Origin: Catajapyx aquilonaris
Taxonomy: Eukaryota
Assembly: GCA_000934665.2 (NCBI GenBank)
Contig: KZ538121.1
Span: 62,001-119,779, forward strand
Length of the DNA: 57,779 nucleotides
Direction of reading: 5' to 3'
The translations under genes and the position numbers were made by a program. The notes beneath the pieces are model-generated. The model did no database searches. It was not told the DNA's origin and worked only from the letters and a program-made list of their open reading frames with translations. Shown one piece after another: positions 1 to 57,779 of this stretch (position 1 is its first letter; each line of letters opens with the position of its first letter).

Positions 1-30
1 CTTTCCAAGCAATAAATCGCAGCGCAACGA

Positions 31-867
31 TCAGCGCTTCCCATTGTTGTAGCTCATGGTGCGTATGGGCGCCTTGAAGTTGGCGGCCGCCGCCTGCTGC
101 ATCTGGTACGCCAAGGGATGGATCTTGAACCCATACAGCCTGGGGAAAAAAGGGAGGTTGGATTTAGTCCCCACCGGTGTGCGGTCCATGGGAGTACCGA
201 CCTTGGTACGAATTGGTTGGCAGGCCTCTTTGGGCGGTACTCGGGATGAACCATGAAGAGCATGTGGGGGAACCCGGTGCCAAAGTATGACCCGTCTGTG
301 TGGTGGTGCCGGGAGGACTTGGGGCTGTACACGTCCATGCACTTGGGGCAGTACAGCTTCACCATCGCCTCGCCTGGCACGTCGGACAGGCCTGGAAAAT
401 GAACCGGTTGCGCAATTGCATCGACGGTTTAACAGGGAAGCGTACCGATAGGCAGCATGGGCTGATTCTCGCAGTAGACCCGCGGGCAGTGTCCGAAGTC
501 GCCAGCCTGGTACTTCTCAATCATCTGCGCGATGCCACGATTGGTGAGGATGTACCGGGAGTGGATCAGCCCGTAGAGCATCTCCGCCGCCTGCTCAATC
601 AGGTCGGACTGGTTCGGATTGTCCTCCAGGTCGTCGTCTGCAATGAGCCGGTGAACACACGGTGTGCATGTGCAACGGTGTGCGTACGTTACCTGGCTCC
701 AAGTCCAGGATCATGTCGAGGGCCTGCCTGTAGTGCGGGACCTGCTCGTTGAGTCCAGTGAGGTTGAACTTGTCCTGTATGTAGTCCTCGTCCACCTCGC
801 AGAAGAACTCGTTCCCTCTCAACCCGCAGAACCAGGATATCCACGAGACCTCCTCAGAGCTGCTCAT
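31..867 (-). CDS. CSNK2B: Casein kinase II regulatory beta subunit
   Basis: Spliced exons 867-693, 637-446, 391-202 and 139-31 with GT-AG introns give [14 protein letters not shown]...[25 protein letters not shown]...CPRVYC...LYCPKC...[26 protein letters not shown]...NNGKR*, the canonical CK2-beta sequence. Confidence 0.98.
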
Positions 868-982
868 GTCGTCGGCTGCAAAATGAATTTAACCTTTTTT
901 AGCAGAGTGAAAGAGGCGAGCAAGAGGAAAAGGCTCAGCCTGTAGAGCCCAAGATGTCGGACTAGAGCGAAGGCGAGCTTAC

Positions 983-1268
983 ACTGTCCGGCGGGCAGGT
1001 GGCTCTGCTGCTGGATGTGCGGGGATTGGAGGATCCGTCGAGTGGGCGGGGCCAGGGCGTCGGACGCCGACCACGACGCAGACGCCCCCACCGTCGACGA
1101 GCACATGTTGCCGACGCTGGACACTCCGCTGGACGCCGACCGTCGCATCCTTCTCACGTTCCAAAAATGCAACAACAATAGAGCAATACCCAGGGCAACA
1201 ATGGGAGCATTTGTATATTTCGGGGAATGGCAACACTGGGGGCTGGTGGCCACACTGCAAGCGGCCAT
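983..1268 (-). other. Upstream exon of CK2-beta (5' UTR or in-frame N-terminal extension)
   Basis: Donor T|GTAAG at 982 and acceptor TTTTGCAG at 876. ATGs at 1268 and 1148 are in frame with Met867 after splicing. YY1-like AAGATGGCCGC at 1261-1271. Confidence 0.6.
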
Positions 1269-2243
1269 CTTGAATCCAGCAGGAAATTTTCTGTTTTTTT
1301 TTTTTTTTTTGTGTACAGTGTACAGAGTGTTTGCTACATAGCTGCCATTCCAACCAGTAATTTTGTATATTGTCCTCAGGTTTTTGTACTCTATGAATAA
1401 TAAATTGCCAATTGAAGCACACATGCTTCCTGGCTGCTTGGCGTAAAAGCATGATGACGAGGAACTTTTTTCTTGCTTAATGGAGAGGCCTAGAGATGCA
1501 TTTAGGAGAGGAGGGTCCTCCGCTATGCTGAGAAGGGTCACCACTGGTTGGTCACCTGGAGGAGGTCACCAGAAATTAATTTATAGCGGCAAACCCGTAT
1601 GTATAGTGTCAGAAAAATAAGAAGAAGCCTATAGCTACTTTTAGCAGATCATATTATGAACAAGTAATAAAGGGCATTAATGACCCCCTTATTAACCTTG
1701 AAACTGCGCATTTTCTCGACAGTGAGAAATTAATATGGGCAACATACGCAGTATAACTTGAGTGCTCGGATGCGAAGAAGAAGCAGCTGGCATGCTGGCT
1801 ATGCACACGCGTCTATTCGCGAATGATTCCTTTGAGGAGAGTATTATCATAATTTATGCCATGATCTCTCCACCACCTGTCTGGATACATAATTCGATCA
1901 TGGATTCGAACAATTCGAACACGTGACTTCATTATTTTCATGAGACATCATTATGTCTGGAATGAGATGCTGATGGGAACGGAACATACTAATTCGAGAT
2001 GATGAGAGGGGGACCTTTACCGACCACCTAATTTCTAAACAAATGCCCCTGATGGGTCTAGTTGGAGTCACTCAATTTGAATGGATTATCTCCTCATGTG
2101 CTCTCTTGATTTGGTGAGAGATGTGACCTATAGCAAATGTGATGGAAGTGTGATGCTGTGATGGTCATTTTATGTCCCTCTCTCTCATCAGATGCTGGTC
2201 GTTTTGGGCCAACTTGAATCGTTTATGTGAAATTATGAAAAAG

Positions 2244-2288
2244 ATGGAGACGATTTTGTATTAAAACCTAATACAAAATCGTCTCCAT
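2244..2288. repeat. Perfect 20-bp-stem hairpin
   Basis: ATGGAGACGATTTTGTATTA-aaacc-TAATACAAAATCGTCTCCAT. Confidence 0.9.
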
Positions 2289-2811
2289 ATTTTTGAGCTA
2301 TGTAATAAAAGTATTATAGGCTACATTTAAAAATGGCAGCACTTGTATGTTTTCATCCAAACAAGCAAGCATTTCTCATAATTATCTAGGTGAAAGAAAC
2401 GAAACCCATGTAATTTGATTGTGATGTGACCGCCATAGAGTAGGGAGGAGGAGGCGAAGGAAGTGTCACAGGCATCAAAATGGCACACCCTACACGAAAG
2501 TCACAGGTTATCTATCATCCATCGCATTTATTTGCATCACAAAATGAGCCAGCGAATGAAAGGGTCGGATTCACCTTGAAAGAGAAGTAGTGAATAATCG
2601 GCACATCTGTTTGGAGCATCTGCCGATTATTCCTTTTGTTTCCTTTCAAGCGATGTACGTATATGCCAGGGTGATTTCACAGCGAAAGAAACTGGTCTAT
2701 CCCAGCCAAGGAACGTGGCACCTTCACACCCTCCACTCATCACTGCACCTTCTGACTCGAGTCCGATCAGATGTGCCTCACCACACCTCTGGAACCTTCT
2801 GAACGACCATC

Positions 2812-3667
2812 ATGACGACTATTAAGATGATGCCTGGCTTGACCTGGATGCTGACCATCGTGGCCGTCTCCTTCTTCTTGATCCTGGGACTGGCCATGGA
2901 TGGTGCGGGAGTCGAGGCTCAAACAGGTGAGTGTCCACTGTGTAACCATAGACTGTATAGGACCTACTTGAGTGCCATATCCTCTTTGTCGAGCACTTTA
3001 TCCACCACCATCGCAAGTAATAGAAGGGCAGTTTAGAGATGAGAGAGGAAGTTGTTCTAAAGAGATCACCACTATGCCTCATTTTACAAGCCTGACCCGA
3101 TGGTCTATAGAAAATATCACGTTGGCACCACCCCTCCTCTCATGAGGTCAAACAGGATGTCAGTCGCTCCCGTATCCCACAAATTCTCTCTGCCAGCTCG
3201 TCGTCTGACCAATGGTTATTTCCAGATGACATATGCCCTGGTCTCCATACAATAAAACGCACAAACCCAAAAACTCGCTCATGCGTCGCATCATTGGTCA
3301 GACGAGCTGCCAGGGGAAATTTGTGGGAAAGAATCTGCCATACAGGGTATGGGGCACCTGTGACACTATATTAACGTGACCTGCTGACTCTCCTGAAGGG
3401 TCTGGTCGTGGGTCACGCCCTCTTTCTAAATCTGCCGAGTCAATTCAAGTTATTTCTCTCGCCTTCATTTTTGTGGGGGTGACCGTGGACAGGTGGTGAC
3501 GACAACTGAGACGTCTCTCTTTGTTCATCTTCTTCTTCACTGATCCCTGCAAGTGTGCCTCACCTACTGAACTCACCAATATGATCACGTCATGTGGAAC
3601 GAATTATACATGCCAGTATGCAACCCTGCTGAAATGTGTGGAAACGAAGTGCCAAGTTAACCCGTAG
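2812..3667 (+). CDS. Candidate two-exon secreted cysteine-rich peptide (acceptor non-canonical or mutated)
   Basis: Exon 2812-2926 encodes a signal-peptide-like stretch (MTTIKMMPGLTWMLTIVAVSFFLILGLAMDGAGVEAQT) ending at a strong CAG|GTGAGT donor. Segment 3543-3667 encodes DPCKCASPTELTNMITSCGTNYTCQYATLLKCVETKCQVNP* behind a polypyrimidine tract ending in TG. AATAAA at 3880. Confidence 0.5.
3175..3328. mobile_element. Short inverted-repeat (MITE-like) element
   Basis: TCCCACAAATT...CAGCTCGTC..TCTGACCAATG at the left pairs imperfectly with CATTGGTCAGACGAGCTG...AATTTGTGGGA at the right. Confidence 0.6.
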
Positions 3668-4291
3668 CACTCAAATGAGACCACCCGAGTCCACCACACT
3701 GACTATACGATCATCGGACGGACTGCCGTATGTATAGTGCCCAAGACCAAGCCATCATCCACTGATGGCTGATGATGGCACACACCCTTATTGTACAAGC
3801 TCCTCCACCACCACCGCAGTCGTCCTCCAGTCCTCCAGTATAGTGATGGTCTCCGCAATGCAGCGGCAGCCAATGAAACAATAAAAGTCTACTGCTTATT
3901 GCAACCGAATGAAACGCCCCGAGATGCTTCATTTATTAATAATTACTACCATCAAAAATAAAAGATAAGGGGAAATTATTTATAGGGTCCCACTGATGCT
4001 CCTCGACCAAACAAAGTCATTGATCCCTCAGCATCCATCTCTTCGGCCTGCAGCTCATCTCTGCGCCTTCCTCAACCTCAACCAGGAGCCCCGCGGGCAA
4101 AGGTTTGAAGAACGGAAGAACCGCCGGGGTGGCTACCCTGCTGCGAGTGGCTACACTGGACCCGCCATTTTGAGTCCAGCAGTGCTCCCAACCGTCCCAG
4201 TGCTGCCAACAGTAGGCCATGTGCTTCTTCTGACAGGTTCTTGCTCATTTCTTTTCTGTTATTAATATTTTCCATCTGATTGTTGCCACGG

Positions 4292-5687
4292 ATGGAGGGG
4301 CAGCAGACGGAGGAGCACGGGGTGACCCTTGACCTGAGGGGCGTGTCGGTGCGGTCGAGGAAAGGGGTGGCCTACTACGACGGGGAGATGGGGCTGAACC
4401 GAGGGGCGGTCCTGTCCGCCCTGTCCGCCCTGGTGGAGGAAGGCACCTCCGTCTTCAAGCCCGTCCTCTGCCTGGACGCGCTGTCCGCCACCGGGGCCGC
4501 CGGACTGGCCTGGAAGAAGGCCCTGGAGGACCGAGTCCAGGTCCAGGCCAACGACCCCAGGGAAGCCGGGTTCCAATGCACCGCAGCCAACTGCAAGCTC
4601 AACCGGCTGGACGTCCAGGTGTCCAACTGCGACGTGTGCGTCCTGCTGCACCAGAAGCCATTCAACTTCATGTACGTATCTCCTGCCTCGGTGTGATGAT
4701 CCGCACAACGCTAATTCCAACCGCAGATTCCTAGATTGCTACGGAGCGTCGACGCAGTACCTGGACGCAGCATTCCGCAACCTCCCGAAGAACGGCGTAC
4801 TGATCGTGACATCCACAGACGACGCATCGCTGTACGGCAAGGCGCCGGAAGCTACCAGAAAAAACTACGGCGGATTTCTCGTCAAGACATTCTACGCAAA
4901 GGAGATGGCTATACGGCTGGTGCTTGCCCAAATCGCACGGTAATTTAGCAATGGTACTTGTTATACAAATTACTACAGTACATGCTATTACAGATCGGCG
5001 GCCAAGTGCAACAAGGGGATATCGGTCCTGTGCAGCATCGCACTGAAAGGGTTCTTCACCGTTGTAGTTCGCTGCGTACGTGGCCCGTCGCATGCGGCAG
5101 ACTCCCTCTCGCATGTACGCCGCCTCATACACTGCTGCGTGTGCGAGGACCGTGCCTTCTACCCACAGACGCAGTACCCAGAGGAACATCCATACCGGCT
5201 CCTACACTGCAAATGTCACGACCAGCTGCCTGGAAAAAGCGCGCTGGAATTAGGCCCACTCTGGAGCGGACCCATCTTCTCCGCACCGTTCATATCCCAC
5301 ATGATACGACAAGCGGACAAACTGGGCCTCGGTGAGAAGCTTGGCATGCTGTTGCGGCTGGTACTGGACGAAACAAAGTGCGACAGATCGTCCGCACCAC
5401 CAGCGGACGACTCCGCTGATCCGGCTGATCCAGCGAAAAGGCCTCGGCTGGAGCTGGAAAAGGTTCAGGTGGAATTGGAAACACGGGAGTTCTCCAGCCC
5501 GCTATTTTATTTCAACCTCCATCGGCACAGCCCACGCGGGATGGACCTTCCCCGGACAGGACGCGCCATAGCCTGCCTGCAGCAATCCGGTTTCAGGGCC
5601 AGCCGTACCCACTTTGACCCCGAGGCGGTGCGCACCGACGCAACGTTGCCGGAGTTCACCTCTGTCCTGACGGCTTACAAACGCTAA
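4292..5687 (+). CDS. TRMT1L: TRMT1-like tRNA (guanine-N2)-methyltransferase family protein
   Basis: Exons 4292-4671, 4727-4939 and 4994-5687. Motifs CLDALSATGAAGLAW, FLDCYGASTQYLDAAFRN, VTSTDDASLYGK, LGPLWSGPIF and GFRASRTHFDPEAVRTDA match the Trm1/TRMT1L family and are closer to TRMT1L. Confidence 0.88.
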
Positions 5688-5754
5688 TGAAAAATTGGTT
5701 GACACCGACGCTGCTGTTTTCTGTTTAAAAGCTAGCACATCTCCTTTTGTAGTG

Positions 5755-8577
5755 TTAACGGTGCGGCTGAACCGGGGATGGGGACGACGTTGGGGTCGGG
5801 TTGGACTCCCGCTGCTGCTTCTGCTGCTCCAAAAGGCGCTCCAGCGGGGACAAACCGGGTCCAGACCACAGGGACTGGAACACGTCAAATAATTAGCGTT
5901 AATTGGCACCACATGCGAGTAGATGCTTACATGTAACGAGGGCTGAGACGGGAACATTGCGGTTGATGGCGACATGCTGGGGGTGGTCTGCGGGAAGTAG
6001 GGTCGATCCGGCATGGGCTGGCCCCAGCTGGGGGTGCTGAACAGCGAGTATGTCCCCTGACTGGCTGGGTTGGCCCGCGGGGCTGCCATGTCCGGCGGCA
6101 TGCTTCCGCCGGAGTTCAGGAACATGTCGCCCCAAGGACTGGCTCGGCCGATCGGTGCCGGGTTGGGCAAAGGCGGGGGCGGGACCTGGAATCGCTCCGG
6201 CAGCCTCGGAGCAGGCGTGAGCAGGTACGGGAATGTAAGCCCCCATTTGTCAAACGGCACGGTGGGGCTGGCGGCTGAAGCGGCTGCCCCAGGCGGCGGG
6301 ATCAGAGGCGATGGAGTGTTGCTAGTCGGCGGCGGTTGTGTCCACCATGCTGTCGGGGAAGCCGACGGGAAGCCCTGCTCCGGTCTGGCTTCCGGATGGT
6401 TCCATCCTCTGCCGCCGATTGGCCCGAACATGCCTCCTGGAGAAGGTGGCGGCGGGAAATGCGGCGGCGGCTTCCAAGTCTCCGGCGGGCTCTTCTCTTC
6501 ATCCGGGGTTGGCGTTGGTGTCTTGAACGTCACCTGCTTCTCATCCGCCCGGCGCATTATGGCTGCCAGTGCCACATTCTGCCGTTTGCGGGCAGGCGGC
6601 ACACTCGGCGGTTCATCCGGTTCGCTCTTTTTCTCTGTGGACGACTGCTTCAATATTCCGCCCAATGGACGCGGTGTCTCCTGGGTCAGACCCCAACCTG
6701 TTTCCTGCGCGGGACGACCCTGGGTGTCTGGAGATGACCCGCGTGTTCCTTGGCTTGCGTCTGATGGAGCCGGCGATGGTTGCGATGGCGCCGGCGATGG
6801 CTGGTAGCCGTCCCGCTTGTTGAGGTTGAGCTCCTCCAGCTCTCGGATGACCTCCGTCGGCACTCCCAATGTCGGCCCCACCGCTTCGAATGCCTGGGTC
6901 TCCAGTTTGTAGGTCATCAACGTGGGCGACTCGGTGGCTAGGGCCCTCCCGAGATCCAAGATGCGCCAGGCACGTATCTTGGCAGCCGTGTCTTGATCCG
7001 GGAAGTCGTCCCGGATGGGACCTTTTGAGGTAAACTTGGCTAGCACAGGCTGCAGGGGGAGGAATCCCTGCAGGTCCTGATCTTCAGGTAAAGGAACACT
7101 CGAATCTGAAATGGCAGCATGTAAGACACCATTGGGTACATGACAATAATTACGTACATGGCTCGTGATCGAAGTCACCGAGAGCGGCCCGAATCCCGGT
7201 GAGCAACTTGCTTAGACTAGGCCAGATCTGCATTCTGGACGTGAAGGCCTGACTCTTCAGAACTGCAGGTTCAATCCCGATCCACTGCAGGTACAGCTTC
7301 ACTGCAGGGAGGGCCGAGTAGTTCAGCAGTTTCTCCCCGTCCTTCAGCATGTAGACTGGAAGCAGCAGCGCGTTCAGCGTCCCCGCAGCCAGATCCAGCC
7401 CAAGGGACGCTCCGGGACGTCCCACAATGAACAGGTTGATGGCGGCCATCTGGACTAATCGGGACACCTTAATGCTCTCGGTGGCTGCAAGCGCGGTCAG
7501 GCTCGAGTTCAAAGCGGACACCAAGCTGTCCGCATCCCCGTCCTGGTCATCCGGATCGTACAGAAGCGCATGCACCTTCAGGAACAGCGACACATACTCG
7601 TTCGGCTTCAGGCGGCTGTCGGAAACCACATCCGGATCGGACGCCATCCTGCGAAGAACCTGCACACAAATATAACGATCACTGCCTCAGAACAGTGAAC
7701 TAACCTTAGCCAAATTGGTTGCCGACGCTGGGAAAGGATGTTTGACCGCAACGCTCCGGACGTAGTAGAAGACGGTGGCCAGCTTGTTCCCCTTTGCGGC
7801 CTCCAGTATCGCCAGCTGGTTGTACGGCTGTCCGCTGTTCGGTGCAACCTGGATAGCATGCCTGTAGTAAGACTCGGCCTCCCGCGTCTGGTTCCTGTAG
7901 CGAGCCAGGTCGCCCAAGTGGACCAGGCAGTGCTGGCAGACATAGTAGCAGGAGCTGAGGTTGGGCTGGTTCAGCGACTCCGATTTCGGCGGACTCAGCA
8001 TCCCGTATACCGACCCTTTCCTATATACAAATTGCAGGGAGTTACGTTGCAAGACGGTGCAAGTGCAGTACGTACCGTCTAAACGGCAAGTCCAGGTCAA
8101 ACACGGAGCATATTTCCTGCAGCAGCATAAGGTAAAAGCCGCTTGCAGCTTCCAGAAACCAGCTGAGCATCGTCTGCGAGTCCGTCCGCTTGTTGCTCTG
8201 TAATTACCGTACGGACAATTAGCATCCCCGGTTTAGGTGCAAGTACGGCAAGTACCTTCCCGTCCTTTATGAGCTGCTGTAGCGTTCCGATCTGGTTCTT
8301 AAACCCGTGATTCCACAGCTCCTGCTCCACCTTGCAATCCAAGGCGTACTCCAGATCCAATATGAGCACCTGCTTGTACAGCGACTGCAGCTGCTGGTGG
8401 CAACTCCAGGCCTCCGCATCGCTGAACAAATCCTTGCAGCTGGACACCTTCCCCTTCAAACTCTCAGCCTTCCTACAACAACACAAAAAAGAGGTGACCA
8501 TTAAGTTGACCCTGCCGTGACCTCCCACAGAATGTTCCTAACTTCAAGGCTTGTGCGGCCGCGTTGAGTCCGCCCAT
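5755..8577 (-). CDS. SMG7: Nonsense-mediated decay factor SMG7
   Basis: Exons 8577-8543, 8472-8256, 8197-8076, 8020-7705, 7659-7158, 7105-5931 and 5874-5755. Motifs LDLEYALDCKVEQELWNHGFKNQI, FLEAASGFY, CLVHLGDLARYR, GQPYNQLAILE, PLPEDQDLQGFLPL, a Pro-rich region and C-terminal SLWSGPGLSPLERLLEQQK. No PIN domain, so SMG7 rather than SMG5/6. A possible in-frame upstream ATG lies at 8592. Confidence 0.95.
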
Positions 8578-8819
8578 GGTAGCCCCTATCATTCCACTTC
8601 CAGGTGCCCAAGGCGGGTCAGTAGTTCAGGCGGCTCCATTTGCACCCGTGTTGACCTCTGACCTGCTGACCTTTCAGCCTTATTTTCGACCTGATCTGAC
8701 CTCAACGAACTACACAGGCCAGTCCGGCCGTTCCTACAGTTAAACCCCGGTCCGTTCCGCTCCGGACAAGGAACGCAGCTAGCAGTTAACGATAACGTAG
8801 CAGCTACCAGGTTCGTCAA

Positions 8820-8890
8820 CCAGCGGACAGATGTCGCCACATGCTATTTTTGACTGTAGCAAGATGGCGTCGTTTCAAAAATTGTGAGTC
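8820..8890. promoter_or_regulatory. Putative bidirectional promoter SMG7/Roquin and short non-coding Roquin exon 1
   Basis: Divergent genes. YY1-like CAAGATGGCG at 8860-8869, GTGAGT donor at 8884 that can pair with the TTTTGTAG acceptor at 10244, and GGGGCGG boxes at 8989-9008. Confidence 0.5.
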
Positions 8891-9319
8891 GTACATCGTC
8901 GTAGATTAGAAGCGTAGAAGGGAAGAGGAAGAAGGAAAGGAAAGAAAAAAAAAAAAAGGGTAGGAAGGGGCACGGGCGGAGTGAATCCAGGGGCGGAACC
9001 AGGGGCGGAACACGGGTGTTGAACCGGGGGCTGAAACTGGACGGGTTGGCAGCGGGTAGGAAGGGTGTGAAGACCCCGAATGTGAACCCGGACTTAATAG
9101 GGGTGTGGAACGTACCAGAAAATATTAGAACGGAAAAGGGGGGAGAAAAAAAAAAAGACTGGAGACAGGAACGTTCTATTTAATTAGTTCCATTTTTAAT
9201 TAGGTTTTGGCCTAATTAAGGACAGTGGGTTGTGTGTCCAGAGGGTGAAGCATAATTGGGGGGGGGCTAGGCCTAGGGACATTGACACCATGGCAATGTA
9301 TGTAAAAGTCTCAATGTTC

Positions 9320-10230
9320 TAAATGGTTTCTCCTGACCTGACCTTACATGACCTACCATACACTGACATGACCTGACACTGAGCAATATACGTGACATCA
9401 GTGTTCTCAAGGAGTAGGAAAATAACCGAGGAAATATATTATCTGGTGTTCTAAATGGTTTATTCTAACCTCGCATGACCCGACTTGACCTAACATAATC
9501 TTGCCACAAACTGTCTCGGAGCAATATATATAATATTGTGAATGTTCTAAAAGGTTTCTCCTAACCTGACTTGACCTGACTTCACATAACTTTACCTAAT
9601 CTGCCATAGCCTAACATGTGCGAGTGTTCTAAATAGTTCTAACCCAACTTGACCTATCATGACCTTACGTAATATGCCATAACTGAACATGTGCAGGTGT
9701 TCTAAATAGTTCTAACTTGACCGATCATGACCTTACTTAATATGCCATAACCTAACATGTGTGAGTGTTCTAAATAGTTCTAACCCAACTTGACCTATCA
9801 TGACCTTACTTAATATGCCATAACCGAACGTGTGCAGGTGTTCTAAATAGTTCTGACCTGACTTGGCCTAGCATGACCTTACCTAATCTGCCATAGCCTA
9901 ACATGTGCGAGTGTTCTAAATAGTTCTAACCCAACTTGACCTATCATGACCTTACTTAATATGACATAACCAAAAGTGTGCAGGTGTTCTAAATAGTTCT
10001 GACCTGACTTGGCCTAGCATGACCTTACCTAATCTGCCATAGCCTAACATGTGCGAGTGTTCTAAATAGTTCTAACGCAACTTGACCTATTATGACCTTA
10101 CTTAATATGACATAACCGAACATGTGCAGGTGTTCTAAATAGTTCTGACCTGACTTGGCCTATCATGACCTTACCTATTATGCCATAACGAGTGTTCTAA
10201 ATCATTTCTGCTAGCCTGACTTGACATTAT
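9320..10230. repeat. Tandem repeat, ~73-bp unit with alternating ~146-bp dimer
   Basis: GTGTTCTAAATAGTTCT recurs at about 9624, 9697, 9764, 9838, 9911, 9984, 10057 and 10130. Two unit variants alternate, and more degenerate copies lie upstream. Confidence 0.92.
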
Positions 10231-10335
10231 GTGACCTTTTGTAGGATGGTGGACAAATGACCCCGGGAGTCGGTGATGGCCGACGTCCCGTAACCAGAGT
10301 GTGGTTAGTGGGCCTGGGACGGACAGGTGTCCACA

Positions 10336-13300
10336 ATGCCGATCCAGGCCCCGCAGTGGACGGAGTTCCTGTCCTGCCCCGTCTGCTGCCATGTTTTCGA
10401 CGGGTCAGTCCGCAGCCCAATCAGCCTGGGATGCGGCCACACCGTCTGCAGGACCTGCCTCTCGCAGCTGCACCGCAAGCAGTGCCCATTCGACCAGACG
10501 GGCATCACCACAGAGCTGGACCACCTCCCCGTCAACATCGCACTGTTGCAGCTGGTCGGGGCTAAGCCCAGCGTCAACAGCGAGTTGGCCGAGTTGGCCG
10601 AGGGACAGCAGCAGGTATGCCCCTGCGCGGGGCTTGGCTCCCTGCCAAAGGACCACCTGCAGCTGTACATGCGGGCAAACAAGTGCATCGAAGACCTGGC
10701 CCTGTACCTCAAGCCGCTCTCAATTGGTGAGTTGTGTCCGATCGCACGTGCCGCAGTTGTCTAATCGCGTTCGTTGCAGGCACAAGCGCTGGAGTGAGCA
10801 GCGGCGGCGGAAATGGCGGCGGCGTTTGCGGCGGAGGGAGCGTGCTGTCGCGTCCGATGCAGCGCAAGCTCGTGACGCTCCTGCACTGCCAGCTGGTTGA
10901 GACGGAGGGACGATCCCGTGCTCTGCGGGCTGCCCGTTCGCTCGGGGAACGAACGGTGACCGAACTGATCCTGCAACACCAGAATCCGCAGCAGCTCTCC
11001 ACCAACCTGTGGGCCGCCGTTAGAGCCAGAGGATGCCAGTTCCTAGGACCAGGTAATGAAACTGCGACCGTACTGTAAGAATGCCACCTTTATTCATAAG
11101 CAACAGATTACGAGAAGCTGAGCCGCCTGTTCCGAATGTCCTGACCCTGATTTATCAAAATGCGGTTCACTTCCTGCTTGACCTGAGCCAACTGCTGGGT
11201 CAACTCTTGACATATCTCGACTAGGTTTTCAAGCTGCTGCGATTTTGTTACTTCGATATGTTCCTGTTGTCTCGCGTGCGATGTGGGTGTGGGCGACGGC
11301 GACGATGGGTGGTGCTGGAAGGGCAATGGCGCATGGGCCGTGGTCACCATTGTCGGCACCACACCCCACCGCCTTTCGATTAGTCTGCGCAACCCTTCAG
11401 CCACATGCAATGGAAGCGCCAGTTCCTTCAGACCAGCCGGTTCATCCACCTGAAGCCAGGCCTCCCCCTCCGGATCGGATGCGTCCAACTGGACCGTGAT
11501 CGTACTCTTGAAGTTCAGGAGCGAGTCCGTCACCAGCCGGGCTGTCCCTGGAGGCAGAAGGGCTTCCAGGTACATCACCGCTTGGGCCAACCGCACCTGC
11601 CGATGGTACTGCGCCTCCTGGAAGAGCCGCTGGATGTCGCTCACGGCCAGACCGATAATCAGGTTCAGCAGGAGAATAGTCAGCGTTGGGACGAACACAG
11701 CCAGAAGCATGTTGGCCGCGGTGGTTGTGACCGGATCGTCCGTCTGTGAAAGACATAGTTACAATCATGATTTATTACCGCATGTGCCGGGACTCACTTC
11801 AAATATCTGCGGGTAGTTGTACTCGCCCACGAACATGATCAGCGTCTTGAGCAGGGCCAGGGCGGGATTGGCGCAGTCTTCCTTGTCGTACAGCAGGACG
11901 TGGAAGGCCATTGCGAACCCAAGGAAGAGCCAGAAGTAAGCCAGAAGGAAGGGAAGGAGGCTCCGCTGCACATGCTGCATCATCACCACGTATATGCCGA
12001 CCCGAGGCAGCCGGCTCATCAGCCCCAGGAACTGGATGCACATTGCGATGGACAGGATGGCGGCCAGGACCCTCGACCAGTTGGCGTCCCCGTCCCAACT
12101 GACCTCGATCGCTGCCATGGCCATGACCGCCCAGTTTAACATGTGCTCCCGTCCGTTGTCGTCCCATCTTAGGTACCGCTTCCCGGCTCTCACCACCTTC
12201 AGAACCTCCAGTAGAATCAGCAGGAGTGCAAAGCCGAGTCCTAAATACTTGGCGCCATCACGGGCCAGCACCATCCCTTCCGACATTGGCAGGGATTGCG
12301 CTCCAAACGGGCGGCCATGCGCCATCACAATGTGCGTGCCCATCACCAGAAGGAACAGCAGGTGGAGGGACGCCAGGAGCCAGAACAGCGGACGGACCCG
12401 GCGCCACTTTAGCGTCAGGAGAGTCTGCGCCAGTGGGTGAGCCAGCACCTTCTGGCGCGCCCGCTGTGGGAGAGTCAGAAGCAGGGCGGCCTCGGAGCGA
12501 CGAGGCGGCGCTCGGAAGAAGGCCAGGTCCAGCAGCATCTTGTTGGGCTCCCCTTCCTGCGGGAGGACACATGCGTCCAGAAGCGGATCCACCAGGGACG
12601 GGGCTCGGGCCAGCGCCACCTGAAGTGTCGTCTCGCCGGACGTCCACTCCTCCTGTAGCGCCGGGAACAGGCCCAACAGCTCCTGCTCCTGGCTGCTTGG
12701 TGTCAGCGCCGACTCGCCGCTCGGAGCCACGTACTTGTGACGTGCCGCCAGCATCAACCGGAGAATGAACAGCAGGCAGTCTGGGCTTCTAGATTTGGCT
12801 GCGGCTTGAAGGACGTTCGGTGCCTTTGTTGGCATTTGCGTTGCTGATGCGATTGTTGCGACCGAGGCCAGTGCGGCACCGGCGGCTGATGCTACGGCGC
12901 TGTATGTGCCCAGAGATGCGCCGCATTCCACCAGGAACTTCAGGTTGGCCAGGTTCCCCGTTGCGGCCGCGTACATGACCGGGGTCTTCCCCTTGTCGTC
13001 GGGGGCGTCGATGGGAGCGCCGGCTTCAAGCAGAAGCTGCAGACAAGCCGGGCCGTCCACGTTCGGCCCCAACGATGCGGCACTGGCATGAAGCGCCGTT
13101 ACGCCTCGCGGGTTCATCTGCGTGACGGACATCCCGACGTCCAACAGCGCCCGGATTGCAGCCGGACGTCCGCTCCTTGCAGCCAGAAGCAACGGCGGGT
13201 CTCCGCCACAGCCTGCATCGAAAGACTCGGTAATAAACGGGGACTTCCTCATTGCCGGCTAATTGACAAGTGACTCACCGGGACGTGTGGCGTCTGCCCC

Positions 13301-16300
13301 TTTTAACAGAAGCAGCTGGATGCACGGCACAGACCCTGCTCTGCATGCTGTGTGGAGCGGCGTCTCTCCCTTTGAATGAATAGGAAAACAATGGGTTGCT
13401 GTCATGTTGTCAGCTTGACAACTGGGACTCACCGGTGAAATGGAGTTGACCGGTGGCAGCTTCCTTTTGCCGAGAAGCCTGGCCAGTGGATCCAGGTATG
13501 CGGATGGCGCTAGTAAGATGGAGTTGGTGCCATGCGTCGGTGCGTACGGCGGGAGAGGAGCCGGCACATGCGAGTAGACTCTGCCGCACCGTACAGCGTC
13601 GTGTGCGTCCGCGACGTCCATGTCCGGATTGGCATTGAGCAGAACCTGCGATACTGTCAGATGTCCCGATGCGCATGCGAGATGCAGCGGGAGCTGCCCC
13701 AGTCTGTTGGGAGTCAACGGAACGGCGCCTTTAGCCAGAAGCACCTGTGCCGCCCCGCCTCTGCCATGCCGGGCGGCCCAGTGAAGCGGCGTGTCCTGCA
13801 ACGGCCCCAGCCTCGAATTGGGCAGGGAGTCATCTTCATCCAGCAGCGACTCCAATCGCTGGAGGTCGTCCGATGGCCAGACGGCATCAAACACGGCTTG
13901 AACCGGGGACGATGCGGCTGCTGCCTTGTTGCCAAACCTCCGAAGCGGCCTCAGCATCGGCTTTGGCTTGCTCTTGGCTCGTGGCCGCTGGTGGTAGCCG
14001 TTCGGAGGGTTGCGGGACGGTGAGCGGCTCCAAGGGTTTCGAGGGGCGACCAAAGGGCTGCCGGTCGGTGGGGTGGTTGTCGGCCCCTGGGCGGTTATAA
14101 TGGACGGGGTGACCTGGAGCTGCGGGCTTCGGGTGTGGCTCAGACCATTGTTGTTGGGGCGCCAGGCTGGGAACTGGCGGAATGCGCTTGCCTCGGTTGC
14201 CTGCGAAATACAGAAGCTGGTTTTGAGTGGCACTCTCGTTAGTGACATGCCAACACTTGGACGGCGCGCCGGTGATCTTACCGTCCGACTTGGCACAACG
14301 GATGGTTTTCATTGGAGCTGTCTGTTCTGTTACTTTTTAAAAACCCGACTTTTGTTCTGATGAGGCTTACAAGTTCTATAGATTGTTGACTGCCCTTCCC
14401 AGCAGTACCAGCCCGTCAATTGTTGACGGAAACGTGAGGCGACCTTACCTTCTTGAAAGGTGCAACGATGCATCGGGCAACAATGGAGTTGATGTTGATC
14501 ACAGCGAATCTGGGCTTGTTCGCTCCCGCTTTGGGCTGCACCTTCATCGTCTGTTACATGCGGCAAAGTGATTTTCAGCGAGGTGACACATGAATCGCTT
14601 GTCAGACTAACCGCACGCCGCTAATTTTGTTGTTTCTCAAGGTTGGCACAAAAGGTTTGTTGCGGCTCATAAAAATGTGTGAGAGTCAATCACCGGTATG
14701 GAAATCGGTTATTGTCCTTGTACTTGGAAGGGCAGTATTTTTACGCCTACGTACATAACGTTTGGTATTGCTTCGTACAAAACATGACTGACGTATCTAG
14801 TGCACACGTTAAATGCCGTGCATACTTTCTTATCCGGAGATAAGCGCAGAGGTCTAGGCTTGGCCTCATTTATCGTTACCTTCGCCCGCTATTACCTGCT
14901 GGAGCAATGACGGAGCCATTCCTGGAGCATTCACATGGTTTACGCTAAAGTCGACCCGTCTGATCGGAGGCGGTCGCGGGATCCCCCGTTGGCTCCTGGG
15001 GTTAAAAGCTTGGACCACTTCCTCCTCCTCATCGTCCGCAACTTCATCTCCGCCCAGCACGATCCCTCCGTCCTCCTCATCGTCCTCATCCGACTGCCGC
15101 ACCACAGCGATTCTTCTTCGATCCTCCATTTTGCCTGTTCACATATCCACCTCAGCTGATCTTGTCTGCAGGAATGGGTCTGAAGATTCCGAAGGTGGAC
15201 TCTAATCATCATTGATAACGAACTGATTGGTTTTTCCCCCCCACAATCTTACATCCCACTTCACACGGTTCCCCTTGACATGCCCATCTTGTCAGACAAT
15301 TGCAGTAATTGTTAGCCATCATGTTATCATGCAGTGTGTATACAGGTCCGATAAATATTTCTTCTAGACAGTCCAAGAAAAATTCATTGTAAACAGGTTG
15401 ACATGAAGGTTGACATGAAGGACGTTGCGAAATGCGGCTCACTGGTGTTGCATAAAATATTGGTGTCATTCCGGTAATTTTTGTTGCGTATTAGTGAATG
15501 TTCGGCAGCACAATGTAATTTCGCCACCTCGACAATGGATGCTCATGAATAATTGCGATGAGGAAGTCGTCAACAGAAACAAACAATGCTATTGAATAGT
15601 CGCAAATAAGGTTATTCGACAGATGGAAGTTTCGGACGATTCAGATGTGCATTCGGATTGTAAGATAACGGACTTGATAACGATTTGCAACATCACGCCA
15701 GAATTTTAAAAAAAAACATGCCACCAAATCGGGAAGTTGCGGATCAAGGACCTTAATCGTTCCTTTCCCAATGCAAATGTGGCTTTTGTCACGTCAACCG
15801 GAGCAGGCCGTGACGCCAGCAATCAACAGTTTCCCAGAAAAAAAAAGGTGCTATCTGAAAGCAAATTGTCAACCGCGGCTTGTCGTAACACACTTCATTA
15901 TCTCCCCAACAAAAAGTTAGGCTGACAGGTGCTGCGTGCGTATCTATTGTTTTATACTCAAGTTCGTACATATGCTACGGAGGACATTTGTTGAGCAACA
16001 AGACGCTTATCAATGAATGAAATACAATTAGCGATGAGCACTTATTGTGCGATCCAATCGAGAGTAATTAGATGGTGATTTTTATATTTTTCCAGCGATG
16101 CAAGAGGAGGTTCTGAAGCTGGTTCTCCTGGCGCTGGAAGATGGCTCGGCTCTCTCCCGCAAAGTCCTGGTGATGTTTGTTGTCCAGCGTCTGGAGCCTC
16201 ACTTTCCGCAGGCCTCCAAAACATCTATAGGCCACGTGGTCCAGCTTCTCTACAGAGCATCGTGCTTTAAGGTAATGATATTTTTGCGAAAGGCTCGTTA

Positions 16301-19300
16301 CTGGTGCTAATTGCTGATTCGCAGGTGTCGAAACGTGAGGGCGACTCTTCACTGATGCAGCTGAAAGAGGAGTTCCGCACGTACGAAGCCCTGAGACGCG
16401 AGCATGATGCGCAGATTGTGCAGATAGCCACCGAGGCTGGGCTGCGAATCGCTCCTGACCAGTGGTCAGCCCTTTTGTACGGAGACACCGCCCACAAGTC
16501 GCACATGCAGAGCATCATAGACAAGCTGCAGACTCCGCAGTCGTTCGCACAGTCGGTGCAGGAGCTTGTAATCGCATTGCAGCGAACTGGAGACCCTGGA
16601 AACCTCTCGACGCTAAGAAGCCACCTGGAACTTCTGGCCGCAATCGATCCGAGCCCAGGTTGGTTAGATCGACTTGCGACTGTTTCTCAACACAATGATA
16701 ACAATGCGTATCATTCGTTGGCCTGATTTATCAGCAGGAAGTGTGGCTCTCGTTCCTCTTGACCTTTTCTTCCTGTTTCACCAGATGCACCGGTGCCGTC
16801 ATGGCTTGAGTTATGCAAGGCGATGGAGGCTGTCCTGGTTGTGGTCCGCGGTTTGGCCGACTTCCTCCAGCACCACGTGAGCCGTAAAGCGCCGGAGTCG
16901 GGCCATCCGCATGGAGCGAAATACAAGACCAGCATGTGTCGAGATCTGACCCTGAGAGGGTCGTGTCCAAGGGCAGCCTCATGCACCTTTGCCCACTCGG
17001 AGGAGGAGCTTGAGAAGTATGCCCACTTCATCTCTTGGTTCTTCGCAAAAATGTGGGTGTCCGTACCGTAGTTTGCGCTGATTGTACTAGTGGCCGGTGC
17101 GCTAATTTTTAGCAGGAAGTATTAACATTAGTTGGTTTGCAGGTACAGAGCAAAGAACAGGCGGACCACGACCCGCACGACCCTTCCGGGCAAAGGCGAC
17201 AAGGAGCTGGGTCTGCACAAGGACCGGATTCTCATGCAGGCGGACGACGTGATGTTCTCATCGCCACCGTTTGAGCCGCAAGGTTCAGACGGCGAGGTCA
17301 CATGTAAGGCCGCATTGCATCATTTGGGTTGAATTTGTGTTAACGCTGTTGCTTTCAGGGAGCCACGAGTTGCGTCCGTCTTACCGTGGGCACCATCCGG
17401 TTGTAGGACGAGGGCTTTCAAGCGGGGGCAAAGGCCCGCCGCCGCCGCCTCATTACGTCGGACCTCCTCCTCCGCATCCGCACTCCGGGGACTTTCCGTC
17501 TCCATACCCGCCGTCATATTCGCTCTGGGGCCAGCCGGCTGTGTACCAACAAGGCGGAGGTCCACCGCCACCGCCGCACCATCCGCCGCCTCCTCATCCA
17601 CAAGTGTTTGCAGCAATCCCTCCCATATTTGCTGCTGACATTTACACTCCAAGTGGCGTTGTGGTTAACGGCCCGGTGTACGTACCAGCGCCAGGAACAG
17701 GCCCGGGGCAACCCCCACCGCAAGATTTTTCGACCCATCCGCCCCCGCCGCCTCCGCCTCCACCGCTGCCTCCGCCTCCCTTACCGCCACCGGTCACCAC
17801 ATCAGCCAGGCCGGGTGTGTGGGGCGACCACCTGGTAGCTCCAGTCATTCCCGTAACCCCAGTGAAGTCGGCCAGTGCGGTCAGTACGCTCAGCTCCGGA
17901 TGGACCGTTCCTGCCGTAAGTTTCAGCGGTTTCCATGGCGGGTTGGTGCTCACCGGTTCATTGCAGGCGATGGCGACCAAGAGCCTGGCAGCGCTTCAGC
18001 AACGTCGCCAGGAGATACTCAGCAGGCTGGAGAAGGTCCTGGGGAAACCCGGGATAGCCGTTGCGACCTCCGCCGCGCCCACTTCATCCGCAATGTCAAC
18101 ATCCGCATCCACATCCAGCTCCGCAATCACCTGCAGCACGGCCGCAACATCCGGACACACCCGGCTGCTCAGAAGGGTATGCCCCTAATTAACCACCACT
18201 TAAACATACCTCATTGGACGTTCGTTACGCAGGCGGCGTCTCTTCCGGCGAGCGACGAGATGCCTCATTCCACCTTCTCAATCTGGACAAGCGAAGGGGT
18301 GTACCACGCTGGAGGTTCCCACTACCGGCTGGAGGCAGGGATGGACGAGGAGGATTTCATCCCGTTCGACCCGCCAATTGTGAGCAAGTACGGGCCCATC
18401 TCCCGGCTGTCCAAGGCGCTTCTCAGGCCGCCAAACCCGGTGCAGGTCTCATCCGCGTTGGGGGACTCCACCGTTTCAACCCCGATGGTGTGGAGGCCGG
18501 TGCCAGCAGCAAGCCCAGTCCCGTCGCTGTACTACAACAATGGGACAGGTAGGTCCCATTCGGTATGGTCTGGGCGTGGATTTCATCCGATGCGCTTACC
18601 CGCAGCGTACGCCCAACCTCCGGCGGCACTAGTGGCCGGTACGCATCACCACCACCACCACCATCATCTCGGAAGCGTGTCAGCAGCCGGACTTGGCGAG
18701 GGATTCATCACAATCGGCCACGGAATTGTAGATCCGCTCTGCGTCCAAGGGCGGGGCGGCCCAGGGGCAGAGTCGGGCGGATTGGTCTTCGCCTGCAAGG
18801 AATCAGAGTAAGTCGCTGATTAGTCACGCTCAATGTGGCATTAACTGCCGGTTTTTACAGCATTCTGGCTGAGTCGCAGCTGTTGCGCCAACAGCTGCGT
18901 GACTTGGAGCGGAAGATACATGACTTGAAGGTGAGTACCGCCTGATGCGGGTTGAACGGCTAATCCGGACGCCGCATCTCGTTTCAGCTGGCGACCCAGC
19001 GCGGATCGGCCATCTCGGAAGGCGAGCGGCTGAGTCAGGAATTGGCGGTGATAGAGCAAGGGATACGCGCCAAGGAGAAGGAGCTCGGACTGGTCAGTTC
19101 CTCGCCAAGTGTTACCACCGCTGCTTCAACCGTTGCTTCCCCTTCCCCGTCTCCCTCACCTCCATCTCTCCCCAAGCGGGAGACGGATCTAATCAAGTGG
19201 TTTGTGCCGCAGCAGAACAGCCTCCCTGTCACCACTGCCACCCTGGGAGGATGCGGCGAAGAAGACCACACCTGGGGAGGTCACCACTTGACCGCCACGG

Positions 19301-19549
19301 ACTGGAAGAAAGGAGGCGGCCAGGTCGACTCCAACGACGACGTAAGTTGCGCTGTAAGTTGCGACGCGATTGATCCTTTCGCTTGCTTCCTAGGAGGCTA
19401 CGTACGAGCAAGATATCGACCAGGACATGCGTGAGCTTGAGCGTCGCTGGGAGTACGAACTGGAGGAGGAAGAGGACGCCTTCTGGTCAAGCGAGGACGA
19501 GGACAAGGTGGCCACACCTGCTTCGGGAAGTCCCGCGGGCAAGAAGTAA
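10336..19549 (+). CDS. RC3H1: Roquin (RING - ROQ - CCCH zinc finger RNA-binding protein)
   Basis: Exons 10336-10726, 10780-11052, 16096-16271, 16325-16658, 16785-17016, 17143-17282/17303, 17359-17915, 17967-18176, 18233-18548, 18606-18807, 18861-18930, 18988-19341 and 19394-19549. [33 protein letters not shown]...[22 protein letters not shown] domain, [18 protein letters not shown] finger, and [17 protein letters not shown]. Confidence 0.97.
11108..15129 (-). CDS. TRPA-family cation channel (Pyrexia/Waterwitch/TRPA5-like), nested antisense in a Roquin intron
   Basis: Common exons 14200-13433, 13369-13279, 13212-11798 and 11743-11108, with candidate first exons 15129-14896 or 14547-14449. Ankyrin repeats ([36 protein letters not shown]), [12 protein letters not shown], six hydrophobic segments, pore [14 protein letters not shown]6 [14 protein letters not shown] and a C-terminal coiled coil. 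AATAAA at 11094-11089. Confidence 0.92.
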
Positions 19550-21990
19550 CAATGGCCGGTGAAGAATGTTGCCTAGATCCCCCCCTCCAAAAAAGGCTGC
19601 TTCATTCCATTACGTACTGCATTCACTTTTTATACGTACCAAAAGTTTGGCAGCGCCTTCGTCGTGAAATGCGGGGGGCGGAAAGGCAGCAATCTTGGCC
19701 GACCGAGTCGTAACGCTGTTTGTAAAGCGGTTGTAACGATGTAAGCGGTGGTTACGGGCAGATTTCGGGTTGCATCGCAAGAGAGTGGCTTTTTCACCAA
19801 ATTGGTGACTATATTCCCTTTCCCGTCCCCCACAAAAGTGATCCCCCCNCCCCCCCCCTACCTATAGCGTAACCTCCCCCCCTCCTTTTTTTAATTTTTA
19901 TATAGAGGCGACTGTTGTATACTTTCCGAACCATGGAAGGAACAGAAACCAATTCAGCTCGTTGTCTGAGTCAATTTATTCTTTAGAAGAGAGCAAACGC
20001 ATCCTTTTTTTTTTGTCTTTACGTTTGTTTCTTTCACTCTCTGGGCTAGTGATGCAGCCCGAATCGCAGCCCGTCAAGTTAATGCAACAAAGTATCGGTG
20101 CGAATTAGAACCTGGCGTACACAATTCCTAGCGCATTTTTTTTTACGAACCAATTTAGGCCTACACGTTTACGAAAAAAAAAGGTGTAAAAATCCGCAGC
20201 CTCTCACAACAAACGGATTGATTTGATCAATTGAATTGACTACTTGCATGTTACACATGTGCTATACATTGTCATCCAAATGTCCCCCTTCACATACGGA
20301 CACATTCGAAGCGAGCACACAGGTTTATTTCGTGTTTTACGTACTTCAAATAGTGGCTTGCATTTACAATTTTTCCACACCGAGGCAGCACAGTCCGTTT
20401 TTGTATGTTTAACATTGATTTATTATTTTAAATGTTTTTATTTTCCGGGGATTAATCGACATGTATGTGGAGGGGGGATGTGGGAGAGCCGAGTGGACAG
20501 AAGGAACTTACCATTCTTCAGACCACTTGCTCCAGGAGGCTGTCGGAAAACACTAACCGCAAAGTACGCACTTATCACTGCCCAATTTCATTCTTCGTAC
20601 TCCGAGAGAGAGTAACCGCACGTACTTCAAAAGAAAGCATTGCACAAGCTCGAGGAAGAACGTGTGCCCAGGTTCGGCACAAGATATTTGATTACCAATG
20701 TGATCATAATTCACAAGAATGTTGCATCAATTTTCTTCCCCCCAAGCCGCCGCAAATTTAAATGGGAATTTGTTTTTAAAAAAAAAGTGTGTAATGACAC
20801 TGTGACACTTTGTACTTTTAATGTCACAGTCCTATGCGAACTATGCTTCGTTTTTTCTTTCCTTTATTTGAAAAGAAAAAGTAACCGAAATGGATAATCA
20901 TAATGATACAAAGAGATTTTGTGGGCATATAAATGAGTGTCCCCTTCCCCCGCCCCCCCCCCAAAGAGAAGTTCTTATAGTTGTTGTCCACTACATGTTT
21001 CTATTATTACGATAGTTTTTCCTTCTTGAATGCTGAGAGAGATGACGTAATGTTTTTGCCGGCTATTATATAGCTGTTGGGAGAGTTTTTTCCCTACAAT
21101 TTTTGCCCCCCCCACCCTCAGAAAAAGTTTTTTCTATTATATAGCCATTTATAATTTTTTCTTTTTGGGTTTTCTCATCACATATTATATATATATTATA
21201 ACAGCTGTCGAGTGCAAATTGCACCTTGCTTTACTGTTGTTTTTCTTAACAGCTACTTGTTTAATTGTGTATTATTATAACTACATAACAAAAAGTGTTA
21301 TATCGTCCCCCATGGATGCGCAATCCCCCGCCCCCAATCCCGATTATTATAGTTGTTCCAAAACCTTCTGTGCACGTATGTAGATATTGTGCGATCATGT
21401 GTGGAGGAATAAGGAGACCTGTTATTATTTTTCAAAAAAATAATATTACAAAAAAATTGGCTATCCCGAGCGATTGCTTCGGAAACAATTGTGCTCCTTT
21501 GTCCTCGACAAAAATTTATCTTTGCTGTACCAGTACATGAAATTGTTTGTGAATGTTCACGTTTGCCCCCCCCACCCCATCCCAAAAAAAAAAACCTTGC
21601 TCCAGTTTTAACGAGCGAGCAACGTACATAATTGCAAGCGACTAAAATATACGTATGTCCAGTTAGGCGGAGAGCAGATACAATTTTGTAACCAGTTTTT
21701 TGTCTCGGTTTAATTTTTTTTACTCTTTGAGTTAATAGGGCAGAGTGCAAATAACCAGTGATTTGCCCTGAGTGTGTACGGAGGGTACGTACGTAGACCG
21801 AGAAGCGAGGTGCGGATGTGATCGCAGGAGGGGGGGAGAAAAAAAACAACGGAACTCTTTTTTTGGGCTGTAGATGCATCTTTTTTAGGAAGGCATGTTG
21901 CGCATGTTTATCGTTTCGATTATATTAATCACTTGCAGTAATTTGGTGGCTGAAAATAAAGAAAAAAAATACATAACGATGGTAATAAAA
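19550..21990 (+). promoter_or_regulatory. Probable long AU-rich Roquin 3' UTR with CDE-like triloop hairpins
   Basis: No credible ORF. AATAAA at 21955 and about 21984. Hairpins with pyrimidine-purine-pyrimidine triloops at 20245-20261, 21060-21076 and 21523-21535. Confidence 0.5.
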
Positions 21991-22039
21991 GAAAAGCAAA
22001 AACATGTTATTACCTACCTTCAAAAAAAAACTAATGAAT

Positions 22040-22285
22040 TTTTTCATAATTTGAATTCCCCGCATTTTTCAGTCTTTTTTTGGATCAAACATGGCCGCGC
22101 CCATTTGGATCAAACATGGCGGCCACTTGGATTGCCTAACTTTAAAAAAAAACTACTTCCATAATTTGAATTCCCCGCGTTTTTCAGTCATTTTTTGGAT
22201 CAAACATGGCCGCGCCCATTTGGATCAAACATGGCGGCCACTTGGATCAAACATGGCTGTCCCCATGTGGATTAAACATGGCTGC
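22040..22285. repeat. Local duplication with repeated TTGGATCAAACATGGC (YY1-like) units upstream of SCaMC
   Basis: A ~115-bp duplicated block contains about 6 copies of GGATCAAACATGGC. A related inverted pair lies at 33298-33343 upstream of PGLS. Confidence 0.8.
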
Positions 22286-22658
22286 CCATTTGTGCTAGTC
22301 CGAACCTTCGTCAGCAAGATAGCCATTTTTAGTCCGCACACACTGGCGGCGGCCATCTTTGGTCCATATTTGCAGTCCCCGTCCGTCAGTTGGCGCCACT
22401 GCGCATATATCACCCGGTTGTCCGCAGTCAGTCAGATAGAGGTAATGCAGTCGACGCAGTGTGGGTGTCGCGTCACCACGGGTCACCCGATGTCCTGCCC
22501 GCCGCACGCGGAGGGAAGCGCGTAATAGTCGGCCTGGAACCACAGGAACACCCAGAGAGTGGGGAGGCAGGCCAGTGAAGTTTCGTCCGCAGTGCAGATC
22601 CTCCACACAAAAAATCGTTAGGGTGATGCGGTGGTGACACGGCACCCAGCCCCCAGTG

Positions 22659-25600
22659 ATGCCGGGTCACAACGAAACGGATGTGGACCACGCAGGGAAG
22701 CCCTACCTGCACGAGAGACCGCAGGTGACAAATACAACCACCTTACATTCCAGTTCGCCTTTATTTCCAACCCTGCTTGGCTCAAGGACCCAGTTCGCGA
22801 TTTTTCTTTTTTTTGCACAAATTCCCCTGGGGTAGTCTGGGAAGTTAGGGTGTGGACGGCTCTCGTGCAAAAAAAAATCGCAAAAAATTTAGCAACAATG
22901 CCACCAGTGCAGTCCAAGGCGGTCGCCAAGGTACGTGGGGTCAGTTTGGATCAGGTCCAGTTGGCGAAAATTTGTTGCGAAAAAAAGTCTAAATTGGGGA
23001 TCGGTGTGTGCGAATAACCCCCGATTTGGGCGATGTTGCGGAGATGTGTAACCTTGGCCCTGTTATTCCAAGACGTCAATTGCGCACAGCAATTACGGGC
23101 CACTTTTTGCGACAATTATTATTGTTCAATAACCGCAGGGACTTGAAACCGGAATGAACCGGACACGGGCTCTTTCTAAAGGATGGTTGTGCGCAATTGC
23201 TGTAATTTTTGTGTAATTAATATTGAATTTAATATTGGATAATATTAATATTGAATTATCGAAAAATATTGATATTGAAATATCGAAAAATATTGAATTA
23301 TTGAAAATATTGAAATTGAATAATTGTTGAAAATATTGAAATATCGAAAAATATTGAAATTGAATAATTGTTGAAAATATTGAAATATCGAAAAATATTG
23401 TAATTGAATAGTTGAAAATATTGAATTATTGAAAATATTGAAAATATTGAATTATTAAAAATATTGAAATTGGATTATCTAAAAATATTGAATTATTGAA
23501 AAATATTGATATTGAATTATTGAAATATTCGAAATATTAGTATTGAATTGTTGAAATATTCGAAATATTAGTATTGAATTGTTGAAATATTCGAAATATT
23601 AGTATTGAATTGTTGAAATATTCGAAATATTAGTATTGAATTATTCGAAATATTAGTATTGAATTATTGAAATACTAATTTTAATGTAAATATACATTGC
23701 GTGAATGCAAATTAGTGTAAATTAATATTTAATATTAGAAATTAATTCAAAAGAGAATCTGCTCGTTTACGTGAATGAAAATTAATGTCATTCCTGATTA
23801 ATTAAATTATTAAAAATTTATTTTAAAGAAAATCTGTTTGAAATGGACAGAGATGCATGGATGCTAATGAGTGTAATTGATTTTAATTAATTACAAATTA
23901 ATGTTATTAAAGAAAATATGCCCTTTCGAAAGGACAGTTTAATGTAAATTGGTGTAATTCATTCCATTATTTGAAAATAACTTACGGAAAATCTGCTCTT
24001 TCTACAAGGGATGGTTGTGCAAATTAGTGCGATTAAATTTTTAATGAATATTGATGACATTTTTGCACAACTTATTACTACAGACTGTGTAATTCATATT
24101 ATGTAATTGGACATAATTTTTTCAGATATCGTGATCTTTCTCTTTAAAGTAGTTGGCCCAGCGCAAGTTGGAAGTCTGCCCAAAACTTGCCAAAAAAAAA
24201 AAAAAAGGGCCAAAGTTTTGCATGTCGCCTGCAAATATTGATTCTGGGACACGTCCGGCCTGTAAAACTTTTATGGGAGGACACACTGTAAAAGTTGCAC
24301 CAATTCTTCAAGAGTTACGTGCACTCCAAGGATGAATTTTACGGGTCTTGCCGTAATGTTTATGTAACAAAACGGACCATACTTGAGTTCATCGCAGTCT
24401 ATCAAGAGTTATTATCTAACACTTGTGTTGTGATAATGCTCGGTGTTACGTACTATCAACTTGTTTATTACGCAATAGGTCAGAGTACTAATGGTAAATA
24501 TTGTTTACAGGAGCAGGAGGAGCGTCTGGAGCGCCTGTTCAGACAACTGGATGTGAACTCGGACGGCCGGGTTGACATCCGTGACCTGTCGACCGCCCTG
24601 ACCCAGCTGGGTCTCCCGCACGACAGCCACCATGCCAAGGAGTTCATCGAGCGGTCCGACATCACCCAGAGCGGCGACCTGTCCATGGCCGAGTTCGTCC
24701 AGTACGTCAAGGAGCACGAGAAGAAGCTCAGGCTCGTCTTCTCAAAGCTGGACCACAACAAGGACGGTCAGTTGGCGCGGCTCACTGTCCCCCTAATGTT
24801 GAACTAACCGGGACGCTTTTCGCAGGACGGCTTGATCTGGACGAGGTGGTGCGGGCCTTTAAGGATCTGGGTGTCCGGCTGCACCAGCAGGAGGCGGAGA
24901 GGCTCCTGAAGAGGTGCGTACCATCCGGTTTAATCATGGCTCGGTGTATGACCACCCTCTTATTGCGCAGGATGGACAAGGACGGCTCTCTAGAGATCAG
25001 CTTCGACGAGTGGCGCGACTATCTCCTGTTCCACCCGAGCGTCGAGCTGAAGGACATCATGCAGTATTGGAGACACGCCACGGTGAGTTGCATTATCCGG
25101 ACACTCAGCACGATCCGGACAGTGACGCAATCTGGACGAGGAAGTCATTAATTTTCCTGTTTAGCACTAGGCCAACTCGTGGCAGTTAAATGTCAGCGCA
25201 TGTACCGCCTAATGCGATTAGCCATGCCTGTTACAGCCGCATTTGTACATCACTAATTCACTTAGGCGTTACCGCCTGTGCGCATGTGATTAGGAGCTGC
25301 CCACATTTACGTACGAATGCGCAATGTTAATGTTGCAACCTGCTGAGCATTGGAAGGAATAATTCGGTGACGTTTAGCCGTTGTGACTTCGAGGTCAATA
25401 AAACATTTTGTACGATAATTTGCCACACAAGTTTGATTCGTACGAACGACATGTATTTGAAATATTGGAGGTGTATGCGTCTCATCGCAGTGTTTCTTAC
25501 AATTCAAAATAAATTATGTTTTTTTCCCCCTGCAAATATGTTTGCAAAAATTGAGCATTTCCGGCCGGATAAGCCCGAAGAACATAACCATTGTTATCAA

Positions 25601-28600
25601 TTGTCGTCAGCAACAATGGATAACAAACCGGGAGAGTATTTCCCGGAGGAGGTGACGCGCAGATTGTAATCATGTCCGAACGTACGTACTTGATGCGAAT
25701 ATTTTGCACGCAACATATTCAATTTGCATAAAAAAATTTTTTTTGCATAATTCCGTAGTAGTTGTCGTTTTGTTCGTTAGATGGCAGGGAGAGTATAATT
25801 CCGTAGTAGTTGTCGGTTTTGTTCGCTAGATGGCAGGGATTGTGCCTGTCCTGTAGTGCCGCCAAGCGGACGAACCTGGAAGCTGTCATTTTGAAATCCG
25901 GAGTCGTTCGAACCGGATCTTTTTCCTCTCCCCGGGGTGCCTCAGAATCCTTCCTTGTTGCCTCTCTCTGGGGTGGCCCTTTTCCGGGGGGTTCAGAACC
26001 CGCCCCGTAACCTTGGGTTGCAATGCGGGCAGGCGACCCTAGTGACGTCAGGCGACCAGCTGTGCAGCTGAGGAGGCGCGGCTCGTGCGTCACTCCCGCA
26101 TCACCAGGCCACGATGCCGCCTCCGGACCCTGACAATAACCGGCGTCGACTGGAGAGGTGGCGGGCCGCCCCGGTGCGATTAGGCCCCGACTCTCAGCTA
26201 ATAGAGGTGAGGGGCAGGGGGCCGGAACACCTACTTGTTCGAAATATGGTTCGAAATCGTGCCGGTGTGACGTCACCGATGTGACGTCACCACATGGCAA
26301 CACCGCATGCAGCTGCTGCTGACGCGGGGAAAGCGGGGGTCATCAGTTGGTCTGTTAAGCGCAACGTCTAGAGGTGGTCGAGGATGGTCCGTCCGCCTTC
26401 GCTGTCCATCGCGGTGTGTCCGCCCACCATGTACGAGACCTACGACGGAGGGGCAGCCGTGGCTGGACACTACGCGGAGGCCATGCTCTGCGCGGAGGAT
26501 CTCTTCGGGGTCATTTCGATGGTCGGTTACACACACACGTGGTCATATCCGGTTTTAAGGAGGGAGGGGGGGGGGGGGGGGGGGAATCNNNNNNNNNNNN
26601 GGGGGGGGGGGTGGGGGGGGGGGGGGGGGGAAGAAAAGTACGCTGTGCACCCGGTACACACCGGTTTAATGAGGGGGAAAATACTGTACATGAATGACCT
26701 TCAGTGCGTAAGGGGAACCAGGGAAAGTATGGGGCCGAATTCAGAGAGGTTGCTTAACTTAAACGCGCCCGATTAAATCCTTTTAGTCATCCTCGATTAG
26801 CAAATTTAACCAACCTGCTAATACAAAGACGGCGATCAGCGCTAAACGCCCCCTAATCGCACTTGCTAGCACTTTTGCTAATCGAGGATGACTAAAGGAT
26901 TTAATCGGCCGCGTTTACGTTAAGCAACCTCTCTGAATTCGGCCCCACAATGGGTGACCCCAAAAGTCTGCAGACATTTAAATTATTAATTAATTCTAAT
27001 TAAATTGAATTTAAAAAAAGGAAACATGATGGGCCGAATTCAGAGAGGGTGCTTAACTTAAACGCGCCCGATTAAATCCTTTAGTCATCCTCGATTAGGA
27101 AATTTAAAAAGTGCTAGCAAGTGCGATTAGGGGATGTTTAGCGCTAATCGCCGTCTTTGTATTAGCAGGTTGATTAAATTTGCTAATCGAGGATGACTAA
27201 AGGATTTAATCGGGCGCATTTACGTTAAGCAACCTCTCTGAATTTGGCCCGATATTGTCCTAGCAACCGAGAACATGTGTGTGCAGAATTTGGGGGTCAC
27301 CCGGTGAAGGCTTTTAATATTGATTAATTGCTGGTGTCCTCATTACCAGGTCGCATTTAGTTAAAAATGGGTTTCCCGAGAAGATGTGCGCAGCATCGCA
27401 GATTGGGTTATCAGCTGTTGCGTGTGCGGATGGTGAAAGTGCTTGAGAGGGCAGCGGGAAAACGATTCATGGGGAAAATCCAATCGAATTCGGAGGAAGT
27501 GATGTTTTTTATTTAATTGTCCGGTAATCAGGGGAAGTTGTTTATCAACCGGTGTGGCGATATGATTGTGAAGCCCTTGGAATTTCTCCCACATGCCTTC
27601 ATGGTTGTTTTTTTGTACACAGCTGATGGTTGGCTAGCAATGCGGCACCTGTCCCTCAGGTGAAAGTAGTAACGGGATGGAAACCTTGAAGAGCAGCAAA
27701 ACCTGACGTCGATGCCAGAAAAATGAGGGCGTGTCCCTGTATCCTTGATAGGCACGAGTACTGATTGGGTTGAGAAACTTTGCTCCCCGAGTCAAGCCGT
27801 ATCAGGCAAATTTTTGTGCCGCGCTTGCCATTCACTTGTAATGAATGAGGCGTCAGGTGCGGGGTTGAGGTAGGGTCTTAGCCGCAATGCAAGAGCATGC
27901 GTCTTGAAATAGATTCAGGAACACACACCAGTCTGAGAATAGAATTATGCCATGCTAATGATCCAGGATAAGGATCTGCCGTCCTTGGCATTGTATCCGT
28001 TTGTCTGGAACCGGTAGACATACCTGCTGGCAGCGGATTTACAATGTTTGATGGAACCAGTTATATCTGGTTCTGTTGGAGGACCAAAAATAGATGCGGC
28101 CTCTTGACCCCCAAGTCATCACCCAGTCTTGTCTCCTCGTGAAGGTCGGATTGTGACCACAGACAGGACTTTCCTCCCGTTCTGATTATTCAAGGGAACG
28201 TGTGCCAAAGGACAAGTGTCTGTGACGTCCGGGTCAGCCGCTCCTGACGTAATGTTTTTAAGCGGAAAGTAGGACAATGCTGCACCTTTAGTAATCAACA
28301 TGTTGACCACCCGATATCTGCATCGTAGACCCTTTTTTGTAAACCGGCCTAATATCGTTCGATGCACTCCAGAAGCTTCTGGCCATTCATGCGCTTTATA
28401 CGTCTTGTACCGAGTGTGTGCTAATATTTTGGCAGGGTCTGTGTAGCGGGCACTGTTCCAAGCTGTATCAAAGATGGCAACCGGGATTCACCATGTTTGT
28501 TCCTTTCAGTATTTGGACATCGGAGAGGACATCAATGTCCCGGATGACTTCACGACTGACGAGATGGTGACGGGGAAGTGGTGGAGGCACCTGGTCGCAG

Positions 28601-30183
28601 GAGGGGTGGCCGGGGCTGTCTCCCGAACATGCACCGCCCCTCTGGACCGACTCAAGGTGTTCCTGCAAGTGCACGGGATCAGCAAGTTCCACACAATCGG
28701 CGGCTGCTTGCGACATATGCTTCAGGAAGGAGGGGTGGCCAGCCTGTGGCGGGGGAACGGAATCAACGTGCTGAAGATCGCTCCCGAGTCCGCCCTGAAG
28801 TTCATGGCGTACGAGCAGGCAAAGCGGCTGATCCGCGGTCGGTCTGACCGGGAGTTGAGCATACATGAGCGGTTCATGGCCGGATCGGTCGCAGGCGGAG
28901 TGAGCCAAACGCTGATATACCCGCTAGAGGTGCTGAAGACCAGGCTTGCCCTGCGGAAGACGGGCCAGTACAAGGGGATATTCGACGCTGCCAGGCGGAT
29001 AGGGAAGAAGGAAGGCTGGAAGAGCTTCTACAGAGGCTACGTCCCCAACCTGCTTGGGATCCTGCCGTACGCAGGGATCGACCTGGCCATCTACGAGACC
29101 CTGAAGAAGACCTGGATGCGGAAGCAGGCGGAAGCAAGAGGAGGGGAAGCCCCAGTGGACCCGCCAGTGTGGCTCCTTCTGGCGTGCGGGACCGCCAGCA
29201 GCACATGCGGACAAATAGCGTCGTACCCACTGGCGCTCGTGAGGACCAGGCTGCAGGCTCAAGGTACGCAATTAACATGAGTTATTCGGATGCATTGTTC
29301 CGATCAGGATGGACATTAGCATGAGCCCAATTTAGGCTTGTTTGTCACATGCCTCATTAGTCATGCTGCCACCAGGAAGTGGTTGAAGTCATGCGCTTAT
29401 GCCTCATTTTTATATTAAATTTTTTTTTTGTGAGCTGGCTGAGGGAGATAACCTTCAAATGAGCTGGCCATGTAACAAGTGCGATGATAGTCAGTTACCC
29501 AACATGTTTTTATGGATTTGTTGTCGTTACCTTTTGGCACTGGGCATCATGTGACTTGGAAGTAAACACCGGCCAGGAAAGTGGGGATTGGGAACAACTG
29601 AATTTATTGCTGGACTAGTTAGTTTCATAGTAATCATCAATAATCCGCATCTGTTTTAAAAAACGATGTCACGGAGCAGGCAATGCAAATGCGGGACTTT
29701 GATCCAATCAGTCGGTTATCGGCGCCAGATAGTGCTTGCCCCCATTTCCATTGTTTCATCCTGCTTGTAATTCGTGACGTAATAGTTTTGTAGAACTTGT
29801 GATAGACACCGGTGCGCAAGTTCCTCCCACGTTGCTTGCTCATTAGTCCGCATCATGTGCAAACAAATGGCTTGAACCCCCATTTTGTTTGCGAAAGGCC
29901 AATGCGCATCTTGCTAGGCGGGCAGACTGCGACGTAACAAGCGATGAATTTAAGACTAATTGCTGTGTTTTTTTTCCTCTCCTTTGCAGCCGTGATGGAG
30001 ACGAACATCAGTGCTGAGAGCCAGTCGATGAGTGGTCTGTTCCGGAACATAATCCGGACCGAGGGGATGGTTGGACTGTACCGGGGGATCACCCCAAACT
30101 TCCTCAAAGTGGCACCGGCCGTCAGCATCTCGTACGTCGTGTACGAGAGATGTCGGCAAGCGCTCGGAGTCACCATGACGTGA
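22659..30183 (+). CDS. SCaMC: Calcium-binding mitochondrial ATP-Mg/Pi carrier SCaMC (SLC25A24/25 family)
   Basis: Exons 22659-22724, 24511-24766, 24826-24913, 24971-25082, 28510-29263 and 29990-30183. EF-hands ([36 protein letters not shown]) are followed by YLDIGED and three carrier repeats with Px[DE]xx[KR]-type motifs (PLDRLK, PLEVLK, PLALVR). Confidence 0.96.
23221..23680. repeat. AT-rich minisatellite (AATATTGAA-based) in SCaMC intron 1
   Basis: Many copies of AAATATTGAA(A/T)T, plus exact ~29-bp repeats GAAATATTCGAAATATTAGTATTGAATTGTT near 23520-23670. Confidence 0.9.
26384..26521 (+). CDS. Candidate alternative first coding exon of SCaMC (EF-hand-less isoform)
   Basis: GC-rich [49 protein letters not shown] ends phase 0 at ATG|GTCGGT, compatible with the phase-0 exon at 28510 (YLDIGED). 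Confidence 0.6.
26589..26600. other. Assembly gap (N run) within a poly-G tract
   Basis: 12 N bases flanked by G runs. Confidence 0.99.
26731..26946. mobile_element. MITE copy 1 (GGGGCCGAATTC termini, ~70-bp TIRs)
   Basis: GGGGCCGAATTCAGAGAGGTTGCTTAAC...GTTAAGCAACCTCTCTGAATTCGGCCCC. Confidence 0.88.
27031..27250. mobile_element. MITE copy 2 of the same family, opposite orientation, nested in an older TIR element (~26948-27306)
   Basis: Same TIRs with the internal spacer reverse-complemented and GAT on both flanks. Outer TIRs GGGTGACCCCAAAAGTCTGCAGACA / TGTGTGCAGAATTTGGGGGTCACCC. Confidence 0.85.
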
Positions 30184-31646
30184 TCCCGTGTACACACTAT
30201 TTAATTGACTGTGACTTTTTTGAGTCTCTGTGTCTCGTCTCTTTAATCTCTCTTGTCTGTTCCTCATTTATAATTAATATTATTGCTATTATTATTTTTT
30301 TTTTCTGTTTTCCCCCCCACATCCGATGCTGGGGAGATAGATATTTATTAATTGCGGGTGTCGACGGAAGGAGAAGAAGCGGGGGGAAAAAACCAAGGCT
30401 GCTTTTTTCCGCCAAAAAAATTCAGTATTCTCTCTGCCCCTGTTTCCAGAACCGCCCCCAACAATGTAGTCCTGTAGTTTCAGGGGGGAGGACAAGAGTG
30501 CCTTTCGCACCAATTTTTTCCTGCAGTGGGGTTGGAAATAATGTTGTAAGATACTTAAAAACCGCTGGTTCAATGATATTTGGTCTTTACTTAAAAAAGT
30601 TGGCTGCTTGCGGATTTTTTAAAAAACCGAAGCTTCTTTCCCCCCTTTCTCAAGCGCACAAATGCTTGTTGAATGTTGTTATCCAGGGCGCTCTCCTTTG
30701 AGTTTTTAAAAACAAAAAACAAAAAAAATCATGCATTTTACGTGAGAGAATGGTCGCCGAGCGAATGATGATTTTTTTAAAACTCAGAAGTGCCATTAGT
30801 GTTGTTTATAATATTTATCATTCGGAAAGGAAACTTGTGTTTGGGGGGGGAAAAAAAGATGGCAGTATTTGTTACTAGTCACGAGCCCTCTTATTTTTCC
30901 TGCTTTTTTATTTCCTTCTCCGATTTTTTTCGTCAACTTCTCAAAAGACCAAAGTTTCACCTTTTGCCGCCGGGAACATTATGTATTTTTACTTTTTCCG
31001 CTCAAAGTGGCAGTTTATTCAATGCAGTGGGCCTTGCTGGCAAGGTCCTTAATTATTATTTAGATGCCTTTTTTTTTTAGGTAATTGTATTGGTGACTTG
31101 GTTAACCAGAGTTAGCATTTTTCCTAGATGGGGAAGTCAACTGGTGACTTTTTTTTTTTCGGCGACATGTTTCGGCAGCTGATCATTCCCAATTTTTTTT
31201 TCCCCCCGGCTGATGCGGCACAACTGTAATCTTCGCTTGAATCGAAGGGTGGGAATTGGGGGGATGAATAAATGAAATAAACATGGTTTTGCCTCAATGC
31301 AAGAAATTATGTATATATTTTTTTGGCACAGAGACAAAAATCGTATGTTGCTTTTTTTTTCCCGCTTTGTTTTTAAATATGCGCAAAAAATTGAAAAAAA
31401 AGCTGCATGAAATCGAGGCAGGATTTCAGAAATTGGTGTGCACTGGCATAAAAAGTGCCTTTTTATACGTCCCTTCTACAAAACTACCGAAAAAAATTTC
31501 AGATCTTATTATCCACAAAAGATATTAATGATACCGTCGGGAAGGGGGGGGAAAAAGTTAACTGGATTGTCTTCCAAGGCTCGGGGGGAGTTAGAGGAAT
31601 GTGTCAAGTTCTTGCTCGTGGAAAATTAAGTGTCGGTCCCCGCGTG

Positions 31647-32928
31647 TCACTGGTCCAGCAATGAAGCTGCGGCCTGGTCCAGAATCCAGACCAGCTGTCC
31701 GTCGTGCGGCTGGACCATGCCGGCTGGAAGCGGCTCCTTGTCCTTAAGGATGCGCTGGAAGGCGGATTAATTAGTGCGATCAATTACGATGCGTACAAGG
31801 GACTTACCTTAACGACAGGCGCCTTTGATTGCCCTGCGAGTGCGAATACGCAGCAGGCGGCGTTGTTGAGCACGGGGAATGTTAGGGTGATCCTCTCCGG
31901 AGGCGGCTTCGGGGAGTCTACGACCGGAGCCACCCAAACGGACGTCTCCTCCAGGATCCGCACCTGTCCGGGGAACAACGAGCAGGTGTGTCCGTCCGGT
32001 CCAAGCCCTAAGAGAAGGATGTCGAAGCGAGGCACCTGATCTGGAGGGAAGCGCAGGGCCAGCTTCTGGATGTAATCTATCGCCGCTCCCTCCGCTGCAA
32101 ACGTCAAAAACACAAGCGATGAGACCTTGGCCGCAGTGACAAGCATGAATCATCAGCAGAATAATCACAGGAAGTGAAGTCATCCGTTATAATGCATTGT
32201 TACTAGTGCGACGTGTCAGATCGTACTGTAAAAAAAAGGAGTCGGCGACCCATAGCGTGCACTTTGGATTAGATTTGGGCATTAAAAGTTGTTTTTACAC
32301 TTTCGACCCCTTTGACCTCTTGGCCTTGGTCTCCGGCCAAGAATAGTCCGTGTCTATGACCTACAAGCAGCATTATCAGCAGGTGTACGCTACGTAGCGT
32401 TATGCGCACATGTGTACAAATCTTACTGTTGCACCAGATTCGCTGATAAAAATGGCACAACATGTTGCTCAATCGCACGACTCTTGCAAGATCTGGCGTA
32501 CATAGCATCTCCCTGTGTACCTCTAAGCGTGGGATCGACGACCACGAACTGTTCCGCGGTGAGCGGGACCTTCCCGATGATCTGGTCTTGGTACGCCTTG
32601 AACGTGGAGTCTTCGCTGGTGAACGGCACGACCCTCTCGTCGCAGAAGAACACCACCCATTTGCCCCAGTCCGTCTTGATCGTCGGCAGCCCCTCGGCCA
32701 GGAACTGAACCAGCGACCCACCTGCAACAAGGGGGGGTCAGCCGCACACATGACCTGAGGTCAAACCAAGGTCAACATACCTGAGACCCCAATCTTGAAG
32801 ACGTCTCTGGCGTCGATGGCGTCCCTGGCCCTCTCCTCTATGATCTGGGCCAGCGTCTTGGACACCTCGGACTGGCTGGACACCACCTCGACCTTGCATG
32901 ACCCTGCTGACCTGTTGTTCTCGCCCAT
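31647..32928 (-). CDS. PGLS: 6-phosphogluconolactonase
   Basis: Exons 32928-32781, 32721-32521, 32094-31808 and 31754-31647. Motifs FKIGVSGGSL, FFCDERVVP, FDILLLGLGPDGHTCSLFP, DSPKPPPERITLTFPVLN and WILDQAAASLL*. Confidence 0.97.
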
Positions 32929-33791
32929 GACCGGCGTCGTGACGGCGACGGACAGAAGAAGAAGAAAAAAGTGTTTCCGACGCTTCCGACGCTGGATGTG
33001 ACACTGTGGAATGGGGCCTCGCCGGGGAGGTGCCATGCAGGCCGGCTGTTAAAGGGACACGTGACAAGAACATGAGTGGGCAATCAGACATGTTGCACAT
33101 GCGCATGCGCTTCAATAATCACATTGCGCAACAGCCCTGCAAATTCCACCATAACTTATCAAATGCACTGGTTAATTCATTAATAAATATGTACGCTGCA
33201 ATTATGCTAAAATTTCAGTAAAAATGTGATGGAATTTGCCATCATGTAGGATTGACGCATGCGTACTGCCAGTAGCCTGTATGTGACGTTGCAAATGGAC
33301 GCCATGTTTGGTCCGTACTCACTTTGGACCAAACATGGCGCCCATTTACAACTTCCCATTTTGGGGTGCCCCAGTACGCATGCGTTGAATGTGCAAACTG
33401 GGTCATATCCGGACTAATCATGCACTAATTAATTAACACCTAATAGTAATTAGTTACGAACCTATTTATTCACACACAACCATGATTTCAGGCACAAACA
33501 TGCATATTCACAGCGTGTTGATATACACACGCATGCGTACTGAAATGGCACGATGAGGTGTCAATCTTGGTGCGGTTTCAGCGCCATCTTTGGTTTGTTT
33601 TCCCGCCAGTCCGTGTTGAAACCCGTCTGTTTGGGACGTGTGTCTCGCCCCTGGTGTTTCCCTGCCCCGGGGCCAAATTCAGTGTTCATACCAGGGGGTT
33701 ACAAGAGGGTCAGGAAAGTGACGGATGGCAGCCAAGTACAGGCGGTGCAGTTCAAGGTAAGGACAGCAGCAGGTGCAGCATTTTTTTAAAC

Positions 33792-33960
33792 TAGGCGCGG
33801 TCGAGACGCGGTCGAGACGCGGTCCAAACACCGGTCGAGACGCGGTTTGAACTTTCGTGCTATTTACACAATGGTGGAAGACTCGGGCCTTGACAGTGTT
33901 CGGCTAAGCGCGTCTCGAGCGCGTCTGGACCACAACTCGACCGCATCTCGACCGCGTCTA
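33792..33960. mobile_element. MITE-like element with CGCGGTCGAGA subterminal repeats
   Basis: TAGGCGCGGTCGAGACGCGGTCGAG ... CTCGACCGCATCTCGACCGCGTCTA. Confidence 0.75.
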
Positions 33961-34462
33961 CTGCCACTCCTTTTTTTCACCCCGATAAAGAAACGAAGTA
34001 TTGCAAATTAACTGGAATGTGAGCGACGATGCAACGAGCAATATTTCAAGGTGATAACCGATCAATCTTTGATTGCCCCCAAATAGGCAAATCCCTGGAG
34101 GCAAATCACTGGCTAATAATATTGCTGATTCGATTGGAGATTGGGGTTGAAACCATCGCTTAAATCTAAGGTGCACTGTATATACACCCGGATTTGATGT
34201 TGACTCTGCCAAAATGGCATGCAAATCAGTTTTTAAAAAATCATCGATCCGTATAAGCCGGCTGCCGATTAAGCGGAATACGAGCAATGCAGAATCGATG
34301 TACAAGTTGTATAGTCAGCTGCATGGAATAATCCAGTCTGATTATTGCAGTGCTTTCGATTCTAACCATTGGCTTTGTGTCTACAGCTCTCATATTAAAT
34401 GCGGCGCAGATTCTTAATTGAAGTCTGTGCAGTAATCGCCTGTTTATTCCTTTCCGTCCATA

Positions 34463-34739
34463 GGGTATAATGTAGATCGGGTCAGCACTGTCTGCCAACA
34501 TCGGCCCAACATCAGACGCCAACGTCGGCCCGATGTGACAAAAAGTTAACCGTTTCACATTTGCCCGACATCGCTCCCCCACCATTTGCCCGACGTCGGC
34601 AAATGACGGCGGGCCAATGTTGGGGGAGCGATGTCGGGCCAATGTAAAGCGGTTAACTTTTTGTCACATCGGGCCGACGTTGGCATCTGATGTTGGGCCG
34701 ATGTTGGCATACAGTGCTGACCCGATCTACATTATACCC
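34463..34739. mobile_element. Near-perfect palindromic MITE flanked by TA
   Basis: TA|GGGTATAATGTAGATCGGGTCAGCACTG ... CAGTGCTGACCCGATCTACATTATACCC|TA, with arms of more than 110 bp. Confidence 0.9.
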
Positions 34740-36683
34740 TATAAAGCATGCGGGATAAACTGCAATATTTAATTAGAGGTTCATCCTGCCAGTTAGTTAA
34801 CCCATGAGCCTCTCTTGTTAAACCGAAAGCCTGCTTCTCAGGGGCTCGACAAAAAATCCTTCTCTCTTGAAGGCTTCTGTCGTCAATCAGTGTCGCAAAG
34901 TTCTTCAACTCTGTGAGACTGTCGAAGCGAGAGACGTTAACTAACCGGCGACTAGTTAATGAGTAGTACAGTGTCTAATTAGCTAACTTGCTCCATCTCG
35001 AGGTGTGTTAAGAAGAAACTCTTCTCGTTACTGCATCTTTTTTGTGATATACTGTAACGTATGCGCTATGATTAATTATTATGCAGTGTGTACTATACTC
35101 TCCATGACTTATGAAGCACGTTATGGCTAAAGTTTTAACCGTTATTAATTAATAATTGCACTGGGCTTGACACTTCGTTTAGTATTCAGTACAGTACACT
35201 TCATGCAAAATAAAAATAGTGCTTGGGTGTTGCTGCCCAGCAGGTTGCTTCTCTTTCCGGTTGCTGGACTGAACAATTCCTTCTCGACACGGCAGATCCA
35301 TCACTTGTCACTGTTTTTCCTGCAAGTATCCGGAAGTGATTAGATAAAGTTTGGCCCAATCATTTGAACGAACCCTTCCGCAATTACACGTCCCTCTCCT
35401 TCCCATAATCCAAAGGGAATTGAAGTGAAGGCTACTTACTTTTTTTTTATCAATCACTCGCCTCGCACTCTGGAAGAATTTATTTTTGGAGCAGGGGCCA
35501 TAAATTAGAGGGGGACATTAAAAGGGGATTAAAGTGGATTAAATCGCCGATTCCAGTAAGTAATGGCGGTTATTATGGGCTTAATTCTTCAGAGGAGACG
35601 AACTTGGCAACACTGCACTTGGACGTAGCACCATATGCTGCACATAGATGGCGCAAAACTGATGACTCACCGCGGGCAAACAGAGGCACAGACCCATTTG
35701 CCAATTCTATATAACTAGCAGCGGACCCGTTCCCAAATTTTGGCCCACCCCAACTTGGACGTAGTACAATAGGCCACTAGCAGTTGGCGCATATGTGCCT
35801 CTGCACACTCCTGCCACTCTCAGGGAGACACGTTGGTGATGAGTCACTGCGCGGACAAAGTCTGAACCGAGTGCGCAGCATGCAAGGTTGGCAACGGTTG
35901 GCAAGCTCTCCGTACAGTGCTTATTTCCAACGCTACTCTTGGAGGGGGAACAAAATGGCCCGTTTGCGACGTTGCCAAGGCCCCGGAATGAACGTGTCAG
36001 GCCCTTTGGCAACGTTGATATGGAGTGTGCGCGAGTGTGGGTGCGCACTCGGTTGCGCTCGTAAAATAATTTCATTTCTAGTAACTGTGTGTAGCCTAAC
36101 CAAACGCTGTTTAGCGCATATACCCACTATACATAGTATTACCCTTGGCCCACTTTTGTCAGAATGTGACGACGAGGCGTGCCCCCACACAGTATATCAT
36201 GTGGATGTACCCATATAAAAATCATGAGGCTTATTAGTACCTGTTGCGTTCGATTTGTTTCGATTCGCATGGTGAGTGAAAGTGCGTGTGTTGTCAGCAT
36301 GCAGCATAAGTATGTAACGATCTGCGAGGGGTTGGCTGTATGTGTATATACGGTATGGTAGGTGTGGGGTTGGTTGAAGGAAAGCGGGGTTTTGGGGACG
36401 ACGGCGGGTGTGGGTGGGTTTGGAACTATGCTATGGGAAGGGGGGGAGGGGACACGCCCTGTCGGTGCGGCGCCGGCTATAGCCTCCTCCTCCTGGCTCC
36501 TACTGCCGCTTCTATAGTCCCCCATAGTCGCCGAGTGCGCGCCGACAAAGCCTCATCCGCGGCTTGGTAGACACAGAGAGTGGACGCGATGCCTGGCATG
36601 TGCTGTGTCGTCGTGTGGGAACACCAGACGACATAATAGGTGTCCAGGGGAGAGGGGTTGGTGCCGGGGCGGTGGGCGGCGAC

Positions 36684-36763
36684 ATGGAGGCCCCTTTGCC
36701 ACCCAGGTACCGTCTCCGGGACCTCATCCTTGGGGACTTCGCATTCGACGACGACGGACTAAG
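36684..36763 (+). CDS. KCNT: First coding exon (A) of a Slo2/KCNT Na+-activated K+ channel; the rest of the gene lies beyond the window
   Basis: MEAPLPPRYRLRDLILGDFAFDDDGL-R matches the KCNT2/Slack-A N-terminal motif PLPPRYRFRDLLLGD...DDR. It ends phase 2 at AAG|GTAAAG. Confidence 0.85.
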
Positions 36764-36825
36764 GTAAAGAAGGAGCGAGAAGGAGAGAGAAAAAAACATC
36801 AACATGTACGGTGCAGGCAACACTG

Positions 36826-37522
36826 TTGGTCACGTGATTCACATTGACAAATCCGGATGGTTGTCATCACTTGCGATCACGTGATTTAAATCAGCCAATC
36901 ATTTGGCCCCACGCTTGGTCACGTGATTCAAACTGTCCAATCCGGATGGCTGCAGTCGCGTGATTCAAATCGGCCAATCAGTTGGCACCACTCTTGGTCA
37001 CGTGATTCACACTGACCAATCCGGATGGTTGTCACCACTGTTTCAGTCACGTGATTCAAATCGGCCAATCAGTTGGCACCACTCTTGGTCACGTGATTCA
37101 AACAGTCCATTCAGGGTGGTTGTCGTCACTGTTGCAGTCACGTGATTCAAATCGGCCAATCAGTTGGCGCCACTCTTGGTCACGTGATTCAAACAGTCCA
37201 TTCAGGGTGGTTGTCGTCACTGTTGCAGTCACGTGATTCAAATCGGCCAATCAGTTGGCGCCACTCTTGGTCACGTGATTCAAACTGTCCAATCAGGGTG
37301 GTTGTCAACACTGTTGCAGTCACGTGATTCAAACCGGCCAATCCGGATGGTTTTCATCACTGTTACGGTGACGTGTTTAAATCGGCCAATCAGTTGGCAC
37401 CACTCTTGGTCACGTGATTCACACTGACCAATCAGGGTGGTTGCCACCACTGTTTCAGTCACGTGATTCAAATCGGCCAATCAGTTGGCACCACTTTGAT
37501 CACGTGATTCAAGCAGGCCAAT
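36826..37522. repeat. 91-bp (42+49) tandem array of E-box/CCAAT composite motifs
   Basis: About 14 TCACGTGATT motifs, mostly followed 11 nt later by CCAAT or CCATT. CACGTG occurs at 36999, 37048, 37090, 37139, 37181, 37230, 37272, 37321 and other positions. Confidence 0.93.
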
Positions 37523-40500
37523 CCCTGCGGCTTCTGATAAGAACTGCCTCTCTCCAATTGGCTCGTTTAGAGTGATGGTCAGCAGTGTCAGGTTTCAAGT
37601 AAGAGGGCCTTCAACTGTGGCATGTTGATGGTTATTCGCGTGTCTCTGTGTTATGAGGCCATTCTGAGAACCATAGTTGAAAGCCCTCGCACTTCATATT
37701 TTATAATTATGTGGGCTATAATTGGTTATACGTTTCTTTGCGTCCCTATACACATCGTGCTGATCACCTAGGTGCATGTATAGTTATAGTGGAGCGGCAG
37801 TAGTCTGAAGAGGAGGTGCCTATGAGCCAACTGGTAGTGGCCCATCGCACTACGTCCAATTGGAAGGGGCGGACCGAGCAGTGTTGCCAAATCTTTGTCA
37901 ACTACTAGTTAACAGTTGGCATATGATTCATAGTAGCAAGAGTGATAGTAGCCAATCCATGTTGGCTTCTGGATATCTTCATGTCATTGGCGCTACACGG
38001 TTATCGTAACTTGAAGTAACAGCATTTGATACAACAACAGTAAACATTGTAGCCAGCCCTGAAGATGCTGGAGATGCCAACGCCCTGCACTGTGTACGGG
38101 GAGGGTGTTCCCTATAGGGGTTAGAGTACGCGGTACACAGCCAGATGTGTCGAGGTTGCGCGCGTCATCACCATTCACAAGACTTGTATCCACTGCTGGC
38201 GTCGCACGTGTCAGACTATCGCAGACTATATACTGTTCCCATGGTTGCCGTCATCATCCGGATTTTCCGGAGATCGATAGACCCTACCATGTGCAATCAT
38301 CTCCCTTCCAGCAGATAAATTCTTGCATAACCAGCAGGCCCTATAATGGTCAACAATGATTAGCAGTTGTTATGCCAGGTCAGCACCAGCATCACAGATA
38401 GAATTGGCTAGGCGTGACTTTGTCCCTATACACGCGCTGACTCATCACCTGCGTGCATGTAGTTACACTTTCCGCTTGGAGTGGCAGTAGAAAATGGCAA
38501 AGGATGCGCGCCATCTGTTTGCGAGCATATTGTACTACGTTCAAGAGCGAGCCGAGCAGTGTTGCCAAGTTTTTTCTCTCACCATCGGAGGTGTAGGCCT
38601 TATTGTGGCAAAGTGGTTGATCCTGAAGCGCTGCTCATGCTTCCTATTCAATTAGAAGTCGACAGAGAGTGTAATTACATCCCGCCTCCCCCTAATTATC
38701 GGCATTCACGACATGGCCTCCCTCCTCCCAAGTATAACGAGAGCAAAATCTGGTCAGCTTTTCACCACGTGCGCCAGATGCCTCTCTCGTTATGTTATTA
38801 TTACGCGTCAAATTCCGATAATAAATTGAGCAGAGGCGGTGCCATTGCGTGATTGCCAGATCCACACAGAAAAATCCTTCGTGTCACAGGCACACCGCGA
38901 AAATAATCAACAGTTAAGCTGATGACTATGGTTTGGTGCACGGATCATGCCCCAGTTAAAAAGGTCTCGGTTAAGGTCGACAGGCAGAAGTGTCGAGACT
39001 GCCGCGGTTATAGTTGGGGTGTGCTACGCCTCTGGTGCGTCCCAACGCACCAAGGCACACGCATACAATGAGGTGAGTGTCTTTCGTAGTTTAAATCGTA
39101 CTGTCCGAAACTTGGCAACACCGCCCGGGCACCAGACTGTCCACATAGTACCTTACTTCGCTCATAGATGGCGCACCATCTCTCTCTGCACAGTGCTGCC
39201 ACTCTCAGGTGGAAGAAAAGTGGACTGACTTCGCTCATAGATGGCGCACGTCCCTCTCTGCACACTACTGCCACTCAGGCTCAGGTGGCAGAAAGCGGTA
39301 CGACATGGCTGATGACTCGTCGCGGACAAACAGAATGCGGATCAATCAGTGATACATTTTAAGTGCCACAAACCAATCGGGCGATGCAGGTACTTGCCAG
39401 TCCGTTGCTCCTGCATCTGCAGAGTGGTGCCATTGTTGGCTCTAAAACGTCCTCCAGGGAGCCATAATGTTAGACTGGGAAGTGGGTGACGTTTGCCCCA
39501 CTTCATACCCCCCTTTAATGGGCTTGAAAACCCAGGCTGGCGGAGAAGAGGATGGCATTACACAGGCTTGGGAGGAGACGTCTCAAAAGCCTCGAGGAAG
39601 GTCAGGCTGGAATAACAGAGTCTGCGGTGTTTCCCCCCACCACAAGAACCGATCCTTTTAACTTGGCTTAACCTGCATGCCAACTGCGCAGCGGTTAAGT
39701 CGATTAGATGTCCAAAAGCTGGCGAAACGTCGGGTATTTAATCAGCTGACTTATGTGACCAGCAGCGGTGTCATATTACATCTCAAGTAATACCGTGAGG
39801 AAATAACATCGAAGCAAAAAGCATCGTGTGACCTTTCGTTTCTTTCAACTTGTAAGGCCTTCAACTATACACAGCAGAGTAGCCATCTGAATCACTCAAG
39901 CCTTACTGGTAGGTCTACACCGTTTCCCACTCATTAAAACTTCAAGCGAAAGGTAAACATGCGCAACTAGAGAAGTTTGCCACCTGCAGGGCGAGTGACC
40001 CTATGGCCCTAATTAAATTAATTAGTGGAGAAGCAGCTAGTGGCTCCGGGATGGGCTTTAAAAAAATGGGCGTTATTACATTAACAGTAGGCTACTGTTT
40101 AAAATTGTGCGAGTCTGCAGGGTACATCACATTAATTGCAGTCATACTCAGACGGGACTTGAATAAACTCCCAAAGGTACAGTCCACCTTGTAAACCCAT
40201 TGCCAAAATTTGGCAACACTGCCTGATCTTCCGACTGTCCACATAGTACCTTACTTCGCTCATAGATGGCGTACCCTCCCTATCTGCACAGTGCTGCCAC
40301 TCTCAGGCGGAGGAAAATGGTACTACATGCTCATAGATGGCGCATCCTTCCTCTCTGCACAGTGATGCCACTCTCAGGCTTGTACGAGAGGAAGTGGTAC
40401 TACCAGCTCGGACAAACATCAGACGGAACGACAAAAGCCAATATCGTGTTATACTTGGTCTGGATTGTGAATCCGACTCTGTTTGACGTCAATCCTTCCC

Positions 40501-42599
40501 ATATTGTGCAGGGCTAATGCTTTTTGATCCAATTCTATCGGGAAGTACCGTACCTCTGGGGAAATATAGTTTAGCATTGAGAGGGGGATAACAAGAGGAC
40601 TTTTGCGTGCAATATAACACCGAGGGATATCCGTGGAGAGGGCAGGAAAAACCAATGAATTTCTATAGTGTGCCATCAACACCATGCCCTTTGATGTCAA
40701 GCCGTACTTTCAGATACAAAGGCACGTCGTTTCAATAGAACTCATGCTCTTAATTTCGGCGCGTAATTAGATTAAAAACGAGTGTGCGCACATTAAATTA
40801 ATCGCAATTAGGTGGTATTACCACGGCCTGGTTGAAAGCAGACGAAAATGTTCCCAGAGAAATCCGAGCCAATCGTCGTGAACCGTGCAAATTTTTGGTG
40901 GAATCCAGCCAGTTGGCCCGGGTCAGATTGTCTTAAATTAATGTCTGCTGAATACTCCTGAATATATTTTAAGTAATGTCAGATTGCCGCAGCTCAAACC
41001 TTGCCCCCCCTTTTTTTTTCTCTCAAAAATTCATGTGACGTAACCAGTCGCATTTTCGTACAGGGTGTTTCATAGTGATTCAAACTTGTGCAATTATGGA
41101 ACAACCTGTGGTGAGTTTGAAAAACGAGGGGCATGTCCAGGGGTTACATATACATTATGTAGTGTGCGTGAGTCGTCTTTTTTTTGGATCAACCAGGCGT
41201 GCAGATAGACCGTGGCGTGTGCTTGGGTTACTATACGAGACAGGCCATACCGATGTTCTCCAGAGCCGATACGCATCGGTTATAGGTGTACTAACAGGCA
41301 GTGTGTCTGGACCGGAAGAGTTGCGATTAAAATTAATGAGGCATGTCGCTCGATTGTTTTTTAAATTGTTAAAATGTCAGTTGCATGGACATCACGTCGA
41401 ATATTGTCATCACAAGTATTGGCAATATTGTTCCGGAAATACATGGCACTAATAGGGATTATCCTACATGTTATGTAACCCCCACACGTCGTCTAACCAG
41501 CCGGATATTCCCTATACATCACATAGATTGTCTCCGGCTGGTCGGATGATCCAGTGTACTAAATCTGGGACGCAATTATGCTTAATTGGTTACAGGCCAT
41601 TACGCAATTAATTACATGTTCGCGCATCTCTTCCTCCTGAAAATTGCGGACACGGAATTTTCGAGCTCCTTTTAAAAGTTCGCAATTTGGTCCAGCGTAA
41701 TTAGTTAATGACCGTGAGATAGACGTGAACAATTTTTAAGAGACGAAAGTAGCGCATTAATTATATTTTGTTAACCTGCAGAAAACTCCAGAGACACCAA
41801 TTCGCGTTGGGAATTTAATTACCGTATCTGCTATTAGTGCAAAAAAAATCGTGCGAAAAACTGCGACCAAGTCTGCTGAGAGAGGAGCAACGACCTGCAA
41901 AAAAAGGGGGCTTTGATATCTCAAATCCAACTTAATTTTATTTATGTTTACATACCCTAATTTCGCTGCATTAACCCCCCTACTACATCCTAATTAGACC
42001 TAAATTAACCACCATTTTTGCATTTTACTTTATGTCGGCAACCGTTGGCTTTACGATGACGTTTCTCCCCAAATTTTTCTCGTACTTTTTTATTTATCCT
42101 GTTATTGGCAATTTCATGTCCGACTTGTACTCTTTGAAATGCCAATATTCGCAATAATATTTGTCAGATTGCTGCTAAATTCCCTCGTAATACTATAGGG
42201 CAAAAGGAGCAGTTAAATTAGGTCGTTCCCACAAAGTAAAGCAAACACTACCGTACTTCCTATAAACGGCTGGTTTAAAAAAAGAGTGGCTAAATCAATG
42301 GGGATATTGATTGGAAGCCAATTGGGCCTCGGAAGCACCTGACGTCACCATCAGGCTGACATGTCAGATCAGCACTCGGGATCCTTTCATTTTTGGCCCA
42401 GTTCCTACTGACCTCAAGAGTCGATTGATCTTGGCTTAATCATCGATTTATAGGTAACAAAATAAGTCTAAAATGTGGGGTGATCAATGTCACGTTACTC
42501 ACGTAGTAGCTTATGCAAGGACTGTAGTGACCCTGTTGACCAAATTTGGCAACACTGCCCAGTCCGCCCCCAAATTAGACGTAGTACGATATGCGATCG

Positions 42600-42821
42600 G
42601 ATAGATTGGGCCAAAACTAGTCGAAAATGTAGATGTTTAAAATGTCGAGAAACGAAACTGTAATGGCCAAAATGACGTCAAACTTTTATATCACGCGTGC
42701 CATCTGGTTGTGGCACTATCAACCAGATGATATAAAAGTTTGATGTCATTTAGCTCATTGCTGTTTCGTTTCTCGACATTTTTAACATCTACATTTTCGA
42801 CAGGTTTTGGTCCAATCTATC
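42600..42821. mobile_element. Palindromic MITE inserted into a copy of the dispersed repeat
   Basis: GATAGATTGGGCCAAAAC..GTCGAAAATGTAGATG pairs with CATCTACATTTTCGAC..GTTTTGGTCCAATCTATC, with arms of about 90 bp. Confidence 0.82.
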
Positions 42822-44490
42822 GAATGGCGTCTGCAGTTTTGACTCACCATGTATGTAACAGGGATATGCCGAAATTGACATTTAAGCTTCCACCACGCTG
42901 CTCACTATGTGCCAACAATCTCTGTGACACTCGCGTATCGATCAGGTGTAATGAGCATGTACAATGAGCCCGAAATTGAGCTGTCAGTTGCCCATACATT
43001 GCACACGACACGAACATATTGATCATCGATTGAAAATGGGGTGTGTACAACAGTATTTATGCGTTTTGAAGCGGCGCCAAAAGTTTGCGGGAACCCGAAT
43101 TTTTTTGGTTTAATAATAAATGATGAATGCAAGGCGTCAAGGCCTGGTTTCTCATATGGTACACATGTTCATTACGCATCGATCACCTACTAAAAATAAT
43201 GGCCACTGCAATTTACACCGTTTGGTGGTCTGCCTCACCAAATCGCTAATTCAACCAAGTGTCCAAAATAACTGTAAAACGTTCAAGCAATTGCGCTAAT
43301 TGGTTTTTTAAAAGTAACAAGCCTGTTACTTCCACACAAAAAAAATCGCCGAACCTGACTCCTGAACCGCATAGCAGATAGTGAAAGTAAAGATCGGGCG
43401 GTCCAAAGGTAAACGAACTCTTGAGAGGCAAAAATGTCGTGAGAATCCGGGGAAATCCGGAGATATTCCGTACACATATTCTTCCGGTGATTCCCCTTGA
43501 GGCACTGCCTTTAATGTGATTTTTATCTTCACGTAACTCTATCTCGTCGTCGTAATATTACACGCCCTGCTGTGCATCTCCTATTTGCGATGAGAGGCAC
43601 GTTTCGTCTCCCTTCGAGAGACATCCTGTCCCCGCCAACAATAGACCGACGTTGGCTTTTATAGTCCGTCGTGCAGTGTTGCCAGCTCGTCATGTTTATC
43701 CGTTCCCCCCCAGTTTTTTTTTGGCTACCCTCAGGGGAGATTCACTGACTGGCAAGCCCTTATTGAGCCGGAACCCAATCGTCACGCCGCATCGCTCGCT
43801 GCTGGAAAAGTGGGGCGTCGCGACGCTGCCGACGCTGATAACACTGATAGACTTTGCAAAAGTATAGTGAGATATATATCACTTGAGAAGTAGCGAGGAG
43901 TTGCTTTTGACTGTCGCTCATAGATGGCGCTTCCTCCCTCTCTGCACACTGCTGCCACTCGGGTCTCGCGGGGGAAAGTGGTACTACATGCGGCTAGGTG
44001 ATGACTCACCGCGGACCATATTATTCTGATGCGGTTTGTTCAGAGAGAAAAAAAATTACAAATCAGCAATAGCAGATGACAATCACTGTAATTTGTCTGG
44101 TTCATTTTTTGCACATTTTTCAGAAGAATGGGTACAATTATAGCAGCAATTATATTTTTATGGCGCTGTAATTGCACTTTTGGAGATAACGGCACCACCG
44201 AAATATGTGCGGCTCCCATTGTGTCGACCAGTAAAAATTGGAGTTCGATATTTTCTGGAGCGCAATTACGACGCGAAATAATGTGCACGGAGATTCGAAT
44301 CTTTTTGCGGGGCAATTTTCTGCTCGTTGTGGGACTCCTCCAAAGTGTTATTACATCTACCACACAAACCTCGTTCGAAAAAGCACGACCCCCACGTCGT
44401 AGTTAAACCGCACGGATAAGGATTTATGACACCCTCGGTGGCTGGCTCGTAAAAGTCTGATTCTTGTACTTGTCTGTTACATCAACACAA

Positions 44491-44837
44491 ATTAAAATGG
44501 ACAATCTTCAATAATTGAAGATTGTCCATTTTAATGCTTTAATTTGTTATATGGTTCATATCATTTGGACAGTTGCTCTTCAATATATTGAACACTTCGA
44601 GCACTTTCTGTGGAATTGGTTGTATGAAAAATGCAAATTTGGAAAATTCTCTCGAATAGTTCAACATAATAATTATGTTGAACTCTTTACTTAGAACTCT
44701 TACTTAGAGAGAATTTTACTTGAACTTACTTACTTAAAGAGAATTTCCATTTGCATTTTTCATACAATCAATTCCCCAGAAAGTGTTTGAAGTGTTCAAT
44801 ATATTGAAGAGCAACTGTGCAATTGATATGAACCATA
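44491..44837. mobile_element. Perfect 21-bp hairpin followed by a ~290-bp foldback MITE
   Basis: ATTAAAATGGACAATCTTCAA-taa-TTGAAGATTGTCCATTTTAAT at 44491-44535. TATGGTTCATATCA...TGATATGAACCATA with ~100-bp arms at 44550-44837. Confidence 0.82.
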
Positions 44838-45927
44838 GACAATATTATTAATAACATCAATGATATGAACATAAATTAGCCAAAATATGTTATTAAATAT
44901 TTAAATTAATAATTAATACCACAGGCTGTGTCTTTACAAGGTATTTTTGTTCAAATTGCGCTGTTAATTAATCAGATTGCGCTGATTGGTGTTTTCGCTG
45001 TTGTCCTAAGGAGCAATGGACCGAAAGACAGCCGGATCATATCACAGTCTGTTATTGCCCAATATGAGTGTTATTACTTCCGAAAATGGAAGAAAAACAC
45101 ATTAATAACAGCGTCGTTTATGGTCAGCCCCCCCTTTGGTCTTTCCGCGGCTTGTTAAGCCCCATTTTACGACTTTGTCGTCCCCCACATGAAGTGCTCG
45201 ACCCCGGATGGACATCTGACCGGAAAGAGACCGAATAATTCAATCAAAGTGAGGGACGTCCCTGTGGGTGTTTCCCCGAGGGCGTCGGTCCTGTCCAGGC
45301 GTAACGAGCGTCCCTCGAGAGCGATATAATCCGGGAGCGTCTAATGGTGGCGACGCGGGTGGCCGCCGATTCTTCAGGGCGCCATTTGACTACACGTAGT
45401 TCCGGTCGTGGCCGACAGATGGCGTGAGAGTGCCGGGGGAAGGTTTCAGATGCGGTGTTGCCACTGTGCGCGTCCCATTTGATGTGTCCGAACTGTCCCA
45501 TTTGTCCCCAACAATGTACGCCGGATATGTACACAATTTTTGAAGGCATTTTAAAGCCGTTCTAGACCAGTTAATCTCATTGTATGTACCGGTTTTACTA
45601 GAGTGAATGACTAAAAGCTGGCAGCACCGACTATAGCTTGCGAATCGATAGGCGTCAGTTTAGCACCCGGAAGAAGAGTTTTAGGGGTCACGTTATTAAA
45701 CTATGGTTTTTTATATCCTGTGCAGTTAATGCACGCTCGTTGGAGATTAGGCATGTAAAATTACATGTGTGTGAATGAGAGGGGGGTTAAATTATTCAAT
45801 GTGTGATACTGTAAAGCGATAGCTGCTCACCGATCCGTGTGCACACGTGTTACATTGCGACACAGTTTAGCACGTACAGCAATTAAATTGGCAAAGAAAT
45901 TTTAAAAGATATCAACTTAATATTACT

Positions 45928-45932
<5 letters not shown>

Positions 45933-45958
<26 letters not shown>

Positions 45959-46245
45959 TTTACCCCGTGATAGAGCCATTGGCTCCCTTAGGGGGGGAGT
46001 TGATCCCAATTTTTTTTGTCAGGAACTCTTTGCTTTTTACTTTTTGATTCACTTTTTGGGAATGGATAGGGATGGAAGGAAGCGGCTGTGGCCTGTTAAT
46101 TACGGAAACAACTCCGGAATTTTCCTGGAGGGACCGTGGGAAACCACAGAAAACCACGGTCAGAGTTGCCGGTCCCGGGATTTGATCCCCGGACCTCCCG
46201 ATTAGCAGCCGGACACCATATCCCCTCACCTACTGCTGCTTCGGT
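45933..46245 (-). mobile_element. tRNA-derived SINE with (TTA)n tail and 16-bp target-site duplication
   Basis: tRNA-like head with B-box-like GGATCAAATCCC, body GGTTTTCTGTGGTTTCCC...AGGCCACAGCCGCTTCCTTCC typical of insect SINEs, and an (ATT)n tail. TTAATATTACTATAGT is duplicated at 45917-45932 and 46246-46261. Confidence 0.92.
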
Positions 46246-48304
46246 TTAATATTACTATAGTCCGAATATGACATGACTTTTGTACTGTTTTTTTAATATT
46301 TTGAAAGAGCAGCTATTTATAATGCTCACACGGTTATTACGAGGACCTTGGCGCATAAATCGGGCATAAAGCACTCTAGTGCTCTAATTAGTTTTTTTTT
46401 TTTTTTTGCCAAAGCCAGTTTATCATGCTGACAGTAATAATTATCCGGCCAAATTACCCCGCAATTAGTTACCGGCTGGAGACTAGGGATTAAACCTTTG
46501 CAACAGTTGTGTACATTTTATTAATATTTGTAAAAAAGTGTGTCCAAAAAGGGTGCTGTCAAATGTATAAAATTGGCTGTGACTCTGTCCGCGTGAGTCA
46601 TCAGTGTGAGAAATGGTACCACACAGTTCGGCAACCTGGATGTATACATTTTTCAGGATATCCCACTGTTGCAATGCATAAATCATCCGTAATTGTCGCG
46701 CAAGTAAACACAAAGTGCGCTCAATATTACTGGAAGTGCCAATAAGCCCAAAAAGGTCGGAAGTTATATGTTCTGTATAAACCTGCTCATTTTGATTTCT
46801 GGTTAGTTCCTATTCGATCTGTTTCTCCTAGGAATATGGGTAGAGATAAGGCGTCGTCCCAGTGTTTACTCTTCCTATATATTATGGAGGTGAGGGCCAA
46901 ATAGGAGAATCTACTCTCCTGAGGTGGTGGGGGGGTGGTATATAGACTCAATTCCCACCCAGCGAAGTGACCTCATTTTATGTTCTTACGTAGAAAGAGT
47001 GCTCCCTTGTTGGCTGGGAACCAACTGCGACTTTGGAGTTCATAAAGGGGCGACAAAGTGACCATTCTGCACCTTCCACAGCGACCATCACCATTACACT
47101 ACTACTACTATATACTCCCATTTTTAACAGTTAGAAACGACGCCACAATAATAGTCACCTGCTGGACGTCCTTGTGCGAAAAAGCCAGTTGTAAATATTA
47201 CGAGAGAAGCGAAGGATTTTAAAATATATATATTTTTTTAAAAATCAAGAGTACAACATAATGACGTCATTGGAAGCCCTGACGTCACAGTTGTGGCGTC
47301 ACTATAGCAGTTCCCTGTGAGGACTATCGATTCGTAGCAAAGGCTACACTGAGGGGTTGGAATTACCCTGCGTACAGACTCTCATTACATGTGGTTTGTA
47401 ATCCTAAACCGCCATGATTTAAATATATTCTGTCTCACGAACTATGGCTAATTTTTTTGTTTAAAAAAAGTGCGCGAGTTGACATCGTGGCGTGACGTCA
47501 GAATTGCGAATCTCTCGTGAATAATTAGCCAGCCTTGTTAGCGGGCGTGGATAGCAAGGCCGTGGATAAAACCAGGATATTTTTAATTAATGCTCCTTAA
47601 TTGTCGCAATTAACCACACACGAGAGCTACTAGGGGGGAGTTGAGATGCTGCAGAAACAAGCGTGGCAACCGCGCAGGTCCACCCCCCGCCCCACCCACC
47701 CCTTTTGCCCACCTCCCAAAAACGCCCGGTCCAAAATCCGGAGCCAGTTGGCCAGGAAAATCCGGAGTTCCATGGAGACATCAGGTGCGGGTTGCCTACA
47801 AGACATCTCGACAGTCACTGGTGGGGGACACTGTGTTGCCTCGGAGTGTATCGCGACAAATCCGGGGTTATCCGGGTTTAAAAAAAATTTAACAACTGTG
47901 ATCGGGTTACGGCTACTGTCACGCACATTTGTCACGGAGTAACGGCTAGTGTTACGCATAGGAAAAAAGCAGTATCTGCAAGATTGGCGCATTTCTACGC
48001 TCAAATCAGTAGAAAATCAGCAATAAATAATCAGAAAAATATGCCATTTTTTGCGCATTTAGCAGAGTAATGGCGAGTGTTTCGCATGGCCAAATTCGCC
48101 AAAAAATAGTGCGATTTTTTAAATATAATGTACGGTGAATGTTACGCGCATTTTCAAGCATCTCCCTGGATTTCCTAAATGGTGTGAACTACTTACGACA
48201 TTATTTTGGTAGTAACACGGGCCAAATTCAAGTCAAAAACTGTTTGTAAACACTTACTACTATTTATTTATATTCACTAACCATTTTTGGTGGGGTTACG
48301 ATAC

Positions 48305-48518
48305 GTTAGGTTAGTGTTACTATGGGTTAGGATAGGGTTAGGATGGTTTAGAGTGGTTTAGGGTGGTTTAGGACGGGGTTAGGTTAGGTTAGGTTAGGAT
48401 GGTTTAGAGGGGTTTAGGGTGGTTTAGGGTGGTTTAGGACGGGGTTAGGTTAGGTTAGGTTAGGTTAGGATGGTTTAGAGTGGTTTAGGACGGGGTTAGG
48501 TTAGGTTAGGTTAGGTTA
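48305..48518 (+). repeat. Interstitial (TTAGG)n-like tract with GGTTTAGGGT variants
   Basis: Runs of TTAGG interleaved with GGATGGTTTAGAG(T/G)GGTTTAGG in a higher-order repeat. Confidence 0.9.
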
Positions 48519-50379
48519 AATCGGTTCAGATTACACATACTTTGTCAACTGTTTACCTTTGTGAATCCAGAAAGAGTAACCTTAACTGTAATATTGTCGT
48601 GATAAAATCGTATATAGCTACGCCCTTTTTTCGTGAATCCGAATGATCGACAGTGATCATTGACTCGGTCGCGTGTTATTGAAACTAAACATGCGTGTCT
48701 GGATTAATACACCTTTAGCTTAAACCCACACCCCCCTCGACATTTTATGAAGCCCGTGACCTTTTCAACGCCGCTTGCAGGGCAAGGTCAATTCCAAAAA
48801 AGTGGGTCGGTACACCACCAAGGGTTTGTGTATATACAACATCGTGTACAGAGGGGGGGTTGAATTGTCCGCAACGAAATCCCGCAATTTCCACATGTCC
48901 GCATCGGAAGTGGCAAGTCGATAGGTTCGTTCCATCTCGCTACACCCCCCCCTTGTCACAGGCCTCACTTTTTCAAGATGAAAAGATCACCCGAGGGAAG
49001 TGAAAAGGAAGCTGCAGTCAACAATAGAACCATTGTTTCAAAGACAAGTTGGCTGTAATAAACTCTGCGGGGCTGAATTTGTGCAACCTCGTTGGAAAAG
49101 TGGGCTGATCTTTACTACGCGGCGTAAAGTAGCACCCGCTTACCCTTTATCCTCTCAACAATTTGGGTGGTATGCAGGGCTTATTGACACTTGCCTTTTT
49201 TTTGCTCTAATTATTGCGAATCCCTGCTCGGCGTCAACTCAAGTTACGCATTGATTCCTCGTGTAGCGCAATTGGCATGGCCCCACTTCCCCCCGCCAGC
49301 CAGTTGGACCAACAAACGGTTGTAGCGACCGAACATTCCATTACGATGTAATTAGAATGTTACACGGTGCCTTTGTTTTTCCTCTGGGAGGAACCCCTCG
49401 ATTTAATTGGCCACACTGTAGAACCACAGAATGTTGTAAAATACACGCAATTTTTTTTCAACTAGAAAAACCCTCGTTTCGCTCGAATTTATATGCCTGC
49501 GGTTAGAGAAACACTCGTTTCGCTCGGAGAAATGTTGCTGGGGTCAACAATCCACAATTCATTCGTTTCGTAGGATGTCGGTCTTACAATGTTCTTGTGT
49601 ATCCAAAGAAACGTGACCGATACGGACAAACTCGGTTTACAGGCGCATCTATTAAGTCGTTCCCATTGTCTCCAGCTGCCTTTGAAATCTGAAGAGAGTG
49701 TTCCCCAAAGGAAGTATTGTCTCTTATAAAAAAGGACGCGGTGCACACGGTCGGAATGTCTCAAAATGTTTTTTTTTTTTGTCCGTCTTTATTTACATGG
49801 CCGTCGGCGGTCGATACGGAATGCAAACCAAACTCCAGGAGAAAGAAGCTCTTTCATCCTGACGTAGTAAGCAGTGCTCTCAGTCTCTTTATTGCTAGTA
49901 GAGCCAGTTAGAGCCGGTATAAAAGATGTGGATGGGGCTCACAGCAGGTGATGAACCTGAAGGAAATTTATATGGCAACACCGCGGGCGATTTGTCAACA
50001 CCGCGGGAGTAATCTCAAGGCCACTGCTTGCAGCGCCGACTACCGGGTTAGTCAGGCAACTCAGAGCTGATCCGCTCACTTGAAAATTCGGCGGAAATGG
50101 GGTCTCGGATTTTTCGCCCCCGCCGGTTCGCCCCCGGACATTTCGCCCCCAGCATGCAACAGGGCCCACTTCGTCGCGTAGTAAAGATCAGCACTCATTT
50201 CCGACATTGTGTATACATACTCCGTTATTCCGTGGCACAGTGTGCTTGTAGAGTAGCTTCCAGTGTTTGGCTAATAATTTACAGTGCGGTGTGACCACAC
50301 TGGAAATAATTGTGGAGTGTGACGTCAAGTGGTGTGACAGAGAGAGATTTGGGTGGTTGTCAGCATCCGCCGCTAGGAT

Positions 50380-51251
50380 GTGGCGAGTGAAGATCGCGTC
50401 GTTGGTGGGGAGGGTGTTCAGGGGGCGGAGGAGGGCAGGGCAAAGGTGAGGGGCACATCGTATTGGGCCTCCTGGGCCTCGTGGGGACGCTCTGTGCAGC
50501 GGAGACGAGCCTCGTGGCTAGGGGCGGGCGGGCCCGGGGGCGGACCTGGGGGCGGGCGGGAGCGGGAGCGGGAGCAGTACGGCGGGCAGCAACAGCAACA
50601 GCTCCTGAACCCCGCCCTGCAGGCATCGCCACCACCGCCGCCGCCGCCATCGTCGTCTCCATCAGCAACCTGCTGCAGCAACCCTCCTCAGCAGGCTGGT
50701 CGCCGTGGCAGGCACTGCAACAGCGGCCATTGGCACTATTCCAACCTGGGAGGCAATAGCCTGGAAGAGGAGGAGGCGGAGGAGGCGGAGGGGGAAGAAG
50801 AGGAAGAGGAGGAGGAAGAGGACGAGCACTACTACGAGCAGGAGTACTCCCCGCTGTCGGTCGCCAGCCCTAGTCCCGAGCCCCACGCCGCCGCCTTGTT
50901 TCCCTCCTCATCCGCGTTCGGCGCCGACCACGCGCGAGCTTGCCGCGCGCCTTCGCCTTCCCCGCTGGCTGCTTCCGCGCCTGATTGCCGCGTCGGCGGG
51001 GTGGAGGAGACCACCCAGCAGCGGAGGGCCCGTCGGATGGGAGGCACCCACTGGCGGCCCTTCTCCGTCTCCTCCTCCTCCGTCATGGCCGCCTCCTCCT
51101 TCTCGGACGACTTCAGCTGCGCAGGCGCATCCTCCGCCGCCGGGCTAGACGACCCCGCTTGGATGCTGCACCCCAGGCGGAAGAAGGCCTCAATCCGCTC
51201 GCTATCGGCCTTCTCCGACATCTCCAGGTCCTCATGCAGGCACGACGACAG
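50380..51251 (+). CDS. Candidate alternative first exon (B) of Slo2/KCNT with a low-complexity N-terminus
   Basis: GC-rich ~290-codon open frame (poly-Q, poly-P, poly-E) ending ...SCRHDD-R at ACAG|GTACCG, the same phase 2 and DDR-type junction as exon A. The first in-frame ATG is at 51037. Confidence 0.65.
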
Positions 51252-54200
51252 GTACCGCATCGTCTCATGCAATCAATCCATCGGGCAGGTCCAAACTGTA
51301 AGGGGGGGTGACAAGTTCATGCGCATACATGTCGCCATTAGACTAGTACTCCAGGGACACCCAGACGTTTGCTACAGACATTTCAACCAAAGAATGATCT
51401 GAAGTCACACTGTTTACGTCCTCACGATTTGAATCTCGGTCGCACGACTCTTTAAGTCCGACAAAATATTTTCTGAGCATGCGCAGTAGGACATGATTGG
51501 AGGAAAGAGCCGGGTGGAGGCGGGGCTTACCGTGACGTCATGTCGTTCTTTGATTTAACGGTCAGTAGGTTGGTTAGATTCTCAACATTTGACCCATGTA
51601 TACATTTTCGATATCAATATAGCCACTGCACTGGCTGTTATGACGTTCTGGCTCATCCTGTACACTGTTGACAGTGCGAGTAGTTTACAGGGTACCATCC
51701 ATATTGTTATTAAGCTTAATCCGTATTTATTCCGGCCAGGGACGCATTATGCTGAAACATGTTTTCAGTTCTGTTTTGTTGGACCAGAAATCAATGCTTG
51801 ATTGGCTATCTATCATATTTTGTTGCATGAAAACATTCCCCATATTCTGTCCGTAGTACCAATATTCGTCACATAGATTGCGCTGTCACTCGGGATCAGG
51901 CGTCGTCCATAGATGGCGCATCCTTCCTCTCTGCACAGTGCTGCCACTCAGGGTCAGGCGGTGAGTAGTGGTACTACCTTGCTGATGACTAGCCGCGGAC
52001 AAAACAGATCTGGAGGTGCCACAGCCGCGATTCGGATTTCCCTAGGCGACGTGTAGTAAACCTATGTTTTTACCGATGCAGCCCGCAGCACACGGTACAA
52101 AAGCCCGTTTCTCGAGCAAACTCGGCAGATTTACTATAGCCTCATTCCCCAATCGGATTCTCCCCTCCCAAAATCCGATCACATTTCGAACCTCTAAACT
52201 CTAAAGAATCCTGATCTTTCCAGGTCAGAGTTTAGAGTCGGGAACTCAATATCGGCCGGATTTTTACAGTCGTATCCCATCACCCTATTGCCTATATATT
52301 TCTCTGCAGGTAATGGATGCGCATTGTGTGCATCCATATGCAGTTGAAGGAAAACGGTCGTCAAACAATATGGCCGCATGCATAAGTCGTTTTTTTATCT
52401 TCCCCAGATGACTTCCTGCGCAATGCTCGTGAATTAATAATTATGACGAATTCTCCAATTTGTATCGTCTGGGAGCCATCCTTTGCATTATGAATATTGC
52501 TGGTATGCCATAGCCGGAGTTGACCTTTTCCACCTTGTTTGTCATTCGGTTTGCCCCCAAAAATTCATTTTCATACCGGTCGGATTTTTGCGACATAATA
52601 AAAAAACGGCAAGTTCTTTTGCGGTGCGCCAGTTCGCGGTCGGCTGCGTTGTTTCATTCTAGCTGCGGTCATATTTTTTTGTGCACTTCTCTATGCGCGG
52701 TTTGCAACTATAAAACAATGTGCAAAAATATTTTCGGGGGAGGAATGATCCTTTTTTCCAGTAATTTAGTCAACAATATCGCGTTGTGCTATCGAGTGTT
52801 TCTGCAATTTTTTTTGGCAAAAGCGTAGCGTGTCAAGAGGGCCAGGTGTGTCTGAAAAATTAACCATGGTGTACGATGTCACAAGGTGCCAACAATGCTG
52901 ATGGCTAATCCATCCTACCCCCACAAAAAAGGCCTCTTCATGATGATGGGGCCTCATCACACGTCCTTTGCAGCCAGATGGAGCTCCCTAATACCTTCGG
53001 GAATTTTTTTGGCAACAATGATTGATTGCCACGGAAATATCGCGTCGCAAACAAAAAAAAACACGTCGCATCAGATCACAAATTGCATTTCCGCTATTGT
53101 CGCGCCAAATTATACGCCTTTTGTTAAAGGGCCAACGATATGAATATTAAAGCCATGCGATTATAAGCGGAAAACCCGTTTCTGATGTTAAAGAGTGAAG
53201 CCAGCAAAAAAATAATAATAATCACGAGTTCCTGTCCTCTCCAGGGAGTGAACCATCTCACTTTGCATACACGTCATCACATCGTCTAACTTTACCACTG
53301 AATAAATTTTAAAGGCAAATCTGCAGGAAAAAACTGCACGAATCTCGTTATTAAAGGGACACGTGCTGGACGCGTTTAAGCAGCAAAAAAAAAGGTATGT
53401 AGGATAAACAGGGTTTTAAAGATAAGCAAAAAAAATTGTTTCAACTCTGAAAACTTGGTTGCTGGAGTGAACAACGAGGGATTTGAGGAAGTGCGCCGCC
53501 TCAAAAAGGGATATAGGATATCGTATAATTTATGGCGCAGCTTCATTTTTTCATCCTGCTCGATATATTCAGATTGCCAATATCTTGGGAAAGAATGGCT
53601 TCTTTTACATCATGTCGCATTCACCGTCGTCGACCAATATCCGTGGCCTCGGAATCCACTTAATTTTTACACCGTCGCCACTTTTTTTTTTTTTCCTTCA
53701 AGGCGACGGAAGACAACAATTCGCGATAAGAGACACTTTAGACGCCATTTACTCGTCCAGTTCAAAGCTTTTGAACGATGACATAAAAATTGCGATTTCA
53801 AGAGCGTCGAGTGACCTCCAGAGACGGACAAAGAGACGCAGGTGGAATTCGAAAGACAGTCACCAAGTGTTTACAATTCAGGCTGTGGCGTTCACTCTAT
53901 CTCCACGTGAGCTGCAGACGTTTAGGATTATATAGTTCAACACACATGAACTCACACATTGTTAGTGCAATTAACAGATGTTCTTAATTTCACTAATGAA
54001 TAGTGTATGAACAACCTTGGGGTATAGTTCAACATCCTCTTAGCAGTGGAGCAAACCGCGCCTAAGTAAGTATGTACAGTGGCGTACAAATAGTATATGG
54101 GAAGTCACAAATATTTAATCCAGCTCAATTTAGTTTAACGAGCCAAACGTTCTGGCGCTAAATAATTTACAACAGTCTCTAGCACGTTAAATTATTTTTT

Positions 54201-55762
54201 CCCCCCCTTCTAACTTTACCTTGATAGAGTGCGGATGATTTCGAAGCTCCAGTTTGTCTCAGCACATCTAACGTCACTCTCCCAAGCAATTTTTTCTGCC
54301 AATCATCACTTCTCTCCGCCAATCATAATTTGCAGTCGTATACCTTTCCAGCCAATAACCGTCAGAGAGTTATTCTCTTCCTGTCCACATCATTACTCTC
54401 TGCTGCAACCAATCAGCGGATCCAGCAGTGTCGCAACAACACGATCATCTTTCCAGTCGACATTAGTCTGACTTATTCTGACTGTCGCGTCGTAGGGGGG
54501 AAAAAAAGACAATATTTCTATAAGCAGCAGCCTCGTTTTACTGAGCATCCATAGTACAAGCCTATAAAAATGGCTGGGTCTCGTAGCGTGTGAGGAGTTA
54601 GAAATTGATGCCTTTCAAGCTTCAGGAGTTGAACGTGTTTTCGTTTCCACGGCGCCAATCCGGTTCAGGAAGCCTGCCCGTCAACCAGCCATTCAATACA
54701 GTCTATATAAACACCGTTGCAACATGGCTGCCATTTTTCACAAAATTGAAACGAAATTGTGTAATATTGTAATTCGAGCACAAAAATGTGCATTTATTCC
54801 CATGCTTTTGATGGAATGTGCTACACGGGTTCCTCTTTGTTTTAACGCCAGAATTTGGACAGGCGTTTTATCACACCCAATACTTTGCTCCCAGACTCCA
54901 TTCCTGGAATAGTTTTCTCCTGGGCAACGTTCAGATCTTATCGATTTGGAAGAAAGCATCGTCCTTCACATATACAAATGCTTACAATATTACGACGAGA
55001 GCCAGGTGCGGCCCGTTTTTCTTTCTTCAGAAACCAAATGGGACTTCCGACTGAAGTGTCTCCGGTCATGCACGAACGTACAATACTGTAGGCGCCGTAC
55101 CGATAGTATTCAGCAGAGAAATGGATGGGGGATATGGTTCGAAAGGAAAAAAAAGAGGGTGCCTCACGTTACCGTGGGAATCGATTCCTGAGGGTAGAAA
55201 AGGGAACCCACTTTCGCCCAACCCCAGAAGGCTCTATATGAGTCTATCTCTCTGAGTGTAAAAAAGGGTCGCAATTTCCCCGGAGGCCCGCCTCAATTTG
55301 TTCTTCTCGGATTGAGTCTCGGCAAGGTGCAAGGCAATCCTTTAGCCGCTTTTCATTACCGCGGACCTTTACCCATCAGACAGTGAAAAGGAGGGAACAA
55401 AATACCTCCTTTTTAGTGTAGGTGTCAGGCCGCCAATGGGTGGGGATTGCCCCGCGACACTCCTATCTTATTACGGAGACGTCATGTCTCGGGGTTTGTC
55501 TTCAAATAAGGCGACAAGGCGAGAAATGACGAGGCCATAAATGTAATGGGGGCTGGCGGCAGCAGATGACTCCAGGGGACACAGCAGATCACGTCTCACT
55601 AATATCACCTGCAGGACTGTCCATAGGAAGTACCTGATTTCGCTCGTAGATGGCGCACCCTCCCTTTCTGCACAGTGCTGCCACTCTCAGGAATGTGCAC
55701 GTTGGTGATGAGTCACTCCGGACAAACAGAGGCACAGTAATTCCATCGGATTGGTATGAGAA

Positions 55763-55986
55763 CTGCCATCCGCTCGAAGAAGACCGCAATTCAACATCCA
55801 CTTTCCCTTGCGGCGAGAAAAAAAAGTAGTGGTACCAAAATCATCCAACAGGTGGAGTATGGGTGGCCCGTTCCTTTCTCACTTCCTTCAACGCCACCTC
55901 TTGGATGCTTTCGGTAACACTTGCTTACTTTTCTCGCCGCAAGGGAAGTGGATTTTGAGTTACGGTTTTCTTTGAGCGGACGGCAG
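55763..55986. mobile_element. Degenerate foldback/MITE
   Basis: CTGCCATCCGCTC...CCCTTGCGGCGAGAAAA pairs with TTTTCTCGCCGCAAGGG...GAGCGGACGGCAG. Confidence 0.78.
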
Positions 55987-57220
55987 AGAAGTACTCGAGT
56001 GATGATTGGTGTGTGCTAAAATTATTGACATCAGCTGGACCAATGAGAAACTGCCTCGTCCACATCTGAAAGAGTCAGAGAAGATGTAACGACCTGGCCC
56101 CAGAATCAAAATGCAAATTGCTTTCCGTAAAGCTGGCTGATGCGCAATGAATTTCGCTTATGCTCCGGTACACACTGTAATCAAATTTGCGACAAGATCC
56201 TTCATGACTGAAGCTGCTTTTTCCATGGGCGTCACCTCCCCCTTTAATTAGAATCTAAAGGGGCTTAATTATGTTCCTAGGACCAACCCCACGTTGTAAA
56301 AGAAAATAATCACATCTCAGACCCTCAGATTGATCAGCGACCTCTGACCTTTCGATGGTCCATTTTTACGACTTGGAGTGTGTGTGGTCGTACATCAGAA
56401 ATAATTGATCAGCCAAGAGTGGTACAGTACATCAGCATCCAGGAGCATGAATGAAATAGACTCGTGCGGTGCATCGATGACGTCGCGGTCTCCTTCCGTC
56501 GCTATATGGTTTCAGGGGGGGGCATGGAATCGATCTCGTATCACCCCCGGGATGCTGCGAATCTGCGCAAGATAGCCCCCCACACATCGATCTCTGCATA
56601 TCTCCCCCAATTTTTTTCAAACCAAAAAAAAAAAAGAAATCCGCTGAACCACTACGCTCTATTTAATTCGAAGCTATCTTCACAGATGTAGATCCCGCGC
56701 ATCTGCACGTTCAAATAATCCATAAATTAAATGGAAGACACGGATTAAAGCCCTGTCGGATGAGTAATGAATCCAACTCATCACTTATTCATGCCTGCAG
56801 GAAACTAGCGCTTCCGCATACTTGTGTTATCGATGTTGAACATGCGGGCATGCAGCTGAGAAGTGCGCTTAATTCTGTAAGTCACGTACAGTGTCCTCAT
56901 ACACAGAATTCACAATCGGTAAACAAGTCGACTCATCACCTATAGTAGGTAGTAGCTTTCACTAGCGTCCTGGTGGACTTTGTCCGGGTGGTGACTCATC
57001 ACCAACGTGCATGTAGTACTGCGTTCGCCCTGAAAGCGGCAGGCGTATGCAGAGGGAGAGCCTGTGCGTCAACTGGGAGGGACATATCGTACTACGTCCA
57101 AGTTGAAGGGGGGGGGGGCAACGGGTAGTATTTTATAAAAATATGTATACTTTGTCTATACTGTTACCTGCCACATGTTCACACAATACTATATTTTAGC
57201 CTGTGATAAATGCTGATAAA

Positions 57221-57305
57221 TGCTAACTGTACTTCTTTCTCTCCCTTTGCAGGTAAGACATCGATTCTTGCAAATGGTGTCTTACAATCTTGAGATCAGG
57301 TAAGG
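57221..57305 (+). promoter_or_regulatory. Recursive splice site (ratchet point) with 47-nt RS-exon
   Basis: Branch-point-like TGCTAAC at 57221, polypyrimidine tract, TTTGCAG|GTAAGA at 57252/57253, and a second donor CAG|GTAAGG at 57299/57300. Confidence 0.75.
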
Positions 57306-57779
57306 TTGTTTATTTCACACTGGCGTATATATATACACGTCGCGTGCTAGATATATAGTCGATAGATAGTCGCGTGCAAAGTGCCAAGTGCTCGTATTTC
57401 GTAATTAAGAGGTTTTGTATTCCCATAATTCGCAATTCTTTTGCAAAGCGATATGGCACCTTAAAATTACAAGGCCATTAAGAGCTTACTGGTGGAATGG
57501 AGTCGGGTTAAAACTCCGGGGGTAATAAATACTAATATGCAGGTTGGAAAAGCAGGATTGCTGCCCGACCAGGGCTTGCACTCAAAAGTATATGCGACAG
57601 TACGCAGGCGTAATAAAGTATAGTCGCCAGGTTGCCAAAAACCAGAATTATTTAGTATGAACATCTCGTGACATACAGTACATGCAATTTCATTGAATTG
57701 CTGGCATGCTTCCTGTGTTTATCTATTTTTTTATGAATATGAAAAATGAAAAAATACTGGCACTATTTGGGATACAGGC

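Follow-up and report, generated by a model that had tools for sequence, protein, structure and literature searches.

How could the long 5′ intron common to the alternative first coding exons of a Slo2/KCNT-like potassium channel gene be removed in Catajapyx aquilonaris, and could a compact element inside it, a splice acceptor that directly abuts a splice donor, take part? The original prediction, drawn from the letters of a 57,779-nt stretch of DNA (hereafter, the window), was that positions 57221-57305 form a recursive splice site and that its 47-nt exon acts as a stop/restart switch for the channel N-terminus. We found that the architecture is present, that it is improbable by chance and that the host gene is Slo2/KCNT-like. 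From these findings we infer the use of either splice site and the order of the steps. With a probability of about 0.5, we read 57221-57305 as a recursive splice site (ratchet point) that would carry a short cryptic RS-exon in the long 5′ intron common to the Slo2/KCNT first exons. On its sequence, this is a credible candidate for a recursive site in the Slo2 first intron, of a kind already well described.

The host gene, its first exons and its neighbors

The window contains one first coding exon with recognizable relatives and a putative second one (slashes within motifs mark splice junctions):

36684-36763, plus strand, Slo2/KCNT alternative first coding exon A: 26 codons plus AG, ending in phase 2, donor AAG/GTAAAG
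51037-51251, plus strand, putative alternative first coding exon B: 71 codons plus AG, ending in phase 2, donor CAG/GTACCG (6/9 consensus)

In human KCNT1, residues 62-83 match exon A (PDB 8hir_A, E 3.6e-4). A HMMER search of 1.84 billion representatives gave 65 matches at E<=0.001, with identities of 71-88% in all but one, and in 38 of these 65 (a count made on the hit table) the match ends exactly at the last residue of the query. The motif PPRYR(L/F)RDL...DDGxR is found in 19 of the 20 matches that were retrieved; the exception, P0121, is an unrelated repeat protein. Two of the 19 motif carriers end at the final R, while the other 17 run on with continuations mostly unlike one another, as expected from read-through into an intron. 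Ten matches were looked up; those with names belong to Hymenoptera, beetles and ticks, one of them being called 'Potassium channel subfamily T member 2-like'. A word-based homolog search with exon A plus 13 upstream codons returned zero matches. Exon A has the form of an A-type N-terminal exon, PPRYR(F/L)RDL(L/I)LGD ending at a conserved R, and carries a motif of the same type as Slack-A and Slick. To judge from these matches, exon A is a Slo2/KCNT first exon that has been conserved along with its 3′ boundary. The naming of the host gene as Slo2 is borne out by the KCNT1 match and the conserved arthropod exon fragments, which support a Slo2/KCNT-like gene.

For putative exon B, we found no homolog in the word-based search and no Pfam family. 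Its frame runs open for 875 nt (50377-51251), yet no ATG occurs in it before 51037. Ahead of that ATG, the sequence is GC-rich, low in complexity and acidic, and several other frames are open there too. The true extent of putative exon B is uncertain.

The 3′ end of the Slo2 intron lies beyond the window end at 57779, where the channel body (transmembrane segments, pore and RCK domains) would also be. A short motif used as query found no next Slo2 exon in the six frames of the window, and 57300-57779 holds no common exon. Eight long open reading frames at 38463-54912 (seven intronic, plus the exon B frame) gave zero Pfam families, and no nested gene or transposon was detected among them. An Rfam search of 50000-57779 returned MIR173 (26.8 versus 70 bits) and CLRN1-AS1 (16.8 versus 48), both far below gathering and both taken as chance matches. 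A minus-strand gene at the site was considered and rejected, as there is no open reading frame of at least 110 residues beyond 54912 and no RNA family match.

Alternative first exons are a known feature of the mammalian channel. According to the accessible text of one paper (PMC3850776), the Slack-A and Slack-B N-terminal isoforms of KCNT1 arise through alternative promoters, Slack has five N-terminal transcripts with separate promoters and distinct gating, and the alternative N-termini set gating kinetics and partner choice. As far as that text goes, the arthropod gene is alike in having alternative first exons that would give differing cytoplasmic N-termini on a common channel body; it differs in that putative exon B, and the third N-terminus discussed below (C), are without homology to anything found.

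Pfam families identify the other genes in the window:

54-428, minus strand, casein kinase II beta
4398-5687, plus strand, TRM1 tRNA methyltransferase
7150-8232, minus strand, EST1/SMG-like protein
10309-16726, plus strand, roquin (RING plus ROQ)
11765-14308, minus strand, ankyrin plus ion-transport TRP-like channel
24292-30180, plus strand, EF-hand mitochondrial carrier SCaMC
31784-32149, minus strand, 6-phosphogluconolactonase

Human counterparts of several of these neighbors, together with KCNT1/2, lie in the MHC paralogous regions 1q, 6p21, 9q33-34 and 19p13. The run of genes upstream of and including Slo2 may represent an arthropod synteny block, compact and of proto-MHC type. The best matches of a SCaMC exon come from insects, chelicerates, myriapods and crustaceans, at no more than 75-78% identity. 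One SCaMC intron (24777-24824) is only about 50 nt long; its donor reads GTCAGT, and near its acceptor is the branch motif CTAAC. Thus, the genome mixes very short introns with introns of more than 20 kb. The assembly gaps in the window consist of a single N at 19849 and 12 N at 26589-26600, the latter inside a G-rich run.

Layout of the element and its expected frequency

The candidate site at 57253 is on the sense strand of Slo2, downstream of exon A by 20,489 nt and of putative exon B by 6,001 nt. Its parts are:

57223-57227, plus strand, branch-point-like CTAAC, with the branch A at 57226, 26 nt 5′ of the AG
57230-57252, plus strand, pyrimidine tract and CAG acceptor, with an AG exclusion zone free of any AG
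57253-57258, plus strand, GTAAGA, candidate ratchet-point donor that adjoins the acceptor and becomes an 8/9 consensus donor once ligated to A or B
57253-57299, plus strand, candidate RS-exon of 47 nt, present in a single copy in the window, its length not a multiple of 3
57300-57305, plus strand, second donor GTAAGG, candidate RS-exon donor (CAG/GTAAGG at 57297-57305, 8/9 consensus)

Every letter that had been described is there: CTAAC, the pyrimidine tract, CAG/GTAAGA at 57252/57253 and the second donor at 57299/57300. The acceptor CAG (57250-57252) and GTAAGA (57253-57258) are separated by zero nucleotides, and 18 of the 20 bases from -23 to -4 of the acceptor are C or T. With CTAAC at 26 nt, this tandem of acceptor and donor has the form of a ratchet-point motif, and the CAG/GTAAGG 47 nt 3′ of the acceptor supplies a downstream 5′ splice site within ~100 nt. 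Bona fide introns of the SCaMC gene in the same window have the branch motifs CTAAC or CTAAT and TTTGCAG acceptors, as at the 57252 site; the SCaMC acceptor near 29989 resembles the 57252 acceptor, and both end in CCTTTGCAG.

This layout is familiar from Drosophila. The portions of two papers available to us (PMC8605326, PMC6110457) report intronic ratchet points with cryptic RS-exons in Ubx, kuz, Bx and more than 500 others. In the accessible text of the first (PMC8605326), fly ratchet points carry a cryptic exon of ~50 nt, cryptic RS-exons are 'generally out of frame', and conservation of the acceptor/donor motif is a hallmark; a further partial text (PMC6224609) states that most ratchet points have another 5′ splice site less than 100 nt downstream. 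Fly recursive introns, as described in the excerpts consulted, are enriched among first and very long introns, with segments typically of ~9-15 kb; very long here means the longest few percent of fly introns. The claim of ratchet-point and RS-exon architecture thus agrees with the literature in its tandem acceptor and donor, its ~50-nt cryptic exon and its second donor less than 100 nt downstream. The candidate is also like fly sites in its long pyrimidine tract and CAG/GTAAG core and in a cryptic exon that is closed by the second donor and is out of frame with a stop; like them, it appears to sit within a long first intron, and its host is a neuronal gene. The same TTGCAG/GTAAGA core recurs in two D. 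melanogaster sites with experimental support, among the consulted rows of part 1 of the Pai 2018 S1 Table (PMC6110457). It differs in coming from another organism and in being known from sequence, whereas fly sites are known from splicing intermediates and conservation. It also differs in that only the 20.5-kb segment from exon A is of typical recursive size, the other being 6 kb.

How often would such a layout arise by accident? The pattern YYYYYNCAGGTAAG occurs once on the two strands of the 57.8-kb window, compared with 0.04 occurrences expected, and a match appeared in 4 of 100 shuffles. We simulated 300 first-order Markov versions of the window. In 2.3% of these (7/300) a donor directly abutted a strict acceptor, and in 2.7% (8/300) a looser site had another strong donor 20-100 nt to its 3′ side. 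Strong donors (8/9 consensus) number 30 in the real window, of which 14 are plus-strand and 16 minus-strand. Counting exon-like acceptor-donor pairs across 36764-57779, we found one stringent pair on the sense strand, which is the 47-nt unit itself; the antisense strand had none. Relaxing the criteria by one step gave 4 and 0, and the loosest setting 19 and 17, which is noise.

These numbers bear on the reading that the unit is a pseudo-exon, made of splice-like motifs that happen to lie in a pyrimidine-rich intron stretch and are never used. Since the chance is ~0.02-0.04 per 58-kb window, many accidental copies are expected genome-wide, and the near-equal counts of loose pairs on the two strands also speak for a pseudo-exon. 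However, a branch point at ideal distance, the pyrimidine tract, a clean AG exclusion zone and a juxtaposed GTAAG all coincide here, and an 8/9 donor stands 47 nt downstream although there are just 30 strong donors over both strands. The orientation, sense within a long first intron, and the strand bias of the stringent pairs also count against a pseudo-exon, a reading that we regard as quite unlikely. Chance is an unlikely source of the layout. Judged by its splice signals, 57253-57299 is genuinely exon-like, and its first base is also the first base of a donor.

If an 8/9 donor is required together with an acceptor whose tract has 14 or more pyrimidines in 20, three more loose exon-like units emerge on the sense strand of the Slo2 intron (50153-50445, 52663-52845 and 53245-53394) and none on the antisense strand. 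These could be non-coding leader exons or pseudo-exons.

A dispersed short repeat occupies 56976-57114 and ends in a G run ~85 nt 5′ of the splice unit. Partial copies, of 72-92% identity, are located at 35751-35862 (minus), 37793-37872 (plus), 55696-55726 (minus), 38438-38463 (plus) and 43970-44010 (minus), and the repeat at 56976-57114 is probably the relic of a small mobile element. The 47-nt unit lies outside this repeat, which ends near 57114.

Competing donors and a proposed route for recursive splicing

We expressed donor strength as the energy of the duplex with the 5′ end of U1 (kcal/mol), which is a crude measure. The natural donors of exons A and B score -6.8 and -7.1, the donors rebuilt at 57253 score -9.5 after A and -11.0 after B, and the RS-exon donor at 57300 scores -11.5. 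Joining A or B to 57253 would thus upgrade a weak natural donor to a much stronger one. The rebuilt donors are not stronger than the RS-exon donor: both have 8/9 consensus, and their energies are about equal, with the RS-exon donor slightly ahead. In this respect the candidate differs from Drosophila, where the ratchet donor is mostly the stronger of the two; the parts of the fly literature at hand include exceptions such as hth, making this feature typical and not obligatory. Since the RS-exon donor is not weaker than the rebuilt donors, there is room for real inclusion of the 47 nt and for the rival readings.

If the element is a ratchet point, the 47-nt unit would be recognized by exon definition, through its branch point, pyrimidine tract, AG and the 57300 donor. 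Splicing would then join exon A, from 20,489 nt away, or exon B, from 6,001 nt away, to 57253, and the junction would rebuild a strong donor, (A/C)AG/GTAAGA. Use of this rebuilt donor would remove the 47 nt together with the remaining intron, so that the mRNA would keep N-terminus A or B and the site would leave no mark on it. If the 57300 donor were used instead, as might occasionally happen, the 47 nt would stay in the mRNA and a TAA would directly follow the junction.

To our knowledge, recursive splicing has been documented in Drosophila and in vertebrates. If the site is used, zero-length-exon recursive splicing would extend beyond these groups to another arthropod lineage and to a Slo2/KCNT gene.

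For vertebrates, the consulted part of a review (PMC5126111) presents the 'binary splicing switch' model of RS-exons (Sibley 2015), and annotated vertebrate RS-exons are described in the accessible portion of Blazquez et al. 2018 (PMC6224609). As set out there, donors at the start and end of a short exon compete, and inclusion brings a premature stop; the Slo2 unit is laid out alike, and in both the outcome could depend on the upstream exon that is joined. It differs in that inclusion of the Slo2 47 nt is only putative, and in its start codon: the model, as given in those parts, does not have a start codon that rescues a new N-terminus. Poison exons, which couple unproductive splicing to nonsense-mediated decay (PMC8605326, in the text accessible to us), offer a further comparison. 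In either case, a short exon that is out of frame would, once included, cut the reading frame short; poison exons, however, are regulated and usually conserved cassettes, whereas the stop of the Slo2 unit follows automatically from the donor consensus.

Searches for related loci beyond the window were negative. A degenerate pattern that combined the ratchet core, back-translated MVSYNLEIR and the donor gave 0 matches in a metagenome scan, and a locus search with exon A extended to 48 codons gave 595 pattern matches, of which 0 were confirmed. We found no mention of recursive splicing of SLO2/KCNT genes in the texts searched. Neither 'SLO2' nor 'CG42732' appears in the consulted parts of the Pai 2018 supplements, which says little, as the table is from S2 cells and identifies genes by FBgn numbers.

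The stop codon, the in-phase ATG and a possible isoform choice

The 47-nt unit had also been predicted to stop the reading frame of A and B and to restart it. Exons A and B do end in phase 2 (AG), and joining either to the unit makes the junction read AGG TAA, with the stop at 57254-57256. The stop is not an independent signal, since any phase-2 exon followed by GTAAG reads xxG TAA. Two further features enter the argument:

57274-57299, plus strand, ATG plus 7 codons plus AG (MVSYNLEI-R), possible start of a third N-terminus, exiting in phase 2
57134-57141, plus strand, TATAAAAA, putative core promoter element ~120 nt 5′ of the 47-nt unit

The predicted ATG, at 57274-57276, is the sole ATG within the unit, encodes MVSYNLEI and leaves in phase 2. 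As for its context, the G at +4 fits a good start; at -3 (57271) there is a C and no purine. An in-phase ATG that is open to the exon end was found in 3398 of 20,390 random 47-mers from the same intron (16.7%), and 988 of the 20,390 (4.8%) also had G at +4. The in-phase ATG is weak evidence for a switch. Thus, the sequence pieces of the proposed stop/restart switch are all in place, but its stop is automatic and its ATG has a chance rate of one in six.

In its full form, the proposed switch is a single element that yields isoforms A and B by ratcheting the intron out, or, if the 57300 donor wins, leads to a stop followed either by restart at 57274 (isoform C) or by nonsense-mediated decay. Since neither competing donor is much stronger than the other, either outcome of such a switch is plausible, and the complete set of sequence pieces also agrees with it. 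There are precedents in the vertebrate 'binary splicing switch' and in fly RS-exons, some of which have variable expression levels (both as given in the partial texts consulted, the former in PMC5126111). Set against these points are the automatic origin of the stop from the GTAAG consensus, the chance rate of the ATG and the distance between stop and restart. Here the restart would come just 17 nt after a 27- or 72-codon frame, and reinitiation so shortly after a frame of that length is expected to be inefficient. We consider this combination distinctly improbable; the three-way choice between stop, restart and nonsense-mediated decay is speculation built on a plausible recursive site.

The same ATG could serve without any recursive splicing, were the 47 nt an ordinary alternative 5′ exon that supplies ATG 57274 for a third N-terminus, MVSYNLEIR. 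The GTAAGA at its start would then be incidental, and A and B transcripts would skip the exon. It might be a second exon after a non-coding first exon with a third promoter, or the end of a first exon transcribed from the TATA-like box at 57134. This idea fits the ATG, with its G at +4 and its place in the single frame whose phase-2 exit agrees with those of A and B, as well as the frame itself, which runs without a stop from ATG 57220 across the acceptor to the end of the 47 nt. The five N-terminal transcripts of mammalian Slack, in the portion of PMC3850776 available, make a third N-terminus biologically plausible. The TATA-like TATAAAAA could provide a promoter, and the three loose units upstream on the same strand are possible non-coding first exons. 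We found no initiator match for a promoter at TATAAAAA, and transcripts that began at ~57165 would bear the upstream ATGs 57176, 57210 and 57220. Moreover, an accidental GTAAG at the exon start would occur about once in 1000, by our own estimate with equal base use, and the C at -3 and the 16.7% chance rate of an in-phase ATG weaken the case further. On balance, an ordinary 5′ exon appears unlikely.

Recursive splicing and a third N-terminus could also be combined in a ratchet point that doubles as a promoter-dependent N-terminus selector. Transcripts from A and B would rebuild the donor and erase the 47 nt, whereas transcripts from a third promoter would keep the exon and start at ATG 57274 with a 9-residue N-terminus; they would retain the 47 nt through a non-coding leader exon or by starting just upstream. 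This arrangement seems to us very doubtful. If it were true, an RS-exon with a start codon would make a three-way isoform switch in an ion-channel gene. In general, a start codon inside an RS-exon would tie donor choice to channel isoform choice; the texts searched contained no description of an RS-exon that carries one.

Directly 5′ of CTAAC, the 10-nt unit TGATAAATGC is present twice in tandem (57204-57223), and each copy adds one upstream ATG, at 57210 and 57220. Given an upstream transcript start, 57220-57299 read unspliced at 57252 comprises 26 codons, MLTVLLSLPLQVRHRFLQMVSYNLEI plus AG.
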